This document shows, one piece after another, positions 1 through 64,000 of a stretch of DNA of 64,000 nucleotides. Positions within the stretch are counted from its first letter, which is position 1. Every line of letters begins with the position of its first letter. The notes under the pieces are model-generated. The model did no database searches. It was not told the DNA's origin and saw nothing but the letters and a program-made list of their open reading frames with translations. The stretch spans positions 2,304,001-2,368,000 of the forward strand of contig OZ252100.1 in the NCBI GenBank assembly GCA_965248435.1. Reading direction: 5' to 3'. The stretch is from Candidatus Latescibacterota bacterium (lineage in GTDB: Bacteria > Latescibacterota > UBA2968 > GCA-2709665). The position numbers and the translations under genes were made by a program.

Positions 1-313
1 CAAGGCCGAAGGCGACCTCACGTTCCACTTGAGCGGAGACGATCTGGTCGTCAGGGTTCTGGAAGACCATCCCGACGCGGCGCCTTACCGCCTGCACCGC
101 ATCCTGAACCGACAGCCCGTCTACCAGAACATCGCCCCGGGTCGGCCTGAGCAGCCCATTCAAACAGCGCAGGAACGTCGTCTTCCCGGAGCCGTTCGCG
201 CCGATCAGGGCGACCCACTCGCCTTCGCGGAGCGAAAGGTCGATCCCCTTCAGCACCTCGGCGCGCGCGCCGTCTGGATCGTATGAAAATCGGAGGTTTC
301 GGACCTGTATCAA
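1..313 (-). CDS. ECF transporter ATP-binding subunit (EcfA/CbiO family), 3' end runs off the window
   Basis: Not in the ORF track. Manual minus-strand translation from a TTG overlapping the upstream stop (TTGA) gives IQVRNLRFSY...EWVALIGANGSGKTT (Walker A)...VGMVFQNPDDQIVSAQVEREVAFGL, the EcfA-type Q-loop region. Confidence 0.85.
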   Translation of the reverse strand, partial: MIQVRNLRFSYDPDGARAEVLKGIDLSLREGEWVALIGANGSGKTTFLRCLNGLLRPTRGDVLVDGLSVQDAVQAVRRRVGMVFQNPDDQIVSAQVEREVAFGL

Positions 314-1602
314 GCCACTACTTCACCGACAAGCTGGCCAAACGCCTCCTGCGGAGGCAGGTTGCCGTCCGGCCCGACGTCGAGCGGCCGGGGCTCGCTC
401 ATCACTTCGAGATCGGAACGCTGCTCCGTCTCCGCCAGATAGGAAATGGACGCCTCGATCTCCCCCAGGTCGAGCGTATTCCGGATCCAGAGGACCTTCG
501 CCTCGTGCGGTTCCACGAGGCCGATCGACCGCAGCGCAACCTCAAGCACTTCTCTGTCGGTCGGATAGTGCATCGGCGTAGAGGCGGCAGAAACGTGTTG
601 ACCCGTCATCGCATTGATATAGGTCGCGTTTTTGTCCATCTTGCCCACCAGCCGATCGGTCGTGAACTCCGCGAGACCGATGCCGGTCGCGTTGCCGTGG
701 GTCGCTTCGGTCAAGTCTCGCACGAAGATGCGCAGTAATCGCGGCCGCTCATCCCCCAGGGCAGTCCTGTCATTCCGTTTACGACCGATCACATTCGTGT
801 CCATGCCTGTACCGCTGATGTTCTTGCCCATCTCGTCGATAATCAGTAGATCGGCTTCTTCGAACGGCAGCTTGGGACACCAGACCTTGGCCTGCTTCTG
901 AAGTTCCTTCTCTCCCTCCTCAAAGTCATCCGAGTCCAGCACGGTGATCTGTGCAGTCTCGTCGTAGCCGTTTTCCAGAATCGCCACGCCGAACGCGATC
1001 GGCATCTTCTCTCTGACGATCCTGCCGACGATTCGCACGATCTTATCGAAAGAATGGTGAATGATGGCCCGGTGATAGACGAGTGCGCCTTTGTGCTTTC
1101 CCAGGCCGATGAGCATCATCTTCATCAGTCCGCTCTCTATCTCACCTGCGAATCCGGTGTGCGGTTTGACGCGGTTGATCACGACGACGTGGTCCGCCTC
1201 GGAAGCGTTCTTGTCGAAGTAGACCGGCACCCCGAAGTCCGTCGTATCGATCTGGATGACCTCCATCGAGGAGCGGATTGGGATTCCCATCGTGCCTTCC
1301 GTGATCCCGTAACCGGCAAGCACATCGATCTGGCCCACCGCTGTTCCGCCCCCGTGGCTGCCCATCGCCGGCACGATGTAGGGCTGCGCGCCCAGGGCCT
1401 GCACTTCCTCGACCACGGTCTTGACGATCGTGTCGATGTTCGCGATCCCCCGGCTGCCCACCGCAAGCGCGACGGAGTCTCCCGAATGGATCTTCTGGCC
1501 GGGCCGAATCGTTTTAATCTCATCACGCACCGCCTGGGGGACGTCGCTCAGGGTCGGGGCGTCCAGAATCTGGCGGACACGGAACATTTCCGGGTATTCC
1601 AT
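310..1602 (-). CDS. LarA-like (lactate racemase superfamily) domain protein
   Basis: 430 aa ORF with VGSRGIANI, PAMGSHGG, NRVKPHT...SGLMKM and GKNISGTGMDTNVIGR motifs. Confidence 0.7.
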   Translation of the reverse strand: MEYPEMFRVRQILDAPTLSDVPQAVRDEIKTIRPGQKIHSGDSVALAVGSRGIANIDTIVKTVVEEVQALGAQPYIVPAMGSHGGGTAVGQIDVLAGYGITEGTMGIPIRSSMEVIQIDTTDFGVPVYFDKNASEADHVVVINRVKPHTGFAGEIESGLMKMMLIGLGKHKGALVYHRAIIHHSFDKIVRIVGRIVREKMPIAFGVAILENGYDETAQITVLDSDDFEEGEKELQKQAKVWCPKLPFEEADLLIIDEMGKNISGTGMDTNVIGRKRNDRTALGDERPRLLRIFVRDLTEATHGNATGIGLAEFTTDRLVGKMDKNATYINAMTGQHVSAASTPMHYPTDREVLEVALRSIGLVEPHEAKVLWIRNTLDLGEIEASISYLAETEQRSDLEVMSEPRPLDVGPDGNLPPQEAFGQLVGEVVA

Positions 1603-1634
1603 GAATGAGCCTCCTGAGACTTTGGGATCACGCG

Positions 1635-2783
1635 CTACGTGGATGCTTCGTAAAGATCGATCACATCATTCAGGGTGGTCTTACGGGGATTCACTTTGAT
1701 GTTGCCGCTTTTCATGGCGTCTTCAGCAAGAATCGGGATCTGTTCGACCTTGACACCGACCTCGGTCAGGCGTTCGGGAATCTCGACGTCGCGCTCCAGC
1801 GCCTCAACCGCCTCCACGGCGCACGACGCGGCCTCCATAGGCGTCAACCCTTCGACGTCCACCCCCATCGCCGCAGCGATCTCGGCAAACGCTTCAGGGC
1901 AGGCGATCAGGTTGAACGCCATCACCCGGGGCAACAGGATAGCATTGGCCACACCGTGCGGGACCCCGAAGTGTCCGCTCACGGGGTGAGACATAGCGTG
2001 AACGTTTCCGAGCCGGGTCTGCGAAAAGGCCATTCCCGCCATCGTGCTTGCGATCAGCATCCGCTGCGTGGCCCCGTGGTTGGAATCGCTCGAGGCCGCT
2101 TGTCCAAGGTAGTCCGAAATCAGCGAGATCGCGTGAAGCGCCAGCCCCTGAGAAATCGGGTTGGCCGCAAGAGAGACGTAAGATTCCACCGCGTGAGTCA
2201 GCGCATCCATACCGGTCGCCGCGGCGACCGGCAGAGGCAGCGCCACCGCCATATCCGAGTCCAGGATACCCAGATCGGGAAGGATTTCCGGTCCTATCAC
2301 GGCGGCCTTGTAAAGATTCTCGTCTGTAATGACAGCGAATGGCGTGACCTCACTGCCTGTCCCGTAAGTCGTAGGCACACAGAGCAAAAACGGACCGCGT
2401 TCCCTTACCTTTTTGGGCCAGAAGTAATCTTCGACGCGGCCGCCGTTAACGATGATGACGGCCGCTCCCTTGGCCGTGTCCATCGAGCTCCCGCCGCCCA
2501 GCGCGATCAGGCAGTCACACCCCTCGGCCTCGTAGCGCTCCGCACAGGCGTGCACCACGCGAACGGGCGGGTTGGCCTCCACCCCATCGTATACGGCAGA
2601 CGCGACCCCCTCCGAATCCAGAAGCGAGGTGAGCCGTCCCACAAGACCCGCCTCGACGAGCCCCTGATCGGTCACCACGAGTGGCTTTTTAAGACCTTTT
2701 TTAGCCAGGGCACCGGGCGTTTCTGCCACCGCACCTCGGCCTGAGATCAGGCGGGTTGGAGAAAAAAAGCTGAAGGGTTCCAT
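1635..2783 (-). CDS. iron-containing alcohol dehydrogenase
   Basis: GGGSSMDTAK, PTTYGTGSEVT, GMDALTHAVE, GNVHAMSH and PHGVANAILLP motifs. Confidence 0.95.
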   Translation of the reverse strand: MEPFSFFSPTRLISGRGAVAETPGALAKKGLKKPLVVTDQGLVEAGLVGRLTSLLDSEGVASAVYDGVEANPPVRVVHACAERYEAEGCDCLIALGGGSSMDTAKGAAVIIVNGGRVEDYFWPKKVRERGPFLLCVPTTYGTGSEVTPFAVITDENLYKAAVIGPEILPDLGILDSDMAVALPLPVAAATGMDALTHAVESYVSLAANPISQGLALHAISLISDYLGQAASSDSNHGATQRMLIASTMAGMAFSQTRLGNVHAMSHPVSGHFGVPHGVANAILLPRVMAFNLIACPEAFAEIAAAMGVDVEGLTPMEAASCAVEAVEALERDVEIPERLTEVGVKVEQIPILAEDAMKSGNIKVNPRKTTLNDVIDLYEAST

Positions 2784-2888
2784 ATCGATCTCTCAGAGTA
2801 TCCAGAATCGGCCAAATGCACCCATAAATCATAGGCATTTTCGCGGTTCTACACAAGATCGTTCAAAGGCAGCGCATCGCGAGACCCG

Positions 2889-3461
2889 TTATGAACCGTC
2901 AGTCTGCAGCAGCTGCAAGACCTCCCCCAAACCCTCCGCCGATGGCGTGTGATCGAGCGTCGGCTTCCCGTTCGTCAGGTAGATACATCTCACTCCCGTG
3001 CGACGACAGGCCTCGACGTCGTATCGACTGTCTCCGATCTTGGTCGCCTCTTCCGGCTGGACGCCAAGCGCCTGGAGCGCCTTCTCGATCAGATCCCCAG
3101 AGGGTTTGAGTTCTCCGTCGTCCCTGCTGAGTGCTACATCGAATTCCAAACCGAACCTTCGGATCACCGTTTGCATCGCCTCTTTATGGTTGTTCGTCAC
3201 GAGCGCGATCCCGATCCCCTTCGAACGCAGGTAATCCACCAGCTCATTCAGCCCCTCGTTCGGCGCTGCCCGCTCGGCGGCTTCTCGCTCGGTCTTCCTC
3301 AGCTCCTCATTCGCCCATGCCGAGCGCTCGGACGGAAGGCTGTCGATGTGTTCGAGGATCGTCCGCTCCGGGACCGCCCCGATCTTCTCCCGAAGCGCCT
3401 TCCAGTCGATGTAGGGGACGGTCACCGTACCGTCCATATCGAGAATCACGCCCTTTAACAC
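2889..3461 (-). CDS. HAD-family hydrolase
   Basis: DMDGTV motif I, VTNN motif II, KP and IGDSRYD motifs. Confidence 0.9.
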   Translation of the reverse strand: MLKGVILDMDGTVTVPYIDWKALREKIGAVPERTILEHIDSLPSERSAWANEELRKTEREAAERAAPNEGLNELVDYLRSKGIGIALVTNNHKEAMQTVIRRFGLEFDVALSRDDGELKPSGDLIEKALQALGVQPEEATKIGDSRYDVEACRRTGVRCIYLTNGKPTLDHTPSAEGLGEVLQLLQTDGS

Positions 3462-3516
3462 AACCTAACCTCTATCAGTCGACTGATTTCGGAAGCCACG
3501 AAACACGTCACCGGTT

Positions 3517-3636
3517 CCGACCCACCCCTAAATCCCCTCCAAGGAGGGGACTTTTCGTATTTCATCCGGGTAGGAGGGAAGGTCACCAAGATCCCCTCCC
3601 GGGAGGGGTGCCCGACGGAGTCGGGCGGGGTGGGTC
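3517..3636. repeat. GC-rich palindromic intergenic repeat element
   Basis: Two related hairpins, CCCCTCCAAGGAGGGG and CCCCTCCCGGGAGGGG, flanked by GACCCACCCC...GGGGTGGGTC. A related palindrome lies at ~13963-13996. Confidence 0.6.
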
Positions 3637-3680
3637 ATATCCGCAATCCCAGATCCGCAATCGCAATTGAGACACGTCTT

Positions 3681-4709
3681 CTACATCACCTTGGTGATTT
3701 CGTCACGTTCGAAAGTCGGCAAATCGATCAGTGAGCCGTCCCGGGCGACCTTCAGTCCGAAGCTCCGATCCTCCACGCGGCCAATTATCTCGCATCGGAT
3801 GCCCTCGGCGCGGATGGCGTCCCTCACCTGATCCGCATCGGCTTCGGCAACGCCAATCAGCAGCGCCCCGGAGGATATCACGCCCAGAGGATCGAGTCCA
3901 CATACGGCACATAGCCGGCGCGTCTCGTCTGAGGCGAACAGCGCCTCGGCCTCCAGTGAGAGACCGACGTCCGAAGCCGTCGCCAGTTCACGGAGTGCCG
4001 TGGCCACGCCGCCTTCGGTCGGGTCGTGCATGGCGTGCACTCGCGCTGAGTCGCAGGCGATTCGGGCCTCTTGCAAAATGCTGATCCCGGGATCGTGGAG
4101 GTAGTTCCGGGCACGGGCCAGTGTCTCAGCGTCGATTCCCTTCTCGGCAAGCACAACCGCAATCTCCCTGGCCAGGATGGCCGTGGCTTCCACCCCCAGT
4201 CCTTTGGTCATCAAAAGACGGTCCCCCACTTCGAGTCCGGAGGACCGGACGAGATCTTCCCGGCCGACCTCCCCCAGCATCTGACCGATCACGATCGGAC
4301 GATCGAGTCCCACCGTGATCTCCGTGTGCCCCCCGCAGAAGGAGACATCGATCTCACGTGCGGCGGAATGGATCGACTCAAAAATCGCTTCGATCTGCGG
4401 ATCATCGGTTCGCCCTTCCGGCAACAGCAACGTGGCCAGAAACCACCTGGGACGAGCACCCATCGTCGCGAGGTCGTTCGCATTCACGTGGATCGCATAA
4501 AACCCGATTTCGTCCGTCGCGAACGTAATCGGGTCCGTCTTCGCGACCAGACAGGTCTCGCCGAACTCGATGACCGTTGCGTCTTCCCCGATACTCGGAC
4601 CGACAAGGACTCGCTCACCCGCATCCGTGTAACGACTCAGAAGCCTGGAAAGCGTATCCAGCGGGAGCTTCCCTGGAGGGTGAAATCGCTTCAATGCGAA
4701 GTCCTTCAA
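3681..4709 (-). CDS. AIR synthase-related (PurM/HypE-like) protein
   Basis: GEDATVI, KTDPIT, NANDLATMGA, GGHTEIT and AMHDPTEGG motifs. Confidence 0.9.
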   Translation of the reverse strand: MKDFALKRFHPPGKLPLDTLSRLLSRYTDAGERVLVGPSIGEDATVIEFGETCLVAKTDPITFATDEIGFYAIHVNANDLATMGARPRWFLATLLLPEGRTDDPQIEAIFESIHSAAREIDVSFCGGHTEITVGLDRPIVIGQMLGEVGREDLVRSSGLEVGDRLLMTKGLGVEATAILAREIAVVLAEKGIDAETLARARNYLHDPGISILQEARIACDSARVHAMHDPTEGGVATALRELATASDVGLSLEAEALFASDETRRLCAVCGLDPLGVISSGALLIGVAEADADQVRDAIRAEGIRCEIIGRVEDRSFGLKVARDGSLIDLPTFERDEITKVM

Positions 4710-5077
4710 GTCTCGGAATCCAGGAAGACCGTCTGCCGATCCCCGTCAGAAAACGAAATGATCGCGCGGAGTGGTTCCCGTCCCGTGTTCACTGCGTTGT
4801 GAACGACGCCTTTGGGGACGCGGATCGTGTCCCCGGCCTCCATGCGGAAGACCTCCTCTCCCACCGCGTGTTCGCACTGCCCTGACAGCACGTGAAGAAG
4901 CTCTTCGCAGTTGGGATGGTAATGGGGGGGGTTCTGGGAACCCGGATTGATTGTTGCGATCCCGAAGGTCTGCTGCGCATCCTCGTTCAGCCGCTGACTC
5001 ATCAGCCACTTGAGGGCGCCCCAATCATACTGCTCTGTCGCTACTTCGCTCAAGCGTGTCACAGGCCCCGATTCCAT
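4706..5077 (-). CDS. cupin domain protein
   Basis: PHYHPNCEELLHVLSG...GDTIRVPKGVVHNAVN two-motif cupin signature. Confidence 0.9.
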   Translation of the reverse strand: MESGPVTRLSEVATEQYDWGALKWLMSQRLNEDAQQTFGIATINPGSQNPPHYHPNCEELLHVLSGQCEHAVGEEVFRMEAGDTIRVPKGVVHNAVNTGREPLRAIISFSDGDRQTVFLDSET

Positions 5078-5134
5078 CTCGCCTCCAGCGCGAAAAGACC
5101 GCTACAAACCTGGATAATTTCAATCTCTGAGCAC

Positions 5135-5163
5135 ACGATAGCCCATTTGGCATGACCTGTCAA
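5135..5163 (-). promoter_or_regulatory. putative sigma70 promoter for the cupin/AIR-synthase-like genes
   Basis: Minus-strand TTGACA-N17-TATCGT about 60 nt upstream of the cupin start. Confidence 0.5.
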
Positions 5164-5433
5164 CACGTAAACTGGCTGAGAAAAACCAGCTGACGGGTGC
5201 AAATTCGCCATTTCCGCGCGTATCGATTCGGGCCTGTCGGCCCTCCCGAATCTCGGCCTTGTGAATATCCCGCCTCAGATCCGGCCCATACGATTTCGAC
5301 GGGTTCGGAATGCGATCTGGCATACCATTTGCGAATACATCCCAGTGATCAGAATGGCGGTGGCCCGACCTGCCGCCGTTCCCTCAACTGGGAACCGGCG
5401 TCCCCCGACTGCCGGTTCCCTTTTTTGTGGCAA

Positions 5434-5466
5434 AGAAAAACCCGGAGGAGATGCTCCGGGTTTTCT
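5434..5466. terminator. bidirectional intrinsic terminator-like hairpin
   Basis: AGAAAAACCCGGAG-GAGATG-CTCCGGGTTTTCT downstream of the 5506 stop. Confidence 0.55.
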
Positions 5467-5505
5467 CTGTTTCTGCTCGTTCTGCAGGGGCCAGACTGCA
5501 CCTCC

Positions 5506-6272
5506 CTATCTACTGGTTCTCATGCACCGTTCAATTGTGTCGCGAACAAAGTCCAGCGTTTGCTCCAGATCTATTTCCTCCTCATTGCGCCACGATAGAG
5601 ACGCTTCGATCAATCTCGTTCGCTCCTTAGCAGCAGATTCCATCGCCCATCTTGCGGCAACCGGCTTTGAGACAATCTCTCCATTTTGGACTGTATAGAG
5701 TGCCCTGCACATCGTGAGAACGGCATACGCTCGATACTCACTGGTACGCAGAAAAGTGGGTTCCTTAAGCATGGGAGACCACCACTCGCCAAGCGTTCCC
5801 CTGGCAGCTCCCCGCAGTTCGTCCGGCCCCACCGGATCGATTAGCGTCTTCGGGTCTGGGCCCGCCAAGCAAACTCCCTTTTCTCGGAGAACGTGGAGGT
5901 GAATCACCCAGTCAATCCCGTGATTCCCCACGCCGAATTCCCAATCTACACCGATCGAGGGATACCGTGCCTGCGGATCATATCGCCTGAGCGCTCGCCG
6001 CGGAACATAGAAACCCTCCAGCTTCTTCGCCCATTTCAGACTGCTCGCTGAGATTCGATCGTGCATCCCCTTCAGATCGGAGATTGTTTCAGTTGAAAGT
6101 TCCTCCTGCGTGGCGACAACAAAATCGATATCACTCCGCAGGAGATCGAAATCCCGGTTGCGAGCGATCCGAATAGATACACGCCAAGAAGGCGATCCCC
6201 CAAAGTCGTCTGTACATCTGATTGAATGATTTGAAGTATCGCATTGACATCATTGTAAGGGGTAGGATTCAT
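5506..6272 (-). pseudogene. aminoglycoside adenylyltransferase-like nucleotidyltransferase (AadA/DUF4111-like), frameshifted
   Basis: The N-terminal frame reads MNPTPYNDVN...GVYLFGSLATG. An alternative frame continues DFDLLRSDIDFVVAT directly into the 5506..6066 ORF (YAVLTMCRALYT...VSKPVAARWA). One base is missing in ACC-GG-GAT near 6154. Confidence 0.75.
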
Positions 6273-6289
6273 AGCAGAAGTCTTCGGGA

Positions 6290-6880
6290 CTACGATTCCC
6301 GTGCCTTCCAGAACTCGTGTGCGGATTTCGCGAGGTCTCTGTGGTTGCGGTGCCAATTCTCTACCTTGTCATAAAACCAGTATCTAAGATCCAGCCCTTC
6401 ATTCGACAGACGCATCTCACCGCCAGTTACTCTACAATAGTAGACAACTGAGATCATCGAATGCGGGCCATTCTCCTCGCTGGGAAACCGAGCGAATACG
6501 TCCACTAGAGATACACACTCGACCTCTAACCCTGTCTCTTCCCGTGTTTCCCGCACCGCAGCTTCTGCCGGGCTTTCATTCAGCTCGACCCAACCACACG
6601 GCAGGCACCATTTCTCATCGTCTGAACGCTGCATGAGCAAGATTCGGCCCTCCTGATCGAAGATGGCTGCATCCGCGCCGACTTTGGGCGTAGCGACTCC
6701 CAACTCCATACAGAGCCGCTCACGCGCCCCTTCTGACGGTACACTGACAGACGCCCCGTAGTACTCGCTCACCAGCTCGATCAAACGCTCATATCGTTGG
6801 CGATCGTAGTCATTGCCCGCGAACTCGAGTCCGTTGCGCGCGATGCCTCTCAACTCATCAAGAAGTGGCAATATGTCCAA
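6290..6880 (-). CDS. NUDIX hydrolase with N-terminal extension (ADP-ribose pyrophosphatase-like)
   Basis: Nudix box GWVELNESPAEAAVRETREETG; N-terminal IARNGLEFAGNDYDRQRY. Confidence 0.9.
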   Translation of the reverse strand: MDILPLLDELRGIARNGLEFAGNDYDRQRYERLIELVSEYYGASVSVPSEGARERLCMELGVATPKVGADAAIFDQEGRILLMQRSDDEKWCLPCGWVELNESPAEAAVRETREETGLEVECVSLVDVFARFPSEENGPHSMISVVYYCRVTGGEMRLSNEGLDLRYWFYDKVENWHRNHRDLAKSAHEFWKARES

Positions 6881-6940
6881 TTCGCAAGATATCCTTTGCG
6901 TGCTTCTTGAAGTTCCTGCCTTACGACGATATACGTTCGC

Positions 6941-7432
6941 CTAAGCGTCAATCTTAAGCGATCGAAAAGCCCTTTTAGGTCTGTCATAGTCGAGATACGA
7001 CATCGGAGCATCGTTCAAGCGTAACGATACGTCATGTGGAGACAGGGGTCGGTTAGCCAGATAAATCTTCGCTTGCATAATGAGGTCGTTCATTGAGCCT
7101 GTAACTGCTCGATTGAGTGCTTTGGAGAACGATATCGTATCCATTGAGGGGGCGATCAGTCTCTCGAAAATAAACCTGTGTCCATCGTCTCGGATAAATT
7201 CACCCATGTAGTCTGTGATCTGATCCAAAAACTGAAAATCGGTGGTGATGTCTCTCCCATACATCACCATTGAATACAGAGAAGCACTGTTCGTAATCAG
7301 AATGTATTGGGTACGATCAGCCGTAAACAAGTGTGTGGACCAATCGGCAAACGGGTTAGAATCGGCAGGCAAAGACAGTTGAGGTGTAAAGTGAATCTTT
7401 TTGCTAATCTTGGCCGAGACTCTGATTATCAT
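6941..7432 (-). CDS. hypothetical protein (DUF6933-like)
   Basis: 163 aa ORF with DWSTHLF, ILITNSASLYS and NRAVTGSMND segments. Confidence 0.6.
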   Translation of the reverse strand: MIIRVSAKISKKIHFTPQLSLPADSNPFADWSTHLFTADRTQYILITNSASLYSMVMYGRDITTDFQFLDQITDYMGEFIRDDGHRFIFERLIAPSMDTISFSKALNRAVTGSMNDLIMQAKIYLANRPLSPHDVSLRLNDAPMSYLDYDRPKRAFRSLKIDA

Positions 7433-7729
7433 CCTTGTTCCACATTGCCGTCGTGTTCCATCAAGGGCAACTCACTATTGATTTTGCCATACCCGCTACC
7501 CGTGTTTTGCTTTCCAGGTATCTGGTTCTTACTCTGCGTCTCTGCGGTGGTGTTTGGTTTTCGAACGGCGAGCGACCGGTTTCTCCTCTGGATGCGGGGG
7601 GGGTCGCCTGCCGGTCTTCGGCGGGATTTTGTGCTCTTCCGTGATCCAGCCTTTCATTACGCGATCCCAAATCCGCCGTCCCCTGACGCTCCGCCTACCG
7701 TGCCTGGTAGTGGAAGCTATGAGATTGCC

Positions 7730-7900
7730 TACACCCAGTAGCCGTCGATAATCAGACCAGCTTAATTGTGCCCCCGGGGGCACAATTGGAAACCTGCTGT
7801 ACCGGTCGATCACCTCGTAGATAACCCGCCTTCGAAGTCCAATCCGCCCCTCGAACTCCCCGACTACGTAGGCCCCGTACTCCCGGTTTTTCCCCTCCTC
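7730..7900 (-). pseudogene. remnant of a DUF1016/YhcG N-terminal domain
   Basis: REYGAYVV...YSRFPIVPPGAQLSWSDYRRLLGV resembles the YhcG 'YG...FP...LSWSHY..LL' pattern. The reading frame then runs into intergenic repeats. Confidence 0.5.
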
Positions 7901-8099
7901 GAGAATCTCTACCGCCCGCTCCGCCAAGGCGTCTAGTCTGCGAACCGTAACCATAGTTGCCATTGAACAGCCCAAAATCAAGTACACCAACTCGAGTTTA
8001 CTGTTGGAAAACGGCTAGATATACGCAAAAAGGAGAGCCCAACCAAAATGTCGGGCTCTATCAGGTGCTCGGCAAGAGTATATCGCTTCGTGTCGATAC

Positions 8100-8477
8100 T
8101 CAGATGTCGAATTCGTACCAGGTGTTTCTAATAGATCGTGTCATATGGCGAGCATTTGCAGCATCATCTTGAATCCGTTTCAGCACAACTTTGTCCATGT
8201 CCTCTTCGATAACGTAAGACTCTAAACTCAAAACGGTCTCAAGATGCTTGATCGAATAGATCTTTGCCGCGGAATAGGCGATAACAGAATCGTGCTTAAT
8301 AAAAGGATGCTCGCCAGATTTCAAAATCGTTGTGCAGTCGGACTTACCGCGGCGTGTAGTTATAGATACCACTACAACCTCGTTATTGGCATTTGGACCT
8401 GTTAGCACAACGTGTAAGTGTCTCTTCTGCCCAGGCACAGTGGAATCCAAGAAACACAGTCCCGGCTTGATGACCAT
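8100..8477 (-). CDS. putative PemK/MazF-like toxin
   Basis: KRHLHVVLT...VVVVSITT...GEHPFIKHDSVI pattern; begins 4 nt after the Panacea gene stop. Confidence 0.55.
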   Translation of the reverse strand: MVIKPGLCFLDSTVPGQKRHLHVVLTGPNANNEVVVVSITTRRGKSDCTTILKSGEHPFIKHDSVIAYSAAKIYSIKHLETVLSLESYVIEEDMDKVVLKRIQDDAANARHMTRSIRNTWYEFDI

Positions 8478-8481
8478 GATC

Positions 8482-9033
8482 CTATCCCAAGTGTTTCTCT
8501 TCCAGTGCCCTCGTCTCCAATTCTTCTATGATTTCGCGCCTATCTTCTTCCTTTACATCCAGCGCTCTCAGAATATCATCAAGAGTTATTTCCTCTGCAC
8601 CGCCACCAGGAGGACTACGCCACTCGGAAAAGCCGTGTGTGAGCTCGCTCATCTCCCATTTCGTTGTGCTTTTATACTCATCGAAAACTTCTCTGGCCAG
8701 TTCAACTTCAGCGTCGGATAGTTGGTCGTCTGGTGTCTCTCTCAATGGCCTTAGGGCATGCTGTTCCACTTCAGAAATGTATTGCCTCCAATATTCTCCT
8801 ATCGGGGGCCACGTTTCATTCTTGATGAGATCGTAGGTATTGCTCAGCACAGGACCAAGCTTCATCGAAACGTACCTGTCAAACGTAATGGGAAACTCCC
8901 ATCGCTTGAGAGCTTCGCGGTCTATGATGTACAAAAGCTTAAGAAGCTTAATCGTACTCATCTGGCCACCAGCCATCTTGAGTAAAACGCCGGCCAACTG
9001 AGTCGTTTTTCCTTCTCTAAATTCCGGCAGCAT
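8482..9033 (-). CDS. Panacea-domain (DUF4065/SocA-like) antitoxin
   Basis: KLLKLLYIIDR, PITFDRYVSMKLGPV and SELTHGFSEW motifs. The ATG at 9033 has an AGGGGG RBS; the ORF track starts at 9063. Confidence 0.85.
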   Translation of the reverse strand: MLPEFREGKTTQLAGVLLKMAGGQMSTIKLLKLLYIIDREALKRWEFPITFDRYVSMKLGPVLSNTYDLIKNETWPPIGEYWRQYISEVEQHALRPLRETPDDQLSDAEVELAREVFDEYKSTTKWEMSELTHGFSEWRSPPGGGAEEITLDDILRALDVKEEDRREIIEELETRALEEKHLG

Positions 9034-9508
9034 GACACCCCCTGGATAGAGTCTGTCTCCCATGTTTAACGTATCGCTGATTCATCGCCCGATCTTTAGT
9101 GCACAAGGAGACAATATTCGCGCGCCACTCTATGCTTGGGTAATGCGCAAGAAAACTCAGGAATATCCAAGTTCTGGAAATATTTACCAATCTTCAAGGA
9201 AAAGGTAGTAGCTTCCGGCTGGCTTTCGAATTCACGGGGACAATTCGTACTTTGTGGGATAGCCCTAAGTAAGCCTCAGCAATCAGGTTACACATACAAG
9301 GACCATTACTACATATCATACTCTCAATTAACGCTTTCGTCAACCATTCGCACCCAACTTTACGTCTGCCAACCACTTACGTACACGGCTCGATTCTTGA
9401 TAATGTTCCCAATTTCTTGCGCTATCCATGCCAACAAGCAAACGCGCTGCCACGTCTCAACTCAAAGCTCGGCAAGTTCAATACGTTATTCGGCTAGACT
9501 CTGGATTT

Positions 9509-9940
9509 CTAGCTAAGCCGACGCCGAAGTCGATGCACGATGGGCAGAAAGATGAGGTACGAAAGTATGTGTGCGTAAACGACTGTTATAAGGATTGTAG
9601 CAAGTCCCAGTGGAGGCAACTTGGGATTTTCAAGAAACTTCGGGGTGTTCAGGAGATGGACAAGGCCGACCAGGAACCCGATCCAACCGGCGGCCAAAAC
9701 GAAGGTTCGGGCTTGTGCCCAAGAGTTGGCGGCTTCACGACTTTCTTCATCACTTAGATTTGAAGAGAAGGCGCCTTTCAACATCGTCCCGATCCCAGCA
9801 CGAGACTGCAGGAGCGCGCCAATCGTAAGGCCCGCGACGGCGATGACCGAGGGAATGTCAGTGAAATATCTGGGAGTTCCACCCATGTACGTACTAAGCA
9901 CGATGATAACGAGCGTAATGACGAGCCCCAGGATAGGCAT
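9509..9940 (-). CDS. short MotA/ExbB-like membrane protein
   Basis: Four hydrophobic segments; FTDIPSVIAVAGLT and AAGWIGFLVGLV resemble MotA TM2 and TM3; AAGGAGG RBS. Confidence 0.6.
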   Translation of the reverse strand: MPILGLVITLVIIVLSTYMGGTPRYFTDIPSVIAVAGLTIGALLQSRAGIGTMLKGAFSSNLSDEESREAANSWAQARTFVLAAGWIGFLVGLVHLLNTPKFLENPKLPPLGLATILITVVYAHILSYLIFLPIVHRLRRRLS

Positions 9941-9987
9941 TTGTTCCTCCTTTGAATTGAAAACGTGAACCTCCTACATCAAGACAT

Positions 9988-10617
9988 CTATGCGTTCTTT
10001 CGAGCGTCTTCGATAAGTTCGGGAAGCCCCCTGATCCCGAGTACTCTCCTCAATGCCCTTACTCGACGATATATTGGATCGGCTTCGGGATCGGGGCGAG
10101 GAAATCCCTGTGGATCTTCGATGTATTCAGCGAGCCCGTGGATACCGATCCTCTTTCTAAGGTCCAGGAGGCCGCGTGCGATCGGGTCGAGGCCACGCTT
10201 TTGTTCGGCATGATGGATCACCTCAGAGATGCTTCTGATCCCAATTGCCTTTCGACCTGACTCGTCGGAGCCGACAAGGATCACCGCGACCAAGGTTGCC
10301 GCGGCCAGCGCCGGACGCCAAACACGGTCGGACCAGAGGGAGCCCTTGAGAGTCGTCCAAATGTTCTGATTCGCTTCCTCACCCTTTTGCGCTTCTGCGA
10401 GGACAGATTCGACCACTGTCAGTGGTGGATCGGTTCCCGGAAGCGAACCATACGCCTTCAGGGCAGACTCGATCCCGAGCATCTCCTGTCGACAGTTAGA
10501 ACAGGTCAGCAGGTGCGCTTCCCAACGTTCGCGTTCTTCGACCGATAGCTCGTTGCTCAGCATCAGCCAGACATCTCGAGAAAATCTTTCGCAGAAAGCT
10601 TGGCCCTCTTGATTCAT
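9988..10617 (-). CDS. zinc-finger (ZAS) anti-sigma factor
   Basis: HLLTCSNC (HxxxCxxC), single TM segment, overlaps the sigma stop (ATGA). Confidence 0.85.
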   Translation of the reverse strand: MNQEGQAFCERFSRDVWLMLSNELSVEERERWEAHLLTCSNCRQEMLGIESALKAYGSLPGTDPPLTVVESVLAEAQKGEEANQNIWTTLKGSLWSDRVWRPALAAATLVAVILVGSDESGRKAIGIRSISEVIHHAEQKRGLDPIARGLLDLRKRIGIHGLAEYIEDPQGFPRPDPEADPIYRRVRALRRVLGIRGLPELIEDARKNA

Positions 10618-11198
10618 TTCGGGTCCTTTCTACAATCTGCATCCGGGTCAACCACGTGCTTCAGTGCACTTCGCAGCTTGGCCGCCGCATATCGCATATG
10701 GCTGATTACGGTATTCAATGGCTCCCGTGTCAGCTCGGCGATCTCCCTGAACCGAAGCGCTCCGTGCTGACGAAGAAGGAAAACTCGTCGCTGCTTCTCA
10801 GGTAAGGCCGCTAATGCAGCTTCAATTGCTTCTCTTAGTTCCGCGCGCTCCAGTTTCTCGTCTGATCCTATAAGCGGGTCTTCGGCCGCATCGACAGCCC
10901 CCTGATCCTGCACAATCCATTCTCTCTGCCGATAGCCGCGCCTCCACGCGTCCGTCGCGACGCGATTCGCGATACCGAATAGCCAGCTGTCAAACTTTCC
11001 CTGTTCCCTGTAGGTCGGAAGGCCCTTCAAGACCTTAATGAAGGTCTCCTGGAAGAGGTCTTCCGCGGTCTCCGGACTTCCCGACATTCGCAGGAGAAAG
11101 GTGTAAATAGGCCGCTGGTACCTTTTCACGAGGGCTTCGAACGCATCCGATTCGCCCTGCAGAAACCTTCCGATCAGGCTTGAATCGTCTAGATTCAT
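10614..11198 (-). CDS. ECF RNA polymerase sigma factor
   Basis: AEDLFQETFIKV, FDSWLFGIANR and LPEKQRRVFLLR...FREIAE region 2 and region 4 motifs. Confidence 0.95.
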   Translation of the reverse strand: MNLDDSSLIGRFLQGESDAFEALVKRYQRPIYTFLLRMSGSPETAEDLFQETFIKVLKGLPTYREQGKFDSWLFGIANRVATDAWRRGYRQREWIVQDQGAVDAAEDPLIGSDEKLERAELREAIEAALAALPEKQRRVFLLRQHGALRFREIAELTREPLNTVISHMRYAAAKLRSALKHVVDPDADCRKDPK

Positions 11199-11265
11199 TC
11201 AGGTTCCACAAGTGAGAGTCTACTTAGATAAACGCAGAACAATCGAATTTATTGTATCAGCTTCG

Positions 11266-11322
11266 AAAAAGAAGAAACCCCGAAGACTAACACCCAAACG
11301 GGTCCAGTTAGTCCTCGGGGTC
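11266..11322 (-). terminator. intrinsic terminator after the LLM gene
   Basis: Long stem GACCCCGAGGACTAAC/GTTAGTCTTCGGGGTT followed by TCTTCTTTTT on the minus strand. Confidence 0.65.
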
Positions 11323-11363
11323 TGGCAAATCCGGGGTGAGCGCGGGCCGGGGATGTTAGCCCA

Positions 11364-12374
11364 TTACCGGAAGCGCGGCATGACGTGCTCTGCGAACAGC
11401 TTCATCGAGTCGACAGCCTGATCGTGGCTGATCTCGCCCCACTTGAACCAGCACAGCACTTCGCCTACCCCCATTGCCTGCAGCTCCGAGATCTGATCTG
11501 CGACTTCTTCCGGCGATCCGGCCGCAACCCGTTCCTTGATCTGCCGGCTGATCTCCTCCTGATCAGGCTCCTGATCCCTTTCCCCTTCTGATCTCAGCCA
11601 TCTCACGATCTGCATCTGCCAGGCTGTGGCTGCTTCAACGGTTTTCCGGTTCCAATCGGGATCCGTCGACACAAAAACGTGACGCTGAGCGCCCACGTGC
11701 TTCAAACAGAGATCGACCTGAGCCCGGGGATGGTCAGTCTGGCTAAGGGCCGATCGATAAGTCTCGACCTTAGACTTGACGGCCTCCAGGGCACCGAGAA
11801 CCAACAGCCGATGTCCCGCCTGGGCCGCCTCCACGATCGACTTAGACTGATTGGCGGTAACCACGATCGGCGGATGAGGCACCTGATAGGGCTTGATCGA
11901 GATCGCTGCATCCTTGAACTGGAAGCCTGCTCCATCGTAGTCGAATCGATCCTGAGTCCATGCCCGCTCTACGATCTCCAGAATCTCTTTATGCATCGCG
12001 TGCCGACGGCCGAAGTCGACACCGTAAATGGAGAATTCAAATGGCGAGTATCCCGGGCCGAAACCGGCCATCACACGGCCTTCACTCAGATGGTCGACCA
12101 ATGCGATCTCCTCGGCCAGGCGGATCGGGTGATGCAGCGGAGTGACGTTGACGGCAAACCCGATCCCCAGGCGGCGAGTCTTCATGGCGACTGCCGCTGC
12201 CAATACCGAAGGCGAAGGCGATAGACCGTACTCCGAGCCGTGGTGCTCGGTCAACCAGACGTGGTCGAACCCCAACTGCTCAGACAGTTCGATCTCGCGC
12301 AGGGTCTCTTGAATAATCTCGTGGCTTTCGATGCCCCGTCGGTGAGACATGATCTTGAATGTGCTGAACAGCAT
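11364..12374 (-). CDS. LLM-class flavin-dependent oxidoreductase
   Basis: GFDHVWLTEHH, HPIRLAEEIALVDHLSEGR and KPYQVPHPPI motifs. Confidence 0.93.
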   Translation of the reverse strand: MLFSTFKIMSHRRGIESHEIIQETLREIELSEQLGFDHVWLTEHHGSEYGLSPSPSVLAAAVAMKTRRLGIGFAVNVTPLHHPIRLAEEIALVDHLSEGRVMAGFGPGYSPFEFSIYGVDFGRRHAMHKEILEIVERAWTQDRFDYDGAGFQFKDAAISIKPYQVPHPPIVVTANQSKSIVEAAQAGHRLLVLGALEAVKSKVETYRSALSQTDHPRAQVDLCLKHVGAQRHVFVSTDPDWNRKTVEAATAWQMQIVRWLRSEGERDQEPDQEEISRQIKERVAAGSPEEVADQISELQAMGVGEVLCWFKWGEISHDQAVDSMKLFAEHVMPRFR

Positions 12375-12423
12375 TTAGGGCTCCGATGATATTGAAGCCT
12401 GGGGGTCGGCCTGCTCAAAGCCT

Positions 12424-12470
12424 AAAATAAAAAGAAAACCCGCTGCCGAGGGGGACTCAACGTCGGGTTC
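12424..12470 (-). terminator. intrinsic terminator-like hairpin between the DUF362 and LLM genes
   Basis: AACCCGACGTTGAG...CTCGGCAGCGGGTT followed by a U-rich tail. Confidence 0.5.
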
Positions 12471-12578
12471 AGATTCTGACCAAAGCGATCTCGCCCAAGA
12501 CTATAATTGATCCCGTCGCTTTATCTTAAGGAACGTCACTTTCGGTTGCGAAACAGCGAGCGACGAACGACGGTCCTA

Positions 12579-12675
12579 CGGTACCCGGTACCCGTGTTTT
12601 GATTTCACGGGGCGACCCAGCGTCGCCCCCAAACCGTAAGATCCCTGTAACCTATCTACCTATCCCGGTACTCGG
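12579..12675 (+). repeat. ~97 bp REP-containing dispersed repeat, copy 1
   Basis: Near-identical to the reverse complement of 46720-46817; core hairpin GGGGCGAC-N-GTCGCCCC. Confidence 0.85.
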
Positions 12676-12678
12676 CTA

Positions 12679-13953
12679 CTAAGTCTGCTTCACCGATCTC
12701 TTCCTGAGCGTAATAAACTCGGGCGCCTCACGAACGCATTCGCCCAGGATCCCGATCGACCGCCAGAGTGCGCGAAAGCCCGTGCATTTGACATCGGCTC
12801 CAGGTCCCTCGGCGACGGAATACCCATCGTCATCGGCTACGGTATGCTCCCACCCCTTGAACAGCCGGCCCCACTCGCTCTGCAGGACCAGGGACATCTG
12901 CTTCTTCGCGAAGAACGGGTACCAGAAACTGTCGTGGTAGAGCACACTCGCGATGTAGGCCCACGGTGCCAGGACCGTCTTGAGCGTCCACTCGATCGGC
13001 CGCTTTAGCGGACCCCAGTAGATTTTGTGCTGCATCCTGGATGCGAACGTCATCTTCTTGTAAGGTCCGACGAAGCCCCAGTCCTGCTCAGCCGCCTCCA
13101 CGTCACCTGCGATCTCGATCTCCTTCGGATCGCCGCATCCCAGCCCCAGCTCGTGGGCCAGCCGGATGTACTTGATCGATAGCGGATCCATCCCCATCAT
13201 CCTGGCCGAGACGGCGTCGATGGCCACCTGATCCTCACTCGCCAGAATCACGTCTTTGACATAGGGGATCATACAGCGTGGCCCAGGGCCATCCCCGGCA
13301 AAGGTCCCGTCCATCACTGCGAAGACACCCCGGTGGATTCTTTTCTGAATCATGAGCAGATCTACGAGCGTCTCGTGGATCACGGGGTGCGTCCAGTGCC
13401 GCCGCTCATTCAACAGCCCGCCGAAGGCGTTCTTCATCGCGCCCGTGGTCGTCGTAAAGACATGCGTTTTCACTGTCGGAAGGTGAATGATGTTCTTTCC
13501 AATGAAGCGCCTCGGGATGAAGAATCCCTTGGGGTAGACCTCGTTGAGACAGAGGAATCGGTCCGCGAGATCGCCGACTGCATCCCGAATGTGAATCCAC
13601 TCCTCACCTTCATAAAGGTGGATGTTCCGCAGCCCGTGGGCCTCTACCACGTCGATCTGTTTGTTTTCCCGCTCCCCCAACCGCGCGTCGATCACCACGG
13701 TGCGATTGTGGCACGCGTAGAACAGGTCCGGGTCATAGCCGTCGCGCTTCATCCCTCGGATCACGCCCTCGAGCTGCCAGGGCGTCGTGGAGCAGCCGGG
13801 GAAGAAGAAGTGCCAGGACACGTTCACCTTCAGCGTCGTCTCCACCTCCCGGTCGATCACATCCTGATAGCCGGCCAGGTTCAGCAGGCGATGATAGTCG
13901 GCCAGGATCGTTTTCGGGCTGGTCTTTAGAACCGCGACCTTGCTTTTTCCCAC
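12679..13953 (-). CDS. DUF362 domain protein (putative Fe-S binding)
   Basis: LKVNVSW, HLPTVKTHVFT-TGAMKNAFG, GDGPGP and DQVAIDAV motifs. Start placed at GTG 13953 because the longer ORF start lies in a repeat. Confidence 0.85.
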   Translation of the reverse strand: MGKSKVAVLKTSPKTILADYHRLLNLAGYQDVIDREVETTLKVNVSWHFFFPGCSTTPWQLEGVIRGMKRDGYDPDLFYACHNRTVVIDARLGERENKQIDVVEAHGLRNIHLYEGEEWIHIRDAVGDLADRFLCLNEVYPKGFFIPRRFIGKNIIHLPTVKTHVFTTTTGAMKNAFGGLLNERRHWTHPVIHETLVDLLMIQKRIHRGVFAVMDGTFAGDGPGPRCMIPYVKDVILASEDQVAIDAVSARMMGMDPLSIKYIRLAHELGLGCGDPKEIEIAGDVEAAEQDWGFVGPYKKMTFASRMQHKIYWGPLKRPIEWTLKTVLAPWAYIASVLYHDSFWYPFFAKKQMSLVLQSEWGRLFKGWEHTVADDDGYSVAEGPGADVKCTGFRALWRSIGILGECVREAPEFITLRKRSVKQT

Positions 13954-14019
13954 GTGTGTCAAATCCCCCTTAATCCCCCTTTTCCAAAGGGGGAAGGTCA
14001 TTTCTTATCCCTACGCTTC

Positions 14020-14070
14020 CCGGTACCCGTGTTTTGCTTTCCCCGGGGCGACGCGTGCGTCGCCCCTACA
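14020..14070 (-). repeat. GTAG-type REP element (partial copy of the dispersed repeat)
   Basis: Minus strand reads GTAGGGGCGACGCACGCGTCGCCCCGG; preceded on the plus strand by GGTACCCGTGTTTTG as in the other copies. Confidence 0.75.
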
Positions 14071-14127
14071 CCGCCGATCTTTTATGATATCCGGTACCCG
14101 ATTCCTCTGCGGTGAAACTTTGGCTCA

Positions 14128-15042
14128 TCACGTAAGATAGAGCACTGCAACAAGCGTAATCAACCAGAGACCGCCATTGATCAACAGCGGGAGATCTCGC
14201 ATAATCGTCGATGAAGGATTTCCCCCTTCACCCTTTGTATAGACGAGGTAGAGATAGCGGAGCAGTCCGTAGATCACGAACGGAATCGTCAGATTCAGAT
14301 ACTGCGTCCCCAACTTCTCCATCACCTCCGGAGACATCGTGTAGAGCGCGTAGGTGACCAGCGCCCCGGCCGTCACTACCGAGATCATCTGATCCAGGAA
14401 CCTGAGCGAGTACTCTTCCAGGCTCCGACGATGGTCCGGCGCGTCCGCGTCCAGAAGCACGAGCTCCTGGCGACGCTTCACAAACCCCAGAAACAGCGCA
14501 AGCAGCATCGTGCAGAGGATAAACCACGAAGAGATGGCCACTTCGATCGCGAATGCCCCACCGACGGCGCGAAGCAGAAACCCTGCGGCCACAATCATCA
14601 CGTCCAGGATGACGAGTCTCTTCAAGTAAAGCGAATAGGCGACGTTCAGGACTGCATAACTGAACACGACCCAGCCGAACTGGACGTTGAGCCGAAACGA
14701 GCCGAGGAGCGCGAGGACCACGATGACAAAAGCCCCCACAGAGGCCCACCGGATGCTCAGTTTTCCCGAGGCGATCGGCCGATGTTGTTTCTCTGGATGC
14801 CTCCGGTCACGTTCCAGGTCCCGGATGTCATTAAAGATGTAAACCGTCCCGGAGATCAGACAGAATAGAAGGAAGGCGAGCGCGCTGCGGGCGGCAAAGG
14901 AAGGATCAAACAGGTGGCCGGAAAAGATGAGTGCGGCGAGGACGAACAGATTTTTTGACCACTGCTGGGGCCTCATGGCCGTTAAAAAGGCGAACAACGA
15001 AACCCCTCCCGTTACGTTGGCCTGGTAGACTCGTTTCTTCAC
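14128..15042 (-). CDS. UbiA-family prenyltransferase (decaprenyl-phosphate phosphoribosyltransferase-like)
   Basis: MRPQQWSKN, YIFNDIRDLERDRRHPEKQHRPIASG, YSLYLK and KRRQEL motifs. Confidence 0.92.
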   Translation of the reverse strand: MKKRVYQANVTGGVSLFAFLTAMRPQQWSKNLFVLAALIFSGHLFDPSFAARSALAFLLFCLISGTVYIFNDIRDLERDRRHPEKQHRPIASGKLSIRWASVGAFVIVVLALLGSFRLNVQFGWVVFSYAVLNVAYSLYLKRLVILDVMIVAAGFLLRAVGGAFAIEVAISSWFILCTMLLALFLGFVKRRQELVLLDADAPDHRRSLEEYSLRFLDQMISVVTAGALVTYALYTMSPEVMEKLGTQYLNLTIPFVIYGLLRYLYLVYTKGEGGNPSSTIMRDLPLLINGGLWLITLVAVLYLT

Positions 15043-15167
15043 TTATGAGCGGGGAAACATAGTATCAACAACAATGCCGCCCGAAGATGCTGATGTTATT
15101 CCTGTGTCGTATTCTCTTCGGCCTCTGCGTCTCTGCGGTAAGATTTCGGACGTATCGCGTCTTCACG

Positions 15168-18100
15168 CTAAATCGAGATCCCGAAGTAGTACCTCCGACT
15201 GTCTACAGGTATCCTCGCGCCGGTTACACGGTCACGAATAAAATCGCTCGTCGGCTTGGCAAACTGAAAGTAGCCGAAAACGGGGAACACATAGTTTGCG
15301 GTCATCTGGAACCTGAGCTCGAATCCCCAATCTGTAAGGAACTTGTCTTTGTCGATGTCCTTAACGACGTCCCTGAACCTGGCCGAATTTCCTGTGGCTC
15401 CGGTCTCCACGAAGATGGAACCGTAGAGCTTGTCGAAGGCAAATGGGGCCAGCTCCTTGTCGATCCTCTGGAAGATCGGGAAGGTGAATGTCGCTCTCCC
15501 ATAGACCACCTTGCCCCCTGAGAGGGAGAAATAGGGGTAGCCCCTCAGCGTGCCCAACCCCCCGAGGTAGTACCTCAGCGGAAAATAGAAAGAGCCTTCG
15601 AGCGTGCCCCCGTTCTGCACGGGGTCCTTAATCTCCTTGTCTTTGTAGCCCACGAAACCCTGAAGGCCAAGCGTCGCCCGTCCGGGAAAAGGAATGAACT
15701 CGTTCCATGAAAAGATATACTCGTTGATGCCCAGCTTCTTGTTGTCCGAACGGAAAATGCTCGGTGTCGGATCCGTCGCCGTCGGGTCGGGGATCTGATT
15801 CTGATCGAGATCGGTAGACAGGGCCAGGGAATCCGTCACCGTCGCGTTGATTCGGCTGTACCTGAAGGTGACGGAGCGTCCCTGTCTGGGATTCAGGAAC
15901 ATATCCTTTGTCGGTTTGAAGCTCGCGTAGCGCCAGCCGACGATAAGGTTGTTGCTCCGGAAATAGGTCAGGTCATGATAAAACGAATCTTCAAAATCCC
16001 GGGGATCCTGAACGAATCCAGGGACCTGGTCCGTGATGTCCTGATTCACACCCTGGGCATTCCGCTGAAATAGGCGGGTACTGTCGAGGAGTGTCTGCTT
16101 TACGAGCAGGTTCTCCGAATAGCGGCGGTGGTTGTAAGCAAGCGAGAGCATCTGACCGCGCCCCACGCCCATCTCGAATCCCAGCGTAAAATCGTTGAAC
16201 ACATCTTTGAACTCGTCCTCTTGCTGCAGTGTCAAGTTGAGCTGCTGAGTCGTGTTCGGAATAATGACCTGCTGAGAGTCGATCACCGTAATCAGCGTCC
16301 CCGAAGACGTATCCTGTTGGCTGAGCACGGTCCCCCGTTCGAGCAGGCTGTTGATCGTGGTTTTGTTGAAGCTGGTAAAGAACGTCGGTCGATACGATTT
16401 GTGTTCCGTCTCCAGCGCACGCAGACCCTTTTCATAGTAGAAGTACAGATCCGAATTCAGGTCAGTCCGCCTCCGGAGGTTCTTCCCCACACTGAACCCG
16501 GCCACGATCACGTCGCTCCCGAAAAACTCCCCCCAGGCGGCCTGCGCCCCAACGCTGATCTGATCCAGACCGAACCGGTTTCCGATAAACGTGGGTCCAA
16601 GGACCAGAATCGGGATGATCCCGACACCCTTCGTCGTTATCCGTCCGCCATATCGGCCGATGCTGTAGAGGTCGCTCAGCTTCTCCCCCGTGTAGATGCC
16701 CCGGTAGTCCCTGGGAAGGGCCTCCGCAACCTCGACGGGAACGGCCGCGGACCTCTGAATCCGGTAAAGGCTGTAGTTCGCGGCGTGAAATCCAGCGTAA
16801 ATAATCTCCTCTCCATCTGGGGAAACCGTGGGCACGAATGCCCCGCCGATGACGTTCGTGATCTGTTCCTGCCGGCCGGTCACCAGGTCGTAGGAATAGA
16901 GGTTGAAGATGCCCGTGCGGTCCGAGCTGAAAACGAACCCACTGCCGTCCGGGAGCCAGACCGGATCCCGTTCGTCCGCTGACGAGCTGACCAGCGCTTC
17001 GAATCCGGCATCGCTCGCGTAAGCCACACTGTCGGGGAAGACCGCCAGGCTGTCATCCTCCGCCTCTTTGTCCTTATTACGCTTGCGGTGTTTGGGCCTG
17101 GGCGTCGCGTCCGGATCGATGATGGCGATGTCCCGATCTTCTCCCCTGAACACCGTGAAAAGAATGCGCTTTCCATCCGGAGACCACTTGGGCCCAAAGT
17201 ACTGCGTCCCGTTGTTGTTTTGCGTCAGATGGCGAACACGTGTGCTGTCGATCCGGAGAATCCCCAGGCTGTTCGTCCCGCCCCGATTTCCCACGAAGGC
17301 CACCTCCGTCCCGCCGGGCGAAATCGACGGGTCCTTCCCCCGAAGCCCAATCGTGACTCGCTTCTCCTTCTTCCGCTCCAGGTCGTAGGAGAAGAGATCC
17401 CACCGGCCGCCGACCGACCTGACGAAGAAAAGACCTTTTCCATCAGGGGCCCACGAGAACCGGGTGGACAGCAGCCCGAACGGCTTGTCGTTCCATTCGG
17501 CCACGGTATCGGTCCTGCGCGTGGAGAGATCCATGATCACCAGCTTGTTCAGCCTGTAATCTTCTCCGTCATTGGTAATAAATGCGACCTTCGATCCGTC
17601 AGGGGAATACGTCGGATAGAATTCATACGACCCCTTGTCAAAGATCAGTTCCCCTTCCCGCTCGCCCACCCTACCCACTGAGTCAGCTACCGCCCCGTAT
17701 TTTTCCTCCAGGTGCGCCACCCAGTCGTCGTAGACGCGATCCGCCGAGATCCCGAACGCCTTCTTCACGGACGATTTGAAGTTGACGATAGGTCGATGGT
17801 CCAACAAGGCCCGGACCCTTTCATCGCCATAGCTCTGTTCCATGTAGTTCAGGAGAGCGTACCCCTGATTGTAGACCATCTCGCTGTGGAAGCCGTCTTT
17901 TCCCGAGAAACTGTTCATGCCGGTGTAAGTATGAAGATCATTTTCCAGGGTCGCCATTCGAAGCAGCATATCCCGATGCGTGTCCCAGGAATCCCCTCCG
18001 AATTTTTTCGATTCGAACTGCGCGACGCCCTCGACGTACCAAATTGGAACCGCCGTATGGTAGATGGGAAGCACGAAACGATAATCCGGGTTGCTGTTCG

Positions 18101-18692
18101 ATTGGCTGGCCGCCAGAATACCCAATTCGAAGGGCATGCTCGTATGAGCCGCTTTCAACGTAATGATGTGCGCAAGTTCGTGCGTGAACACGTTCCGCAC
18201 CCAGTCGCTCGAACCCCGCTGCTCGATGTCGAACGGGGAGGCATAGAACATGATGAAGCTGTTGCTGGGCATAGCGAAGGCATTGCCCAGGACGTCCGAT
18301 CCGTCGTTCACGAAGACGTGAATCGGGGCGAACCGCTCCACGGATCCTGGATAATGTTGTGTGATCTGTTCGAACGCGTCGTCGGCAATCTCGGCCACTC
18401 TACGTGCCGTGGTCTCGGCGCCCCCGAAATTGATCAAGAAGTACTTTGTCCGAATCTGCCTGGCCCCGGGGGACCCCAGGCCAAGAAACGAGGGGAAAAA
18501 TTCATACACGATATCATCGTCGAGGTCCAGTTTTGAATTCGGTCGGTTCAACGGCACATCTGACAGATCCAGGATCGGACCGACCTTGCCGGCACGACCG
18601 TGGAGCTGGGCGCAGGCAGTGTCCCTTAAGCCAAACAGGCACAGGAGACCGAACAAGAAGATGGCGGTGGTCAACGGTTGGGAGCGATTCAC
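15168..18692 (-). CDS. secreted peptidase-like/PD40 beta-propeller/Omp85-like outer membrane protein
   Basis: Signal peptide, THELAH plus WYVEGVAQ, multiple 'P-(W/Y)SPDG' repeats, LRGYPY and a C-terminal YYFGISI beta-signal-like strand. Confidence 0.75.
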   Translation of the reverse strand: MNRSQPLTTAIFLFGLLCLFGLRDTACAQLHGRAGKVGPILDLSDVPLNRPNSKLDLDDDIVYEFFPSFLGLGSPGARQIRTKYFLINFGGAETTARRVAEIADDAFEQITQHYPGSVERFAPIHVFVNDGSDVLGNAFAMPSNSFIMFYASPFDIEQRGSSDWVRNVFTHELAHIITLKAAHTSMPFELGILAASQSNSNPDYRFVLPIYHTAVPIWYVEGVAQFESKKFGGDSWDTHRDMLLRMATLENDLHTYTGMNSFSGKDGFHSEMVYNQGYALLNYMEQSYGDERVRALLDHRPIVNFKSSVKKAFGISADRVYDDWVAHLEEKYGAVADSVGRVGEREGELIFDKGSYEFYPTYSPDGSKVAFITNDGEDYRLNKLVIMDLSTRRTDTVAEWNDKPFGLLSTRFSWAPDGKGLFFVRSVGGRWDLFSYDLERKKEKRVTIGLRGKDPSISPGGTEVAFVGNRGGTNSLGILRIDSTRVRHLTQNNNGTQYFGPKWSPDGKRILFTVFRGEDRDIAIIDPDATPRPKHRKRNKDKEAEDDSLAVFPDSVAYASDAGFEALVSSSADERDPVWLPDGSGFVFSSDRTGIFNLYSYDLVTGRQEQITNVIGGAFVPTVSPDGEEIIYAGFHAANYSLYRIQRSAAVPVEVAEALPRDYRGIYTGEKLSDLYSIGRYGGRITTKGVGIIPILVLGPTFIGNRFGLDQISVGAQAAWGEFFGSDVIVAGFSVGKNLRRRTDLNSDLYFYYEKGLRALETEHKSYRPTFFTSFNKTTINSLLERGTVLSQQDTSSGTLITVIDSQQVIIPNTTQQLNLTLQQEDEFKDVFNDFTLGFEMGVGRGQMLSLAYNHRRYSENLLVKQTLLDSTRLFQRNAQGVNQDITDQVPGFVQDPRDFEDSFYHDLTYFRSNNLIVGWRYASFKPTKDMFLNPRQGRSVTFRYSRINATVTDSLALSTDLDQNQIPDPTATDPTPSIFRSDNKKLGINEYIFSWNEFIPFPGRATLGLQGFVGYKDKEIKDPVQNGGTLEGSFYFPLRYYLGGLGTLRGYPYFSLSGGKVVYGRATFTFPIFQRIDKELAPFAFDKLYGSIFVETGATGNSARFRDVVKDIDKDKFLTDWGFELRFQMTANYVFPVFGYFQFAKPTSDFIRDRVTGARIPVDSRRYYFGISI

Positions 18693-18864
18693 AGGCTTAC
18701 CTCTCTAAAGAGTGGTTCTCAGGTAGTGGTTTAAATCTCAAAGAATATACGTGATAGGTCAAGAAAGACAACCCGTCGGTCAACGATCAACGATTCCTGG
18801 CTTTTGCGGTACCCGACCGGTTTGCGATCGACGATCCACGAACAACGATCCACGACGATGAGAC

Positions 18865-19854
18865 CTAAGGCGCGCCTTGTCCTGTCCGTAGAATGCAGGC
18901 CACGCTATGGTCCGATTCGACTTCGAGGAGGTCGGGGACCACCCGGCTGCAGGCCTCCTCCTTTTCCGGACACCTCGGATGAAACGGACACCCAGAGGGG
19001 ACGTTGGCAGGGCTCGGAACATCCCCGCTCAGCACGGTCCGCGATCGCTTCCTGCGGGGATCCGGAACCGGAACCGCCGACAGCAGGGCCATGGTATACG
19101 GATGCTGCGGATTCGTGTAGAGCTGCTTGCTGTCGGCAATCTCCACAATCCGCCCCAGGTACATCACCGCGACGCGATCTGAGATGTGGCGGACAACGCT
19201 CAGGTCGTGTGCAACGAAGAGATAGGTCAGGCCCAATCGGGCCTGCAGGTCCTGCAGCAGGTTGATGATCTGGGCCTGAATCGACACGTCGAGGGCGGAG
19301 ACAGGCTCGTCTGCGACAATAAACCGGGGGTTCACGGCCAGGGCCCGCGCAATTCCGATGCGCTGACGCTGTCCCCCGCTGAATTCGTGTGGATATCGCC
19401 GGGCGTAGTCGGGCCGAAGGCCCACGGTGTCCAAAAGCTCGGCGATCCTCGAGCGCAGAGCCCGTCCCCTGGCCAGCTTGTGGATCTTCAGCGCCTCCGA
19501 TAACATTCCGCCGACGGTCATCCGCGGATTCAGCGAACTGTAGGGGTCCTGAAAGATGATCTGCATCTGTCTTCGGATCGCCCGAAGGCCCTTTCGGCTC
19601 AGTGCCCGGACGTCTGTCCCGTCAAACTTGATTCGTCCCTCGGTCGGTTCGATCAGCCTCAGGATGGACCGACCGGCCGTCGTCTTCCCGCAGCCCGACT
19701 CGCCCACCAGCCCAAGGGTCTCGCCCTCACGGATCGAAAGGGATACCCCATCCACGGCCCGAACGTGGCCTGAAACCCTCGAAAAGACCCCACTCGTGAT
19801 CGGAAAGTGTTTCTTCAGATTCCTCACTTCGACGAGCGAGTCCCCGGTCGTCAA
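18865..19854 (-). CDS. oligopeptide/dipeptide ABC transporter ATP-binding protein (OppF/DppF-like)
   Basis: [25 protein letters not shown] and C-terminal CPFHPRC. The TTG start overlaps the upstream stop. Confidence 0.95.
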
Positions 19855-20864
19855 ATCGAACCCTCTTGAGCGTGATGGGGTGCGGGATACCCCTCGGACA
19901 TCCAGCACGCCACGGGGTGCCCACCTTCCACATCCAGCAGGGCCGGCTCAGATTCCGTGCAGATGGCTTCTGCTGACGGGCACCTCGGAGAAAAGCGACA
20001 TCCCTCAGGAAAGGCGATCGCATCGGGCACTGTGCCCGGGATCACCAGGAGCCGATCCTGTTCTTCGGTGAGCTTGGGAATCGACTTGAGCAGCCCCTGC
20101 GTGTAAGGATGCCGGGGCTCCACAAAGATCTCTTCCACGCCACCCGTTTCCACGATCTTTCCGGCATACATCACCGCCACGCGGTCCGCGACCTCCGCAA
20201 TCACCCCGAGGTCGTGGGTGATCATCAAGACAGCCATTCCGAATTCTTCTTTGAGCGCGTCCAGCAGCTCAAGGATCTGGGCCTGGATCGTCACGTCCAG
20301 GGCTGTCGTTGGCTCATCGGCGATCAGCACATCGGGATTGCACGACAACGCCATCGCGATCATCACGCGCTGTCGCATCCCGCCTGAGAGTTGATGCGGA
20401 TACTCTTCGGCACGTTGCGCGGGGTCAGGAATCCCGACCCGGTGAAGCATCTCCACCGTCTTTTCACGAGCCGCCTGTCGCTCGAGCCCCTGGTGGAGCA
20501 TCACCGCCTCATCGATCTGGAATCCGCAGGTAAAGACTGGATTGAGGCTCGTCATCGGCTCTTGAAAAATCATCGCGATGTCGTTTCCGCGCACCTCCCG
20601 CATCTCCCCCTCGCTCAGCTTCAGCAGGTCTCTTCCCTTAAAATGGATCGTCCCCTCCGCGATTTGCCCCGGCGGCTCGGGGATCAGCCGCATCATGCTC
20701 AGTGAGGTTACGCTTTTCCCACAGCCCGATTCTCCCACCAGACCCAGGGTCTCCCCCTTGTCCAGGGTGAAGGAAACGCCGTCGACCGCGCGTGCGACCC
20801 CGTCGTCGGTGTAGAAATAAGTCTTAAGGTTTTCGACATTTAAGAGCGGTTCAGACATGGTCAT
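19851..20864 (-). CDS. oligopeptide/dipeptide ABC transporter ATP-binding protein (OppD/DppD-like)
   Basis: [24 protein letters not shown] and CRFSPRC motifs. Confidence 0.95.
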
Positions 20865-21053
20865 ACTCGGATCTGCAGGAAGGACAATATGAGTTAAACT
20901 CCCGGCCCTGGGCCGTGTTCCCGATTCGTGTCTCGTAACCAGCAGGTTTCGAGTTTCTAGTCTCTAGTTTCTGGTTCACATCACATCAGTTGTGAATCCG
21001 CCGACAGATTTGCCATTGACTCGAAACCCGAAACTCAAAACTCGAAACTGCTC

Positions 21054-21788
21054 CTAAAACAAGGGAATCTCCAATTTCAACCAGCCTTCCAGGAGAAAGA
21101 TCACCCTTCCGATAAGCAGGGAGAGTCGCGCCATAATCGTATACCCGAAGGAAGCGCCGAAGGAGACCATCAGGAACCAGATCCCGACTCGGGATGTGAC
21201 ACCGACCGCACCGGTATGTTCTACGGAGAAGAAGAAATAGATCAGGACACTCACCACACCGATCAGGATGATGAGCAGGTTCAGCCCTTCTACGCTCAGG
21301 CTGAGCGGGCTGAGTGTAGGCTGAATCTGGGCAAGAATTTTTGCGGAGATGGTCCTGGGGATGCTGAAACCGGCACCCAGCCCGACAACAAAGGCGAAGG
21401 CGATGCGACTCAGCCATCCAAACCGGATTGAAAATCGTGTCAGCATCAAAAGGCCCAGAATCGTCGGAACGGCCAACAACCAGGCCGATCCGTCGGCCGC
21501 ATCCTCACCCAGGCCGAACACCGTCTTGATGATCTCGCCGAAAAGTGTCGGATACCAGACCTGGCCGAACGTGTAACCCGCCGCGACACCAACGTAAAGA
21601 TGCTCAGCAAACTTGAAGAGGGGATTGTCCCTGTAGAGGAAGCTGTAAAGGGCAAGCGTCACGCCGGCGGCGACGATAACACCGAATCCGTTCCAATCGG
21701 CTTCTACCGTTCCGTTGATCAGCAGAACCCCGTTGACGAGGACCAGAAATCCGATGAATCCGGCAATGAGGCTGGCGTCTCGACTCAT
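21054..21788 (-). CDS. polytopic membrane protein of unknown function (GlmL-associated module)
   Basis: Very hydrophobic; YSFLYRDNPLFKFAEHLYVG and FGASFGYTIMAR; overlaps the upstream stop. Confidence 0.75.
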   Translation of the reverse strand: MSRDASLIAGFIGFLVLVNGVLLINGTVEADWNGFGVIVAAGVTLALYSFLYRDNPLFKFAEHLYVGVAAGYTFGQVWYPTLFGEIIKTVFGLGEDAADGSAWLLAVPTILGLLMLTRFSIRFGWLSRIAFAFVVGLGAGFSIPRTISAKILAQIQPTLSPLSLSVEGLNLLIILIGVVSVLIYFFFSVEHTGAVGVTSRVGIWFLMVSFGASFGYTIMARLSLLIGRVIFLLEGWLKLEIPLF

Positions 21789-22627
21789 CCTCCACCCCCG
21801 CCGGCCGGCCCATCAGAACGCCGGCTCAAGAAGTACATCACGTTGCCCAAGACGATGAACGCGACGATAACGACGTGCGTCACAGACTGAGGCCGCATGC
21901 CGGTCGTAGCCGTTCCCGCGTGCTTCACGAGGCTCTCATACTCTGCCGCGCCCGCCAGTCCGCCGATGAGGCCGACGAGCTGCTTCGACTGAAGGTAGGG
22001 AAAGAGATCGGGCGCCATCACCGCTGTACATCCTGCTCCAAACGGGAACTTGTATTTCTCCTGTCCGTAGGGGATCCACCACTCGTCAACCGAACTTCCT
22101 GCAGCCAGGTCGACAACGAAGCTGAAGTCCCTGAGCGTTCGGATGTCGCGGGTAACTTTCAGACTGTCTGCCCGTGCACCGCCGACATCTCGCGGAAAGG
22201 CGCTCTGGAAATCCTGGCCCATGTTGATCACGACGATGGCGGCTCCCGGCTTGTAGCCCATAAAGGCGTAGTCCACCCCGTAGACCTTGTTGAACTCCTC
22301 GGCCGTCGTGTCCAGGGCCTGCTTGGCCAGTCCGGGCGCATCCGGCCACAGGCAGACCACCACGACCTTGATGTCCCGGCTGAAGAGGTGTCGCAGCAGG
22401 GCCAGGGCCATCGGCTGGAGTTCGGGCTCCGATCCCGGACCGTAGTTGAAAGCCAGAAGCACGGGACCCCCCTCCTCCGCCACCCGTTCAACCTCCCTGT
22501 AGATCGACCGAACCGTGGAGGTGGCCTTGATCGGGAAGGAGAACTCTACGAGCAGTGAGATCAGGACGCCGAGGAAGACAAACACGAAAATGATCCTGCG
22601 ATCCAGATTCATCAACCGTTCTGTCAT
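21785..22627 (-). CDS. membrane-anchored protein of unknown function (GlmL-associated module)
   Basis: Start MTERLMNLDRR overlaps the upstream stop. N- and C-terminal TM segments flank a soluble domain (PELQPM, YGVDYAFMGY, GLAGAAEYE). Confidence 0.75.
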   Translation of the reverse strand: MTERLMNLDRRIIFVFVFLGVLISLLVEFSFPIKATSTVRSIYREVERVAEEGGPVLLAFNYGPGSEPELQPMALALLRHLFSRDIKVVVVCLWPDAPGLAKQALDTTAEEFNKVYGVDYAFMGYKPGAAIVVINMGQDFQSAFPRDVGGARADSLKVTRDIRTLRDFSFVVDLAAGSSVDEWWIPYGQEKYKFPFGAGCTAVMAPDLFPYLQSKQLVGLIGGLAGAAEYESLVKHAGTATTGMRPQSVTHVVIVAFIVLGNVMYFLSRRSDGPAGGGGG

Positions 22628-23280
22628 TCCTCGCCTCCCCCGAGATACGCCCGCTCGATCCCGAAGATGATCCGCAGGGAGGTCGCAATCGCCCCCAGGC
22701 TGACCCCCAGCAGGATGCCCCGCTTGGCCGCGAGATTCGGGACTGCCATCAACCACTGCGAGGCCTGCGGAATCAGGTCAGAGATGTAGGCCCCGATCGG
22801 CACCCGACCCAGCATGACCACCACGGCAGCGACGAGGAGGATCGCTGCCTCGGGCGTTCTCGCACGAAACGTCCGGTAGGCTGCCGAAGCGATAAAGAAC
22901 GCCAGGATCGAGAACATCGTGGCGCCTGCCGGCACGTGCACGTAGAGGAAGAGCCATTGGTAGCCGCCCGCCCTCGCTTGAGGCGCAAAGGGCCCGGTCC
23001 CGTCATTGTAAAGGACAAACAACAACATCAGGGCGAAACCGACGTGGACGAAAATGCTATATCCCCATCCGGCCTGCCGCCTCCGAATGCGATCCCAATG
23101 GAGTTTCAGCAGGCTGAAGAGACCCAGGAAGAAAGCAAACGCGAAGATGATCCGAAGCCAGAGGGATAGGGTCTTTTCGAGGTTCTGGGCAATCCCGTGA
23201 GGGATGTAATAGATGGCGATCCCTATAACTCCGAAGCAAAAAGCAATGGCCAGAGGGAGCGTACGTCTCAAAAAGAGCAT
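22624..23280 (-). CDS. polytopic membrane protein of unknown function (GlmL-associated module)
   Basis: About six TM segments; ATMFSILAFFIASAAYRTFRAR and GIERAYLG. Confidence 0.75.
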   Translation of the reverse strand: MLFLRRTLPLAIAFCFGVIGIAIYYIPHGIAQNLEKTLSLWLRIIFAFAFFLGLFSLLKLHWDRIRRRQAGWGYSIFVHVGFALMLLFVLYNDGTGPFAPQARAGGYQWLFLYVHVPAGATMFSILAFFIASAAYRTFRARTPEAAILLVAAVVVMLGRVPIGAYISDLIPQASQWLMAVPNLAAKRGILLGVSLGAIATSLRIIFGIERAYLGGGEE

Positions 23281-23292
23281 GCGATCGATCCC

Positions 23293-24510
23293 CTAAAACG
23301 GAGTGAGCACGTGGGTCAAGAAAGGCAAATCGAACGTTGCCAACACAGTACCCGCGATCAGGACGAAGAGCAGGATCGCCTTGCCAACATCCTGGCCCTT
23401 CAGACTCCCCAGCAGCCTGGGTTCGCGGGCCAGGTAGGCGCTGGCAGCGTAGAGTTCCTCGCCCATCAGGGTGTAGTCACACGTCGTCACGAAGAACGGA
23501 AGCTGCGTGTAGGAGTCTGTCCCGGCGATCTGGATGGCTCCTATAGAGGCCCCGGTCTCGGCAAGAAGAAGCGATTCGGCGTAGAAATAGCCCATCATGA
23601 TGTTCGCTGCAGGCTGCTCGCGAACCATCATCCCATCCACGGCCGCCGCGTAGCTGAACTGCTCCGTCCCCGCCAGGAAAACGTTGTCTGAGTTGTAAGC
23701 ATCCGGGCGCCCCGCACTCAGATAGGCCTCCTTGACCACCTCCTGGCTCACCGCCAGAACCACGGGATCATAATTTGCCACACGCAAAGCCGTGTCGTAC
23801 TCCGCGGTCCTCAGGGCGACGCGCCCCAGGATATTCACCGCTGCGATCGTCGAGATGCTGTCCATGCCCGTCAGGCCGTGCGCGAACAGCACCGGCTTGC
23901 CCATCTCGGTCGCTCGGCCAAGGGCTTCGTCCAGCGCCTCGAGACCGGCGATACGCCGGATGCTCAGTTCCCTGCGTCTGGCCAGGCTGATGTAGGCCAG
24001 AATGATTACCGAGAAGACGGTGCCCAGGATAAAGTTGTTCAGCTTCGCCCAATTGAAGAGGTTCCCATACGCCTCCGCCTGGACGACGGCGCTCTGCGCA
24101 CCCTCTCCACGGATACCGATCCGAAAAGTGTAGGGCTTGTTATTTTCGAGATCCGTTTTCGAAGGCGGGTCGACCGGGACGGTATATTTCCCAACGTGGA
24201 CGAAGTGGTAGTCCCTGTTCTCTTCGCTGTAGCCGAACAGGCCTGGCGCTTCTGACATCAGGCTGCCTGCAGCGTCCACCTCCGCAGCGAGATAGAACGG
24301 CCCGTCGGGCACCTCGGCGATCATGATCTCGTAGACCCTGCCGGCTGGTGCAGCCGCATCGCGTCGCCAGGTGAGCGTGATGTGCTTCCCCGCATCGTTC
24401 GGCGTATCGAAGGCCTTCACCTCGGTCGGGGGCGACACCTGGGCGTTCGCTTCACCCACAAACGAAAACAGCGCCAGCAAGATCGCCACACACTTTGCTC
24501 GATCAATCAC
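23293..24510 (-). CDS. signal-peptide/FN3-like plus DUF6754-like membrane protein
   Basis: N-terminal 'DTPNDAG..ITLTW' FN3-like start; C-terminal IRRIAGLEALDEALGRATEMGKPV, AESLLLAETG and GEELYAASAYL. Confidence 0.7.
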   Translation of the reverse strand: MIDRAKCVAILLALFSFVGEANAQVSPPTEVKAFDTPNDAGKHITLTWRRDAAAPAGRVYEIMIAEVPDGPFYLAAEVDAAGSLMSEAPGLFGYSEENRDYHFVHVGKYTVPVDPPSKTDLENNKPYTFRIGIRGEGAQSAVVQAEAYGNLFNWAKLNNFILGTVFSVIILAYISLARRRELSIRRIAGLEALDEALGRATEMGKPVLFAHGLTGMDSISTIAAVNILGRVALRTAEYDTALRVANYDPVVLAVSQEVVKEAYLSAGRPDAYNSDNVFLAGTEQFSYAAAVDGMMVREQPAANIMMGYFYAESLLLAETGASIGAIQIAGTDSYTQLPFFVTTCDYTLMGEELYAASAYLAREPRLLGSLKGQDVGKAILLFVLIAGTVLATFDLPFLTHVLTPF

Positions 24511-24670
24511 GCCGATCCTCTTCCTCGTTTATTGTCTTTGTTCTTCTCTCATGAACTACGATCTCTCGCGGTGCTCGTATTTGATCTCCCGGTAACCAGC
24601 TTTTCACTGGTTTGGGCGAACACAAGGTTCGGACGATACCCGGACTTTACGGTTCCCGGTACCCGACTTC

Positions 24671-25798
24671 TTACTCAGCGATCAGTTCCACATTCGCCCG
24701 GGGAATCACCGCAACGCCGCCGTCATCGAACTCGACCTCGAGCACGCGCACCTTCGCCCCCGAATCCACCTCTTGAAGCTCCGCAGGCAGCGCCGTCACC
24801 TTCCCGATCCTGCCGAAGTAGGGCGCCCGAATCGCTCGCAGAACGGCCCCAACAGAAAGCCCCTTCCCTGACTCGGAACGAGCTGTTGCAGTCATCTCCT
24901 TTACATCTATATCAGGGATAATGATCTCTGGCCGCATCACGCCGGCCCGGATCTGTGTGGCTCCCGAAATCGAGGCCTCTCTTCCCGTGCGATCCTTCAG
25001 GAGTTCAAACGTCCGCTTCGCCATCGCGATTTCGCCGAACCCTTCGGTCACGATCGCCGCGAGCCCGATCTCCTCTGCACCCGTGATGGCCACCCCGAGG
25101 TCTGCACCGAGTAGGGAACGCAGGTCCTGATCCCGAATGCCGCCGCCGATCACCCCGACGGCACCCACTTCCTGCGCACGGCGGATGCCGTCGAGCGTGA
25201 GCAGACCCCCCGCCACGACAATCCTTCCCTCGCATTCGGTATCGATCTGGGCTGCATCGAGAGCCTGATCAGAGGCGTCAGCCAGGACGTGGAGGGGACC
25301 CCAGTATTCTCCACCCACCCCGAAGATCCCCTGAATAAAGGCGCCCGATGTCCCGATGACAACACCTTCGTCTGGTATCACTTCGACGACGTTGCCATCC
25401 ACATAGGCGTGGACCTGAACCGGGCGGGGAGGCTCGCGCAGGAGCACCTGACCTGTGATGGCTGAGACGCTCTCCACCTTTCCCGTGATCGGAGACGACA
25501 CCGTCGTCTTGAACCACTTGATGAAGGGACAGGTCTCGGCGAGCGGCTCACCTTTCTCTACCGGATCCCCTTCTCCCTTCAGCATGTAAGAAGGCAGTTC
25601 GGACGGTGTCGCGCCGAGCCGGTTGACTAGGTTGAGCGTCGTCACATTTCCTGGAAGCTCGGTCTTTGCCACCACTTGATCTCTGCGAACCCGCTCGCCT
25701 TCGGAAACCAGGATTTCCCCCTTTAAGGGGAGCTGCCTGCGCCTTCGCAGAGCGGCCTGTGGTGTGACCCGGAGACCGGGCGTGTAGGTGTGTGCCAC
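24671..25798 (-). CDS. soluble protein with barrel-sandwich-hybrid-like motifs (GlmL-associated)
   Basis: MAHTYTPGL start, two 'V.EG..V..G' hybrid-motif-like segments, IQGIFGVGGE, TQIRAGVMRPEIII and PYFGRIGKV. Confidence 0.7.
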   Translation of the reverse strand: MAHTYTPGLRVTPQAALRRRRQLPLKGEILVSEGERVRRDQVVAKTELPGNVTTLNLVNRLGATPSELPSYMLKGEGDPVEKGEPLAETCPFIKWFKTTVSSPITGKVESVSAITGQVLLREPPRPVQVHAYVDGNVVEVIPDEGVVIGTSGAFIQGIFGVGGEYWGPLHVLADASDQALDAAQIDTECEGRIVVAGGLLTLDGIRRAQEVGAVGVIGGGIRDQDLRSLLGADLGVAITGAEEIGLAAIVTEGFGEIAMAKRTFELLKDRTGREASISGATQIRAGVMRPEIIIPDIDVKEMTATARSESGKGLSVGAVLRAIRAPYFGRIGKVTALPAELQEVDSGAKVRVLEVEFDDGGVAVIPRANVELIAE

Positions 25799-25801
25799 GA
25801 C

Positions 25802-26878
25802 TTACTCAAACCTCATTTTTGGATCAAGCGCGTCCCGAAGCCCATCTCCAAGCAGGTTGTACATCGTAACGGTCAGAAAAATGGCAAACCCGGGGACCAC
25901 CACGAGCCACCACGCGGAGGCATTGCTCCTTGCACCCGCAAGCAGAGATCCCCACGTGATGGCCTCAGCCGGGACGCCGATCCCCAGAAAGCTCAGGCCC
26001 GACTCCGCCAGAATGGCCCCGGCGACTCCGAAGGCAGCGGGGATCAATACGGGGGCGATCGCATTTGGGAGAATGTGCACGAACATGATTCGGGTGCTCG
26101 AATACCCCAGACCCCCTGCCGCCGTCACAAAATCGAATCCTCGAACCTGCAGGAACTGCGCTCGCGTCAATCGGGCGATCCCCACCCACCCCGTAAACCC
26201 GATGATGATCATAATAAAAAAGAGGCTCGGAGGGAAGAATGCCGCAGCGGTAATGATCAGGAAGAACGTGGGAATCGCCTGCCAGAGCTCAAATAACCTG
26301 GATAGCAGAAGGTCCACCCACCCCCCGAAGTAGCCGGCCAGCGCGCCGAGTAGAACGCCGATAAACATCGAGATCCCGACCGATACGAGGCCGATCGTCA
26401 AGGCATAACGGGCTCCGTGAATCAATCCTGAGAGGACGTCCCGCCCCAGCCGGTCGGTCCCCATGAAGTGTTCACGGTTTGGAGACTGGTACTTTTCGTT
26501 CAAATGGATCTCGTTCGGCGCGTAGGGGACGGGCGGAAAGATCGCCCGCGACGTCTTCAGACGTTTGAAGTTTCGCCGTTTCCTCAGTTCTGCAGGCCAG
26601 TCCACCAGACCGAGATGCACGCCGTACTGACGGAACGCAGGGAAGTAGACATTTCCCTTGTATTCCATGTAGTAAGGTTTGTTGCCGGCAAGAAGATCTG
26701 CGCCTCCGGCGACCAGGGTAAGCCCGCAAATTGCAATCAGGCCAATCACTCCCAGTCTGTTCTTCCGGAACTGCTTCCACACCAACTTGGAATACGACTG
26801 TGTTTCACGGCCTTCTTCGTACCCGCCCGTGGCGTCAGAAGCCTCCTCGTGATGCTCGTGCTCAATCAATTCAGACAC
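25802..26878 (-). CDS. peptide ABC transporter permease (OppC/DppC-like)
   Basis: GTDRLGRD, HILPN, LSFLGIG and NLLGDGLRDALDP motifs. Confidence 0.95.
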   Translation of the reverse strand: MSELIEHEHHEEASDATGGYEEGRETQSYSKLVWKQFRKNRLGVIGLIAICGLTLVAGGADLLAGNKPYYMEYKGNVYFPAFRQYGVHLGLVDWPAELRKRRNFKRLKTSRAIFPPVPYAPNEIHLNEKYQSPNREHFMGTDRLGRDVLSGLIHGARYALTIGLVSVGISMFIGVLLGALAGYFGGWVDLLLSRLFELWQAIPTFFLIITAAAFFPPSLFFIMIIIGFTGWVGIARLTRAQFLQVRGFDFVTAAGGLGYSSTRIMFVHILPNAIAPVLIPAAFGVAGAILAESGLSFLGIGVPAEAITWGSLLAGARSNASAWWLVVVPGFAIFLTVTMYNLLGDGLRDALDPKMRFE

Positions 26879-26881
26879 CGG

Positions 26882-28183
26882 CTACCCCTGAAGTCCGGAA
26901 AATTCAATGCGCGGATCCACGACCTTCAAAAGAATGTCCGCAGCAAGTATCCCGATCAGCGTCAGCGCTGACCCGATCGTAAACATCGCCATCACGACCG
27001 GATAGTCTCTCACGAGCACCGACTGAAAGCCCAGATACCCGAGGCCCGGGATCGTAAAGATCGTCTCGATGAATACCGATCCCGCGATCAGGCCCGGCAG
27101 CAGGTAGGCAAGGATGGTCACGATCGGAATAAGCGAATTGCGCAGCACGTGCTGCAGGACGACCACCTTTTCCGACAGCCCCTTTGCGCGTGCAGTGCGT
27201 ACGTAGTCCAGTCGTAAGTTTTCCAGCATGCTGGTCCGCATGAAGCGCGAGATCCCGGCGAAGCTCGAGTAGCTCGACGCCAGGATTGGCAGGATGAGAT
27301 GGTGGACGTGATCTTTCAACAAGCGCCACGCCCCCCAATCGGATGTCGCCTGAAGCGACTGGATCCCGGAAGCCGGGAACCAGTAGAAGAACTCCTTGTT
27401 GCAGAAGAAAATGATTAGGAGCATCCCGACCCAGAAGGAGGGCATAGACCAGAGCACGAACGTCCCGGCCGTGAGGACCCGATCGGTCAGCTCATTCTGC
27501 CGGACGGCCGACCAGACGCCGATCGGCAGGCCGATGATATAGGCAACGAAGAGGCTGATCAGGCTGATCTCTATCGTGATCGGAAGCCGTTCACTGATTC
27601 TCTGGATTACGGGGCGTTGGTCCTTGAAGGACCGGCCGAAGTTGAGCGTGACAAATCGTCTTCCAAGTAGCGTGAAAAGTTCCAGCCCCGGTCCATCGTA
27701 ACGGTAATTAGACTCGAGTTTAACCGTTCTGCCCTGCCAGAACGACGAAGTGATGAGTTCCTCGACCCGATCGGGAGCGTGCTTCCCGAAGTGTTCCAGA
27801 AATCTCGCCTTGCGCGCGTCCTCTTTCAGTCGACCGAGCGCCTCACGCACTTCGGGCGTCAGGTCGCCCATCACTCGGTCCACCTGCAGTGCGGTCCGGT
27901 CGAATCCACTGAGTCGCTCCACCCGCAGCAGCAGGTTCGACAACCAGCTCAGGTACTGAACGTGGATCGGCTTGTCCAGTCCAAGCTGCCGCCTGAGATC
28001 TTGCCGGGTCTTTTCGACGTCCGACGGTTCATCCGTGGAGATTCCCTCGCCTCCGGCAATCCCCCCCAGAAAGAGATCCACCGGGTCTCCCGGGGCCAGG
28101 TGCATAATCAGGAAGGAAATGAGCGTGATGCCGATCAATGTCGGAATCAGCAGCAGAATACGCTGGATGATATACTGAATCAT
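26882..28183 (-). CDS. peptide ABC transporter permease (OppB/DppB-like) with an inserted loop
   Basis: LAPGDP, LGLDKP, YVRTARAKGL, HVLRNSLIP and RDYPVV motifs. Confidence 0.95.
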   Translation of the reverse strand: MIQYIIQRILLLIPTLIGITLISFLIMHLAPGDPVDLFLGGIAGGEGISTDEPSDVEKTRQDLRRQLGLDKPIHVQYLSWLSNLLLRVERLSGFDRTALQVDRVMGDLTPEVREALGRLKEDARKARFLEHFGKHAPDRVEELITSSFWQGRTVKLESNYRYDGPGLELFTLLGRRFVTLNFGRSFKDQRPVIQRISERLPITIEISLISLFVAYIIGLPIGVWSAVRQNELTDRVLTAGTFVLWSMPSFWVGMLLIIFFCNKEFFYWFPASGIQSLQATSDWGAWRLLKDHVHHLILPILASSYSSFAGISRFMRTSMLENLRLDYVRTARAKGLSEKVVVLQHVLRNSLIPIVTILAYLLPGLIAGSVFIETIFTIPGLGYLGFQSVLVRDYPVVMAMFTIGSALTLIGILAADILLKVVDPRIEFSGLQG

Positions 28184-28204
28184 GGGTTATCGTTCGATGC
28201 CCGT

Positions 28205-30076
28205 TTACTGATAAAGCCTGTCTGCTGTGTCCACCCACCACTCCTGTGTGTCGCTCCCGCCAGGGTACCAGTTGACGCCCTGGAAGCGGCGGCTATATGC
28301 GCTGGCAACGCGCGACTTCCACAGAAACGTGTAGGGCTGCTCTGCGTGTACGATCTCCTGAAATCGCCTGTATAGGGCGATCCGTTTGTCCATATCGAAC
28401 TCGCGTCGATACGTTTCCAGTATTTGATCCACTTCATCACTTTTAAAACTGACAAAGTTCGAGCCCCGACCTTTGGCTTGAGACGAATGCCAGATCTGGT
28501 AGGCATCCGGGGGAAAGCGAACGGTCCCCGTCCACCCGAGTGTGAGGGCCGCGAACTCTTTGTTTTTGACTCGGTCCAGAAAGATCGACCAGTCCAGCTC
28601 GCGAACATCGCAGACGATACCGATGTCCTCGAGCTCACTTTGCAAGGTGAGCGCAATATCCTTCCTCATCTGGTTGCCGGAGTTGACCAGAAACTCGAAC
28701 TTGAATGGCGTTTTCTCACCATCGATTTCCTTGTCCAGAATACCGTCGTTGTCGCTGTCGGCCCAGCCCGCATCTTCCAGCAGCCGAAGGGCCAGGTCCG
28801 GATCGTAGGCGTAGGGTTCCAGCTCGTGGTTGTACTCCGGACGAAACTTGTGAATCGGCCCCTCCACCGTTTCCCCGAGGCCGAACAGGAGGTTCTTGAC
28901 CATGCCCTCCCGGTCCAGGAGATGCGTCATGGCCGTTCGAACCTGTCGGTCACGGAAGATAGGATGGACGTTGTTCCATCCGATGTAGGTGTAACCCCCC
29001 GAGTATTCAATACCCTTCAGCAAACGCTCCACGAAACCGGAAGACCAGCTCTTTTCCTTGAACTCCAGGGGCCGCAGTCTGTGGATGTCCAGATTCCCGT
29101 TCGTCAGCTCGACAAACGCCGCGTCTGTATTGTTGATGATCTTGAAGACGATTCTGTACACGTAACCCGTCGCGGGAAGTCCTTCTACCTCTTCCCCCCA
29201 GTACTCGGGGTTGCGTGTGAGCACCACCTTCTGTCCTGTAACCACATCCTGATCCCAATCCTTTACCAGGTAGGGCCCGGATCCCAGCATCTGCTGATTA
29301 AAACTCTGGTTGAACCCCTCCGCGAACTTCGTCACGCGGTCTTTGTGCGGTCCAGCCTCCCACGTACCATCGATCAGGCTGCGCACAGCAACCGGGTCCA
29401 TCAGACCGTCGGGATCGTAAAAATGTTTTGGCAGAATCTCGAATGAACCGAGTGAAAGATCGTTCCGAAAGTAGGGTTCCCTGCAAACGAAGCTGATCCT
29501 GGACGGGCCATCCCTGCGAACGTCCTGAACCGCGGCATAATAGTTGCGCATGTGAGGCGCGAGCACGCGCGGATTGTGAATCACTTTCATGCTGAAGACC
29601 ACGTCCTCGACCGTCAGTGGTCTGCCATCTGCAAAGCGCACATTGTCACGCAGTTCGAACGTGTAGGTCAGACGGTCTTCAGAGATCTGCGGGTATGCCC
29701 TGGCGACCATCCCTTTCATTTCAAATGGGGGATCGTTCTCCGCGTAAAGCAAGGAATCGAAAATATACCGGTGGACCGTCGAGGCTCCGGAATCGTTAGA
29801 CGTGTAAGGGTTGAAGTTCTCCGGATCGGACAGGAAGTGAAGTACCAGCCAGTCTCCATAAGTCGGAGCGTTCTGTCCTTCGTATCTCAGCGGCGCCGGT
29901 TCGGTCCCATCCAGGACGATAATGTCCTTTGTCCCGGAAAGGATGCCCTGGACCTTCTTCCAAGAAGCAGCGGCATCGGTAAATTCGGGGGACGGCGCTT
30001 CGGAGCTGCAGGAGAGTAAAAGACAGGCAATCGCGATCGAAAAAAATGAAAGGAATCTATTTGGCAGTGCCGTCAT
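28205..30076 (-). CDS. peptide ABC transporter substrate-binding lipoprotein (family 5)
   Basis: Lipobox-like LLLSC; TYTFELRDNVRFADG, GSGPY and DRQVRTAM motifs. Confidence 0.92.
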   Translation of the reverse strand: MTALPNRFLSFFSIAIACLLLSCSSEAPSPEFTDAAASWKKVQGILSGTKDIIVLDGTEPAPLRYEGQNAPTYGDWLVLHFLSDPENFNPYTSNDSGASTVHRYIFDSLLYAENDPPFEMKGMVARAYPQISEDRLTYTFELRDNVRFADGRPLTVEDVVFSMKVIHNPRVLAPHMRNYYAAVQDVRRDGPSRISFVCREPYFRNDLSLGSFEILPKHFYDPDGLMDPVAVRSLIDGTWEAGPHKDRVTKFAEGFNQSFNQQMLGSGPYLVKDWDQDVVTGQKVVLTRNPEYWGEEVEGLPATGYVYRIVFKIINNTDAAFVELTNGNLDIHRLRPLEFKEKSWSSGFVERLLKGIEYSGGYTYIGWNNVHPIFRDRQVRTAMTHLLDREGMVKNLLFGLGETVEGPIHKFRPEYNHELEPYAYDPDLALRLLEDAGWADSDNDGILDKEIDGEKTPFKFEFLVNSGNQMRKDIALTLQSELEDIGIVCDVRELDWSIFLDRVKNKEFAALTLGWTGTVRFPPDAYQIWHSSQAKGRGSNFVSFKSDEVDQILETYRREFDMDKRIALYRRFQEIVHAEQPYTFLWKSRVASAYSRRFQGVNWYPGGSDTQEWWVDTADRLYQ

Positions 30077-30136
30077 ATGATCTCCCTCCCTTGGCTATCG
30101 ATTTCGTTAGGCCAGGCCTCGATACGCGCGGCGCAT

Positions 30137-31924
30137 CTATCCTGGATACAACCCCAGATTTTCGTGCCACATTTGATTCATTTTCAGGCGAGTTTCAGAA
30201 TCTTCAGGTAATGCGATTGGCCGGCCCCGGCCATCCAGGATGACCCCGACAATACCCCCGCTTACTCGCGTCTGCAAATCCTCGCCCTGTCCCGCGCCCC
30301 CATTCCAACGCCGCGCCGGCCTCAGGGTTGCCTCCGCCTCTGCACCTTCCGGGAGAGGCAGAAGCTTCAAATCACCTACTTTCAGTTCCCCCGACACCAC
30401 ACCCTCAGGTAGATCGATCTCGTAGGTCGCACACACCTCACCCGGTTTTCCCACCCCCGCGGGGGCGATACACGTGCCTAGATCGACCAGGCAATCACGC
30501 TCAAATACCTCTGTCGCGGCACCCTCATCGACCGTAGACAACACGCCCAAGTGCGGCATCATGAAGATGCTGTCCACGGCAAGGCGCGTAATCCCCTCCG
30601 GCTGGAAAGCATCGATCATCATCGCGGCGGCCTGAGCCCGGCGGGGTGCGTGAGACAGCACTCCCCCGCTCCCGATCAACAGGTCCAGCGCCATCATATC
30701 GATAAGGCTTCCCCCCGTTCCCGACTGGTCGAACACGTCGGAAAGCGTCCGCTCCGTCTGAACGCCTTTCAGACCCACCGCGAGTGCCAGGTGCTGTACG
30801 AACGCCAGCCGAAGTGCCTCCCGGGCGATCGCCTGCTCAATCTGCAGATCCTCCAGGGTCTGCGGAACGGTCGTCGGCCGGATCATCTTGTTCTTGATCC
30901 GATCGCGGAGATCGGTCTCGTCCATTCGGAATGGCATCCAGCGACTCACGCCTTCGACGCCGGCTTCTGCGAGGACGTTCGAAATGCTGTAGGACATCCC
31001 CAGGTTCGCACTCACCGTTCGGTTGAACGTCTCCCCGAACACGCTGAAGACATCCGTTGTGGCCCCACCGATATCCACGCCGATGAGGCTGATGCCCTGC
31101 CGCCGGGCAACGGTTTGCATGATCAGCCCGAACGCGCCCGGAGTCGGCATAATTGGAGCGTCGGTCCAGCCCATCAGTTTTCGGTAGCCTGGGGCCTGTG
31201 CCATCACGTGGTCCAGAAACAGATCGTGGATCACCTGCCTGGCCGGTCCCAGGTTTTCCCGCTCCAGCACCGGACGCAGATTTTCGGTCACGGTCAGCGC
31301 GGTCCTCTCCCCCAGCACCCGCTCGATCTCCGGGGTGGCGTCTCGATTCCCGGCAAAAATGACGGGAAGGTTGAACCCGGTTCCGAATCTCGGCTTCGGA
31401 TCAGCAGCCGCGATGAACTCCGCAAGCTCCACGACGTGACTGATCGTTCCCCCGTCCGTTCCTCCCGAAAGCAGGACCATGTCCGGCCTGAGCTGCCTGA
31501 TGCGTTCGATCTTCTGGTGCGGGAGTCTGCCATCGTTCGATGCCAGAACGTCCATGACGATCGCCCCAGCACCCAGCGCTGTCCGCTGCGCACTTTCGGC
31601 CGTCATGGTCGCGACAACGCCGGCGACCATCATCTGGAGACCTCCGCCGGCGCTGCTCGTAGAGATGTAAACGTCCGCGCCTCGTCCCTCGCTGCTCGGC
31701 GAAATGATCTTTTCGCCGTCCAGGATTTGCCGACCCGAAAGCTCCTCCACTTCCTGAATCGCGTTCAACACGCCGCGAGTCACGTCCTCGAAAGGGGCCT
31801 CAACAGTCGTGGGGGCCTCACCGCGATAAGTTTGCCGGTAGGCCCCCTCTATTTTTTCGATCAGAATCGCCTTGGTGGTCGTGCTGCCGCAGTCCGTGGC
31901 AATCACAACGTTCAGATCACTCAT
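30137..31924 (-). CDS. GlmL (glutamate mutase L)-family ASKHA-fold ATPase
   Basis: DCGSTTTK, TSSAGGGL, LLSGGTDGG, DIGGATTDVFS, RTVSANLGMSYS and GSGGVLSHAP motifs. Start at MSDLNVV (31924). Confidence 0.85.
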   Translation of the reverse strand: MSDLNVVIATDCGSTTTKAILIEKIEGAYRQTYRGEAPTTVEAPFEDVTRGVLNAIQEVEELSGRQILDGEKIISPSSEGRGADVYISTSSAGGGLQMMVAGVVATMTAESAQRTALGAGAIVMDVLASNDGRLPHQKIERIRQLRPDMVLLSGGTDGGTISHVVELAEFIAAADPKPRFGTGFNLPVIFAGNRDATPEIERVLGERTALTVTENLRPVLERENLGPARQVIHDLFLDHVMAQAPGYRKLMGWTDAPIMPTPGAFGLIMQTVARRQGISLIGVDIGGATTDVFSVFGETFNRTVSANLGMSYSISNVLAEAGVEGVSRWMPFRMDETDLRDRIKNKMIRPTTVPQTLEDLQIEQAIAREALRLAFVQHLALAVGLKGVQTERTLSDVFDQSGTGGSLIDMMALDLLIGSGGVLSHAPRRAQAAAMMIDAFQPEGITRLAVDSIFMMPHLGVLSTVDEGAATEVFERDCLVDLGTCIAPAGVGKPGEVCATYEIDLPEGVVSGELKVGDLKLLPLPEGAEAEATLRPARRWNGGAGQGEDLQTRVSGGIVGVILDGRGRPIALPEDSETRLKMNQMWHENLGLYPG

Positions 31925-32264
31925 CTCTCTCGTGTTCCAGCTCCAGGATTTTGTCGACAAGGAACTCGATACTCGGGCGTTTCTCCAGGAACCGGATAAA
32001 ACGCTCGAACTCTGCTGCTGAAAAGATCAGGGTCACGAAGGGGTAGAGAAAAACCAGAAACTGACTTCCGATGAAGTTGAAGGGCCGGCCCGTCTCCAGG
32101 ACCAGCAGGGCAGGTGCCGTCATACGGCGTCTGACGACGAATCGGGCCAGCCGTTCTGCCAGTGCCTCGTCCTCGGCGTCAAACCCATCTTCGGACGTCT
32201 CGACGGCAAAGGCGTGTGACCACCAGGCGCTAAACCGCGTCTGGCGAGATGCGATCCCTGACAA
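31917..32264 (-). CDS. hypothetical protein
   Basis: 115 aa ORF overlapping both neighbours; RRMTAPALLVLETGRPFNFIGSQ. Confidence 0.65.
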   Translation of the reverse strand: MSGIASRQTRFSAWWSHAFAVETSEDGFDAEDEALAERLARFVVRRRMTAPALLVLETGRPFNFIGSQFLVFLYPFVTLIFSAAEFERFIRFLEKRPSIEFLVDKILELEHERDE

Positions 32265-32673
32265 AACGTATCACCTCGTCTCGGTTTTTCTCACACTTGA
32301 GGAAGAGCCCCCGGAAGGAATCGAGTCGACTTGGCTGGGCGAACGTGCTCAAGAAAAGCCCATCGCTCGAAGCAGAGACCCTTCGCACCCGGTCCCAGGC
32401 CATCTTTCGGCTCGTCCCTGCGTGGGAAACGCGTGCACCGTCACCGTTCAAGGCGTAGCGGGTAGGCAGGATATATCGAGAAACAGACGCGCCCAGAAGT
32501 CCAAACGTAAGCAATCCGAACGTCAACTCCCCGAAACTGATCCAGACCCCGACCGACAACCCGGTCAGGATCACCAGGAGCAGGCCCGACCTCAAACGGG
32601 ACTCGTCGAGGAGTGGATGCACGCGCCATCGCAATTCTTCAGAGTGACCGCCAGGAGGGTCTGATGTCTGCAT
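32230..32673 (-). CDS. hypothetical membrane protein (two TM segments plus a PH-like soluble part)
   Basis: LRWRVHP, two TM segments, YILPTRY and SRLDSFRGLFL. Confidence 0.65.
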   Translation of the reverse strand: MQTSDPPGGHSEELRWRVHPLLDESRLRSGLLLVILTGLSVGVWISFGELTFGLLTFGLLGASVSRYILPTRYALNGDGARVSHAGTSRKMAWDRVRRVSASSDGLFLSTFAQPSRLDSFRGLFLKCEKNRDEVIRFVRDRISPDAV

Positions 32674-32692
32674 CTTCTCCAGATCTCTGGGA

Positions 32693-33553
32693 TCATCCTT
32701 GAGCGGATGCCCGCTCTTTCAAGTTCCATTCCTCGGTGCCGTATTTTTCTGTAGCCAGACGCTCCGCTTCCTCAGCCTCCTCGGGAGAAAGGTGAGCCTC
32801 CTCCAATACCACGCCCCGGGCCTCATCAAACCCCGCCCGAAGCGCTTCGGCAACCTCTTCAAACGAAACCGCTCGGCCGAGGACGTCTTCCAAGGAGGTA
32901 GTGTGAGCATCCAGCTCTTCTCTGAACTGCGCCTTGATCTCCTCCTCGCCATCCGGCATCAGGTCCACGATCTGTTTGTGCTCAGGTCCAATCAGCAGAG
33001 ACCCGTGCTGGAGTAATACAGATCCCATCCGGCGCTGCGCGCTCCCGACCAGCTTCTTGCCCTCGACGACCACTTCGAACTGGGAGGTACTGGAAAAGCA
33101 AGGATTCGTCAGGCGCTCCGCCCGGGGCACGGGAAGACTTTGGCGGTGGGGCTCGAATCGAGCCTCTACGCCGAGACGCCGGACGCCGGCCACGAGGCAA
33201 ACGCTTATTTTTTCGTAGGCCTCCAGGATTTTTCCCCCAAGATGGGGATCATCGGCTGAACAGAGCACGCTGTAGGTCAACTCGTTCCAGTGCAGAACGG
33301 CCCGGCCCCCAGTCGGCCGCCGAACCCAACCGACCCCCATGTCCCGACACCTGTCGAAACTCACCTCCCGCTCAACGCGCTGGGCATAGCCGAAAGAGAC
33401 CGCAGGGGGAGTCCAGCCGAACACACGGATCGTGGGTGGAGACGCACCCCGCTCCACAGACCTCACCACCGCTTCATCAACCGCCATATTAAAAAAGGCG
33501 TTTCCAAATCGGGTGTTTAGGAAACGCCACCGGCTAGACTTCTCGTCGAACAT
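32693..33553 (-). CDS. lipoate-protein ligase family (LipM/LplA-like)
   Basis: NMAVDEA, VRRPTGGRAVLH, KKLVGSAQ and LQHGSL motifs. Confidence 0.92.
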   Translation of the reverse strand: MFDEKSSRWRFLNTRFGNAFFNMAVDEAVVRSVERGASPPTIRVFGWTPPAVSFGYAQRVEREVSFDRCRDMGVGWVRRPTGGRAVLHWNELTYSVLCSADDPHLGGKILEAYEKISVCLVAGVRRLGVEARFEPHRQSLPVPRAERLTNPCFSSTSQFEVVVEGKKLVGSAQRRMGSVLLQHGSLLIGPEHKQIVDLMPDGEEEIKAQFREELDAHTTSLEDVLGRAVSFEEVAEALRAGFDEARGVVLEEAHLSPEEAEEAERLATEKYGTEEWNLKERASAQG

Positions 33554-33556
33554 CGT

Positions 33557-34282
33557 CTAACAGACCTGAAGCCTTGTCAACGCATCTCTGGCTGCCATCT
33601 GCTGGGCTTCCTTCTTGCTCCGTCCGCGCCCCAGACCCTTCCGCTCTCCCTTGATCACCACCTCGACCGTGAACAACTTGCGGTGATCGGGCCCATCCTC
33701 CGAGTTCACGAGATACCTGGGGTGCCCCCGACCCTCTCCCTGGGTATGTTCAAGAAGCACACTTTTGAAGTTGAAATACTCACCGTTGGAGATCACCGTT
33801 TCCACGTTGGAGAGAAGCGTTCGCCTCAGGAAAATCTCAGCGGCATTCAGCCCTCCATCCAGATAGATCGCACCAAGCAGGGCCTCGAACGCGTCTCCGA
33901 TGATCGATGTCCGGTCACGCCCGCCGGCAAGGTCTTCCTCTTTGCTCAACAGGACGTAGGACCCCAGGCCCAATTCCCTCCCCTTCTGTGCCAGAACGAC
34001 CTTGCTCACCAGGAGCGACTTGATCTGTGTAAGATCCCCCTCACGCTTCTGACCGAATCTCCGAAAGAGACTCTCTGTGACCACGAGATCCAGAATGGCG
34101 TCGCCAAGAAACTCCAGGCGTTCGTTCGATTCGATGCCCTCCTCATCAACGGCATAAACGTAGGACCGATGCTTGAGCGCCTGCGTCAGGTACTCAAGGT
34201 TTGCAAAGGTGTAGCCCAGTCTCTTTTGAAGCTTCTCAAGCGGTCCATTCGCTACACCGCCGTGAGCGAGCCAGGCTCCCAT
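33557..34282 (-). CDS. rnc: ribonuclease III
   Basis: NERLEFLGDA signature, DAFEALLGAIYLDGG and a C-terminal dsRBD (GRSKKEAQQMAA). Confidence 0.97.
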   Translation of the reverse strand: MGAWLAHGGVANGPLEKLQKRLGYTFANLEYLTQALKHRSYVYAVDEEGIESNERLEFLGDAILDLVVTESLFRRFGQKREGDLTQIKSLLVSKVVLAQKGRELGLGSYVLLSKEEDLAGGRDRTSIIGDAFEALLGAIYLDGGLNAAEIFLRRTLLSNVETVISNGEYFNFKSVLLEHTQGEGRGHPRYLVNSEDGPDHRKLFTVEVVIKGERKGLGRGRSKKEAQQMAARDALTRLQVC

Positions 34283-34514
34283 GTTGTCGATGATTCGCCG
34301 AAGTCCGATAACGGAATTCTCCCTTAAAGCGCTAAATCCCTCACGCTTCCATTTCCATCGTCTGGGGTGAGGTTTCGTTTTTTACAACTCCTCGCGACTT
34401 ATGCCTCTCAATCCGCAATCCCAAATCCCAAATCCGCAATCCGCAATAGACCTACGATCCACGAACGACGATCCGGTCGTGTCCGTTAGGACACGACCCA
34501 CGATCCGCAGGGTT

Positions 34515-35765
34515 TCAATGTCGAAGCTTCCTCATCACCAGCACCGCGTTGTGACCGCCAAATCCAAAGGAGTTGTTCATCGCGATCTCGACAGGCATCT
34601 CTCGGGCCTGATTCGGCACATAGTCCAGGTCGCACTCTGGATCGGGATGTTCGTAGTTCACAGTCGGAGGAACGCAACTGTCCCTTATGGCCAGAAGGCA
34701 GGCGATCGTCTCTATCGCACCTGATGCACCGAGCAGATGGCCCGTCATCGATTTTGTAGAACTCACGGCCACCTGCTTCGCCCGATCGCCAAAGACCGAT
34801 TTTATCGCCGCGGTTTCATTCTTGTCGCCAATATCCGTAGAGGTCCCGTGCGCGTTGATATAGTCCACATCCTCCGGACTCAGGCCGGCATTCCGGAGCG
34901 CCAGCGTCATGGCCCGCGCCCCACCCCTCCCGTCCGGTGCCATGGCCGTCTGGTGGTAGGCATCTGCGGTGTAGGCCGTGCCGACAATCTCTCCGTAGAT
35001 CGACGCATTCCTCTCGAGCGCGTGCCCGAGTTCCTCCAGCACGATCCCTCCGGCCCCTTCGCCCAACACGAATCCGTCTCTCTCTGCATCGAACGGGCGG
35101 CTGGCGAGCTCGGGTTCGTCGTTTCGTGTAGAGAGCGCCTTCATGGACGCGAAACCGCCCAGGGCAAGGCGACTGACCGCGGCTTCCGCTCCCCCCGTTA
35201 TCATGATATCGGCTTCTCCGTAGCGAATTTCACGAAAAGCGTTCCCGATTGCGTGACCAGCCGAGGAGCACGCGGATACCGTAGCGTAGTTCGGACCCCG
35301 GGCGCCCAGCGAGATCGAGATCTGTCCAGAGGTCATATCAGCGATCATCATCGTGATGAAATATGGGCTGATTCGCCTTGGGCCCTTTTCCATCAAGGCC
35401 GTGTGCTGATCCTCCAGGCTCAGAATCCCTCCGATGCCCGATCCAAAAATGACGCCGACCCGATCTGGATCCTCCGTCTCGATGTCCAGCCCGGAGTCTT
35501 CCACGGCCATATTTGCAGCAGATACCGCATACTGGGTGCAGGGATCGTTCCGGCGGGCCTCCTTTTTCGTCATCCCGAAGTCTTCCGGATCGAACCCCTC
35601 TAGTTCGGCCCCTATCTTGACGCGAAATTCTGATGTATCGAACCGTTGGATCGGGGCGACACCGCTCACACCGGCCCGCAGGGCATCCCAGAACGCAGTT
35701 GTGGACATCCCGTTCGGGGCCAACGTACCCAGGCCTGTAGCGACCACTCTTCGAGTCTTGTCCAC
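34515..35765 (-). CDS. fabF: beta-ketoacyl-ACP synthase II
   Basis: SACSS catalytic Cys, YINAHGTST, KSMTGHLLGA and NSFGFGGHN motifs. Confidence 0.97.
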   Translation of the reverse strand: MDKTRRVVATGLGTLAPNGMSTTAFWDALRAGVSGVAPIQRFDTSEFRVKIGAELEGFDPEDFGMTKKEARRNDPCTQYAVSAANMAVEDSGLDIETEDPDRVGVIFGSGIGGILSLEDQHTALMEKGPRRISPYFITMMIADMTSGQISISLGARGPNYATVSACSSAGHAIGNAFREIRYGEADIMITGGAEAAVSRLALGGFASMKALSTRNDEPELASRPFDAERDGFVLGEGAGGIVLEELGHALERNASIYGEIVGTAYTADAYHQTAMAPDGRGGARAMTLALRNAGLSPEDVDYINAHGTSTDIGDKNETAAIKSVFGDRAKQVAVSSTKSMTGHLLGASGAIETIACLLAIRDSCVPPTVNYEHPDPECDLDYVPNQAREMPVEIAMNNSFGFGGHNAVLVMRKLRH

Positions 35766-35828
35766 AGATCTATCCGCTAGAAGATGTAAGCCAATCTTCC
35801 GCCCGTTTGGTCAACCCGCTTCGGTGAT

Positions 35829-36068
35829 CTACTCACCCAAGCGTTTTTTCAGATAGTCCGTCGCGTCGTTGACCGTTTCAAGCTTCTCCGCATCCTCGTC
35901 GGGAATCTCTAAATCGAATTCCTCTTCGAACGCCATCACCAGCTCGACGGTATCCAGCGAATCTGCACCCAGATCGTCGATAAAATGGGCGTCAGCCGTC
36001 ACACTATCCGCATCGACACCGAGCTGATCGACAATCAGGTCAACCACTTTCTGTTGAACGTCGGCCAT
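35829..36068 (-). CDS. acpP: acyl carrier protein
   Basis: [20 protein letters not shown]. Confidence 0.98.
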
Positions 36069-36080
36069 TGCATCCCTCCG

Positions 36081-36827
36081 TTACATCACCATGCCGCCAT
36101 CCACCACCAGCACTTGCCCGGTGATGTAGACGGCATCATCTGAAACCAGAAAGGCGACAGCAGCTGCGACATCTTCCGGCCTTCCGAAGACGCCCAGCGG
36201 GATCTGTGCGAGGAGTTTGTCCTTTACATCTGTACTTAAATCTGACGTCATTTCAGTTGGGATGAAGCCGGGAGCGACCACGTTTGCCGTGATGCCGCGC
36301 CCCGCCAGTTCCCTAGCTACGGTCTTCGTGAGCCCGATCAGACCCGATTTGGAGGCCGTGTAGTTGATCTGGCCCGGATTTCCAACCAGCCCCGTGACGG
36401 ATGAAACCGTCACGATCCGGCCACTGCGGGCGCGCATCATCGCTCGCGCCGCGGCCTTGATGCAGAGAAAGGCCCCTTTCAGGTTAACGTCCAAAACGAC
36501 ATCCCAGTCCGCCTCCTTCATCCGCATCAACAGCGCATCACGCGTGACACCCGCGTTGCTGACGAGGATGTCAACTCTGCCCCAGCTGTCCAGCACAGTC
36601 TTGAAAAGCGTCTCCACTCCGGCGGGATCTGAAACGTCCGCCTGTAACCCGAGTGCGCGCCGCCCCAGACTTTCGATCTGCTCCGCGACCCCCTTTGCGG
36701 CCTCCACGCTCTTACTGGCGCAGACCGCCACATCAGCCCCTTCACCCGCCAGACGCAGCGCAACGGCCTCTCCGATCCCCCGCGACCCTCCCGTCACGAC
36801 AGCCGTCTTGCCTTCGAGGCGACTCAC
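36081..36827 (-). CDS. fabG: 3-oxoacyl-ACP reductase
   Basis: TGGSRGIG, NAGVTRD and YTASK motifs; GTG start overlaps the fabD stop. Confidence 0.96.
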   Translation of the reverse strand: MSRLEGKTAVVTGGSRGIGEAVALRLAGEGADVAVCASKSVEAAKGVAEQIESLGRRALGLQADVSDPAGVETLFKTVLDSWGRVDILVSNAGVTRDALLMRMKEADWDVVLDVNLKGAFLCIKAAARAMMRARSGRIVTVSSVTGLVGNPGQINYTASKSGLIGLTKTVARELAGRGITANVVAPGFIPTEMTSDLSTDVKDKLLAQIPLGVFGRPEDVAAAVAFLVSDDAVYITGQVLVVDGGMVM

Positions 36828-37744
36828 CCCGCAACCTCCTCGATCTCCTCGAGGGTTCCTGCGCCTGAAACCGGCAGCTTGCGATCGATCCTCCGCATCA
36901 GCCCTTGCAAAACGCTGCCTGGGCCGACCTCGATCGCGCGGTCGATCCCCTCTGAAATCAAGCGTTTGATACTGTCCGTCCACTTGACGGGTGAAACTAC
37001 CTGTTCGAGAAGAAGGCGCTTTAGCTGATCTGGATCCTGCGTCGGTTCGGCCGTCACATTGGGGATCACGGGCACACGCGCCGGAGAAAATGCGATCGTT
37101 TCCAGGACACCGGAAAGCGGCTCAACCGCCGGCTCCATCAGGGCCGAATGAAAAGCCCCGCCGACAGGGAGTTCGATGCACCGTTTTGCACCCCTCGCGG
37201 GGGCCTCTTCCAAGATCCGATCAATCCCCGCCCGATCACCCGAGAGGACCACCTGACCGGGACAGTTGTAGTTCGCCGGTGAGACCACGCCTGCATCGCA
37301 AACCGATTCGCATAGTTCGCCGATCTCCTTTTCAGAAAGTCCGAAAACTGCGGCCATCTTTCCGGGTCGGCCCTCTCCCGCCGCCTGCATCGCCTTTCCC
37401 CTGATGCCCACAACCCGGAGCCCGTCTTCGAGGGAGATCACACCGGCGGCCACCAGTGCCCCAATCTCTCCAACGCTGTGTCCCGACACGATGTCCGGAC
37501 GAATCCCCTTTCCTTCGAGCATGCCCAGGACGGCCAGGCTGTGTGTGAAAACTGCCGGCTGCGTGACCGACGTCCGTTTCAAAGCGGCTTCAGGACCGCT
37601 GAAGCATAACGACTTCAGTCCGATTCCCAGAATCTCATCGGCCAGATCGAACACGTCCCGGGCCGCTTCCGAAGCGGCGTAGAGGTCCTGCCCCATCCCC
37701 ACGTACTGCGAAGCCTGCCCGGGGAACAAAAAAGCCAAAGGCAT
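36824..37744 (-). CDS. fabD: malonyl-CoA:ACP transacylase
   Basis: FPGQASQ, GHSVGE and GAFHS motifs. Confidence 0.96.
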   Translation of the reverse strand: MPLAFLFPGQASQYVGMGQDLYAASEAARDVFDLADEILGIGLKSLCFSGPEAALKRTSVTQPAVFTHSLAVLGMLEGKGIRPDIVSGHSVGEIGALVAAGVISLEDGLRVVGIRGKAMQAAGEGRPGKMAAVFGLSEKEIGELCESVCDAGVVSPANYNCPGQVVLSGDRAGIDRILEEAPARGAKRCIELPVGGAFHSALMEPAVEPLSGVLETIAFSPARVPVIPNVTAEPTQDPDQLKRLLLEQVVSPVKWTDSIKRLISEGIDRAIEVGPGSVLQGLMRRIDRKLPVSGAGTLEEIEEVAG

Positions 37745-37787
37745 AGGCTGGGACTAATATCCAAAGGCCAAAGGTTCGGTCCCCACG

Positions 37788-38783
37788 CTAATAGGCCCAC
37801 CTCAGAAGGGCGCTTCCCCAGGTGAATCCCGCCCCCGCACTCGCCACAAGAACCTGATCCCCCCTGCTTACGCGCCCCCCCTCCACAGCATCGGAAAGCG
37901 CGATCGGAATCGTCCCGCACGTCGTATTCGCGAACCGATCGATGTCGATCAACACCTTGTCCTCCGGCAGGTTCAATTTCCGAATACTCGCATCTATGAT
38001 GCGTTTGTTGGCCTGATGCGGGAGGAACAACGCAATGTCTTCACCCGTAAGCCCGTTTCGTTCAAGGAGGTCTGCGGATACCGAGGCCATGCTATTCGTA
38101 GCAAACTTGAACACTTCGCGCCCATCCTGACGCACGTAATGCATCCTTTTGTCTACCGTTTCGTGGCTGGCCGGATGAAGGCTGCCTCCTCCTGGCTGAG
38201 AGAGGTACTTCCCACCCGAGCCGTCGACCTTGAAGATGAAGTCTTGTATACCCTCGCCGTCCTCTCCGGGTTCCAGGAGTACGGCACCTGCGCCATCCCC
38301 GAAAAGCACGCACGTGGACCTGTCTGTGTAGTCGACAATGCTGCTCATCTTATCGGCGCCAATCACGACCACTCGCTTGTGTGCACCCGATTCGACAAAC
38401 TGACAGCCCACGATGAGCGCGTAGAGAAACCCGCTGCAGGCGGCGGACAGGTCGAACCCCCATGCATTCTTCGCCCCGACGTTTTCCTGAACAAGGCACG
38501 CCGTTGCGGGGAACATCATGTCGGGCGTTACGGTAGCGACGATGATCAGGTCAACATCTTTTGCATCCAAACCCTTCTGCTCGAGCAGGTTTTCCAGGGC
38601 CCGCGTCGCAAGGAAGGAGGTTCCCAAACCGTCATCAAGGATCCGTCGCTCCCGAATACCGGTTCGAGACTGGATCCATTCGTCCGTCGTATCTACCATC
38701 TTTTCCAGATCGGCATTCGTCAATTTGCGGTCTGGGAGGTAGCGGGAAACGCCGGTTATTGAAGCGCGGAAACGCACACCCAT
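37788..38783 (-). CDS. fabH: beta-ketoacyl-ACP synthase III
   Basis: AACSGF, LFGDGAGA, PHQANKRI and GAGFTWG motifs. Confidence 0.96.
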   Translation of the reverse strand: MGVRFRASITGVSRYLPDRKLTNADLEKMVDTTDEWIQSRTGIRERRILDDGLGTSFLATRALENLLEQKGLDAKDVDLIIVATVTPDMMFPATACLVQENVGAKNAWGFDLSAACSGFLYALIVGCQFVESGAHKRVVVIGADKMSSIVDYTDRSTCVLFGDGAGAVLLEPGEDGEGIQDFIFKVDGSGGKYLSQPGGGSLHPASHETVDKRMHYVRQDGREVFKFATNSMASVSADLLERNGLTGEDIALFLPHQANKRIIDASIRKLNLPEDKVLIDIDRFANTTCGTIPIALSDAVEGGRVSRGDQVLVASAGAGFTWGSALLRWAY

Positions 38784-38802
38784 CTCGTCAGGACCTCATC
38801 GC

Positions 38803-38985
38803 TTAAACACCTTCGCCCTCGATGACTTCCTGACCTTTGTAATGACCGCAGCTGGGACAAACCCGGTGGGGCTGCCGCTGCTGACCACAGTTCGGACAAT
38901 CTGAGAACGTCGGCACCTGAAGCTTCCAGTGCGACCGTCGCTTGCCTGTCCTCGAATTGGAGCTTCTGCGCTTTGGATGTGCCAT
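38803..38985 (-). CDS. rpmF: 50S ribosomal protein L32
   Basis: MAHPKRR...CPNCG...HRVCPSCGHY. Confidence 0.96.
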   Translation of the reverse strand: MAHPKRRSSNSRTGKRRSHWKLQVPTFSDCPNCGQQRQPHRVCPSCGHYKGQEVIEGEGV

Positions 38986-38999
38986 TCAAAACCCCTTTT

Positions 39000-39509
39000 C
39001 TATTCGCTCGCCAAGCCCTGCAGCGCTTCCCAGCGCGGATCGGTCTTCTCCTCTTTGCAGTCGCAGCGACCCAGGTTAAAATTCTGACCGCACGACGGAC
39101 ATAGTCCCGCGCACGACTCCCGGCAGACGGGATTCATAGGAATTTCGAGAAGGATGTAATCCTTCACTTGCTCCCCAATATCGATCTTTCCCATCGCGTC
39201 ATCCAGCCAAATGATCGCCTCGTCTTCATCCCCTTCCATGGTTCTCGGGCGACCCTTCTGGAGGATGAACTTGAATCCACCTGTCATCCGCTTGGTAAAA
39301 GGCTCAAGGCACCTTGCGCACGACATCCCGAGCTCGAATTCCGTCTCCCCGGAGACCGTGAGGGACTCCCCCATCTTGAAAACGGTCATGTGAGTTTGAA
39401 TCGGCTTTGAGAAGTCGAACTCCTCATTCTCGATATGGAGCTCTTCCGGCGTCTCTGACCATTCGGACTCGTTGAGACCTTCCTCGAGTGCGTTCAAATC
39501 GACTTCCAT
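39000..39509 (-). CDS. yceD: YceD/DUF177 family protein
   Basis: CARCL and CRESCAGLCPSCG...DPRWEAL motifs; immediately upstream of rpmF; start MEVDLN. Confidence 0.9.
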   Translation of the reverse strand: MEVDLNALEEGLNESEWSETPEELHIENEEFDFSKPIQTHMTVFKMGESLTVSGETEFELGMSCARCLEPFTKRMTGGFKFILQKGRPRTMEGDEDEAIIWLDDAMGKIDIGEQVKDYILLEIPMNPVCRESCAGLCPSCGQNFNLGRCDCKEEKTDPRWEALQGLASE

Positions 39510-39519
39510 ACCACACTCC

Positions 39520-39957
39520 CTAAGAAGAAACAGCGCCTTCTCCGAAAAAGAACGTAATCTCTTGTGCCCCGTTTTCGGGTGAATCGGACGCGTGCACCGC
39601 ATTCTCCTGAACGTTGCTGCCAAATGCCTTTCGGATCGTTCCCTCCGCTGCCCGAGTCGGATCCGTTGCCCCGACGACCTCCCTGAGGGTGGATACGGCA
39701 TCCTCACGCTCGAGCACTGTTGGGACAGAAGGACCTGAAGTCATGAAATCGATCAAGTCGGGATAGAACGGGCGCTCCCGGTGCACGGCATAAAATTCCG
39801 CCGCCTGTGCACGCGTCAGGGTCATCATTTCCGTCCGAACGATCCTGAATCCCTTTTCTTCAACGAACTTGAGGATCTCCCCGACAATGTTTCGAGCCAC
39901 TGCATCCGGTTTGACGATCAACAGTGTTCTGGCTGCCACAATGATTCCAGTGGACAC
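39520..39957 (-). CDS. ndk: nucleoside diphosphate kinase
   Basis: TLLIVKPDA, FMTSGP, GTIR and NAVHASDS motifs. Confidence 0.96.
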   Translation of the reverse strand: MSTGIIVAARTLLIVKPDAVARNIVGEILKFVEEKGFRIVRTEMMTLTRAQAAEFYAVHRERPFYPDLIDFMTSGPSVPTVLEREDAVSTLREVVGATDPTRAAEGTIRKAFGSNVQENAVHASDSPENGAQEITFFFGEGAVSS

Positions 39958-40034
39958 GAGTTGCAGGTAGGGAAAGCGCCCTGTAAGAGGCGTCTCGAGA
40001 TTCGAAAATATGACCTATCACCCTGAAGATGAAG

Positions 40035-40063
40035 AAGATAGGATTTCACTATGAGTTTGTCAA
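40035..40063 (-). promoter_or_regulatory. putative sigma70 promoter for the ndk-fab run
   Basis: Minus-strand TTGACA-N17-TATCTT. Confidence 0.55.
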
Positions 40064-40090
40064 CACCAATTTTCGGTTCAAAGAATTAGT

Positions 40091-40119
40091 TTGACATGGA
40101 GATAAACCCCCCGTTTAAT
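40091..40119 (+). promoter_or_regulatory. putative sigma70 promoter for the FAR-acyltransferase-AGPS-SDR operon
   Basis: TTGACA-N17-TTTAAT, close to consensus. Confidence 0.65.
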
Positions 40120-40352
40120 TATATTTCGCCCGATGATCATTCAGGAGCCAAATGCCACGGGCAGGTAAGAGGATCCAGCTTCCGTCACCCTGCTCCACGA
40201 TGACGGACGACCCTAAGCCGCTGGCCGCCAGTGCGGGATGCCCTCAACATCTCCGCATCCGTCCCACCGACTTCGCCAAACCGCTCGAAGTCTCCAAAGA
40301 GAACCCTCTCGGCCAACCTGAACCCCTGAGGCAATAAAGATCTGATCCCACT

Positions 40353-41966
40353 ATGAGCTCGATCTCGCCTGCAATTAACGGAAAAGTCTTCTTCGTGACC
40401 GGGGCCACCGGTTTTGTGGCAAAGGGGCTGGTCGAAAAGCTCCTTCGCGACGTCCCCGGCGTGAGGCGACTCTACCTCCTGATTCGATCGGGAAAGCACG
40501 GTTCTGCGGAGCAGCGACTGGACCGTGAGGTGATCAACTCCAACGTATTTTCCGAGCTGAGGAAACGGCTGGGCCCGAAATTTGAAGAGACGGTTCGACC
40601 GAAACTGGTCGCCGTCGCGGGCGATCTATCCAAGGACCGGATGGGGCTGACCCCAGACGACTACTCCAAACTGCTGCAAGAAGTAGACATCGTCATCAAT
40701 TGCGCAGCGACGGTTGTCTTCGATGAGCGCCTGGACCACGCACTCGAGCTGAATACCCTTGGGCCCCGCCGCATCCTGGAATTCACGAAATCCTGCCGGG
40801 ATGCGATTCTCGTTCACGTATCCACGGCCTATGTCAATAGTCAGCAGACAGGTCACATCCCGGAGAGACTGCTCCCTCCCGGTCAGAAGATCCAAAGAAT
40901 CTTGGGGGACGGGCATTCTCCGGACTTCGATTTGGAGACAGAGATCGAATCGATCCGGCAATTCCGCGATGAGGTCATGTCAGACTCAGAACAACCCGAT
41001 CTCGAAGGCCAATTTCTTCGAACCCTCCAGCAACAGGACAGAGGCAAACGGGTGACCAAGTATCGACGAACGCATCAACTCGATGCCTTGCGCAAACGCT
41101 GGATAACACAAAGACTCGTGAAAGAAGGAATGTCGCGCGCTCGTAGGCTGGGATGGAATGATACCTATACCTTTACGAAGTCCATGGGCGAACAGATCAT
41201 CGCGAAATACCGCGGCAGTCTCCCGACCGCCATCGTGAGGCCTTCGATCATCGAGAGCAGCCTCTGCGACCCGGAGCCTGGGTGGTTGGATGGGTTGAAG
41301 GTTGCCGATCCCCTCTTCGTGCATTACGGTAAGGGCCGACTGGACCACTTTCCCGCGAATCCGGACATCGTGCTCGACGTCGTACCCGTCGACATCGTGA
41401 CAAACGCAATCATCGCTATCCTGCCTCAGGTTAGAAAGCAAAAGGACATGCAGGTCTATCAGGTCGCGACGAGTTCCGTCAATCCGTTGAAGCTTCGAGA
41501 CCTCGCAGACTGGGTCTACGAATACTTTAGGAAGAGCCCGCTGCAGGACAGGGACGGGAACCCAATTCAGGTGCACAAGTGGCGGTTTCCGAGCCACAAG
41601 GAATTTCGGCGGCAGGTTCGCCTGAAATACCAGGTCCCCCTCACCACGATGCTGTGGCTGACGAACCACGTGCCGATCTTCCCGTCCAGCATGAAACGAA
41701 AGGTTTCAATTTTTGAGGCCACGTTCCAACGTCTCCTTTCACTCATCGAAATCTATGGTCCCTACACCACGCTCGATTGCCGATTCGAAACGGAAAACAT
41801 CCGGCGCCTCTACCAAAAGCTGGACCCGGAAGATCGAAAGGTCTTCAACTTCGACGTCTCGAGCATCCGATGGCGAGAGTATGTGCAGGATATACACCTC
41901 CCGGGACTGAAGCGCCACATACTGAAGGACGGTTCGGAGCAGGAACATGTGGAGCATAGTGCATAA
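40353..41966 (+). CDS. alcohol-forming fatty acyl-CoA/ACP reductase (FAR; NAD-binding-4 plus sterile domain)
   Basis: TGATGFVAK, NCAATVVFDE, HVSTAYVN, YTFTK, IVRPSIIES..PEPGW, DVVPVD and a C-terminal FNFDVSSIRW...HLPGL. Confidence 0.93.
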   Translation: MSSISPAINGKVFFVTGATGFVAKGLVEKLLRDVPGVRRLYLLIRSGKHGSAEQRLDREVINSNVFSELRKRLGPKFEETVRPKLVAVAGDLSKDRMGLTPDDYSKLLQEVDIVINCAATVVFDERLDHALELNTLGPRRILEFTKSCRDAILVHVSTAYVNSQQTGHIPERLLPPGQKIQRILGDGHSPDFDLETEIESIRQFRDEVMSDSEQPDLEGQFLRTLQQQDRGKRVTKYRRTHQLDALRKRWITQRLVKEGMSRARRLGWNDTYTFTKSMGEQIIAKYRGSLPTAIVRPSIIESSLCDPEPGWLDGLKVADPLFVHYGKGRLDHFPANPDIVLDVVPVDIVTNAIIAILPQVRKQKDMQVYQVATSSVNPLKLRDLADWVYEYFRKSPLQDRDGNPIQVHKWRFPSHKEFRRQVRLKYQVPLTTMLWLTNHVPIFPSSMKRKVSIFEATFQRLLSLIEIYGPYTTLDCRFETENIRRLYQKLDPEDRKVFNFDVSSIRWREYVQDIHLPGLKRHILKDGSEQEHVEHSA

Positions 41967-43936
41967 TGGACGCACGCTATACCGGTTCAACGCCCATTCT
42001 CGAGCTTCACGTCAACCAGCTGCTCGAGAATCCAGAGCGCATGCTGGATCTCTATGACCGGTCCGCCCGGGAACTGATCGAGGTCGGACGTCTGGAAGGG
42101 TATTTCGAAGGTTGGGATCTTGGCCGCCTGAAATGGCCGTCCAGTCGGCGGGATACCGGGCCTGCAGACATCTCCGAACTTCAGAAGCGTGCAGAGCTTG
42201 TAAATAAAATCTTTCTCGGCGTACCGAAGCTCAGAGGTGAGCGGCTTTCGGATGCCTACTCGCCCTTCAATCGTCTAACCCCTGCTTATCACGAGGGGAA
42301 CCGTCTCTACCTCCAGCTCAAACACGACTTCCTTGCTCGAGGCGCCGGCAACGAGCAGAATTATCTCCAGCTCTACCAGGCGGTCTATGTGGAGGCCCTG
42401 GCTAAGGGAGGCGACCTGTTTTCTCCAGACGCGGGTGAGGCGGCGCTGTCCGAGGCCAGGATCTTTCGCGCACCCCTTTCCCACGCGCAGCCTGTAGCAG
42501 AGGACCTGCCAACCGCAGTGTTGGACGAAGATCCGAGGTGGGAAGAGACCTATTCCTGTAAACTGGATGGCCATCCGATCGAGGCCTCGTTGAGGGATCT
42601 GCTGAAGAAGGTGGCGGAAAGGGCCCTCGACTACGTCAACGCCGGCGGGTTGCTCGCCACCCACTTCAACACCTACAACAACCTCGGCTGGTTTGGCAGT
42701 TCAATCTGGAAAGTGATCGTGGATGTGGACCTTTCTCGTCATCAGATTCAGATCCAACGACCCGGTTCGAATCCCCACGACCTCGCCCATATCCGGAACG
42801 ACATTCATCTCGGTATCGCGATGCTCGTGGAGTTCCTGCAGGCTCATCGCGAAGACCCGGCCAGGCTGAAACCTGAAAAATACTGGTATGGCCAGGACTA
42901 CAGCTATCTCACTCGAGATATGCTGGATCTAGCCCAGCGGCTGATTCATGGGATGAACGAGCAAATCGATGGCAAGGAAAAACTCCAACTTCCACCTCTC
43001 CTGGCGGGCAGTCCCAGCGGGCGGTTTCTCGAATATCCTCACGTAGGCAGGCAGGCTCAGCCTTCACCCTGGAATCGAACCCTCAAGCTCTTGCGATGGG
43101 CGGGGGTCTCCTGGAAAGTGGGCAGACGTCGTGCGAGGCTGGCCAAATCGCAATTGAGCGAGGACCTGCGTTGGCCGCGTGCCTGGCAGGAATGGGTCGC
43201 CTGGTCCGATGCCACGCTTCGCATTTTCGGCATCCAGGTCAAAGTGAGTCTGGATCCGAGCTTTCATTCTGTCGCCAAAGACCTCGACCTGACCCGCGGA
43301 AAGCAGAAGGTGCTCTTTCTACCCACGCACCAATCTCTCCTCGACCACCCCATTATGTATCGGGTCCTGACCTCCCCGGAGCTGATGTCGGCGATGGGTT
43401 GGCGAGAGCCGGTGTCCTGCGCCTTCCTCGCGCGAACGGGGCTCTCCAAGGCTGGAGTGCGGATCGGCAGGTTCGATATGACCATGTTCGGCGTCTCGTC
43501 GGAGAAGTTTGACCGCATGTTCGAGGAACTGGACGGATACGTGACGCGCGAGCGTCTGGAGGGAACCGGTCCCACGGCCCTCAGGCTGGTGGAGGCCTTG
43601 AAGAAACGCCCTGGCGTCATCTATCCCATGGCGACCGTCGGCGCTTTCGATGTCCAGCTCTTTCCGCTACAGCACGCGATGTTCGCCCAACTGCCGCAGG
43701 ATGTAATCATCATTCCCATCGCCTTTCGGGGTGCACACGCGCTCTGGCCCAAGTGTCCTAAGGGAAACCTCCAGATCAATCCGGGCCTCGTCGAAGCCGT
43801 GGTTGCACCCCCGATGCTCGGAGAAACCACGCTGCTGCCCAAGCGCAGATCGCTGCGCATTCAGCTTGAGGCGGCGACACTCTTTCAGGCAGTGCACATT
43901 ACTTCCTTGTTGAATCCTGAACCATCTGCAGACTAG
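41966..43936 (+). CDS. glycerolipid acyltransferase-family protein with a large N-terminal domain of unknown function (candidate DHAP acyltransferase)
   Basis: C-terminal LFLPTHQSLLDH (HxxxxD block I), FLAR, IYPMAT and VIIIPIAF. Translationally coupled to FAR (TAATG). Confidence 0.7.
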   Translation: MDARYTGSTPILELHVNQLLENPERMLDLYDRSARELIEVGRLEGYFEGWDLGRLKWPSSRRDTGPADISELQKRAELVNKIFLGVPKLRGERLSDAYSPFNRLTPAYHEGNRLYLQLKHDFLARGAGNEQNYLQLYQAVYVEALAKGGDLFSPDAGEAALSEARIFRAPLSHAQPVAEDLPTAVLDEDPRWEETYSCKLDGHPIEASLRDLLKKVAERALDYVNAGGLLATHFNTYNNLGWFGSSIWKVIVDVDLSRHQIQIQRPGSNPHDLAHIRNDIHLGIAMLVEFLQAHREDPARLKPEKYWYGQDYSYLTRDMLDLAQRLIHGMNEQIDGKEKLQLPPLLAGSPSGRFLEYPHVGRQAQPSPWNRTLKLLRWAGVSWKVGRRRARLAKSQLSEDLRWPRAWQEWVAWSDATLRIFGIQVKVSLDPSFHSVAKDLDLTRGKQKVLFLPTHQSLLDHPIMYRVLTSPELMSAMGWREPVSCAFLARTGLSKAGVRIGRFDMTMFGVSSEKFDRMFEELDGYVTRERLEGTGPTALRLVEALKKRPGVIYPMATVGAFDVQLFPLQHAMFAQLPQDVIIIPIAFRGAHALWPKCPKGNLQINPGLVEAVVAPPMLGETTLLPKRRSLRIQLEAATLFQAVHITSLLNPEPSAD

Positions 43937-43948
43937 ATAGGATCTCCT

Positions 43949-45799
43949 GTGTCTACGGCTGATGTCATAACGCTTGCAGGCATCCTGGTCCTGGCCGCTG
44001 CCTTTTTCATCCTCGTAAAGAGGCGGGGTCGCGCTCAGCCTCTGGATGTGTCCTACGACCCGTCCGAAGCGCAGAGGTATCATCACAGATGGGGTTACGT
44101 GGACACCCGATTCGAGTTTGACGGACCCAGGAGCGTAAGGGTCACCGGAAGCAGGTATCCCCTCTCGGGTTTTAGCATGCCTTCCTTTGTCCCCTTCATA
44201 GAGGAAGTCCTGGACGTTCAGATTCGACCAGAAGATCTGAACGTGGAAAATAGACCTCACGAGATTCGGGCCCCGGCTCTGAACGAGGCCTTTATGGCCT
44301 CGATCGAGACCGAATTCAAGGAGGATCAGTACTCCATCGATCCCGGAGACAGGTTAGTCCACAGTCACGGACAACTGAGCGTAGACGAGGTCTATCAGAT
44401 CCTGTATGGAACATCCGTGAAGAGGGTGGTCGACCTGGTCCTCTATCCCGAAAAGGAAGAGGATATAGGCACCATCATCCAGTTGGCAGACGAACAGAGT
44501 GTATGTCTGATGCCTTACGGTGGCGGTACGAACGTAAGCGGCGCGCTGGCTTGCCCTTCTGCAGAAGATCGAATGATCGTATCGGTGGATATGAGAAGGA
44601 TGAGCCGAATCTTGTGGGTCGATGAAGAAAACTTTCAGGCCTGCGTCGAGGCGGGAATCACCGGCAAACAGCTTGAAAAGGAGTTGGACGCGAAGGGATA
44701 TACCTCGGGGCACGATCCGGACAGCATCGAGTTTTCAACGCTGGGTGGATGGATCTCAACGAACGCCAGTGGGATGAAGAAGAACAGATACGGCAACATC
44801 GAAGACATCGTGCTCGAAGCCACGCTGATCACACCCACCGGAAACGTTGAAACCCTGGCCGTGACGCCAAGAAGTTCTATCGGCTCACAGCCCAGGTCTC
44901 TTTTGTTCGGAAGCGAGGGGAATTTCGGAATCATCACCAAGGCCGTCATCAAGATCCACGCGAGACCCAGGGTGCGAAAATACGGCTCACTGGTGTTCCC
45001 GACATTCGAGAGAGGCGTCAGCTTCTTGAAGGAATTGCGCACACAGGGGATATTGCCCGCGAGCATTCGACTCGTCAGCAATAACGAATTCAGATTCGGA
45101 CAGGCGCTCAAACCCGAACCCACCTTTATGAAGGGGATCGTAAACGGACTTCAGCGGTTCTTTCTTCTTCGAATCCTGGGGTTTGATTCGAAAAAGATGG
45201 TTGCATGTACCATCTTGATGGAAGGATCAAGAGCAGAAGTGTCTCAACAGGAACGATCGATTTTCAGCATCGCCAAGAAGCATAAGGGTAAAAGCGGTGG
45301 TGCAGCCAACGGAAAGAGGGGCTACACGCTCACCTTTGGTATCGCCTACATCAGAGACTTCTGTAATGAGTGCCACGTCCTGGGTGAAACGTTTGAGACC
45401 TCCGTCCCGTGGAACAGAATCCACCACGTCTGCCAGGGCGTGGAAAGGGGATTGGTCGAAGAAGCCAAGAAAAGGAACGTTCCGGGGAAACCCTATCTGT
45501 CCTACCGTGTGACTCAGACCTATCACACCGGCGTATGCATCTACTTCACGATGGGTTTCTATGGAAAAGGGATGGAGAAGCCGACGGACGTTTTTCACGA
45601 GATAGAAGGTCGTTTGCGGCAGATCATTCTGGATAACGGGGGTTCTTTGTCTCACCACCACGGCGTCGGCAAGGTTCGACAGCCGTTTTTGTCTCAGGTC
45701 CACTCCGAAAACAGCATCAATGTCCTGCGCCAATCCAAAAAGGCGATGGATCCGAACAACACGTTCGGTATCAGAAACGGCGTGTTTGGTGACACCTGA
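43949..45799 (+). CDS. alkyl-dihydroxyacetonephosphate synthase (AGPS)-like FAD oxidoreductase
   Basis: RLVHSHGQ, PYGGGTNVS, GHDPDSIEFSTLGGW, ASGMKKNRYGNIED, GSEGNFGIIT, GYTLTFGIAYIRD, ETFETSVPW, RVTQTY..GVCIYF and GGSLSHHHGVGK; N-terminal TM helix. Confidence 0.9.
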   Translation: MSTADVITLAGILVLAAAFFILVKRRGRAQPLDVSYDPSEAQRYHHRWGYVDTRFEFDGPRSVRVTGSRYPLSGFSMPSFVPFIEEVLDVQIRPEDLNVENRPHEIRAPALNEAFMASIETEFKEDQYSIDPGDRLVHSHGQLSVDEVYQILYGTSVKRVVDLVLYPEKEEDIGTIIQLADEQSVCLMPYGGGTNVSGALACPSAEDRMIVSVDMRRMSRILWVDEENFQACVEAGITGKQLEKELDAKGYTSGHDPDSIEFSTLGGWISTNASGMKKNRYGNIEDIVLEATLITPTGNVETLAVTPRSSIGSQPRSLLFGSEGNFGIITKAVIKIHARPRVRKYGSLVFPTFERGVSFLKELRTQGILPASIRLVSNNEFRFGQALKPEPTFMKGIVNGLQRFFLLRILGFDSKKMVACTILMEGSRAEVSQQERSIFSIAKKHKGKSGGAANGKRGYTLTFGIAYIRDFCNECHVLGETFETSVPWNRIHHVCQGVERGLVEEAKKRNVPGKPYLSYRVTQTYHTGVCIYFTMGFYGKGMEKPTDVFHEIEGRLRQIILDNGGSLSHHHGVGKVRQPFLSQVHSENSINVLRQSKKAMDPNNTFGIRNGVFGDT

Positions 45800-45901
45800 T
45801 CACAGACGACGGACCGCTGACCCCGAAATGAATAGCCTTTTGATTCTAGCGGTCAGCGGTCTGATTTCCGAGATACGAGATGCGATCTGGACGCTTGACT
45901 C

Positions 45902-46717
45902 TTGACTGATTCCTTCCGCGAAAAGACCGTCATCATTACGGGCGCGTCTTCCGGCCTCGGCGCAACGCTGGCCGAGGAGTTTTCTAAACGTGGCGCTCGC
46001 CTCGTCCTGTTCGCGCGAACCGAACAGAAGCTCAAAGAAACCGCGGATCTTTGCCAGAATTCCGGATCCTCACCCCTGATTGTCACAGGAGATGTGACCG
46101 ACCCCCGGGACTGTGAGAAGCTGATAGAAAAGGCTGTCGCAAACTATGGCGATGTGGATTATTTTGTTGCGAATGCAGGCGTGAGTATGTGGGCCAAGTT
46201 CGAGGACGTGAAGGACATCTCGATATTCGGGAGGATTATGGAAACGAACTACCTGGGTACGGTCCACAGCGTTTACTACGCGCTTCCGTATCTGAAAAAA
46301 AGCAAAGGAATGATTGTCGCCATCTCCTCGATCCAGGGAAAGATCGGGGTCCCGCTTCACACCGGTTATGTCGCATCGAAGCACGCCTTGCAGGGTTTTC
46401 TGGCGTCACTTCGCGCGGAAATAAGCGGGAGCGGCGTCCACGTCCTCACTGTGCTGCCCCATTGGATGAGAGGTACTCATCTCAGAAAAAATGCGCTCGG
46501 CAAAGACGGATTCCCGATCGGTGAATCGAAGAGACACAGCAAAGAGTCGATCTCTCTTCAAGAATGCGCGGCCGCCATCATCAAGGCGATGAATAAGAGA
46601 AAGACGGAGCTGGTCATCCCACCCAAACTCAAACTCCTCCCCTGGTTGAATCTGATCAACCCAAAGATCGTGAACTTTCTCGTAAAGGGAGAGATGGAGC
46701 GCCAGGAGGAGTCCTGA
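45902..46717 (+). CDS. SDR oxidoreductase, DHRS7B-like (candidate acyl/alkyl-DHAP reductase)
   Basis: TGASSGLG, NAGVS, METNYLG, IVAISSIQGK and YVASKHA motifs. Confidence 0.85.
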   Translation: MTDSFREKTVIITGASSGLGATLAEEFSKRGARLVLFARTEQKLKETADLCQNSGSSPLIVTGDVTDPRDCEKLIEKAVANYGDVDYFVANAGVSMWAKFEDVKDISIFGRIMETNYLGTVHSVYYALPYLKKSKGMIVAISSIQGKIGVPLHTGYVASKHALQGFLASLRAEISGSGVHVLTVLPHWMRGTHLRKNALGKDGFPIGESKRHSKESISLQECAAAIIKAMNKRKTELVIPPKLKLLPWLNLINPKIVNFLVKGEMERQEES

Positions 46718-46719
46718 AA

Positions 46720-46817
46720 CCGTGTACCGGGATAGGTAGATAGGTTACAGAGACCTGACGGTTTGGGGGCGACGCCTGCGTCGCCCCGAGAAATCAAAAC
46801 ACGGGTACCGGGTACCG
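46720..46817 (-). repeat. ~97 bp REP-containing dispersed repeat, copy 2
   Basis: Its reverse complement matches 12579-12675 with a few substitutions. Confidence 0.85.
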
Positions 46818-46907
46818 CAAAATCGTAGATTGTCGTTCCTCTATTCTGGTTTTCTCTGCACCCTCCGCGTCTCTGCGCTGAAGTTTCCTTCCTTATGCTC
46901 CCACCAT

Positions 46908-47606
46908 TCAATCAGTCATTAAGCGTTCCAGATCGATGTGCCGCTCCACTGACGCGTGCATCTCCCCGAGAAAACCCTTTTCCACATCGACCTCGGAGTC
47001 GAACGGGATCGTACCCAGAGAGGGAATGCCCGAAAGTCGAGTGACGACTTCCGGGCTGGTCTGCGCCGCAGTATCGAGGGGACCCGGCTGTGGGACGCAG
47101 TAGACGACGCCGCACACCTGCAGGTCTCGGGAGGCGGCTGCTTCGAGCGTGAGCAGCGTGTGATTGATCGTTCCGAGGGAGGCTCGGGCGATCACAATCA
47201 GCGGAAGGCCTATCCAGTCCGCCAGATCGGCAACGACGAAATCCTCCCGGATGGGGACGAGCAGCCCGCCTACCCCTTCCACGATCATCCACGAATGTTT
47301 CGAACAGAGTCTCGAAAAGGCCTCCAGCACGCCCTCGAGGTCCACATCTTTCTTTTCGAGACGGGCCGCCACGTTCGGAGAAAGCGGAGCCGCGAACGAC
47401 ACCGGATTGATGTCCTGCATCGCGTCTTGAACACCTGCAGCATGGCGGAGTACGCGGGCATCGTTCGATCCGCCCGTGGACACCGGCTTCATGACCCCGA
47501 CGTCCAGGCCTCGCTCACGGAAGACGCGAACGAGGCCTGCCGCCACGGCCGTCTTTCCCACGCCCGTATCCGTTCCTGCGATGAAGAATCCGCGTGCCAC
47601 ACTCAC
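46908..47606 (-). CDS. bioD: dethiobiotin synthase
   Basis: GTDTGVGKT, MKPV, VEGVGGL and LGTINHTLLT motifs. Confidence 0.95.
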   Translation of the reverse strand: MSVARGFFIAGTDTGVGKTAVAAGLVRVFRERGLDVGVMKPVSTGGSNDARVLRHAAGVQDAMQDINPVSFAAPLSPNVAARLEKKDVDLEGVLEAFSRLCSKHSWMIVEGVGGLLVPIREDFVVADLADWIGLPLIVIARASLGTINHTLLTLEAAASRDLQVCGVVYCVPQPGPLDTAAQTSPEVVTRLSGIPSLGTIPFDSEVDVEKGFLGEMHASVERHIDLERLMTD

Positions 47607-48979
47607 TCCGCCGATGAAGGTTCAGTAACAGCGCGAATCGACCCGCCTGTGATTTCCAGCATTCGATCCAGCTCCGCCATCTGGATGGCGAGGGGAGGCA
47701 TCAGCACGATCGTATTCCCGAGAGGACGGATCAGCAGCCCGCGATCCCGCGCCTCCTGGCACACTTTTGTGCCGATCCGCGCCTCCCACGGATAGGGCCG
47801 TCTGGATTCGCGGTTCTCGACCAGCTCTATTGCCGCGATCAGCCCACACTGCCGAACATCCCCTACTTGTCCCAAATCCTCGAAACGCAAGACGCCCTCA
47901 CGAAGCCGCTCGATCTTGGGCCGCAGGGCGTCCAGCGTGCCTTCCTGTTCAAAGAGTTCCAATGTCGCGAGTGCCGCCGCGCAGCCCAGTGGATTGCCCG
48001 TATAGGTGTGTCCGTGAAAAAACGTTTTTCGATCTTCGAACTCACCCAGAAAGGCCTCGTAGATTCGATCCGAGGCCATCGTCGCCGCGACTGGGAGGTA
48101 GCCCCCGGTGAGCCCCTTCCCGAGACAGAGCAAATCCGGTGAGATACCCTCCCGCTCACACGCGAACATCGTCCCCGTACGGCCGAACCCCGTCGCCACT
48201 TCGTCGGCGATCAAGAGCACGTCATATTCCCGGCAGAGGTCGGCGGCCCGTTTCAGATACCCTTCGGGGTGAACAAGCAGGCCGCCCGCACCCTGGACAA
48301 GTGGCTCCACAACGAACGCGGCGATTCGATCTGCATTCCGCTTCAGAAGGTCCTCCAGCGCAACCTGGCACCCTTCATTGCATTTCCGCGCTTCGGCGCA
48401 GAACGAACATCGGTAGGGGTGAGGCGCGGGCGTGGCGAGGCTCGAAAACAGGAGCGGACGATACACCTCGTGGAACAGCTGGATCCCACCCACGCTCACC
48501 GCCCCGAGCGTGTCGCCGTGGTAGCTCTCCGTAAAATGAAGAAACGTCTCCTTCTCCGGCCGTGGATCTGAACGCTGTCGCCAGTACTGAAGCGCCATCT
48601 TCAGCGCGGCCTCGACCGCAGTCGCGCCGTCATCGGAATAGAAAACGTGCGTCAGACCGGGAGGCGCAAGGTCAACGAGCTTCTCGGCGAGCCGGATTGC
48701 GGGCACGTTGGAGAGCCCCAGAAGCGTGCTGTGAGCCACCTTGTCAAGCTGATCCCGGATCGCGTCATCGATCGCGCGAACCCGGTGACCGTGCACGTTG
48801 CACCACATAGAAGAAAACCCATCCAGATAGCGCTTACCGTCGATATCCTCCAGATAAACGCCGTCCGCACGGGCGATGACCACCGGCACCTCCTGGGCGT
48901 AGTCCTGCATCTGCGTGAACGGATGCCAGACGAGCTGCCGGTCCAGATCCTTCAGGCGGGTCTTTTCTTCGGGGGTCAT
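47603..48979 (-). CDS. bioA: adenosylmethionine-8-amino-7-oxononanoate aminotransferase
   Basis: WHPFTQM, YHGDT, DEVATGFGRTG, GKGLTGGYLP and FFHGHTY motifs. Confidence 0.95.
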   Translation of the reverse strand: MTPEEKTRLKDLDRQLVWHPFTQMQDYAQEVPVVIARADGVYLEDIDGKRYLDGFSSMWCNVHGHRVRAIDDAIRDQLDKVAHSTLLGLSNVPAIRLAEKLVDLAPPGLTHVFYSDDGATAVEAALKMALQYWRQRSDPRPEKETFLHFTESYHGDTLGAVSVGGIQLFHEVYRPLLFSSLATPAPHPYRCSFCAEARKCNEGCQVALEDLLKRNADRIAAFVVEPLVQGAGGLLVHPEGYLKRAADLCREYDVLLIADEVATGFGRTGTMFACEREGISPDLLCLGKGLTGGYLPVAATMASDRIYEAFLGEFEDRKTFFHGHTYTGNPLGCAAALATLELFEQEGTLDALRPKIERLREGVLRFEDLGQVGDVRQCGLIAAIELVENRESRRPYPWEARIGTKVCQEARDRGLLIRPLGNTIVLMPPLAIQMAELDRMLEITGGSIRAVTEPSSAE

Positions 48980-49175
48980 GGAAGCGTTGTCTGACTGGCT
49001 GTCAAAAGACCGCGGGATAGATTGCTTTTAGACTCTGACGGTCCGTCGTCCGCCCCCTCGGCGATGCTCGGGGCAGGCCTCTGTCGTCGCGCAAGGCGGT
49101 TTTTGTGCATAACCTAAAGGGGGTCGTGACCTTCTGGACCCCCTGCCTCCGTAAACGTACTTGGTGACTTTCTTC

Positions 49176-50105
49176 TTACTGTCGCTTCGCGCCCATTCCC
49201 TCCAGCGTCGCCTTGGACATCTTGCAGACCATAGTATAGGCCGGATCGAACACGTTCCCTATATCGTACTCCACGGCCTGCCCCATCAGCGCGTGAACGG
49301 TGAGGGTATCCAGGCCGAAATCCTCCTGCAGCCAGCGCACCATCTCCGTCGTCGCGTGTTGTACGCACTGGTCGAGGGGTCGCGCGTTCCCAACCGTCAT
49401 GACGTGTGTATCATTCTCCGCTCGCGGCCAGGCGATCGTCTTACCCTTGAGGAGCCTCACGGAAAACGTCACGTCGAACGACGTCTCGATCCCGGTCCCC
49501 ACGATCTCTCCATCCCCCTGCAGCGCGTGACCATCCCCCAGGTGGAAGAGGGCACCCGCGACGGCTACCGGTAGATAGATGGTGACCCCCTCCACGAACC
49601 CACGATAATCCATATTCCCGCCGTGCGTCGATGAGGTCGCTGTCGAGATCGCCTGTCCGCCAGGCGGGGCCACGCCAAAGCAGCCGAGCATCGGGCGAAG
49701 CGGAAGCCTCAGGTCACTGAGCGGAGGGGAGACATTCATCGGGCTGGCGACCCCCTGCTCCAGATCGATCTCCCACTCGATCTTTACGACCTTCTCCTCG
49801 AAGCGCGGGACATATCCAAAGTCGAGCACATTGGGTGCGATCGGACCACCCGTGAATCCCACCTTTCGGTTTGGCGTCAAACGGTCGAACGTCACTGCGA
49901 GGGCGTCACCCGTCTCCGCACCCTCGACGAAAAACGGACCGGTTTGCGGATTTCCCCGCGCGGTGACGGCCTCACCGCTCGAATCACCTCCTCGTGCGTC
50001 CACCGTCGTCGTCGAGACGGCATCACCGTCCGAAATCTCCAGCACCGGCTCGTGGGAACCAATCGCTGTATGATAGACCTCAGGTGCAAATTCATGATGC
50101 GCCAT
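49176..50105 (-). CDS. acetamidase/formamidase family protein
   Basis: NPQTGPFFVEGA, HGGNMD and GDGHALQGDGE motifs. Confidence 0.92.
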   Translation of the reverse strand: MAHHEFAPEVYHTAIGSHEPVLEISDGDAVSTTTVDARGGDSSGEAVTARGNPQTGPFFVEGAETGDALAVTFDRLTPNRKVGFTGGPIAPNVLDFGYVPRFEEKVVKIEWEIDLEQGVASPMNVSPPLSDLRLPLRPMLGCFGVAPPGGQAISTATSSTHGGNMDYRGFVEGVTIYLPVAVAGALFHLGDGHALQGDGEIVGTGIETSFDVTFSVRLLKGKTIAWPRAENDTHVMTVGNARPLDQCVQHATTEMVRWLQEDFGLDTLTVHALMGQAVEYDIGNVFDPAYTMVCKMSKATLEGMGAKRQ

Positions 50106-50141
50106 TGAATCCCCGATTGTTTAGCCGCAATTTACCTTCAT

Positions 50142-51098
50142 CTATTCCTGGCAGGCAATCATCCCGATCGCTTCAGGCGCCTCCCAGAACGTCTCCCAGC
50201 TTCCTCCCGCATCATCACTCCGAAAAAGCAGTTGACCCACCGCCGCCCACGCCTTCCCATCCTTCGAAAACACCACCTGAAAGGTGTCGATGTTGCCGTT
50301 CGTGGAAGACGGAAACCCCTCGGTCACGTGGGTCCAGCTTCTCCCCGCATCCTCCGATCGAAACATCCGCCCTTCCGCACCCCTTCCAGGCCCACGGCTC
50401 ACCGTGGCCAGCAGGCAATCCGGCTCGTCGGGATGCACCGCGATCGCGCGACCGTAGTGGAACGGCAGACCCTCGGCCCGATGATCCCACGAATCACCCC
50501 GGTCTTCGCTCACGTAAATCGCGTCGGCCGTATTCGCATAGACCCGATCCAACAGTCGAGGCGATGTCGCCACCTGGTGGACATCTTCGTGAAGATCGGG
50601 TGTGACCGGCTCCCAGGATACCCCGAGGTCGGACGATCTCATGATGCTGCCAACGTGAACATCCGCATAGACCCAGCCATCCCGTGTGGCGGCGAAACTC
50701 CGGAGTTCGGGGGGGCTTCCGTAGGGCGTGTACCATTCATCCCGGCATTCCAACAGGTCGAAGGCCGCATTTCGCTCCATCAGGCCGGCACGATACCTGT
50801 AAATGTGGGGGCCTTCGGTTCCGATCAGCAGATGAAGCGGATCGTCCTCCAGAATGATCACAGATTCGATCGACTCGTCGATCTCGGTTTCGATTCGCTG
50901 TTCCCGGTCATCTGAAAGGAGAACGATCTCTCCAGAGGTCAGCGCGATCACGCAGGCCCCTTTCTCTTCCGCCACACGCCCGACGTCGCCCTCGAAACGG
51001 ACTTGAGGTGCGCCCGGACCCCCACGCTCATCCAAAAAGAAAACAGCCGATGGTGTAGAAACCAGCACTGGCGATCCTCCTTCAATAGTCTCCCGCAA
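50142..51098 (-). CDS. BNR/Asp-box repeat beta-propeller protein
   Basis: Four Asp-box repeats (SSDLGVSW, SEDRGDSW, SEDAGRSW, SDDAGGSW); DVHVG and DVHQV. Confidence 0.8.
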   Translation of the reverse strand: MRETIEGGSPVLVSTPSAVFFLDERGGPGAPQVRFEGDVGRVAEEKGACVIALTSGEIVLLSDDREQRIETEIDESIESVIILEDDPLHLLIGTEGPHIYRYRAGLMERNAAFDLLECRDEWYTPYGSPPELRSFAATRDGWVYADVHVGSIMRSSDLGVSWEPVTPDLHEDVHQVATSPRLLDRVYANTADAIYVSEDRGDSWDHRAEGLPFHYGRAIAVHPDEPDCLLATVSRGPGRGAEGRMFRSEDAGRSWTHVTEGFPSSTNGNIDTFQVVFSKDGKAWAAVGQLLFRSDDAGGSWETFWEAPEAIGMIACQE

Positions 51099-51171
51099 CG
51101 CTTCATCAATTTAGTCCTGGTCGCGGCTTTGACAAAAGCCAAAATGTCAGGGCCTGGGGTGCACCGGTTTC

Positions 51172-51201
51172 TTGACACCCCAGGATAGGTGACTATATAC
51201 T
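51172..51201 (+). promoter_or_regulatory. putative sigma70 promoter for the MBL gene
   Basis: TTGACA-N18-TATACT about 55 nt upstream of the ATG. Confidence 0.5.
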
Positions 51202-51255
51202 ATCCCGGTTGTTTAGAATCCATTTACCCGATATCTGAAACACATTCAGCCCATT

Positions 51256-53790
51256 ATGAGACTTCACTTCCTCGGGGGCGCCGACGAAATCGGTGCTTCG
51301 TGCACACTCGTCGAGATGGATGGCCATCGGGTCCTCGTAGATGCAGGGATCCGGATGGGCGCATCCCCCGGCGCGCACCTCCCCAACTTCTCCGCCCTGG
51401 ATGAGTTCGGGCCGCCGGATGAAGTCCTCGTCACCCACGCCCATACAGATCACACGGGCGCGCTTCCCGTCCTCGTCGCGGGACTCCCTCCTGACGTTCC
51501 CATCCGAATGACCGCACCGACTGCCGTGATCACCCGGGTCCTGCTGGGTGACGCCTTGAAGATCATGGAAAAGCGAGGCGAGCGCGACGGCGAACTCCCC
51601 CTCTATCCCCCTGAGGCAGTCGACGTCTGCCTGAGCAGAATCACGAGTGTACCCACGCTCGCGACGCTTCCGATCTGCGAAGGAAAGCTGAGTGCCACGT
51701 GGATCCCTGCGGGACACATCCTCGGCGCGGCCTCGATCTACATCGAAGGTCAAACGGAGGGGCTCTTGATGACCGGGGACGTCTCGGTGTCCGAGCAACA
51801 GACCATTCCGGGCATGATCGTACCTCAGTGCAGGCCGGACGTCGTCGTGATGGAGTCCACCTACGGAGACCGACAGCACGCAGACCGCAGCCAGCAGGAG
51901 ACATCTCTCGCCTTGCGCGTGGCCGAAGCGGTGGAATCCGGGGGTAAAGTCCTGATCCCGGCGTTCGCCGTGGGCCGCGCCCAGGAAGTGATTCTCATCC
52001 TATCGGGCGCGATGCGCGACGGCTTGGTCCAACCCTTTCCCCTTTACGTAGATGGGATGGTCCGCTCGGTGAACGCCGTTTACGCCGGATTTTCGGACGA
52101 ACTGGCCCCGAGACTGCGCCGGCGAATTCAAAAAGGAGACGATTCCTTCACTTCAGGGTTCGTCACCACGGTGGCTGACCACACGGATCGGGATCGCATC
52201 CTCAAGGGACCCCCCTGCTGCATCGTGGCGAGCTCCGGGATGCTCATCGGGGGCGCGTCCAGCTTCTATGCGGAGCGCCTCTCGGATCAACCCGAGAACC
52301 TGATCGCGATAACCGGCTACCAGGACGAGGAGTCTCCTGGCCGCGCGCTTTTGGCGCTCGCGAAGACGAAGGACAAGAATCGGACCCTCACCCTGAACGG
52401 CCGAAGAATTTCTGTCGAATGCAGCGTCGAAACCTATTCCCTCTCCGCACACGCCGACGGCGGACAGCTCGCCGCTCTGGCCAGACGCCTTTCTCCAAGG
52501 TCGGTCCATCTCGTCCACGGCAGCCCCGAAGCGCGAGCTGCCCTTGCCTCGATGATGGACCTCCACCTCCCCGAAGGCGTCCACCTTCCCGGAAACGGAA
52601 CCACAAGCGAAAGTGCGGGACAGACTGCGATAGGCACGCTACGCTACGGCCATCTCGTCTCCGTGAGAGGTCTCCTGGACGGAGGTGCAGCCGACAACAC
52701 GACGCTCGACAGTGCGCGCGGTTACCTGATGGAGGCGGGCGCAAAGGGCCCCTTTCGCGTCCAGGACCTTGCCGAAGTCTGTTACGGAACGGACCAGCTT
52801 CACCAAGTCGACCTCGAAGCCTTCAGAGAACTTCTGGAAAGTTCTCAGAGATCGTTCTCGCCGGACCGCCGGCGTCCCTACCCCTTCCACATTGCGCCCG
52901 ATCCAGGCGAAGGGCGGACCTCGGGTCCGATGGAGATGAATCAGGCCAGGGACAAAATCCAGGACGCCTTCCCCCCTGAGGCGGGTCTGTTCAAATGCAG
53001 CGCCTTCGTCGAGGACCATACCTACGAACTCGCCTTTCACTTTCCGGACGTCGTTTCTTCTCGCTACGGAGACCGCATCCAGGAACTCGAATCAGAAACC
53101 GGATGGAAGATCACGCTGCGCAAGACGCCTCACCAGGAAAGAGTCTTCCAGGAGGCCCGATCGGCGGTACCGGAAGGAGTCTCACCCACAAAGCCACCCG
53201 CGCTGCGCCTCGATGAGCGAAGCGTATCCGTCGAAGTGGTCGTACCCCGGGAACTCGAAGCGGACTGGGAGGGTCTCGCAGAGGATGCGAGTCGCTCCTT
53301 TGAGCAGACGACGGGCTATCGGCTGATGCTCCGCCGTCCAGGGGAGCCTGCATCAGGAACCGAAGTGGGCGCGCCTGAAGGAGCCCTCGAAATCAATCAC
53401 GCCTACGCCGAAATCCGAAGCGCCTTCCGTCATGAAAGCCACGCCCCTAACAGGATCGGCCTCAAGTCCGGGAGTGACGAATCTTACCTCGAAGTCTCGT
53501 TTATCTCACCCGCCGTTGGCGCCCGCTACCGCGAACGGCTTGACGCACTCTCATCGAGCATCGGCTGGCCGATCGCCGTCCGCGAATCGGCCCACCAGGA
53601 ACAGATCGCCGGCGAGGCCTTGAAGATCACGCCGGACGCGTGTCAGGCGCAGGGCGCACCCAGGCTCTTCGTGAGCGAGCAGAAGGTGGTCGTTCACGTG
53701 CTCCAGACCCCCGAGCCGGACGAACAGTCGGCCCTTCAACAGGCCTTCCTGGAGGCTACGGGCTTCCAAATCTCGTGGGAGACCCGATAA
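51256..53790 (+). CDS. beta-CASP metallo-beta-lactamase nuclease (CPSF73/Ysh1-like) with a duplicated C-terminal extension
   Basis: GGADEIGASC, THAHTDHTG, AGHILGA, MESTYG, PAFAVGRAQE, SSGML, GYQDEESPGR, SAHAD and VHG motifs. Confidence 0.9.
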   Translation: MRLHFLGGADEIGASCTLVEMDGHRVLVDAGIRMGASPGAHLPNFSALDEFGPPDEVLVTHAHTDHTGALPVLVAGLPPDVPIRMTAPTAVITRVLLGDALKIMEKRGERDGELPLYPPEAVDVCLSRITSVPTLATLPICEGKLSATWIPAGHILGAASIYIEGQTEGLLMTGDVSVSEQQTIPGMIVPQCRPDVVVMESTYGDRQHADRSQQETSLALRVAEAVESGGKVLIPAFAVGRAQEVILILSGAMRDGLVQPFPLYVDGMVRSVNAVYAGFSDELAPRLRRRIQKGDDSFTSGFVTTVADHTDRDRILKGPPCCIVASSGMLIGGASSFYAERLSDQPENLIAITGYQDEESPGRALLALAKTKDKNRTLTLNGRRISVECSVETYSLSAHADGGQLAALARRLSPRSVHLVHGSPEARAALASMMDLHLPEGVHLPGNGTTSESAGQTAIGTLRYGHLVSVRGLLDGGAADNTTLDSARGYLMEAGAKGPFRVQDLAEVCYGTDQLHQVDLEAFRELLESSQRSFSPDRRRPYPFHIAPDPGEGRTSGPMEMNQARDKIQDAFPPEAGLFKCSAFVEDHTYELAFHFPDVVSSRYGDRIQELESETGWKITLRKTPHQERVFQEARSAVPEGVSPTKPPALRLDERSVSVEVVVPRELEADWEGLAEDASRSFEQTTGYRLMLRRPGEPASGTEVGAPEGALEINHAYAEIRSAFRHESHAPNRIGLKSGSDESYLEVSFISPAVGARYRERLDALSSSIGWPIAVRESAHQEQIAGEALKITPDACQAQGAPRLFVSEQKVVVHVLQTPEPDEQSALQQAFLEATGFQISWETR

Positions 53791-53867
53791 TTCCAGTTTG
53801 GTAGTTCTGAGTCATTCACCTTTCGCAGAACGAGTTACGTACTCTTACCGAATTCATACGCCCCAGA

Positions 53868-53906
53868 AACGAATTTTTATTCTTGCCTTTTGAATAAAAA
53901 TTCTTA
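53868..53906 (+). promoter_or_regulatory. tandem ARG boxes (ArgR operator)
   Basis: aaCGAATttttATTCTtg and ttTGAATaaaaATTCTta: two 18 bp boxes separated by 3 bp, directly upstream of argR. Confidence 0.8.
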
Positions 53907-53952
53907 TATTCATACAGGTCCACGTTCCCTGTTCGCCCTTCCCCTACTCGTT

Positions 53953-54417
53953 ATGAACGGAAAGAAGAAACGACATCAACAGATCCTTGACCTGATCGCC
54001 TCAAGGCCGATCGGGAGCCAGGAGTCGCTGGAAAAGGCGTTGAGCGAAGTCGGGATCGCCACGACCCAGTCCACGCTGTCCAAGGACATGAGGGAGTTGG
54101 GTGTCGTCAAAGTTCCCGAAGGCGCGGGCTTCAGATATCAAGGGCCGGCTGCGGGAACGGCCCCTCCATTCCGTGAGGACATGCTCCAGAGGGAGCTCAC
54201 CGACTTTGTGGTCGAGCTGGGCCGGGCGCAAAACATCCTCGCCGTTAAGACCACTACGGGACACGCCCAGGGTGTCTGCGAAGCGATCGATCGGGCGGCG
54301 TGGCACGAAGTGGTTGGCACCCTGGCCGGGGAGAATACAATATTCATTCTCTGCCGGTCCGAAGCAGAATGCAAGGCGCTGCAGAGAAGGATCCTCGAAA
54401 CCACGGGAGAAGCGTGA
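53953..54417 (+). CDS. argR: arginine repressor
   Basis: TQSTLSKDMREL and VVGTLAGENTI motifs; ATG at 53953. Confidence 0.93.
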   Translation: MNGKKKRHQQILDLIASRPIGSQESLEKALSEVGIATTQSTLSKDMRELGVVKVPEGAGFRYQGPAAGTAPPFREDMLQRELTDFVVELGRAQNILAVKTTTGHAQGVCEAIDRAAWHEVVGTLAGENTIFILCRSEAECKALQRRILETTGEA

Positions 54418-55376
54418 AACCTCTGATGAACGTCGCCCTGATCGGCGATACCGGCATCGTCGGTCAGGAAATCCAGAACGTCCTAAGTCATCATGACGGG
54501 GTGGAAGTCGCCTTTCGGCAGAATTCGAAGCGTAGCGAAGGTCGGCTGGACGACTGCGAATTCGTCTTCCTCGCGACTCGAGACGCGGAATCCATGGCCC
54601 TGGCTCCCGAGATGGTCGCCGCGGGAAAGCGGGTCGTCGATACGAGCGGAGCCTTTCGACTCCCCAAAATGAAATTCGAACAGTGGTATCAGTTGGAGCA
54701 CCAGGCCCCGGAACTCCTCAATGAGGCCGTCTACGGAATGCCGGCACTCTTCGGCGATCGCATCTCAGAGGCCAGACTCGTTGGAAATCCCGGATGTTAT
54801 CCGACAAGCGTGATCCTGCCCCTGCATCCGCTGAAGACCCTCGTCAAGGGAGAAGCAACGGTCGTGGCCACCTCCGGCATCTCCGGGGCGCGGAGGGAGG
54901 TAGAGGATGAGCCGAACGAATTGACCTATAACTATGGACGGAGACACAAGCACGTCCCCGAGATGGTTTGCTACTCCGGCTTCGAGGTGAACTTTACCCC
55001 GATCGTCCTCCATTCCGTGTTTCGTGGAATCAACGCCAACATTCGGATCGAGCTGGAAGACCGGATCAAGTCCCTTTCAGATGAGGAAGCGGCGCGGGGG
55101 CTCGAGGAGGCGATATCCAACACTTATGTCCCTGAAGACCTCGTGGAAGTCGTTCAGGATTCTGATGAAAGACAGTGGGGAACGAAGGAGGTCGTAGACA
55201 CACACCGACTCCTTGTCAAGGTCCGGGTGGATGACGGATTCGCTTACATCTGTTCGATGGAAGACAACCTGGGCAAAGGCGCGGCCAGCCAGGCCGTAGA
55301 GAACATGAACCTGATGCTGGGTCTCCCGCGGCTCTCTGGAATCGAAGCCGCATACGGAGAAACGCTTCAACACTGA
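54414..55376 (+). CDS. argC: N-acetyl-gamma-glutamyl-phosphate reductase
   Basis: DTSGAFR, GNPGCYPT, SGISGA and DNLGKGAASQAVENMN motifs; GTG overlaps the argR stop. Confidence 0.92.
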   Translation: MKPLMNVALIGDTGIVGQEIQNVLSHHDGVEVAFRQNSKRSEGRLDDCEFVFLATRDAESMALAPEMVAAGKRVVDTSGAFRLPKMKFEQWYQLEHQAPELLNEAVYGMPALFGDRISEARLVGNPGCYPTSVILPLHPLKTLVKGEATVVATSGISGARREVEDEPNELTYNYGRRHKHVPEMVCYSGFEVNFTPIVLHSVFRGINANIRIELEDRIKSLSDEEAARGLEEAISNTYVPEDLVEVVQDSDERQWGTKEVVDTHRLLVKVRVDDGFAYICSMEDNLGKGAASQAVENMNLMLGLPRLSGIEAAYGETLQH

Positions 55377-55393
55377 ACTTCCGGCTGAAAACA

Positions 55394-56278
55394 ATGGACA
55401 AATCGATCGAAAAGGCCGCCACCCTCGTAGAGGCCTTTCCCTACATCAGGGCCTTCCGCGGGAAAATCGTCGTCGTCAAGTACGGGGGCAGCGCGCAGCC
55501 TGCAGAGGGTGGCTCGTCCACGATCCTGGAGGATCTTGTCTTCATGGAGACGGTCGGCATGCGGCCCGTGGTGGTACACGGCGGCGGAAAAGAGATCAGC
55601 CGTCGCCTTTCGGAAGCCGGCATCGCTTCCACCTGGGTGAATGGTCTGCGCGTCACGGATGCCGACACGATGAGGGTCGTGGAAGAAACCCTGTTTGGCG
55701 TCGTGAATCGCCGGATCGTAGAAGGAATCGAGGCCCTCGGCGGAAGCGCGCAGGGGTTGTCTTCAAAAGAGGCAGAAATCATTCACGTCGGCAAGCATCT
55801 CGCGAAGACAGAGGTAAACGGCAAGACAGAGACCGTGGATATCGGGTTTGTGGGAGATGTCCGGCGCGTAGACGCCGAGCCCATTCGGACCGTTTGTGAG
55901 AAAGAGACCATACCGGTCGTGGCCCCCATCGGACTCGGTCCGGATAAACAACATTATAATGTAAATGCAGACACGGCGGCGGGAGAGGTCGCCCGGGCAC
56001 TCGGCGCGGAGAAGCTCGTCTTTCTGAGCGACGTAAACGGGATTTTCCGAGACGGCTCGGACCCGAACTCCAGGATCTCTACACTTCACCTGAATGAAAT
56101 CGACGCCCTCGTGGATGATGGAACGGTCAGCGGGGGCATGATTCCAAAGATTCGCGCGTGCGTAAGGTCAGTAGAAGGCGGCGTCCACAAGACGCATATC
56201 ATCGACGGGCGGCTGCCCCACGCCCTCCTGATGGAGATCTTCACACGCGAAGGGGTCGGCACAGAAATCGTCACGTGA
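55394..56278 (+). CDS. argB: acetylglutamate kinase
   Basis: VKYGGS, VVHGGG, GLRVTD, NVNADTAA and GGMIPK motifs. Confidence 0.96.
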   Translation: MDKSIEKAATLVEAFPYIRAFRGKIVVVKYGGSAQPAEGGSSTILEDLVFMETVGMRPVVVHGGGKEISRRLSEAGIASTWVNGLRVTDADTMRVVEETLFGVVNRRIVEGIEALGGSAQGLSSKEAEIIHVGKHLAKTEVNGKTETVDIGFVGDVRRVDAEPIRTVCEKETIPVVAPIGLGPDKQHYNVNADTAAGEVARALGAEKLVFLSDVNGIFRDGSDPNSRISTLHLNEIDALVDDGTVSGGMIPKIRACVRSVEGGVHKTHIIDGRLPHALLMEIFTREGVGTEIVT

Positions 56279-56286
56279 GGGTGGAC

Positions 56287-57486
56287 ATGGATACCAAACA
56301 GATCATCGAACTCGAGAAGAAATACATCCTGCAGACCTACGGGCGTCCCGATTTCGTCCTGGAGCGGGGCGATGGCTTTCATCTCTTCGACACTGAGGGG
56401 AAGCGCTATCTGGATTTTGTGAGTGGCCTGTCCGTGAACGCTCTTGGCTACAATGACGCGGCGATCCTGGAGACGATGCAGAAGCAGGCCCACCAACTCA
56501 TCCACGTCTCCAACCTCTACCATACGATTCCTGCCCCCAGGCTTGCTCAAATGCTTTGCGAAAGTTCCTTCGCGGATCGCGCGTTCTTCTGCAACAGCGG
56601 CACTGAGTCCTGGGAGGCGGCGTTGAAGTTCGCCCGCAAGTGGGGGTTCAAGACCTTTCCGGATGCGCCCAAAAACAAATTCATCGCAATGAACAACTCC
56701 TTTCACGGGCGCACGCTTGGGTCGATCTCGACCACCGGTCAACCCAAGTTCCACAAAGGGTTCGAGCCCCTCCTGCCGGGCATCGCCTTCGCTGATCTGA
56801 ACGACCTGGAGTCCGTCGAAAAGCTGATGGATGGGCAGACCGCGGCCGTGCTCGTAGAGCCGCTCCAGGCCGAAGGCGGCATTCATTCATCAGAGCCGGA
56901 CTTCCTCCGAGGACTCAGAACACTCTGCGATGAGATGAAGGCCCTGCTGATCTTCGATGAGATCCAGTGCGGGCTCGGCCGAACCGGTTCACTCTTCTGT
57001 TATGAGCAGTATGGTGTCGAGCCCGACATCATGACCCTCGCAAAGCCTCTGGCGGGCGGACTCCCCATCGGCGTGACGCTCTTGAGACAGTCCGTCGCGG
57101 ATGCCATCGATGCCGGGGATCACGCAGCGACGTTCGGGGCGCATCCCGTCTCCTGTGCGGTCGCGATCGAGGTCTTCAGTCGGCTCTCCCAACCCGACTT
57201 TCTGGCCGAAATCAAGTCCAAGGGTGAACACCTCCGCTCCGAATTGGAGGGTTTGATGCAACGCTTTCCCGAAAAGATCACGGAGATACGGGGGAAGGGC
57301 CTGATCGCGGGCGCCGTGATGAAAGAGACCGCCGCAGGAGATCTGGTCGGGGCGTTCCGGGAGCGGGACATCCTCGTTTGTATCGCCGGTCCCGAGGTCG
57401 TCCGTTTTCTCCCACCCCTGGTCGTCGGCGTCGAACAGATAGATGAAGCGATCCAGGCCTTCGAAAACATTCTGAAAGAGATCTAG
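56287..57486 (+). CDS. argD: acetylornithine aminotransferase
   Basis: HVSNLY, CNSGTE, SFHGRT, DEIQCGLGRTG and AKPLAGG motifs. Confidence 0.93.
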   Translation: MDTKQIIELEKKYILQTYGRPDFVLERGDGFHLFDTEGKRYLDFVSGLSVNALGYNDAAILETMQKQAHQLIHVSNLYHTIPAPRLAQMLCESSFADRAFFCNSGTESWEAALKFARKWGFKTFPDAPKNKFIAMNNSFHGRTLGSISTTGQPKFHKGFEPLLPGIAFADLNDLESVEKLMDGQTAAVLVEPLQAEGGIHSSEPDFLRGLRTLCDEMKALLIFDEIQCGLGRTGSLFCYEQYGVEPDIMTLAKPLAGGLPIGVTLLRQSVADAIDAGDHAATFGAHPVSCAVAIEVFSRLSQPDFLAEIKSKGEHLRSELEGLMQRFPEKITEIRGKGLIAGAVMKETAAGDLVGAFRERDILVCIAGPEVVRFLPPLVVGVEQIDEAIQAFENILKEI

Positions 57487-57501
57487 GAGAGGGTGCTCTG
57501 C

Positions 57502-58770
57502 ATGACCGTTCACGAATTGAAAGGGAAGACCATCGCGCTTGCGGCCTCAGGCGGTCTGGACAGCTGTACCATCTGTAGATGGCTGGCGGATCAGGGTGTG
57601 ACCGTGGTCGCCGTAACGGCGGACGTCGGACAACCTGACGAGGTGGACATCGGTGAGGTCGGCGAACGGATGCTGGCCTGCGGCGCTGATGAGGCGGTGG
57701 TGATTGACCTGAGGCAGGAACTGGCCCAGGAGGCCGTTACCCTGCTCGTCGCCGGCGCCCGGTACGAGGGCGGATACTGGAATACGACTGGAATTGCACG
57801 CCACGTAACGACACGCGGGATCCTGAAGGAAATGACCGCGCGTGGAATCTCCGTGCTGGCTCACGGGGCCACAGGACGTGGCAACGATCAGGTCCGATTT
57901 CAGCTCGTGGCGAACATGACCGATCCTTCGGTTCAGGTCTACGCCCCCTGGAGAGACGACAATTTCCTCGAGCATTTCGGGGGTCGCCGTGAGATGATCG
58001 CCTATTGTCAGGCACGTTCGCTTCCCGTCAAGGCCACCCAGGAAAAACCCTACTCGACAGACGCGAACATACTCGGCCTGACGCACGAAGCGGGACGCCT
58101 GGAATACCTGGATGTTGGCGCCGACTTTATCGAGCCTGGCATGGGTGTCTTCCCTCAGAACGCACCCGATGAGCCGGAACGCTTTTCTGTTGCGCTGGAG
58201 GAGGGTCGCCCCACGAGCGTCAACGGGGAGGATGTGGATCCGCTCAGCGCCCTCCTGAAGGCGAACGAAATCGGGGGTCGCCACGGCGTTGGCATCGGCA
58301 TCCACACCGTGGAAAACCGATTTGTCGGAATCAAGTCCCGAGGCGTGTATGAAAGTCCCGGCCTTTCGCTCCTTGCCTCATGCTACGAGTTTCTTCTGCA
58401 GCAGGTCCTGGACCGCAGGGCCCGGCGACTGTATGAGACGCTCTCCTCGACTCTGGCGGAACAGATCTATCAAGGCTACTACTATGACCTGGCCTCTCAG
58501 ATGATGAAGGGGGCCCTCCAGGTACTCAGCGCACATCTCACGGGCTCGGTCACCGTTCTGGTCTACAAGGGGACGGTCCTCTACCAGGCGTCTGAACGGG
58601 TCTCCTCCTCCCTCTACGCCCCGGAATTGTCATCCATGGAAGCGGTCGGAGACTACGACCACAGGGACTCAGAGGGCTTCTTGAACGTACTGGGCGTGAG
58701 TGCCAAGGCGCAACACACCTCCGGTCAGACGAAGACTGAAAACAGCGGATTCGAAAATGGCGAAACCTGA
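57502..58770 (+). CDS. argG: argininosuccinate synthase
   Basis: SGGLDS, HGATGRGNDQVRF, YSTDAN and ENRFVGIKSRGVYE motifs. Confidence 0.96.
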   Translation: MTVHELKGKTIALAASGGLDSCTICRWLADQGVTVVAVTADVGQPDEVDIGEVGERMLACGADEAVVIDLRQELAQEAVTLLVAGARYEGGYWNTTGIARHVTTRGILKEMTARGISVLAHGATGRGNDQVRFQLVANMTDPSVQVYAPWRDDNFLEHFGGRREMIAYCQARSLPVKATQEKPYSTDANILGLTHEAGRLEYLDVGADFIEPGMGVFPQNAPDEPERFSVALEEGRPTSVNGEDVDPLSALLKANEIGGRHGVGIGIHTVENRFVGIKSRGVYESPGLSLLASCYEFLLQQVLDRRARRLYETLSSTLAEQIYQGYYYDLASQMMKGALQVLSAHLTGSVTVLVYKGTVLYQASERVSSSLYAPELSSMEAVGDYDHRDSEGFLNVLGVSAKAQHTSGQTKTENSGFENGET

Positions 58771-60154
58771 CAAACTCTGGAGTGGCAGATTTTCCAAACC
58801 CACCGGCCTCGACATGGAGCGGTTTAACGCCTCCATCGGGTTCGACCAAAGGCTCTACCGGGTCGATATCCGGGGCAGCCGCGCCTATGCCGAGGCCCTT
58901 GAACGAATCGGCGTCTTCACACCCGAAGAGCGGGACAAGGTTGTGGAAGGGTTGCGTCAGGTAGAACAGGAGATCGAGGTCGGCCAACTCTCGATGACGC
59001 CCGATCTCGAAGACATTCATACTGCGGTAGAGACAAGACTGTTCGAAATCGTCGGTCCTCTCGCAGGGAAACTCCATACCGGCCGGAGTCGAAACGATCA
59101 AGTCGCCCTGGATGAGCGCCTCTACCTCAGGGAAGCCATTGCGCAGACCATCGATCTGATCGACCGGCTTCAGGCTGTTGTTCTCGATTCGGCTGAAGAA
59201 CACCTCGATATCCTGATGGCGGGCTATACGCACCTGCAGCAGGCCCAGCCGATACGGTTCTCGCACTACGAAATGGCGCTTTTCTGGATGCTCGACCGGG
59301 ATCGAGGAAGGTTCGTGGACTGTGGAAACCGGGCGGACGCCATGCCGCTCGGGTCTGGAGCCCTCGCCGGCAGCGCCTATCCTCTGGACCGGGAGGCCCT
59401 GGCATCGGAGCTGGGATTCTCTCGCATCACTGAGAACAGCATCGATGCAGTCAGCGACAGAGACTATATCCTGGAATACCTTTCTGCATCAGCGATCCTG
59501 CTCGGGCATCTGAGCCGGTTTTCTGAAGATCTGATCATCTGGTCTTCCTCGGAGTTCGGATTCGTAGCGCTCGATGAAGCCTACTGCACAGGCTCCAGCA
59601 TGATGCCCCAGAAGAGGAATCCGGACGCCCTCGAGCTGGTTCGGGGAAAGACAGGTCGCGTTTACGGCAACCTGATCTCTCTCCTGACGGTTATGAAGGG
59701 GATTCCCCTGACCTACGCGAAAGACATGCAGGAAGATAAGGAACCCTTGTTCGACACGGTGGATACGGTCTGTTCGGTCCTGGAAGTCGTCGCCGGCGCC
59801 TGGAAAACCCTGAGGGTCAGACAGGAGCGCATCAACTCCCAGATGGACGGGATGATACTGGCCACCGACCTGGCAGACTACCTGGCGCGAAAAGGCCTGC
59901 CGTTTCGGGAGTGCCACGGCATCGTGGGGCGTCTCGTGAGGTCTGCTTCCGAGATGGGAAAACGACTGGAAGAGCTGGACCTCGGAACCCTGAGGACCGC
60001 CTCAGATGCCTTCGGCCCCGACGTCAGCGATCTCCTATCTCCTGAGAAAAGCACCTCCAGGAGAGAGCTCCGCGGCGGAACCGGAAAGCGCGCGGTCACG
60101 CAGCAGATCTCAGAGGCGCGCCGTGTCCTCGAATCTCGGATACAGTCTGAATGA
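58757..60154 (+). CDS. argH: argininosuccinate lyase
   Basis: LWSGRF, HTGRSRNDQV, GYTHLQQAQP and GSSMMPQKRNPD motifs. Confidence 0.97.
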   Translation: MAKPDKLWSGRFSKPTGLDMERFNASIGFDQRLYRVDIRGSRAYAEALERIGVFTPEERDKVVEGLRQVEQEIEVGQLSMTPDLEDIHTAVETRLFEIVGPLAGKLHTGRSRNDQVALDERLYLREAIAQTIDLIDRLQAVVLDSAEEHLDILMAGYTHLQQAQPIRFSHYEMALFWMLDRDRGRFVDCGNRADAMPLGSGALAGSAYPLDREALASELGFSRITENSIDAVSDRDYILEYLSASAILLGHLSRFSEDLIIWSSSEFGFVALDEAYCTGSSMMPQKRNPDALELVRGKTGRVYGNLISLLTVMKGIPLTYAKDMQEDKEPLFDTVDTVCSVLEVVAGAWKTLRVRQERINSQMDGMILATDLADYLARKGLPFRECHGIVGRLVRSASEMGKRLEELDLGTLRTASDAFGPDVSDLLSPEKSTSRRELRGGTGKRAVTQQISEARRVLESRIQSE

Positions 60155-60780
60155 TTCAATCCTTCAGCGAAAGAGACGTCCGGAGGCATTACGATCTCCT
60201 CCAGCATAGAGACGAACTGAGTTTGACGGAACTAAAGGTTCTGGACGGAACGCAAATCATCGGGATCGGACTGTTCGACAACGAAGATGACTTCGTCGAG
60301 GAGTGCAGACGCTACAACGGGCTGGGCAGCCTTCATGTTGGAATCAACCCGAGGTCTCTCCGTCTGATGAAAGACCTGGGAGGACTGAAGAACCGTGTGC
60401 GCACCCTTTTCCAGGACGTTGCCGGTGAGAATGCCATCGATCACATAACCGGAATCGCGGTTCCCGGAGGGAGTGACCTGACGGAGAAGGCCAACCGACA
60501 TCGTCGCGATACGACCATCATGTTTGAGCGAGAGATCTTCTTCCCGATGGACAAACCGATCCCGGTTCAACGTGGAGGCCACCAGGAAGTAGAAGAGCGC
60601 ATCGCTCTCTGGCTGTATGGAGACAGGGAAGCACCTGCCCCTCCGCTCACCCATTTCGCGCGGGTGACGGGCACGATGTTGCCGGAAGGGGGCTGGCTGA
60701 GAAGACGAACGCGGTTCTGGAGATATCGGCCCTACATCCTGGGCGGCATCTCAGCGGAGATCCTTGAAAACAACGCCTGA
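60151..60780 (+). CDS. hypothetical protein (possible degenerate primase-like fold)
   Basis: 209 aa ORF overlapping the argH stop (ATGA); LHVGINPR and ARVTGT. Confidence 0.65.
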   Translation: MIQSFSERDVRRHYDLLQHRDELSLTELKVLDGTQIIGIGLFDNEDDFVEECRRYNGLGSLHVGINPRSLRLMKDLGGLKNRVRTLFQDVAGENAIDHITGIAVPGGSDLTEKANRHRRDTTIMFEREIFFPMDKPIPVQRGGHQEVEERIALWLYGDREAPAPPLTHFARVTGTMLPEGGWLRRRTRFWRYRPYILGGISAEILENNA

Positions 60781-60807
60781 GCCCTCTATGGCCTCATCGA
60801 TCCCTAC

Positions 60808-60841
60808 AAAAGCGGGTTAGGCGACCCGCTTTTTTGTTTTT
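60808..60841 (+). terminator. intrinsic terminator of the arg operon
   Basis: AAAAGCGGGT-TAGGCG-ACCCGCTTTTTTGTTTTT. Confidence 0.8.
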
Positions 60842-61066
60842 ACAGATGAATTTCGTCGCCAAGAGCCTGTCCTGCCTGCACCGAGTAGGCCGAAAGGCCG
60901 TACCGAGGTGAGCGAGCGAAGCGAGTCGAAGGGGCGGCTCTACCAGATTACCCACCTTCGCGACGCAGTTTCTCTCTTCGGAGACGGAACATCCAGCGCG
61001 GATCATCGTTTAAGTGATTGACGAAAAGCTTTCTGTTCACGAGATACCCGATACGTGATACGATCC

Positions 61067-61095
61067 TTGACCTCATATTCCATCTGCAGTACATT
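61067..61095 (+). promoter_or_regulatory. putative sigma70 promoter
   Basis: TTGACC-N17-TACATT followed by an AGGAGG RBS. Confidence 0.45.
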
Positions 61096-61132
61096 CAGTT
61101 TCTAGTTCGACTGCCCCTGTCAGGAGGAGCTT

Positions 61133-62146
61133 ATGTTCAGAAAAACCGTCGCTTTGATAACCGTCTTTTCTCTGATCTGCAGCACCCTCGCCCCTGTGGG
61201 AAGTGCTCACGCCGCAGTGGAGAAGGAAGCCGCTGAGGAAACAGAGGAGAGCAAGACCATTCGCACGATCGTCTCCCGCGACTCGGGCTGGGCGATCGTG
61301 GATGTTCGAACGATGTCTGGAAATATCGTCGTCGTCAGTCCGGTTGTGGGTCGAGAAATCGACTTCGAAGAGAGCAACCGGTTTGCGATGTTTCACGGAA
61401 GGAATGAGTATAACAAAAAGATCAGGCTTTCACTGTTGAACATGGGCGTCCCGGGCTTTCAGTCTGCGGTCTTTCTCAAGAGAGACGGTGAGAAGGCCGA
61501 CGTAAGGGTCCGCTTTCGCTCCGGCCCCACGATCGAAAGTCGCATGTTCCCGCTAGAAGGCCTGGAAGACCTTCGCATGACTCGCGAATACATCGAGAAT
61601 TTCTCGGAGATCCAAAAGGGGGAATACACGATCGGGAAGGAATCAAAAATAAAATCCGATGCGGAGTATCCCAAAGTTACAGACGAGCTGATTTCGTTCG
61701 AACAGCGCGTTCCCAAGTTCGCGCTTTATACTCGGACCCCGGGCCAGGTTTCCTTGAAGAACGGAGACCGCTTGAGTGGTGAATTCGTCCCTTTCTACGA
61801 AGATGATCGTATCCTCCTGCAGACCGAGTTTGACACGCGTCGAATCGCGGTCGGTGACATAGAACGCCTTATTTTTCACGGAAATCGCGGGGCGTGGGCA
61901 GCCCGTGAGGCTGTTATGGGCGCAGTCGGCGGAGCGGCCACGGGCGCGCTCATCGGTGCACTCTCGGCGTGGCAGTCCGGCGGGTCCGCGCGTGAATGGG
62001 CCGTGTTCGGCGCAACTTTCTTTGCAGTCGCCGGTTTCATCACCGGGTTGCTGACTGGGGCACGCACCGCGCGAGGGGAGCAGGAGTACGTACTCGGACC
62101 GCTGCCGGATAAAGAGAAGAGTAAACGTAAAAAAAGTGAAAAGTGA
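61133..62146 (+). CDS. exported protein with a C-terminal glycine-zipper membrane segment
   Basis: Signal peptide ending AHA-A; GAVGGAATGALIGA; AGGAGG RBS. Confidence 0.7.
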   Translation: MFRKTVALITVFSLICSTLAPVGSAHAAVEKEAAEETEESKTIRTIVSRDSGWAIVDVRTMSGNIVVVSPVVGREIDFEESNRFAMFHGRNEYNKKIRLSLLNMGVPGFQSAVFLKRDGEKADVRVRFRSGPTIESRMFPLEGLEDLRMTREYIENFSEIQKGEYTIGKESKIKSDAEYPKVTDELISFEQRVPKFALYTRTPGQVSLKNGDRLSGEFVPFYEDDRILLQTEFDTRRIAVGDIERLIFHGNRGAWAAREAVMGAVGGAATGALIGALSAWQSGGSAREWAVFGATFFAVAGFITGLLTGARTARGEQEYVLGPLPDKEKSKRKKSEK

Positions 62147-62161
62147 AGGTCTGGGGGGATC

Positions 62162-62674
62162 ATGCTCATCATACCGTTCAACGGGAAAACGCCTTTGATC
62201 CACGAAACGGCCTATCTGGCCGAAGGGGCGGTGGTTATCGGGGACGTGGAGATCGGGGCTGAGGCAGGCATCTGGTTTAACGCCGTCTTGAGAGGCGACG
62301 TAGAACCGATTCGGATCGGCGCGCGATCAAACGTCCAGGATGGGGCCGTGCTCCACACAGACCCCGGTTGCCCGTGCACGGTAGGTGAATCGGTGACCGT
62401 CGGCCACAATGTCATCCTGCACGGTTGTCTCGTCGAAGACGGCGCGACGGTCGGCATGGGGGCCACCGTGCTCAACAGGGCTCGAGTGGGAGAGGAGGCA
62501 TTCGTGGCAGCCAACGCACTGGTGCTCGAAGACACGGAAATCCCGCCTCGAACGCTGGTCGCCGGTATACCGGCCAAGCCGAAGCGAGAACTGACGAAGG
62601 AGCAGGCCGCGAGCTTCAGGAAAAATGCCGATGGATACGTCCGGCGCGCCGGGGTCTATCTAGACGCTCGATAG
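62162..62674 (+). CDS. gamma-carbonic anhydrase family protein (YrdA/PaaY-like)
   Basis: LRGDV, SNVQDGAVLH and TVGHNVILHGC hexapeptide repeats. Confidence 0.93.
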   Translation: MLIIPFNGKTPLIHETAYLAEGAVVIGDVEIGAEAGIWFNAVLRGDVEPIRIGARSNVQDGAVLHTDPGCPCTVGESVTVGHNVILHGCLVEDGATVGMGATVLNRARVGEEAFVAANALVLEDTEIPPRTLVAGIPAKPKRELTKEQAASFRKNADGYVRRAGVYLDAR

Positions 62675-62723
62675 AATCATCCAGCCTCTCCTGCCCAGGA
62701 AGGACCAGCACAAGGTCAGCACT

Positions 62724-63143
62724 TTGAAAGAAGGTCGACCGGATGAAAGCGTGGAGAAGGGCCTGGAAACAGGACTCCGGCAGTTCAACGACGAGGATTT
62801 CTTCGAATGCCACGACACCTGGGAGGACGTGTGGATGGGCCTTCGTGGGAACGAAAGGCCGTTCTTTCAAGGTCTCATCCAGATCGCGGTGGGCTACTAT
62901 CACCTGACGTGTGAGAACTATCCTGGAGCAGAACATCTGTTGGCGAGAGGGATAGCGAAGCTGGAGAAATTTTCGCCGAGCCACCGCGGGATCGATGTAG
63001 CCGATCTCCTGGAAAAGGCTTCAGGGGCGCTTTCTCAGACGATCGATCTACGGTCCGGCGAGCGCGAGCCATCTGAGTTCGACCCCTTCCCGAAAATTCG
63101 AAAAACGAACACGGGAGTCTTTGAAAATCAGAAAGGAACATGA
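62724..63143 (+). CDS. DUF309 domain protein
   Basis: FFECHDTWEDVW and QGLIQIAVGYYH. Confidence 0.88.
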   Translation: MKEGRPDESVEKGLETGLRQFNDEDFFECHDTWEDVWMGLRGNERPFFQGLIQIAVGYYHLTCENYPGAEHLLARGIAKLEKFSPSHRGIDVADLLEKASGALSQTIDLRSGEREPSEFDPFPKIRKTNTGVFENQKGT

Positions 63144-63679
63144 GCGTGGGCGCGCGATACTTGGCACTCTCGGTCCTGCCCGTTGCCCTCTGTCTCAGCT
63201 GCGGGTCTTCTGACCCTACAGGCAGTTCAGAAGGGCCGCCGGCGGGCTCCCAGGCGCAGGTCGTATTCATCACACTGAATGATTACGACAGCTACCTTGC
63301 ACGGGTCTTCGAAGTGGCGAGGCCCATGCCGGTGATGGTCCAGGAGTTTGCCGCGATTACGGAGGACTGGCTCAGTCAGCGCACCTCCGATTACTGGACG
63401 CTCCAATTCACGCTGAACCTCGTCGAGCGCGTGGAGAAAATCGAGAAAGCGGTGAAGGGGATTCGTCCTCAGGATCCACAACTCGCAGAGCTGCACACGG
63501 GATTCGAGGCTGCGCTGGAGACCTATGGGGATGCATTCAAGCACTTCGGGAATCAAATAGAGTTCAGAAGCCGGGAACTCCTGGATGAAGTCAACGAGAA
63601 GGTCCGCCAGGGGAACGTCCACCTCATCCGATTTCAGGTCCTCCTGGGCAATCTGGCCGGTAGAGAGATCACTTTCTAG
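63140..63679 (+). CDS. hypothetical lipoprotein
   Basis: Lipobox-like CLSC followed by a Ser/Gly linker and a helical body. Confidence 0.65.
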   Translation: MSVGARYLALSVLPVALCLSCGSSDPTGSSEGPPAGSQAQVVFITLNDYDSYLARVFEVARPMPVMVQEFAAITEDWLSQRTSDYWTLQFTLNLVERVEKIEKAVKGIRPQDPQLAELHTGFEAALETYGDAFKHFGNQIEFRSRELLDEVNEKVRQGNVHLIRFQVLLGNLAGREITF

Positions 63680-63688
63680 ATCACGCAC

Positions 63689-64000
63689 ATGTCAGAATTC
63701 TACAAGATCCTCGTCGTAGATGACGACCCGAATGTCCTGCTCGCCATTCGAAAGGCGCTCGAAATGGGAGGATACGCCGTTCAAGTGGCCCCAGACGGCC
63801 CGGAGGCGCTGGAGCTGGCGCGTGATTGGCCCCCCGACCTGATCCTCTGCGATTACCAGATGCCGAAGATGAATGGCGTGGAAGTCTTTCAGGAGATGCG
63901 GAAAACCTGCCCCGATGCCGTGCGGATCCTCGTCACCGGCCAGGCCGAGCTCGGGGTCGCGATGGACGCGATCAACAACGGAGGCATCTACAAGTTTATC
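63689..64000 (+). CDS. response regulator receiver domain protein, truncated at the window end
   Basis: Manual translation: MSEFYKILVVDDDPNV...PDLILCDYQMPKMNGVE...RILVTGQA...IYKFI. Confidence 0.9.
   Translation, partial: MSEFYKILVVDDDPNVLLAIRKALEMGGYAVQVAPDGPEALELARDWPPDLILCDYQMPKMNGVEVFQEMRKTCPDAVRILVTGQAELGVAMDAINNGGIYKFI

What the first reader, a model, noticed from the sequence alone, without database searches (positions are those of the whole stretch)
40353..46717. Candidate complete eukaryote-type (peroxisomal) ether-lipid pathway as a bacterial four-gene operon
Seen: four co-directional, closely spaced genes behind one promoter, encoding FAR, an HxxxxD acyltransferase, an AGPS-like flavoprotein and an SDR. 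Established: animals make ether lipids in four steps. FAR1 makes fatty alcohol, GNPAT makes acyl-DHAP, AGPS exchanges the acyl group for an alkyl group, and an acyl/alkyl-DHAP reductase (the SDR DHRS7B/PexRAP; Ayr1 in yeast) gives 1-O-alkyl-G3P. Bacterial routes I know of use other machinery (PlsA/Ger-type reductive enzymes, CarF, myxobacterial ElbD), although AGPS homologues are known in myxobacteria. Inference: each gene maps onto one step, in pathway order, so this organism may make 1-O-alkyl glycerol ether lipids through acyl-DHAP. That would matter for the sources of environmental non-isoprenoid ether lipids and for the origin of the eukaryotic pathway. I cannot confirm from sequence alone that this operon is unreported.
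Basis: partly seen in the sequence, partly recalled or inferred. Interest (0 to 1): 0.95.

Follow-up and report, generated by a model that had tools for sequence, protein, structure and literature searches.

The report
Bacterial ether-lipid operon replacing PlsX/PlsY
A marine Latescibacterota bacterium carries a four-gene cluster that looks like the animal peroxisomal route to ether lipids, built around an acyltransferase of a previously unrecognised family, in a lineage that has lost the usual bacterial genes for starting membrane-lipid synthesis.

Summary
There are four co-directional, tightly spaced genes: a eukaryote-type fatty acyl reductase (FAR), a 656-aa HxxxxD acyltransferase (AT), an unmistakable AGPS and a classical SDR.

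All four lie in the same order in 19 of 20 related genomes examined. In 11 of those 19 the cluster sits next to the core fab cluster.

FAR and AGPS fit well. The SDR belongs to one family (NF004825) that follows AGPS in 62 of 75 AGPS loci from several phyla, which makes it a strong candidate alkyl-DHAP reductase.

The AT is not a GNPAT, PlsB or PlsC orthologue. It belongs to an isolated family with about seven full-length clusters among 1.84 billion representatives, and it has a PlsC-like fold only at its C-terminus.

The kind is not new. Myxococcus has an AGPS–FAR/AT-fusion–reductase operon, and AGPS and ElbD hits in Latescibacterota MAGs are already published.

The unexpected part is that the whole class lacks PlsY (0/131), GpsA (0/131), PlsX (1/131) and a PlsB-type domain (0 of the 4 members sampled), while 129/131 carry the AT. 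Sister families in the phylum keep PlsX, PlsY and GpsA.

The AT is therefore probably the lineage's only sn-1 acyltransferase. It may act on DHAP, which would make the "peroxisomal" route the core pathway. No biochemistry exists yet.

The parts
40353..41966 (+). FAR: eukaryote-type fatty acyl-CoA/ACP reductase, 537 aa, with a Rossmann domain and a C-terminal 'Sterile' domain
   Evidence: PF07993 at 2.2e-71 and PF03015 at 7.7e-17. PDB 7eoz, deposited as 'Fatty acyl-CoA reductase', at 1e-94; the GATGFVAKG and YTFTK (YxxxK) motifs are visible in that alignment. Present in 131/168 genomes of the phylum.
41966..43936 (+). AT: 656-aa acyltransferase of an isolated family. It has a ~420-aa helical N-terminal domain of unknown fold and a C-terminal PlsC-like HX4D domain (res ~430-650). 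It is the proposed DHAP (or G3P) sn-1 acyltransferase.
   Evidence: H455 is conserved in 30/30 sequences, D/E460 in 30/30 (25 D, 5 E), R490 in 30/30, T557 in 30/30 and P584 in 30/30. Orthologues P0120 and P0121 pass PF01553 at residues 421-563. The AF2 model has pLDDT 83.6. The top Foldseek hit is PlsC 5kym (E 2.3e-4, TMt 0.59), followed by squash GPAT 1k30. The profile search found 64 hits among 1.84 billion representatives, 7 of them full length and none longer than 665 aa.
43949..45799 (+). AGPS: alkyl-dihydroxyacetonephosphate synthase, an FAD enzyme of 616 aa
   Evidence: PDB 4bby (guinea-pig AGPS) at 4.8e-157, 527 bits, query 46-610. Dictyostelium 2uuu at 3e-95. The next family scores 82.5 bits. 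PASIRL, CIYF and SHHHG align with the animal enzyme. PF01565 plus PF02913.
45810..45863 (+). Hairpin with a 13-bp stem in the AGPS-SDR spacer. Its role is unknown.
   Evidence: strand folding gives MFE -33.3 kcal/mol and z -2.66; 2 of 200 shuffles fold as well.
45902..46717 (+). Classical SDR of family NF004825, 271 aa. It is the proposed NADPH-dependent alkyl/acyl-DHAP reductase.
   Evidence: The TGASSGLG, NAG and S...YVASK motifs are present. NF004825 scores 297.9 bits against a cut-off of 215. An orthologue lies directly downstream of AGPS in 62/75 loci. The AGPS-adjacent SDRs of three other lineages also pass NF004825. The phyletic pattern follows AGPS: 119 versus 125 of 168 genomes.
39708..40352 (.). 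645-nt divergent intergenic region between yceD and FAR. It presumably holds promoters for both directions.
   Evidence: Weak sigma-70-like sites at 40057-40086 and 40097-40125, not more than in shuffles.
34515..39707 (-). Divergent core fatty-acid synthesis cluster yceD-rpmF-fabH-fabD-fabG-acpP-fabF. It has no plsX; rpmF and fabH are 19 nt apart.
   Evidence: Pfam hits; coordinates. The same neighbourhood is found in 11 of the 19 relatives' four-gene loci.

Best explanation
The four genes form a working module for 1-O-alkyl glycerolipid synthesis by the AGPS ('aerobic, peroxisomal-type') chemistry, in an uncultured marine Latescibacterota bacterium.

Proposed steps:
1. FAR reduces a long-chain acyl thioester to a fatty alcohol.
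2. The 656-aa AT uses its His455/Asp460 dyad to acylate the sn-1 hydroxyl of DHAP.
3. AGPS exchanges that acyl group for the fatty alcohol on its flavin, giving 1-O-alkyl-DHAP.
4. The SDR reduces the C2 keto group with NADPH to give 1-O-alkyl-sn-glycerol-3-phosphate.
5. The genome's single small PlsC-like enzyme then acylates sn-2.

Shown: the identities of FAR and AGPS, conservation of their catalytic motifs, the gene linkage and the phyletic patterns.

Inferred: the acceptor (DHAP) and acyl donor of AT, the substrate of the SDR, and the product.

No PEDS1/CarF-type desaturase was found, so the expected products are alkyl (plasmanyl) lipids rather than vinyl-ether lipids. That search had no positive control.
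For: - AGPS: 527 bits against animal AGPS, with Arg (PASIRL), Tyr (CIYF) and the HHH loop aligned. The roles of these residues are recalled from the guinea-pig AGPS structural work, not from a call.
- FAR: eukaryote-type two-domain architecture.
- AT: conserved HX4D and motifs II-IV, a PlsC/GPAT fold, and orthologues that pass PF01553.
- Linkage: all four genes in order in 19/20 relatives' loci, and in loci titled Gemmatimonadota or Trueperaceae (L074, L116, L119).
- Positional analogy: in five loci from other phyla a single FAR+acyltransferase fusion sits where FAR and AT sit here. In four of them (L125, L131, L136, L138) it is followed by AGPS and the same SDR family. In L133 no SDR orthologue was found downstream of AGPS. 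The three-domain fusion was confirmed by Pfam in four of the five (L125, L131, L133, L136); L138 was not scanned.
- AGPS-SDR adjacency in 62/75 loci.
- The SDR orthologue is absent exactly where AGPS is absent: f3, G048 and genus g28.
- The known M. xanthus operon has the same content, and deleting its AGPS gene lowers ether lipids (PMC9131029, passages read).
Against: - There are no biochemical, lipid or expression data for this organism.
- The AT has no detectable sequence relation to GNPAT, PlsB or the FARAT acyltransferase domain. Motif III lacks the usual Glu, and the window's own protein has Ala where 25/30 relatives have Gly556.
- AT+FAR persist without AGPS or the SDR in G048, G077, G079 and most of genus g28. 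AT therefore does not depend on AGPS.
- In family f4 the AT is unlinked from AGPS-SDR.
- In M. xanthus the AGPS route is only a minor contributor (PMC9131029).
- Pontiella, which carries ElbD homologues, showed no ether lipids (PMC11868695, passage read).
- The 2026 sponge preprint detected no short-chain plasmalogens.
Confidence: 0.6

Rival explanations
1. Two independent modules happen to lie side by side. FAR-AT is an ElbD-like (AGPS-independent) ether or alcohol module in which AT is simply the lineage's housekeeping glycerol-3-phosphate acyltransferase. AGPS-SDR is a separate module whose acyl-DHAP comes from another enzyme.
For: - In family f4 the AT stands alone in 8/8 loci examined, and AGPS-SDR sits elsewhere in 7/8.
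- FAR-AT occurs without AGPS or the SDR in G048 and G077.
- In G077 the FAR-AT pair lies in an ACS-FAR-AT-HAD-ZnADH cluster that recalls the elb genes.
- FAR domains of family f4 are part of 1400-aa ElbD-type proteins.
Against: - No other candidate DHAP acyltransferase exists. G010, G026 and G048 have only one canonical PF01553 protein, about 240 aa and PlsC-like.
- GpsA is absent, so G3P supply for a GPAT is unexplained.
- In other phyla an acyltransferase is physically fused to FAR directly upstream of AGPS. The orthologous SDR follows AGPS in four of those five loci.
Confidence: 0.22
2. The cluster makes neutral lipids. FAR supplies fatty alcohol and AT esterifies it into wax esters or alkyl esters. 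AGPS-SDR plays a minor or different role.
For: FAR enzymes feed wax synthesis in many organisms (established knowledge). The AT's acceptor is unknown.
Against: - AT is present in 129/131 genomes of a class that lacks every known sn-1 acyltransferase. That fits a housekeeping role, not a storage-lipid one.
- The AT fold is that of glycerol-phosphate acyltransferases.
- The AGPS active-site residues are conserved.
Confidence: 0.08
3. The 'AGPS' gene is an ordinary FAD-linked 2-hydroxyacid dehydrogenase (GlcD or D-lactate dehydrogenase type), and the cluster has nothing to do with ether bonds.
For: It shares PF01565 and PF02913 with that family. TIGR00387 (glcD) scores 160 bits, far below its cut-off of 568.
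Against: It scores 527 bits against AGPS and 82.5 bits against the best non-AGPS flavoenzyme. The alignment covers the AGPS-specific N-terminal region and the HHH loop. The genome has separate GlcD-like paralogues at 25-28% identity.
Confidence: 0.03

Closest known systems
Animal peroxisomal ether-lipid pathway (FAR1, GNPAT, AGPS, DHRS7B/PexRAP)
   Same: It has the same four chemical steps in the same order. FAR has the same two-domain architecture. By my hand count of the alignment, AGPS is about 43% identical to guinea-pig AGPS (243 of 565 aligned positions), with catalytic Arg, Tyr and HHH conserved. The reductase is a classical SDR, as DHRS7B is (recalled).
   Different: The acyltransferase is unrelated in sequence and architecture to GNPAT. 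Its catalytic domain is at the C-terminus after a 420-aa helical domain, and there is no GPAT_C domain. The genes are chromosomal, form an apparent operon and lie next to the fab genes. No PEDS1 was found. Orthology of the SDR to DHRS7B was not tested.
Myxococcus xanthus MXAN_1676-MXAN_1675-MXAN_1674 operon (AGPS; FAR+acyltransferase fusion 'FARAT'; NAD-dependent epimerase/dehydratase)
   Same: It is a bacterial cluster that combines AGPS, FAR, an acyltransferase and a nucleotide-dependent reductase. MXAN_1676 is ~42% identical to human AGPS (PMC9131029), which is similar to the value here.
   Different: Here FAR and AT are separate genes. The AT is a 656-aa orphan family rather than a short domain described as GNPAT-like in M. 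xanthus (PMC9131029); the FAR fusions scanned here carry a canonical PF01553 domain. The reductase is a classical SDR (NF004825), not an extended epimerase/dehydratase-type protein. The gene order is FAR-AT-AGPS-SDR. The host lacks PlsX, PlsY and GpsA.
FARAT-AGPS-SDR clusters in MAGs of other phyla (seen here: L125, L131, L136, L138; L133 has FARAT-AGPS without the SDR)
   Same: They have the same order of functions. In four of the five loci the same SDR family follows AGPS; NF004825 was confirmed for L125 and L131. AGPS is 52-54% identical to the window's AGPS in these five loci.
   Different: FAR is fused to a canonical PF01553 domain in a protein of 772-897 aa.
ElbD system (FAR-ACS-ACP-AGPAT multidomain protein) of myxobacteria
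   Same: Its FAR domain is homologous; the FAR domains of the f4 ElbD-type proteins are 39-46% identical to the window's FAR. ElbD-type proteins occur in the sister family f4.
   Different: The window's FAR stands alone. A separate 928-aa ACS-ACP-acyltransferase lies about 410 kb away. ElbD chemistry does not use AGPS.
Canonical bacterial start of phospholipid synthesis (GpsA, then PlsX/PlsY or PlsB)
   Same: It serves the same metabolic purpose: making 1-acyl- or 1-alkyl-glycerol-3-phosphate for PlsC.
   Different: None of these genes is found in the class. The AT, with or without the SDR, appears to take their place.
Yeast dual G3P/DHAP acyltransferases plus Ayr1 acyl-DHAP reductase (recalled, not tested)
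   Same: It is a route to phosphatidic acid that acylates DHAP and then reduces the lipid.
   Different: It uses different protein families. In yeast it runs alongside G3P acylation. Here it may be the only route.

Membership tests
AGPS (alkylglycerone-phosphate synthase, EC 2.5.1.26) | VAO-type FAD_binding_4 domain plus FAD-oxidase_C cap domain | tested here: met
   PF01565 at 1e-38 (res 162-303) and PF02913 at 5.9e-34 (res 339-606).
AGPS (alkylglycerone-phosphate synthase, EC 2.5.1.26) | AGPS-specific N-terminal region, and much stronger similarity to AGPS than to other flavoenzymes | tested here: met
   The alignment to 4bby starts at query 46 / chain 94. It scores 527 bits; the next family (3pm9) scores 82.5 bits.
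AGPS (alkylglycerone-phosphate synthase, EC 2.5.1.26) | Catalytic Arg419, Tyr578 and His615-617 loop (guinea-pig numbering; roles recalled from the literature) | tested here: met
   PASIRL, CIYF and SHHHGVGK are identical in the alignment. R374, Y532 and H569-571 are invariant in 13/13 AGPS sequences of the phylum.
AGPS (alkylglycerone-phosphate synthase, EC 2.5.1.26) | Acyl/alkyl exchange activity on acyl-DHAP | not testable with these tools
   Needs an enzyme assay.
Eukaryote-type fatty acyl reductase (FAR1/MS2 family) | NAD_binding_4 Rossmann domain followed by the 'Sterile' C-terminal domain, with GxxGxxG and YxxxK | tested here: met
   PF07993 at 2.2e-71, PF03015 at 7.7e-17. Motifs are visible in the 7eoz alignment.
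GNPAT / GPAT1 / PlsB family | PF01553 acyltransferase domain followed by the GPAT_C domain (PF19277), with detectable sequence similarity to family members | tested here: not met
   The AT has no Pfam hit even at E<=10. PF19277 gives 0 matches in 5 genomes while the E. coli control rings. There are no PDB sequence hits with the single sequence or the profile. The profile search of 1.84 billion representatives finds only the AT's own family. No GNPAT sequence was available for a direct comparison.
PlsC/LPLAT acyltransferase superfamily (HX4D fold) | HX4D catalytic dyad, motifs II-IV, and an alpha/beta acyltransferase fold | tested here: met
   H455 in 30/30, D/E460 in 30/30, R490, T557 and P584 in 30/30. 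Foldseek: 5kym at E 2.3e-4, prob 1.0; 1k30 at E 7.7e-3. PF01553 above cut-off in P0120, P0121 and the G132 orthologue.
Acyl/alkyl-DHAP reductase (EC 1.1.1.101; DHRS7B, Ayr1) | Classical SDR with TGxxxGxG, NAG and a Ser-Tyr-Lys triad | tested here: met
   TGASSGLG, NAG and S...YVASK are present. PF00106 at 1.2e-47.
Acyl/alkyl-DHAP reductase (EC 1.1.1.101; DHRS7B, Ayr1) | Orthology to DHRS7B or Ayr1, and activity on alkyl-DHAP | not tested
   No DHRS7B or Ayr1 sequence was at hand. The nearest solved structures are Candida hydroxyacyl-CoA dehydrogenase (1.3e-28) and mammalian 11beta-HSD1 (2e-27). The functional link rests on gene context.
M. xanthus MXAN_1676-1674-type operon | FAR and acyltransferase fused in one protein (FARAT), and an NAD-dependent epimerase/dehydratase-type third gene | tested here: not met
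   FAR and AT are separate ORFs that overlap by 1 nt. The reductase is a classical SDR. No fused form of this AT was found.
ElbD | FAR, acyl-CoA synthetase, ACP and AGPAT in one ~1400-aa protein | tested here: not met
   The window's FAR is 537 aa with only the two FAR domains. A true ElbD architecture is seen in relative G132.

The most novel reading that the evidence does not exclude
A whole class of Latescibacterota has abandoned the supposedly universal bacterial entry to membrane-lipid synthesis (GpsA plus PlsX/PlsY, or PlsB). It builds all its glycerolipids through an acyl-DHAP route of the peroxisomal type. An orphan 650-aa acyltransferase acylates DHAP, and the lipid is reduced afterwards by the NF004825 SDR, or by another reductase where that SDR is missing. 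AGPS diverts part or most of the flux into 1-O-alkyl lipids. On this reading, ether lipids are a core membrane trait of these abundant marine bacteria. The FAR/AT/AGPS/SDR set is then a bacterial counterpart of the complete eukaryotic pathway outside Myxococcota.
Probability: 0.4. Interest if true: 0.85.

Novelty: new variant of a known kind. Interest (0 to 1): 0.72.

Why it matters
1. Textbook bacterial lipid biochemistry holds that sn-1 acylation is done by PlsB or by PlsX/PlsY on G3P made by GpsA. A class-wide absence of all of these, with one orphan acyltransferase in their place, would be a clear exception. It can be tested directly by complementing E. coli G3P or acyltransferase mutants.

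2. It gives a function to test for an unnamed, widespread SDR family (NF004825): the bacterial alkyl/acyl-DHAP reductase. That step has no assigned gene in the bacterial AGPS route.

3. Latescibacterota are common in seawater, sediments and sponges. A constitutive AGPS route would make them candidate sources of the non-isoprenoid monoalkyl glycerol ethers used as environmental lipid markers.

4. The recent proposal that eukaryotes obtained FAR/GNPAT/PEDS1 from myxobacteria could not resolve AGPS. FAR-AT-AGPS-SDR or FARAT-AGPS-SDR clusters in several other phyla widen the set of possible donors that must be included.

Tried and rejected
- The search for related loci with the single AGPS protein found no relatives. 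The alignment-based scan worked.
- A Planctomycetes origin was tested with PF07596. There was no hit, but no control rang either, so the test is uninformative. The phylum was later read from record titles.
- PEDS1/CarF (PF10520) gave 0 hits in the own genome and 0/168 in the phylum. No control genome rang, so absence is not shown.
- Fused forms of AT: the 'longer' search found none (weak evidence). The exhaustive profile search found none longer than 665 aa.
- hhalign of the AT profile against a FARAT protein and against the genome's PlsC-like protein was not significant.
- The ESM Atlas gave only scores of 0.86, for lysophospholipid/AGPAT clusters. This is a lead only.
- The 483-aa PF01553 protein of this genome was considered as the missing GPAT and rejected. 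It occurs in only 19/168 genomes and is absent from the same-genus relative.
- I first estimated AGPS identity to the animal enzyme at ~55% from one alignment block. A hand count over all blocks gives about 243/565 = 43%.
- Expression: no RNA holder is listed for the region.
- The supplements of the cited papers, which hold their tables of hits per MAG, were not seen. They may list this cluster's genes.
- L026 was dropped from the AGPS alignment because its tblastn span contained a stop codon. 13 sequences were used.
- The 80 loci are the best 80 of 590 relatives, so they lean towards close relatives.

Full report
**What is there**

One search shows four + strand ORFs at 40353-41966, 41966-43936, 43949-45799 and 45902-46717. 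FAR's TAA stop overlaps the AT's ATG start (TAATG). AGPS starts 12 nt after the AT stop, behind an AGGA. The SDR follows after 102 nt. That spacer contains a hairpin with a 13-bp stem.

The promoter scan of the 645-nt upstream spacer gives only weak sigma-70-like sites, no more than in shuffles (5 versus 3.3 +/- 1.8). Co-transcription is therefore plausible from the spacing but is not shown. No RNA run holds the region (see Tried and rejected).

**Identities**

- Gene 1 has the two domains of eukaryote-type fatty acyl reductases: PF07993 at 2e-71 and PF03015 at 8e-17. Its best solved relative is 7eoz, deposited as 'Fatty acyl-CoA reductase', at 1e-94, with GxxGxxG and YxxxK in place.
- Gene 3 is an AGPS. 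It scores 527 bits (E 5e-157) against guinea-pig AGPS over residues 46-610 and 323 bits against Dictyostelium AGPS. The best other flavoenzyme scores 82.5 bits.
- The stretches PASIRL, CIYF and SHHHGVGK are identical to the animal enzyme. From memory of the structural work they hold the catalytic Arg, Tyr and His loop. They are invariant in 13/13 AGPS sequences of the phylum.
- My hand count of the alignment gives about 43% identity. That matches the ~42% reported for M. xanthus MXAN_1676 against human AGPS (PMC9131029, passage read).
- Gene 4 is a classical SDR with TGASSGLG, NAG and YVASK. It passes the unnamed NCBIfam equivalog NF004825 at 298 bits against a cut-off of 215. The Arg after the second strand (LFARTEQ) suggests NADPH. 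This is an inference from general SDR rules.

**The acyltransferase is the odd one**

It has no Pfam or NCBIfam hit, even at E<=10. It has no PDB sequence hit with either the single sequence or the profile.

An alignment of 30 relatives shows invariant H455 and D/E460 (HQSLLD), R490, T557 and P584. These correspond to motifs I-IV of glycerolipid acyltransferases in divergent form. Two orthologues at 41-43% identity, and the G132 orthologue, pass PF01553.

The AlphaFold model (pLDDT 83.6, pTM 0.87) has a long helical N-terminal domain of about 420 residues and a C-terminal alpha/beta domain. Only the C-terminal part finds confident matches: PlsC of Thermotoga (5kym, E 2.3e-4, TMt 0.59) and squash GPAT (1k30).

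A profile search of all 1.84 billion representative proteins returned 64 hits. Seven are full length (607-665 aa) and the rest are fragments. None is fused, and none belongs to another acyltransferase family.

The protein is therefore a member of the HX4D superfamily by fold. It is not a GNPAT, PlsB or PlsC orthologue. GPAT_C (PF19277) is absent.

**Organism**

The nearest AGPS loci in the genome collection are titled 'MAG: Candidatus Latescibacterota bacterium' (79% identity and downwards). The named homologues of the AT are labelled Latescibacteria, Handelsmanbacteria and Gemmatimonadetes. The genome has 5.67 Mb in 2 contigs and is 97.5% complete.

**Conservation**

In 20 loci taken around AGPS in relatives from two families of the same order, 19 have FAR-AT-AGPS-SDR in the same order and strand. 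The exception, G022, has FAR-AT about 110 kb from AGPS.

In 11 of those 19 loci the divergent yceD-rpmF-fabH-fabD-fabG-acpP-fabF cluster lies next to FAR, as it does in the window.

Counts across the 168 species genomes of the phylum:

| Gene | Genomes with a match |
|---|---|
| AT | 132 |
| FAR | 131 |
| AGPS | 125 |
| SDR orthologue | 119 |

Almost all of these genomes fall in the four families f1-f4 of one class.

The set splits into two modules.

- In family f4 the AT stands alone in 8/8 loci, and AGPS-SDR lies elsewhere in 7/8 loci.
- In family f4 FAR is mostly a domain of a 1400-aa ElbD-type protein, confirmed in G132 as FAR, AMP-binding and acyltransferase domains.
- G048, G077, G079 and most of genus g28 have FAR and AT but no canonical AGPS and no SDR orthologue.
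- In G077 the pair sits in an ACS-FAR-AT-HAD-ZnADH cluster.

**Beyond the phylum**

I examined the 80 best of 590 AGPS relatives.

- The orthologous SDR lies directly downstream of AGPS in 62 of the 75 loci with enough sequence.
- FAR plus the 650-aa AT lie upstream in 21 of 59 loci.
- FAR without this AT lies upstream in 5 of 59, and neither gene in 33 of 59.

In loci titled Aquisalimonas, Phycisphaeraceae, Wenzhouxiangella and Hydrogenedentota, the gene before AGPS is a single 772-897-aa protein with NAD_binding_4, Sterile and PF01553 domains. This is a FARAT fusion like MXAN_1675.

The AGPS-adjacent SDRs tested in three such lineages all pass NF004825.

The window's FAR and AT therefore occupy the position of a FAR-acyltransferase fusion in a conserved FARAT-AGPS-SDR arrangement. 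This is the best argument that the AT supplies AGPS with acyl-DHAP and that the SDR reduces its product.

**The unexpected context**

In the window rpmF and fabH are 19 nt apart, and plsX is missing from its usual slot.

| Gene (family) | Class f1-f4 | Other 36 genomes of the phylum | Controls that rang |
|---|---|---|---|
| PlsY (PF02660) | 0/131 | 29/36 | 8 |
| GpsA C-domain (PF07479) | 0/131 | 29/36 | 10 |
| PlsX (PF02504) | 1/131 (on a side contig) | 33/36 | 8 |

The own genome, which is not in the 131, also gave no match for PlsY or GpsA, and only a sub-cut-off PlsX match that proved to be phosphotransacetylase.

- The PlsB-type GPAT_C domain gives 0/5 while E. coli rings.
- The single-contig genomes G010 and G026, and the two-contig G048, have just one canonical PF01553 protein, a ~240-aa PlsC-like one.
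- The own genome has three PF01553 proteins: a 210-aa PlsC-like one, a sporadic 483-aa one (19/168) and a 928-aa ACS-ACP-acyltransferase.
- The only sub-cut-off PlsX match in the own genome is phosphotransacetylase.
- The AT is present in 129/131 genomes of the class.
- G048, from another family, shows the same pattern: AT and FAR present, and PlsX, PlsY and GpsA absent.
- G074 and the Trueperaceae-titled genome G168 carry the four-gene cluster alongside PlsY, as expected after a transfer.

Relatives are not independent. The pattern amounts to one to three evolutionary events, and most genomes are MAGs. Even so, zero hits in 131 genomes cannot be put down to incompleteness.

**Reading**

The AT is most simply the lineage's only sn-1 acyltransferase. 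The loss of GpsA, the biosynthetic G3P source, points to DHAP as its acceptor.

The SDR would then reduce both alkyl- and acyl-DHAP, as the animal enzyme does (PMC9131029, passage read). The cluster would be the start of all glycerolipid synthesis, placed beside the fab genes.

Several points weigh against pushing this too far:
- Genomes with the AT but without the SDR orthologue also lack GpsA and PlsY, so they need another reductase or another G3P source.
- Glycerol kinase and similar sources were not checked.
- Nothing has been measured.

**Comparison with print**

- The Myxococcus operon and its assignment are known (PMC9131029 passages; PMC13012113 abstract, sections 3, 11 and 12).
- PMC13012113 argues that eukaryotic FAR/GNPAT (FARAT) and PEDS1 came from Myxococcota. 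It could not resolve AGPS.
- PMC11868695 (passages) reports AGPS homologues in 67/92 and ElbD homologues in 50/92 Latescibacterota MAGs from the Black Sea.
- The preprint 10.64898/2026.06.23.733905 (passages) reports agps and 'standalone elbD' hits in sponge Latescibacterota. It calls the phylum previously unlinked to ether lipids, and its text never mentions GNPAT or DHAP.
- My searches found nothing on a FAR-AT-AGPS-SDR operon, on an AGPS-linked SDR in bacteria, on this acyltransferase family, or on loss of PlsX/PlsY/GpsA in this phylum.
- PMC6431249 (passages) lists Latescibacteria in a table of PlsY and PlsC presence, but the tick marks are not in the text I could read.
- Supplements were closed and the library is incomplete, so 'not in print' holds only for these searches.

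**Verdict**

The cluster is real and conserved. It very probably encodes an ether-lipid module of a known kind, in a new arrangement and with a new acyltransferase. It sits in a lineage whose core lipid biochemistry looks non-canonical.

Noticed in passing
window 38783-38803 (between rpmF 38803-38985 and fabH 37788-38783, minus strand): plsX is missing from its usual place in the yceD-rpmF-(plsX)-fabH-fabD-fabG-acpP-fabF cluster; only 19 nt separate rpmF and fabH. This led to the finding that PlsX, PlsY and GpsA are absent from the whole class.
   Followed up: yes
window 45810-45863: A hairpin with a 13-bp stem lies in the 102-nt AGPS-SDR spacer (MFE -33.3 kcal/mol, z -2.66). It is followed by only a short U-poor tail, so it may be a processing or stability element rather than a terminator. 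The spacer length varies widely in relatives.
   Followed up: partly
G000:C1:2776424-2779210 (L060), about 410 kb downstream of the window: A 928-aa protein with AMP-binding, PP-binding and PF01553 acyltransferase domains. It looks like the C-terminal two-thirds of ElbD without the FAR domain. The same-genus relative G001 has an 874-aa counterpart, but G010 and G026 have none.
   Followed up: partly
L142:4671-8945 (relative G132, family f4): A full ElbD-type protein of 1424 aa (NAD_binding_4, Sterile, AMP-binding, acyltransferase). It is flanked by lgt and a DAG-kinase-like gene. In family f4 this replaces the stand-alone FAR.
   Followed up: partly
L039:7005-14517 (relative G077, family f3): A minus-strand cluster of acyl-CoA synthetase, FAR, 650-aa AT, HAD hydrolase and Zn-alcohol dehydrogenase, in a genome without AGPS, the SDR orthologue, PlsY or GpsA. 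It may be an AGPS-independent, elb-like variant with a different reductase.
   Followed up: partly
G170 (genome of L132, titled Acidobacteriota) and G168 (genome of L116, titled Trueperaceae): G170 has AGPS-SDR but gave no match for PlsY, GpsA or the 650-aa AT. G168 has the full four-gene cluster, two PlsY genes and no GpsA match. Non-canonical starts of lipid synthesis may therefore not be limited to Latescibacterota.
   Followed up: partly
L056:7935-10243 and L057:9069-11347 (relatives G078, G151): A second, divergent AGPS type (47-48% identical to the window's) is followed by a different SDR (29-30% identical). The reductase partner has apparently been swapped.
   Followed up: no
window 46908-48979 (minus strand): bioD and bioA converge on the end of the SDR gene. 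This neighbourhood is kept in family f1. No functional link is evident.
   Followed up: partly
window 6001-10000: G+C drops to 0.48-0.52, against 0.55-0.61 in the rest of the window. It may be a foreign island. I did not examine it.
   Followed up: no
window 51256-53790: An 844-aa metallo-beta-lactamase/beta-CASP/RMMBL protein (RNase J or CPSF-like) carries about 400 extra C-terminal residues without a Pfam hit.
   Followed up: no

Follow-up and report, generated by a model that had tools for sequence, protein, structure and literature searches.

A diverged PlsC-fold acyltransferase of Latescibacterota, encoded between a fatty acyl reductase and an alkyl-DHAP synthase, as a probable DHAP-dependent first acyltransferase

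In the usual view, bacterial phospholipid synthesis begins with glycerol-3-phosphate (G3P), via PlsX and PlsY or via PlsB, and alkyl-DHAP synthase (AGPS) requires acyl-DHAP. In PlsC, the Arg of block III is a phosphate ligand. Two gene clusters of Myxococcus xanthus are close to the locus described here. In elbA-E, ElbB is a HAD-IB protein, ElbC carries a LarA domain (DUF2088) and ElbD combines fatty acyl reductase (FAR), ACS, ACP and acyltransferase domains; to our knowledge, this pathway has been without an explanation, since 2014, of how its ether bond is formed in the absence of AGPS. The second cluster, MXAN_1676-1674, encodes AGPS, FARAT and a NAD-dependent enzyme, as described in PMC9131029. 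According to PMC4280512, AGPAT1 cannot do without its block III Glu and Arg, and in GPAT1 both are important; GNPAT/DHAPAT is there assigned the sequence PEGT-R and the plastid GPAT a non-standard motif III.

The window, which is the whole 64,000-nucleotide stretch of a Latescibacterota-type genome analysed here, carries an operon of the order FAR–AT–AGPS–SDR, in which the gene for a 656-aa acyltransferase (AT) is the second and its ATG shares one base with the FAR stop codon (TAATG). As in MXAN_1676-1674, equal predicted activities are gathered in one operon, but the window employs a different acyltransferase family and a separate FAR, and the route that is minor in M. xanthus is apparently the sole phospholipid entry in the class to which AT belongs. 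The features are as follows, in window coordinates.

34515..39957, minus strand: divergently transcribed ndk-yceD-rpmF-fabH-fabD-fabG-acpP-fabF cluster, with gene names assigned from the translations
40353..41966, plus strand: FAR, FAR1-type, 537 aa (Pfam domains PF07993 and PF03015)
41966..43936, plus strand: AT, 656 aa, PlsC fold, the gene under study, a proposed acyl:DHAP sn-1 acyltransferase (from ORF, homologs, predicted structure and genomes)
41966..43060, plus strand: N-terminal all-alpha domain, residues ~1-365, 55% of the protein (predicted structure, alignment)
42881..42928, plus strand: conserved N-domain motif, residues 306-321, with invariant Y308, Y312, T316, R317, D318 and D321, preceded by invariant H294 (alignment)
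43061..43225, plus strand: two basic Trp-rich helices, residues ~366-420, net charge +8, aligning to the N-terminal region of T. maritima PlsC
43328..43345, plus strand: block I catalytic HxxxxD, H455-D460 (sequence, 121-sequence alignment, hhalign)
43622..43639, plus strand: non-canonical block III, Y553-V558, in the register of FPEGTR (hhalign, 121-sequence alignment)
43949..45799, plus strand: AGPS, 616 aa, hydrophobic segment at the N-terminal end (E 4.8e-157 to PDB 4bby, HHH motif kept)
45902..46717, plus strand: SDR, 271 aa, a putative acyl/alkyl-DHAP reductase by context

The operon thus holds both a FAR1-type reductase and a true AGPS, while the SDR matched no specific family; in the neighboring fab cluster, plsX is absent between rpmF and fabH. 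The AT reading frame is open throughout, and a homology search returned 124 homologs at E<=0.001, the 120 of these that were listed being 630-686 aa long and aligning at 42-96% identity over 95-100% of their length. This number of near full-length alignments indicates that the gene is not a chance reading frame, and AT is a real gene for a highly diverged acyltransferase without an established family name. The protein matched no family in Pfam or NCBIfam, PF01553 included; this domain is marginal in its relatives (19.2 bits; 24.1 bits where the cut-off is 23) and is carried by two of the 120 listed homologs. Comparison with the PDB gave no match by sequence and just two chance matches by profile (E 1.1), and the 50 matches found by HMMER among 1.84 billion representatives are all seemingly family members or fragments. 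A search of freely readable papers retrieved no description of the AT family or of ElbC as an ether synthase. Within 80 loci, FAR is the most constant neighbor of the AT gene (45 loci), AGPS adjoins it in 37, and SDR follows AGPS in most, also where the AGPS-SDR pair sits apart from AT. No lipid neighbors were found in 35 of the 80 loci; in family f4 the AT gene is solitary, and an ElbD-like protein with its own canonical acyltransferase domain is present; both points count against the reading of AT as a DHAP acyltransferase proposed below.

By its predicted alpha/beta fold, AT is a member of the PlsC-fold glycerolipid acyltransferase superfamily. Model residues 367-654 match T. maritima PlsC/LPAAT (PDB 5kym, from chain residue 2; Z 17.8, rmsd 3.1, 223 aligned; Foldseek E 2.3e-4), with which AT shares the fold, the HxxxxD motif, the block IV Pro and the N-terminal helices. 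By analogy, helices ~366-420 would form a monotopic membrane anchor, the role of the corresponding helices in T. maritima PlsC. The model of the whole chain has a pTM of 0.93, and modeling suggests that it forms one rigid unit. However, AT is only 13% identical to this PlsC and falls under the PF01553 threshold, has lost the block III Glu and Arg, carries an extra 365-aa domain and coexists with a canonical PlsC. GNPAT/DHAPAT, PlsB, GPAT1 and FARAT (including M. xanthus MXAN_1675) resemble AT in the proposed reaction, the FAR-AGPS position and a large accessory helical domain, and the acyltransferase core is shared with GPAT1 (PDB 8e50; Z 13.7, rmsd 3.6, 222 aligned). In contrast to these enzymes, AT has no GPAT_C (PF19277), the chain stopping at the acyltransferase domain, nor PEGTR, and its FAR is not fused; its helical domain lies at the N-terminus and is not reached by the alignment with GPAT1. 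Lacking GPAT_C and being closer in fold to PlsC, AT is not a PlsB/GNPAT subfamily. Plastid GPAT (PDB 1iuq, 1k30), an sn-1 acyltransferase, as AT is proposed to be, resembles AT in having an N-terminal helical bundle and a non-standard motif III; the fold match (Z 12.0, rmsd 5.0, 244 aligned) covers only AT residues 362-655, leaving the 365-aa domain without a counterpart in the alignment.

The catalytic motif reported intact by an earlier note on this DNA, HQSLLD, is indeed in place at residues 455-460: among 121 aligned sequences His455 is present in all, and position 460 is Asp in 101 and Glu in 20. Profile-profile alignment by hhalign of the AT family against six PlsC-type sequences sets Y553-P554-M555-A556-T557-V558 onto F-P-E-G-T-R (probability 60%, E 8.5e-5), and its register suggests R530, present in 84 of the 121, as a candidate for the block II Arg; the block IV Pro, P584, is found in all. 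The absence of Glu-Gly at block III, noted earlier from IYPMAT (residues 552-557), holds for the AT of the window but not for the family, in which Glu is missing from 120 of 121 sequences and Arg from all, while 95 retain Gly and all 121 retain Thr. Invariant basic residues of the family are R490, R588, H591 and R631. The loss of block III Glu and Arg could mean, from sequence, that the acceptor is non-phosphorylated; since GNPAT keeps PEGT-R, this loss is no sign of a preference for DHAP. The suggested new DHAP-acyltransferase subfamily consequently finds no basis in block III, whereas the use of DHAP is well supported by genomics.

The unassigned N-terminal region exists but is smaller than the ~400 aa, or ~60%, first estimated, as the PlsC match starts at residue 367. 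This domain includes two 56-residue helices, has a net charge of -10 and, folded by itself, reaches a pLDDT of 89.8. It has 23 polar residues conserved at 95% or above, a number equal to that of the catalytic half, and its invariant positions also include R90 and N239. The structure prediction and Foldseek search proposed in the earlier note gave no match at E<=0.001; the best VIA match is a designed helical filament (Z 9.9, rmsd 3.6, 138 aligned), in the range of generic helical bundles, and the ESM Atlas returned no usable match for residues 1-365. A profile search with the domain yielded eight matches of 172-629 aa, all family members or pieces, and neither a stand-alone copy of the domain nor any other arrangement containing it turned up with HMMER, with its profile or in a word index covering lengths up to 1148 aa. 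Five genomes have longer frames, of 808-1098 aa, which were judged by eye to be upstream read-through in GC-rich DNA and not fusions. The lack of matches may reflect a new fold, which these searches leave unproven.

The distribution of AT was followed across the phylum in 140 genomes with a completeness of 85% or more, 116 of them from the class of the window (UBA2968) and 24 from others. AT is present in all 116 class genomes, in essentially one copy each, and in 2 of the 24 others. PlsY and GpsA show the inverse pattern (each 0/116 against 21/24), as does PlsX (1/116 against 22/24), and GPAT_C, the mark of PlsB and GNPAT, is found in none of the 140, the E. coli control being positive. FAR is present in 114 class genomes and AGPS in 110. 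In two genomes, G066 (1 contig, 99%) and G005 (2 contigs, 99%), the only PF01553 gene besides AT is a short PlsC. In five genomes tested, CdsA and FGGY-family kinases under the GlpK cut-off were always present, while glycerol kinase over the cut-off and the GlpD domain were not found in any, so that no source of G3P is evident. These counts weigh less if, as may be the case, the losses of plsY and gpsA, which are neighbors, are one event, the class being one lineage. The exclusion of PlsY is not absolute, as AT and PlsY occur together in G022, G140, G141 and G142, and G020, which has none of AT, PlsX, PlsY and GpsA, indicates that other solutions exist. A 445-aa membrane acyltransferase, the other sn-1 candidate of the window's genome, is too patchy (16/140 genomes) for a class-wide enzyme.

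AT is retained at full length in ten genomes that have no AGPS match. All ten encode an ElbC-like, LarA-domain protein, which accompanies AGPS in 0 of 112 genomes, and this mutual absence points to ElbC as a candidate for the enzyme that forms the ether bond in the elb route of myxobacteria. M. xanthus, in which both routes occur, is a known exception to the pattern. In G005, G025, G027, G140 and G141, AT is clustered in elb fashion with FAR, HAD and a Lar_N protein, to which a Zn-dehydrogenase is added, unlike in elbA-E; in G025 and G027 an acyl-CoA-ligase-like gene lies 5' of FAR. The acyltransferase domain of ElbD is canonical (PEGTR), whereas that of AT is not. The genome of the window has no ElbB- or ElbC-like match. 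MXAN_1529 is annotated with a lactate racemase domain/DUF2088 in PMC11980068. LarC does not discriminate, being present in five of five genomes, including the Lar-negative genome of the window. Most likely, AT feeds two interchangeable ether-lipid routes, one through AGPS and SDR and the other through the ElbC-like protein and Zn-dehydrogenase.

The persistence of AT in the ten genomes makes AGPS docking, once suggested for the N-terminal domain, unlikely as its main role; it is now an improbable reading, given also that, in eight sequences from AGPS-less or elb contexts, 512 of 552 conserved N-domain positions are intact. The motif changes that ATs from elb contexts show around residues 297-320 are not a mark of AGPS loss but clade traits, because L008 has both the changes and AGPS. 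Co-folding of residues 9-358 with AGPS residues 40-616 scored 0.00, which is of no weight either way. The likeliest role of the domain, at about even odds, is that of an integral part of the enzyme, completing a substrate or donor site; an acyl-ACP dock is conceivable but rather unlikely.

Activities, acceptors and donors are here proposed from the fold, motifs, gene order and distribution that were observed. On this basis AT is probably the housekeeping sn-1 acyltransferase of glycerolipid synthesis in this class of uncultured bacteria, with DHAP as acceptor. A PlsC-fold enzyme at the membrane surface, it would activate the DHAP hydroxyl through its His455/Asp460 dyad and, with a thioester as acyl donor, yield acyl-DHAP, the missing block III Arg probably being offset by the four invariant basic residues. 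FAR would provide a fatty alcohol, AGPS would exchange acyl for alkyl, SDR would reduce the ketone, and an ordinary PlsC and CdsA would complete the phospholipid. AT would thus replace PlsX, PlsY and GpsA, acting like a GNPAT without being one.

Other readings were weighed against the same data. The N-terminal domain could be a second enzyme, such as an acyl-ACP transacylase or thioesterase feeding both FAR and the acyltransferase domain, a view which overlaps the preferred one for the C-terminal domain; its richness in conserved polar residues, matching the catalytic half, and the presence of AT in elb-type clusters in place of the ACP and acyltransferase of ElbD fit this idea, but it is unlikely, as the domain was not found elsewhere in the searches described above and the conserved residues could equally line an inter-domain interface. 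Distinctly unlikely is a PlsB-like AT that uses G3P mainly or equally, G3P coming from an unrecognised enzyme and acyl-DHAP being a side product. Yeast has dual G3P/DHAP acyltransferases, AT takes the place of PlsX/PlsY, and the FGGY-family kinases might be counted in favor; the absence of GpsA from the class and of the GlpD domain from the five genomes tested, and the steady acyl-DHAP supply that AGPS needs in 110 of 116 genomes, weigh against it.

The nearest fold, N-terminal helices included, and the PlsC-like feature neighbors in the ESM Atlas (score 0.86, a lead only) would suit an sn-2 acyltransferase of alkyl-lyso-PA or other ether lysolipids, with the first acylation left to another enzyme; a canonical PlsC is, however, already there, and no other sn-1 candidate was found in G005 or G066, which makes this quite improbable. 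A wax-ester synthase, or an enzyme for another non-phosphorylated acceptor, for example the FAR alcohol, would account for the universal loss of the phosphate-binding Arg and for FAR as neighbor, yet it is very improbable: occurrence in every class genome in essentially single copy is a core-gene pattern, other invariant basic residues are present, and the class would be left without a first acylation step.

For the reading preferred here, that of AT as DHAP acyltransferase, a broader picture can be drawn, though tentatively and with more doubt than confidence: a class without G3P entry would start all membrane lipids from acyl-DHAP through its own enzyme family, whose 365-residue helical domain would have a novel fold and an active or donor-binding site to itself; the enzyme would feed either AGPS and SDR or the LarA-domain protein and Zn-dehydrogenase. 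The LarA-domain protein would then be an alkyl-DHAP synthase unrelated to AGPS by homology, probably dependent on a nickel pincer, and would supply the ether-forming step so far missing from the elb pathway of myxobacteria and acidobacteria. In the tables of a 2026 GTDB survey (PMC13012113), class UBA2968 appears under FAR and AGPS and is absent under GNPAT, a gap that the AT family fills. The swap of the two ether modules around one AT offers a testable assignment for the elb ether step. If DHAP is indeed the starting point in a class lacking PlsX/PlsY/PlsB, phospholipid synthesis would have a third point of entry, and ether-rich membranes would be predicted in the abundant sponge and marine Latescibacterota.

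The acyltransferase gene is an open reading frame whose start codon shares one base with the stop codon of the preceding gene:

41966-43936, forward strand, orphan acyltransferase, 656 aa

Sequence searches of Pfam, NCBIfam and the PDB with this protein returned no match. Homologs number 124, and those listed (120) span 630-686 aa and align over near-full length at 42-96% identity; relatives that carry names come mainly from Latescibacterota/Handelsmanbacteria MAGs, the group to which the window probably belongs. A search performed without a word index yielded 50 proteins, all seemingly members or fragments of the same family. The farthest-diverged member, P0126 (607 aa, 34% identity, long branch), retains 47 of the 69 positions conserved in the N-domain, among them H294, Y308, Y312, R317, D318 and D321.

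In an AlphaFold2 model built from 121 sequences (pLDDT 91.2, pTM 0.93), the best match to residues 367-654 is T. maritima PlsC (Foldseek E 2.3e-4; superposition Z 17.8, rmsd 3.1, 223 aligned). Human GPAT1 (Z 13.7) ranks next, ahead of 7zkq_T (Z 12.3), which is a chain from a complex I assembly intermediate, and plastid GPAT (Z 12.0). Since the match begins at PlsC residue 2, the two basic, Trp-rich helices of residues 366-420 belong to the acyltransferase domain. No 19-residue stretch of the protein exceeds 1.2 (Kyte-Doolittle), and these helices probably serve as its anchor at the membrane surface, the role played by the N-terminal helices of TmPlsC.

The earlier note was partly confirmed in its observations and partly supported in its interpretation. 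It had described block III as lacking Glu-Gly, which holds for the window protein; family-wide, Gly is present in 95 of 121 sequences and Thr in all 121, and the losses are those of Glu (120) and Arg (121). When profile-aligned with six PlsC-type domains taken from the surveyed genomes, YPMATV falls on FPEGTR (probability 60%, E 8.5e-5). Two reviews state that AGPAT1 cannot do without the block III Glu and Arg, that in TmPlsC this Arg is a ligand of the acceptor phosphate, and that DHAPAT itself carries PEGT-R (PMC4280512; PMC6688108); the motif is therefore odd, yet is no DHAP signature, and the note's proposal of a new DHAP-acyltransferase family draws its support from the genomic evidence and not from block III. 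R490, which aligns with the Lys after block I in PlsC, R588, H591 and R631 are invariant, and by sequence are candidate substitutes for the lost Arg.

An unassigned N-terminal region, put at ~400 aa in the note, is borne out at a smaller size, ~1-365. It is nearly all-helical and acidic (net charge -10), and 23 of its polar residues reach 95% conservation or more, a number equal to that in the C-terminal half; predicted by itself and submitted to a fold search, as had been proposed, it gave no convincing match to a known fold. Docking of alkyl-DHAP synthase (AGPS) was suggested as one possible role. An AGPS match is absent from 7 of the 118 acyltransferase-positive survey genomes, five of which, rechecked at E 1e-5, hold only partial matches (25-31%) to other flavoproteins, and from 4 of 5 further genomes; in one AGPS-negative genome, G059, the acyltransferase gene lies at a contig end. 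Eight sequences from genomes without AGPS or from elb-type contexts keep 512/552 conserved N-domain positions, against 500/512 in the C-domain, which makes docking unlikely as the main role. The N-domain was never seen on its own, and the whole-chain pTM suggests that it packs in a fixed manner on the catalytic domain; it is thus regarded as integral to the enzyme.

The gene is flanked by a FAR1-type fatty acyl reductase (FAR) and by a true AGPS (E 4.8e-157 to PDB 4bby), with a short-chain dehydrogenase/reductase (SDR) following, in an operon divergent from a fab cluster without plsX. At 37788-38985 fabH directly follows rpmF, plsX being absent from its usual place; elsewhere the genome has only a weak PF02504 match, below threshold. 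Of 162 related loci, the 80 best include many close kin and some cut by contig ends; in these 80, FAR adjoins in 45 and AGPS in 37, and in the other 35, mostly of family f4, the gene lies amid unrelated genes. In f4, AGPS-SDR forms a separate pair in the six AGPS loci examined, and FAR is often the front part of a ~1400-aa ElbD-like protein. At its start (43949-44030) the window AGPS has a hydrophobic segment and then basic residues, likely a membrane anchor, found in several relatives and absent in others (e.g. L008, L088). Translation also indicates, at 51256-53790, a metallo-beta-lactamase/beta-CASP-like protein of 844 aa whose long C-terminal extension contains segments that look repeated and, at L081:41-2052, a canonical plsC downstream of an apparent pseudouridine synthase-cytidylate kinase fusion.

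For the survey, 140 genomes with completeness of 85% or more were searched across the phylum; 116 belong to the window's class and 24 lie outside it. The class being a single lineage, its counts are not independent: the acyltransferase gene occurs in 116/116 versus 2/24, PlsY in 0/116 versus 21/24, GpsA, whose gene adjoins plsY, in 0/116 versus 21/24, and PlsX in 1/116 versus 22/24. Full copies are single, with exceptions (a gene split over two contigs in G083, an extra fragment in G069, a stop within three matches). FAR occurs in 114/116 and AGPS in 110/116 genomes of the class, and GPAT_C in 0/140 overall. The sole PF01553 gene of G066 and G005 (both 99% complete) is one short PlsC; the five genomes tested all have CdsA, and none of them has a glycerol kinase over cut-off or a GlpD domain.

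Some findings, besides the single lineage, tell against the acyltransferase as replacement for the usual entry enzymes. It occurs together with PlsY-family matches in G022, G140, G141 and G142. G142, a Trueperaceae MAG (L045), and G022, of another Latescibacterota class (L088), hold the full FAR-AT-AGPS-SDR unit and keep PlsY; the unit probably reached them by horizontal transfer, as an additional pathway. G020 (96% complete, 60 contigs) has no match to PlsX, PlsY, GpsA, GPAT_C or the acyltransferase; its elb cluster encodes a 1449-aa ElbD-like FAR-ACS-ACP-AT protein (L100:6507-10856), and ElbD may perform the first acylation there. The window's own genome also encodes a ~900-aa acyl-CoA-ligase-ACP-acyltransferase fusion (G000:C1:2776508-2779210; L083), resembling ElbD minus FAR, or Aas, and a 445-aa membrane acyltransferase with variant block III (G000:C1:4674198-4675532; L082:661-1998), present in 16/140 genomes, whose motifs are reminiscent of yeast Sct1/Gpt2.

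Some genomes without AGPS carry an ElbC-like, LarA-domain (Lar_N) protein with a Zn-dehydrogenase:

L085:14071-18612, Lar_N protein and Zn-dehydrogenase
L086:3531-8162, same pair
L087:10078-14325, same pair
L100:10857-15415, same pair
L116-L119, same pair

The gene order in G005, G025 and G027 is (acyl-CoA ligase)-FAR-AT-HAD-Zn-dehydrogenase-Lar_N, with a DAG-kinase-like gene after Lar_N in two of the three. The M. xanthus elbB product is a HAD-IB hydrolase, and the annotation of elbC (MXAN_1529) reads lactate-racemase-domain/DUF2088 (PMC11980068 supplement); the available text on the elb operon names no AGPS candidate and assigns ElbC no role (10.1101/2025.10.10.681575; PMC9131029). The Lar_N protein and the Zn-dehydrogenase occur in the same 7/140 genomes, all lacking AGPS, and when this pattern was used to predict further genomes, Lar_N was present in 4/4 AGPS-negative and 0/3 AGPS-positive ones; across 123 acyltransferase-bearing genomes, 112 have AGPS only, 10 Lar only, none both and one (G059) neither. 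HAD-ADH-Lar follows the acyltransferase gene in G027, whereas G026, of the same genus, has AGPS and SDR and lacks ADH and Lar, its acyltransferase being sister to that of G027 on the protein tree (support 100, 84% identical); this looks like direct replacement. In G026 the AGPS-SDR pair (L008:7902-10483; 49.5% and 43.8% GC) lies between 65-69% GC genes of an elb-type cluster, and this AGPS, which shares 70% identity with the G126 enzyme (L093) and just 47-48% with the window's, suggests a second, horizontally acquired type.

The PMC13012113 supplements include class UBA2968 in their tables for FAR and AGPS and not in those for GNPAT, and the genes they list for two contigs are numbered 108/110 and 59/61; by gene order, the skipped middle genes probably belong to this family. 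Matches to agps and elbD in Latescibacterota are reported by a 2026 preprint whose main text does not name the acyltransferase (10.64898/2026.06.23.733905), and the available parts of PMC13159169 and PMC11770544 add nothing further on it. No published description of the family was found in the literature searched, although closed supplements or subscription papers may hold one. The enzyme would work as GNPAT does but lacks two GNPAT-defining features, GPAT_C and PEGTR, and so is not placed there; it is a separate family within the PlsC-fold superfamily.

From the fold, motifs, gene order and distribution observed directly, we infer its acceptor, donor and all activities. Acyl-ACP as donor fits the adjoining fab cluster and the loss of PlsX, against which stand acyl-CoA-ligase-like genes before FAR in three loci. 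A few independent events, read with the caveat that M. xanthus has both routes, suggest that ether-bond formation falls to the Lar_N protein and ketone reduction to the dehydrogenase, the pair being a candidate non-homologous ether synthase module, and that both ether routes start from the acyltransferase's product. On the simplest reading, for which there is a reasonably good case, that product would be acyl-DHAP, and its formation the sole entry to glycerolipids in the class.

What the first reader, a model, noticed from the sequence alone, without database searches (positions are those of the whole stretch)
43949..45799. AGPS with animal-like active-site motifs and a membrane anchor in place of a peroxisomal targeting region
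Seen: ASGMKKNRYGNIED, NGKRGYTLTFGIAYIRD, RVTQTYHTGVCIYF and GGSLSHHHGVGK. From memory these closely follow metazoan AGPS segments, including the HHH motif and the catalytic Tyr in 'CIYF'. The N-terminus is a hydrophobic helix followed by KRRGR. Inference: a membrane-tethered true AGPS that is either sister to the eukaryotic enzymes or was transferred between domains. By eye the AGPS and SDR genes look less GC-rich than the flanking housekeeping genes.
Basis: partly seen in the sequence, partly recalled or inferred. Interest (0 to 1): 0.75.

Follow-up and report, generated by a model that had tools for sequence, protein, structure and literature searches.

The report
Membrane-anchored bacterial ether-lipid synthase AGPS
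This gene encodes a genuine bacterial counterpart of the animal enzyme that makes the ether bond of ether lipids, fastened to the cell membrane by a short helix and inherited within its own bacterial lineage, not recently borrowed from a eukaryote.

Summary
ORF 43949-45799 (+, 616 aa) carries all four quoted motifs. It matches guinea-pig AGPS at 527 bits, and its model superposes at TM 0.94. Arg419, Arg515, Thr568, Tyr578 and His615-617 are all conserved. A hydrophobic N-terminal helix (residues 3-27) is followed by KRRGR.

The origin idea does not hold for this gene. It is the third gene of a FAR / orphan acyltransferase / AGPS / SDR operon. That operon sits at the same chromosomal place in 13 of 14 sampled genomes of its order, whose record titles say Candidatus Latescibacterota. 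GC3 is ordinary (36th percentile). In a 62-row tree the protein lies inside an all-bacterial clade (100/100). Animal-type eukaryotic AGPS lies outside a 39-row, mostly bacterial clade (100/99).

The membrane helix is specific to this clade: 98 of 99 close homologues with a full N-terminus have it. None of 52 other bacterial loci and none of 14 eukaryotic N-termini do.

No PEDS1/CarF was found, so alkyl ether lipids are the likely product, not plasmalogens.

The closest known system is the Myxococcus xanthus MXAN_1676-1674 operon. A 2026 paper's tables and a 2026 preprint already list Latescibacterota AGPS hits. This scan met the same operon before on other DNA (e1-3114939, e1-6408531, e1-6408540, e1-777527).

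The parts
40353..41966 (+). Fatty acyl-CoA/ACP reductase (FAR), 537 aa. First gene of the operon; supplies the fatty alcohol.
   Evidence: Pfam PF07993 NAD_binding_4 (2.2e-71) and PF03015 Sterile (7.7e-17). Conserved upstream of the acyltransferase gene in 13 of 14 relatives.
41966..43936 (+). Orphan acyltransferase (ORF656), 656 aa: an N-terminal helical domain of about 420 aa plus a C-terminal PlsC/GPAT-fold domain. Inferred DHAP acyltransferase.
   Evidence: No Pfam or PDB sequence hit, even with a profile. AF2 model pLDDT 84.6. Residues 367-654 match T. maritima PlsC 5kym at Z 14.6, rmsd 3.1, 220 aligned, and human GPAT1 8e50 at Z 8.6. Foldseek gives 5kym at E 1.4e-4. H455 is present in 33 of 33 family members and position 460 is D in 25 and E in 8. 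R490, T557 and P584 are invariant. The family was found in 115 of 151 sampled genomes of the phylum.
43949..45799 (+). AGPS (alkyl-DHAP synthase) orthologue, 616 aa: the finding itself.
   Evidence: 527 bits to guinea-pig AGPS. Model TM 0.94 and rmsd 1.6 A against 4bby at 42% identity.
43955..44029 (+). N-terminal hydrophobic helix (residues 3-27): inferred membrane anchor.
   Evidence: Kyte-Doolittle 19-residue mean 2.61 at residues 5-23. AF2 helix 3-27. Hydrophobicity is conserved in 98 of 99 close homologues with a full N-terminus, while the sequence is not.
44018..44032 (+). Basic cluster KRRGR (residues 24-28) directly after the helix.
   Evidence: Read from the translation. Relatives carry RRR, KRRR or RRRV at the same place. 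By the positive-inside rule (established knowledge) this puts the catalytic domain in the cytoplasm.
44432..44857 (+). FAD-binding domain (residues 162-303).
   Evidence: Pfam PF01565, 1e-38.
44963..45766 (+). FAD-linked oxidase C-terminal (cap) domain (residues 339-606). It holds R374, R469, T522, Y532 and H569-571.
   Evidence: Pfam PF02913, 5.9e-34. Residues aligned to guinea-pig R419, R515, T568, Y578 and H615-617. R374, R469 and Y532 are invariant and H569-571 are at 90% or more in 39 diverse family members.
45902..46717 (+). Classical SDR, 271 aa: inferred acyl/alkyl-DHAP reductase.
   Evidence: Pfam PF00106 (1.2e-47). NCBIfam PRK06181 at 297.9 bits, above its cut-off of 215. Nearest solved structures are 11-beta-HSD1 at about 99 bits. 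A homologue lies in 16 of 80 AGPS loci from many phyla, directly behind AGPS in most of them.
37788..38985 (-). rpmF (38803-38985) directly followed by fabH (37788-38783), with no plsX between them. Context for the operon's role.

Best explanation
The gene encodes a working alkyl-dihydroxyacetone-phosphate synthase (AGPS, EC 2.5.1.26). It is the ether-bond step of a four-gene DHAP-route operon that is ancestral to a class of Latescibacterota-labelled marine bacteria.

Proposed route:
1. The FAR reduces an activated fatty acid to a fatty alcohol.
2. The orphan acyltransferase ORF656 makes 1-acyl-DHAP.
3. AGPS, through its flavin and the Tyr532 / His569-571 / Arg374 site, swaps the acyl chain for the alcohol to give 1-O-alkyl-DHAP.
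4. The SDR reduces the keto group to give 1-O-alkyl-glycerol-3-phosphate.
5. A PlsC-type enzyme then acylates that product.

Animals use a peroxisomal targeting presequence. This clade's AGPS instead has a single N-terminal helix followed by a basic cluster. That should pin the enzyme to the inner face of the cytoplasmic membrane, where its lipid substrates are. With no PEDS1/CarF found, the end products should be alkyl (plasmanyl) lipids, not plasmalogens.

Shown: homology, fold, conserved catalytic residues, operon conservation, vertical inheritance, and conservation of the hydrophobic N-terminus.

Inferred: enzyme activity, substrates of ORF656 and the SDR, membrane topology, and the product.
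For: AGPS identity:
- 527 bits to guinea-pig AGPS, against 82.5 bits for the best non-AGPS flavoenzyme.
- Model pLDDT 91.1.
- TM 0.94 and rmsd 1.6 A to 4bby, against TM 0.84 at 20% identity for D-lactate dehydrogenase.
- All five checked active-site positions conserved.

Pathway context:
- FAR, ORF656, AGPS and SDR lie in this order between ndk/yceD/fabH and bioD/bioA in 13 of 14 sampled relatives.
- An SDR homologue lies near AGPS in 16 of 80 loci from many phyla.
- Diatom-type proteins fuse FAR, acyltransferase and AGPS in the same order, and a gammaproteobacterial MAG fuses acyltransferase to AGPS.
- ORF656 has a PlsC/GPAT fold with an HX4D/E motif.
- The M. xanthus operon of AGPS, a FAR-acyltransferase fusion and an NAD-dependent reductase contributes to alkyl ether lipids when tested by deletion (PMC9131029, passages read).

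Anchor:
-.

No plasmalogen step:
- PF10520 was found in 0 of 2 genomes of this genus, but in 4 of 4 AGPS-bearing Myxococcia and Leptospirales genomes used as positive controls.

Vertical descent:
-.
Against: - No enzyme assay, lipid analysis or expression data exist for this organism.
- ORF656 shows no sequence-level link to GNPAT or to the acyltransferase domains of the fusion proteins. hhalign probabilities were 0.4% and 15.9%. Its DHAP specificity therefore rests on fold, motif and neighbourhood only.
- The SDR is a generic classical SDR by sequence.
- Three of 14 relatives in the order, and 20 of 119 close homologues, lack the N-terminal helix. The anchor is therefore dispensable, or some starts are miscalled.
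- In M. xanthus, loss of the AGPS gene gave only a minor drop in ether lipids.
- The sponge preprint found no short-chain plasmalogens assignable to bacteria.
Confidence: 0.75

Rival explanations
1. The gene was acquired recently from a eukaryote (for example an animal host), or is the direct sister of the eukaryotic enzymes.
For: About 42% identity and near-identical active-site motifs to animal AGPS. Total GC is lower than the flanks.
Against: - It lies inside an all-bacterial 22-row clade (100/100). The nearest animal-type eukaryotes are outside a 39-row clade (100/99).
- AGPS was found at E 1e-160 or better in 39 of 41 genomes of the order.
- The operon has the same flanks in 13 of 14 genomes.
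- GC3 is at the 36th percentile and codon-usage distance at the 69th percentile.
- Other bacterial phyla reach 50-68% identity, which is higher than animals do.
Confidence: 0.03
2. It is a generic FAD-linked oxidase or dehydrogenase (D-lactate or glycolate type) without AGPS chemistry.
For: The only NCBIfam hits are glcD-type models. Pfam sees only the two general FAD-oxidase domains.
Against: - The glcD hit scores 160 bits against a cut-off of 568.
- AGPS scores 527 bits against 82.5 bits or less for any other flavoenzyme.
- The AGPS-specific N-terminal region (query 46-160) aligns.
- Tyr578, His615-617 and Arg419 are conserved.
- Its operon partners are lipid enzymes.
Confidence: 0.05
3. The hydrophobic N-terminus is not a stable anchor. 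It is either a cleaved export signal or an artefact of a miscalled start codon.
For: Twenty of 119 close homologues and 3 of 14 relatives in the order lack it. The start is a GTG.
Against: - No basic residue precedes the hydrophobic stretch.
- The stretch is 19 or more residues long and is followed, not preceded, by the basic cluster. That is the reverse of a Sec signal (read from the sequence, using established signal-peptide rules).
- An AGGA lies 6 nt upstream, and the upstream gene's stop is only 12 nt away.
- The next in-frame Met is far downstream, inside the conserved region.
- Hydrophobicity is conserved in 98 of 99 homologues while the sequence drifts.
- A flavoenzyme that uses cytoplasmic acyl-DHAP is unlikely to be exported (inference).
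Confidence: 0.1
4. The operon serves ether-lipid salvage or wax/alcohol metabolism, not de novo membrane ether-lipid synthesis.
For: FAR plus an acyltransferase could make wax esters. Marine dissolved lipids contain alkylglycerols (general knowledge).
Against: - ORF656 has the glycerolipid (PlsC/GPAT) fold, not a wax-synthase fold.
- AGPS and the SDR have no role in wax synthesis.
- The operon sits beside the fatty-acid synthesis cluster.
- PlsX, PlsY and the GpsA C-domain were not found in this genome. This points to a core biosynthetic role.
Confidence: 0.05
5. The locus is an assembly chimera.
For: None found. Public contigs do not bridge two of the junctions (ORF656/AGPS and SDR/bioD).
Against: - The window lies 2.3 Mb inside a 5.66-Mb contig.
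- The same gene order occurs in 13 of 14 relatives, many of them single-contig genomes.
- Contigs from other studies' seawater metagenomes bridge fabH..FAR, FAR..ORF656 and AGPS..SDR.
Confidence: 0.01

Closest known systems
[quoted passage not shown] Source: PMC9131029, passages read; PMC13012113, sections 11 and 12 and passages read.
   Same: A bacterial operon that joins an AGPS orthologue (about 42% identical to human AGPS) with FAR, acyltransferase and reductase functions. It is the DHAP-type route to alkyl ether lipids. Deletion of the AGPS gene lowers ether lipids.
   Different: In the window, FAR and the acyltransferase are separate genes placed before AGPS. The acyltransferase belongs to a family that Pfam does not recognise, with a helical N-domain of about 420 aa. 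The reductase is a classical SDR, not an extended one. The AGPS carries an N-terminal membrane helix that none of the sampled Myxococcota loci with a readable N-terminus show. No CarF/PEDS1 was found. The Myxococcia sequences fall in a different bacterial subgroup of the tree.
Mammalian peroxisomal AGPS (guinea-pig structures 4bby, 4bca, 4bc7)
   Same: Same three-part fold (TM 0.94, rmsd 1.6 A) at 42% identity. The same Arg, Tyr and His-His-His active-site residues.
   Different: The bacterium has no peroxisome. The first 45 residues form a hydrophobic helix plus a basic cluster, where the animal enzyme has a presequence. None of 14 eukaryotic N-termini has a TM-like stretch. That the animal presequence carries a PTS2 signal is recalled; it comes from no call.
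Diatom-type multidomain proteins ACBP-(DegT)-FAR-acyltransferase-AGPS (for example a Thalassiosira profunda protein of 2461 aa)
   Same: FAR, acyltransferase and AGPS follow in the same order as the three genes here. Their AGPS domains lie within the 39-row, mostly bacterial clade.
   Different: One polypeptide instead of an operon. Their acyltransferase domain is a Pfam-recognisable PF01553 domain. They group with the other bacterial subgroup, not with the window's.
agps hits in Poribacteria, Acidobacteriota and Latescibacterota MAGs of sponges (bioRxiv 10.64898/2026.06.23.733905, section 13 and passages read), and the Latescibacterota rows in the FAR and AGPS supplementary tables of PMC13012113 (supplement search)
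   Same: The same gene family in the same phylum, already listed as a candidate ether-lipid gene.
   Different: The preprint treats agps as a standalone hit; the terms GNPAT and fatty acyl-CoA reductase do not occur in it. In the PNAS supplements, 'Latescibacter' occurs only in the FAR table (39 times) and the AGPS table (32 times) among the 12 of 15 files searched. Neither main text mentions the operon, the orphan acyltransferase or the membrane helix.

Membership tests
AGPS / alkyl-DHAP synthase (EC 2.5.1.26) | Two-domain PCMH-type FAD-binding fold with a cap domain | tested here: met
   PF01565 (1e-38) and PF02913 (5.9e-34). Model TM 0.94 to 4bby.
AGPS / alkyl-DHAP synthase (EC 2.5.1.26) | AGPS-specific N-terminal domain preceding the FAD domain | tested here: met
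   Query residues 46-160 align to guinea-pig residues 94-205 within a single 565-residue alignment. D-lactate and glycolate enzymes align only from about residue 160 onward.
AGPS / alkyl-DHAP synthase (EC 2.5.1.26) | Catalytic Tyr (guinea-pig Tyr578) | tested here: met
   Y532 in GVCIYF aligns to Tyr578. It is invariant in 39 family members. The 4bca entry title names the Tyr578Phe mutant.
AGPS / alkyl-DHAP synthase (EC 2.5.1.26) | His-His-His loop (His615-617) and Arg419 | tested here: met
   H569-571 and R374 align to these residues. R374 is invariant and the HHH residues are at 90% or more.
AGPS / alkyl-DHAP synthase (EC 2.5.1.26) | Closer to characterised AGPS than to any other flavoenzyme family | tested here: met
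   527 bits (guinea pig) and 323 bits (Dictyostelium), against 82.5 bits or less for other families.
AGPS / alkyl-DHAP synthase (EC 2.5.1.26) | Exchange of the acyl group of acyl-DHAP for a fatty alcohol | not testable with these tools
   Needs an enzyme assay.
GNPAT / DHAP acyltransferase (for the neighbouring ORF656) | Sequence membership in the GPAT/GNPAT family (PF01553 or a GNPAT-like profile) | tested here: not met
   No Pfam hit at E up to 10. No PDB hit with a sequence or a profile. hhalign to the acyltransferase parts of two fusion proteins gave probabilities of 0.4% and 15.9%. Two of 120 listed family members carry a precomputed PF01553 hit.
GNPAT / DHAP acyltransferase (for the neighbouring ORF656) | Glycerolipid acyltransferase fold with an HX4D catalytic motif | tested here: met
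   PlsC 5kym at Z 14.6 and GPAT1 8e50 at Z 8.6. H455 in 33 of 33 members, and D or E at 460 in 33 of 33.
Aerobic plasmalogen pathway (FAR, GNPAT, AGPS, PEDS1) | Presence of the vinyl-ether desaturase PEDS1/CarF (PF10520) | tested here: not met
   No match in G000 (97.5% complete) or in G001 of the same genus. Matches of 167-217 bits in 4 of 4 control genomes that also hold AGPS.

The most novel reading that the evidence does not exclude
In this whole class of marine Latescibacterota the DHAP route is not a side path. It is the only entry into glycerolipid synthesis. The orphan acyltransferase and the SDR replace PlsX/PlsY/PlsB and GpsA. The membrane-anchored AGPS then diverts a large share of the flux into 1-O-alkyl lipids. 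These abundant uncultured bacteria would then be a main source of the non-isoprenoid alkyl glycerol ethers seen in sea water and sponges. A complete animal-style ether-lipid module would also exist in bacteria outside the Myxococcota, which bears on where eukaryotes got theirs.
Probability: 0.3. Interest if true: 0.65.

Novelty: new variant of a known kind. Interest (0 to 1): 0.4.

Why it matters
Ether lipids were long treated as a hallmark of archaea and of eukaryotic peroxisomes. The only genetically tested bacterial AGPS is that of Myxococcus.

This locus shows a complete DHAP-type module fixed in a widespread marine lineage and inherited vertically. It uses a membrane helix to solve a problem that eukaryotes solve with an organelle: bringing AGPS to its lipid substrates.

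It offers three things:
- A testable candidate source for bacterial alkyl glycerol ethers in the sea.
- A clean system for asking whether membrane tethering matters for AGPS.
- Together with the orphan acyltransferase, a new enzyme family for the first step of the route.

It also cautions against reading high similarity to animal proteins as evidence of transfer.

Tried and rejected
- A single-protein scan of genome contigs found 22 pattern matches but no relative. I repeated it with alignment A2, which gave 593 confirmed stretches.
- ORF656 gave no Pfam hit at E up to 10. It gave no PDB hit by sequence and only chance-level hits with a profile. hhalign to P0146 and P0122 was not significant. 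Its N-terminal helical domain has no convincing fold match; helical-bundle rows at Z 8 or below are in the range the tool calls common.
- A PTS2-like pattern written from memory matched 0 of 14 eukaryotic N-termini. The pattern may be wrong, so I draw no conclusion about targeting signals.
- No RNA holder was listed for the operon.
- Public contigs did not bridge the ORF656/AGPS junction (they stop at 43932-43936) or the SDR/bioD spacer (they stop at 46718-46822).
- Promoter-like and terminator-like sites were not above the shuffles: 5 against 3.1 +/- 2.0, and 5 against 6.6 +/- 2.3.
- Of 30 representatives looked up for names, only 13 carried one.
- For the careful tree I dropped 29 of the 91 rows: long-branch unnamed representatives and near-duplicates.
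- The rooting of the AGPS tree and the direction of any old transfer between domains could not be settled. The basal forks have supports of only 80-94.
- I did not run complex prediction. The two whole proteins exceed its size limit, and I do not claim that they bind.
Full report
**What is there.** One search lists an ORF at 43949-45799 on the + strand, 616 aa, starting with GTG. Its translation contains the four quoted segments and begins MSTADVITLAGILVLAAAFFILVKRRGR. The upstream gene ends with TAG at 43934-43936, and an AGGA lies 6 nt before the GTG. Pfam finds the two general domains of FAD-linked oxidases: PF01565 at residues 162-303 and PF02913 at residues 339-606. NCBIfam has no model that the protein passes. 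The best is glcD at 160 bits against a cut-off of 568.

**Is it a true AGPS?**
- Against all PDB chains, the best match is guinea-pig AGPS 4bby (E 4.8e-157, 527 bits, query 46-610 on chain 94-656). Dictyostelium AGPS 2uuu follows at 323 bits. The best non-AGPS flavoenzyme scores 82.5 bits and aligns only from about residue 160.
- Counting along the printed alignment, guinea-pig Arg419, Arg515, Thr568, Tyr578 and His615-617 are matched by R374, R469, T522, Y532 and H569-571.
- The chain that differs from 4bby by Phe at the Tyr position is 4bca, whose entry title reads 'Tyr578Phe mutant'. The title of 4bc7 reads 'Arg419His mutant'.
- In an alignment of 39 diverse family members, R374, R469 and Y532 are invariant and H569-571 are kept in 90% or more.
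- An AlphaFold2 model (mean pLDDT 91.1) superposes on 4bby with TM 0.94, rmsd 1.6 A and 42% identity. D-lactate dehydrogenases reach TM 0.84 at 20% identity.

**Neighbourhood.** The gene is third in a tight four-gene unit:
- A fatty acyl reductase at 40353-41966 (PF07993 and PF03015).
- A 656-aa protein at 41966-43936, called ORF656 here.
- AGPS.
- A classical SDR at 45902-46717 (PRK06181 at 297.9 bits, above its cut-off of 215).

ORF656 has no Pfam hit at E up to 10 and no PDB hit by sequence or profile. Its model (pLDDT 84.6) has a C-terminal domain, residues 367-654, that matches Thermotoga PlsC at Z 14.6 (rmsd 3.1, 220 aligned) and human GPAT1 at Z 8.6. Foldseek gives E 1.4e-4. In 33 family members His455 is invariant and position 460 is Asp (25) or Glu (8). 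That is the HX4D motif of glycerolipid acyltransferases. Arg490, Thr557 and Pro584 are also invariant. The four genes thus cover the four steps of the DHAP route to ether lipids as described for mammals in PMC9131029 (passage read). ORF656's DHAP specificity and the SDR's substrate are inferred from context.

**Upstream cluster.** Upstream on the other strand lie ndk, yceD, rpmF, fabH, fabD, fabG, acpP and fabF. rpmF ends 20 nt before fabH, with no plsX between them.

**Is it foreign or chimeric?**
- The window lies 2.3 Mb inside a 5.66-Mb contig of a genome rated 97.5% complete.
- A search of 41 genomes of the same order, including the window's own, found AGPS at E 1e-160 or better in 39 (60-79% identity, one of them in two pieces at contig ends). 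The other two are fragmented assemblies, one of which holds a partial match.
- In 14 relatives for which I fetched 13-17 kb, 13 have FAR, ORF656, AGPS and SDR in this order. The ndk/yceD/fabH and bioD/bioA flanks recur wherever the fetched stretch reaches them.
- The exception, G022, has AGPS alone within about 8 kb. Its ORF656 lies about 110 kb away.
- ORF656 was found in 115 of 151 sampled genomes of the phylum. It is in 112 of 114 in four families of the window's class (18/18, 30/30, 62/64, 2/2) and in 2 of 36 elsewhere.
- Record titles of two loci whose contig lengths equal those of two of these relatives read 'Candidatus Latescibacterota'.
- Composition: the genome is 56.6% GC, AGPS 53.2% and the SDR 53.6%. 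GC3 is 0.654 and 0.668, the 36th and 44th percentiles of 2991 long ORFs. The codon-usage distance of AGPS is at the 69th percentile of genes of like length.
- Contigs of seawater metagenomes from other studies carry close variants of the stretch. They bridge fabH to the start of FAR, FAR to ORF656, and AGPS to the SDR. They do not bridge the ORF656/AGPS junction or the SDR/bioD spacer.
- Nothing points to a chimera or a recent transfer.

**Where it sits in the family.**
- The family is large. 15351 representatives at 50% identity match at E 0.001 or better, and 944 at 1e-30 or better.
- Loci at 43-68% identity to the window protein come from Latescibacterota, Chloroflexota, Cyanobacteriota, Actinomycetota, Myxococcota, Spirochaetota, Gemmatimonadota, Acidobacteriota, Binatota, Deinococcota, Pseudomonadota, Bacteroidota, Fidelibacterota and Vulcanimicrobiota.
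- A second, more distant branch at about 30% identity holds other bacteria and a diplonemid.
- I obtained named eukaryotic sequences from the cluster look-ups and a search started from a heterolobosean protein.
- A 91-row quick tree and a 62-row careful tree give the same picture. The careful tree used LG+C20+F+G4, ultrafast bootstrap and SH-aLRT. I dropped 29 long-branch or redundant rows for it.
- The window protein lies in a 9-row clade (98/96), inside an 11-row clade (100/99), inside a 22-row all-bacterial clade (100/100).
- Those sit inside a 39-row clade (100/99) that holds all type-I bacteria plus diatom-type fusion proteins.
- Animals, Heterolobosea, an oomycete and alveolates lie outside it, joined by weakly supported forks (80-94).
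- So this gene is neither the sister of the eukaryotic enzymes nor a fresh import.
- How the bacterial and animal-type groups relate at the root is unresolved. [quoted passage not shown]

**The N-terminal helix.**
- Residues 5-23 have the only high hydropathy of the protein (mean 2.61). The model has a helix at residues 3-27.
- Among the 120 closest protein clusters (62-94% identity), 119 show the conserved Trp-Gly-Tyr site. Of these, 99 have 30 or more residues before it, and 98 of the 99 have a TM-like stretch there. The residues themselves differ. The other 20 have short N-termini without it.
- Within the order, 11 of 14 sampled genomes have the helix with an in-frame start before it.
- Among the 80 loci from other species, 59 show the Trp-Gly-Tyr site and 4 of those have the helix. 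All 4 are in the window's own 11-row-type clade, and one of them is a Wenzhouxiangella MAG. None of the 52 loci outside that clade has it. Nor do any of 14 eukaryotic N-termini.
- The stretch is preceded by no basic residue and followed by KRRGR, or by RRR or KRRR in relatives. That is the layout of an N-out, C-in signal anchor; a cleaved Sec signal has the opposite layout. This step is inference from established rules.
That animal AGPS carries a PTS2 there is recalled; my remembered pattern found nothing.

**What the product should be.** PF10520 (PEDS1/CarF) was not found in this genome or in the other genome of its genus. It scored 167-217 bits in 4 of 4 AGPS-bearing Myxococcia and Leptospirales genomes searched as positive controls. 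The route should therefore stop at alkyl (plasmanyl) lipids.

**A lead from earlier notes of this scan, tested in this genome only.**
- PF02660 (PlsY) and PF07479 (GpsA C-domain) gave no match.
- The only PF02504 (PlsX) match is below its cut-off and belongs to a phosphate acetyltransferase (PF01515 at 358 bits).
- PF01553 finds three proteins: a 202-aa PlsC-like one, a 445-aa one, and a 900-aa protein with AMP-binding, carrier and acyltransferase domains. None looks like PlsB.
- This fits the idea that ORF656 plus the SDR feed all glycerolipid synthesis. I tested one genome only, and the 445-aa protein could be a regular acyltransferase.

**Comparison with what is known.**
- The nearest described system is the M. 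xanthus operon MXAN_1676 (AGPS), MXAN_1675 (FAR1-like plus GNPAT-like fusion) and MXAN_1674 (NAD-dependent reductase family). Deleting its AGPS gene gives a minor loss of ether lipids (PMC9131029, passages read).
- A June 2026 preprint reports agps hits in Poribacteria, Acidobacteriota and Latescibacterota MAGs as standalone genes. The terms GNPAT and fatty acyl-CoA reductase do not occur in it (section 13 and passages read).
- In the supplements of PMC13012113, 'Latescibacter' occurs only in the FAR table (39 times) and the AGPS table (32 times) among the 12 of 15 files searched. The first two hits in each table are GTDB taxonomy entries of class UBA2968. On one contig the AGPS and FAR entries are genes 108 and 110. 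Three files were not searched.
- Other literature searches found no paper describing the four-gene operon, the orphan acyltransferase or the membrane helix. One search, which combined AGPS, FAR, gene cluster and bacteria, returned nothing. bioRxiv supplements are closed and may hold more.
- This scan noted the same operon before in other Latescibacterota genomes, and AGPS-reductase pairs elsewhere.

**Verdict.** The inter-domain origin idea fails for this gene. The system is a new variant of a known kind, of moderate interest. The open points worth an experiment are the anchor, the orphan acyltransferase, and whether this is the lineage's main lipid route.

Noticed in passing
window 46746-46822; also 12580-12592 and 24651-24663: A short palindromic intergenic element, GGTACC(C/G)GGTACC, usually followed or preceded by GTGTTTTG. 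It occurs at 3 places in the window (0.02 expected by chance) and 77 times in contig C1. Contigs of other metagenomes pile up and break there. It looks like a REP-type repeat.
   Followed up: partly
window 37788-38985 (- strand): rpmF is followed directly by fabH (20-nt gap), with no plsX gene between them. Family searches of the whole genome found no PlsX, PlsY or GpsA C-domain.
   Followed up: partly
G000:C1:2776424-2779210 (L112): A 900-aa protein with AMP-binding, phosphopantetheine-carrier and PF01553 acyltransferase domains. It is ElbD-like or Aas-like but has no reductase domain. It may be a second lipid-tailoring route in the same genome.
   Followed up: no
proteins P0133, P0141, P0159, P0181: Proteins of 2100-2700 aa, one from the diatom Thalassiosira profunda, fuse ACBP, sometimes a DegT-type aminotransferase, FAR, acyltransferase and AGPS in the same order as the bacterial operon. 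In the trees their AGPS parts sit among bacteria, next to the Myxococcota/Spirochaetota subgroup (98/96 for the joint clade).
   Followed up: partly
proteins P0122 and P0041: A gammaproteobacterial MAG encodes an acyltransferase-AGPS fusion (810 aa). One metagenomic protein at 67% identity to the window's AGPS is fused to a class I/II aminotransferase (1060 aa).
   Followed up: no
protein P0487: The AGPS assigned to an amphipod (Hirondellea gigas) branches outside the other six animals. It may be a divergent copy or come from an associated organism.
   Followed up: no
window 6000-10000: GC falls to 0.47-0.52 against about 0.57-0.61 around it. It may be an island of different origin.
   Followed up: no
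window 42969-42970 and 45786-45908: Close marine variants carry 9-nt and 3-nt insertions at adjacent positions (42969, 42970) in ORF656. They also have a different 75-nt spacer in place of 121 nt between AGPS and the SDR. The coding frame is kept.
   Followed up: no
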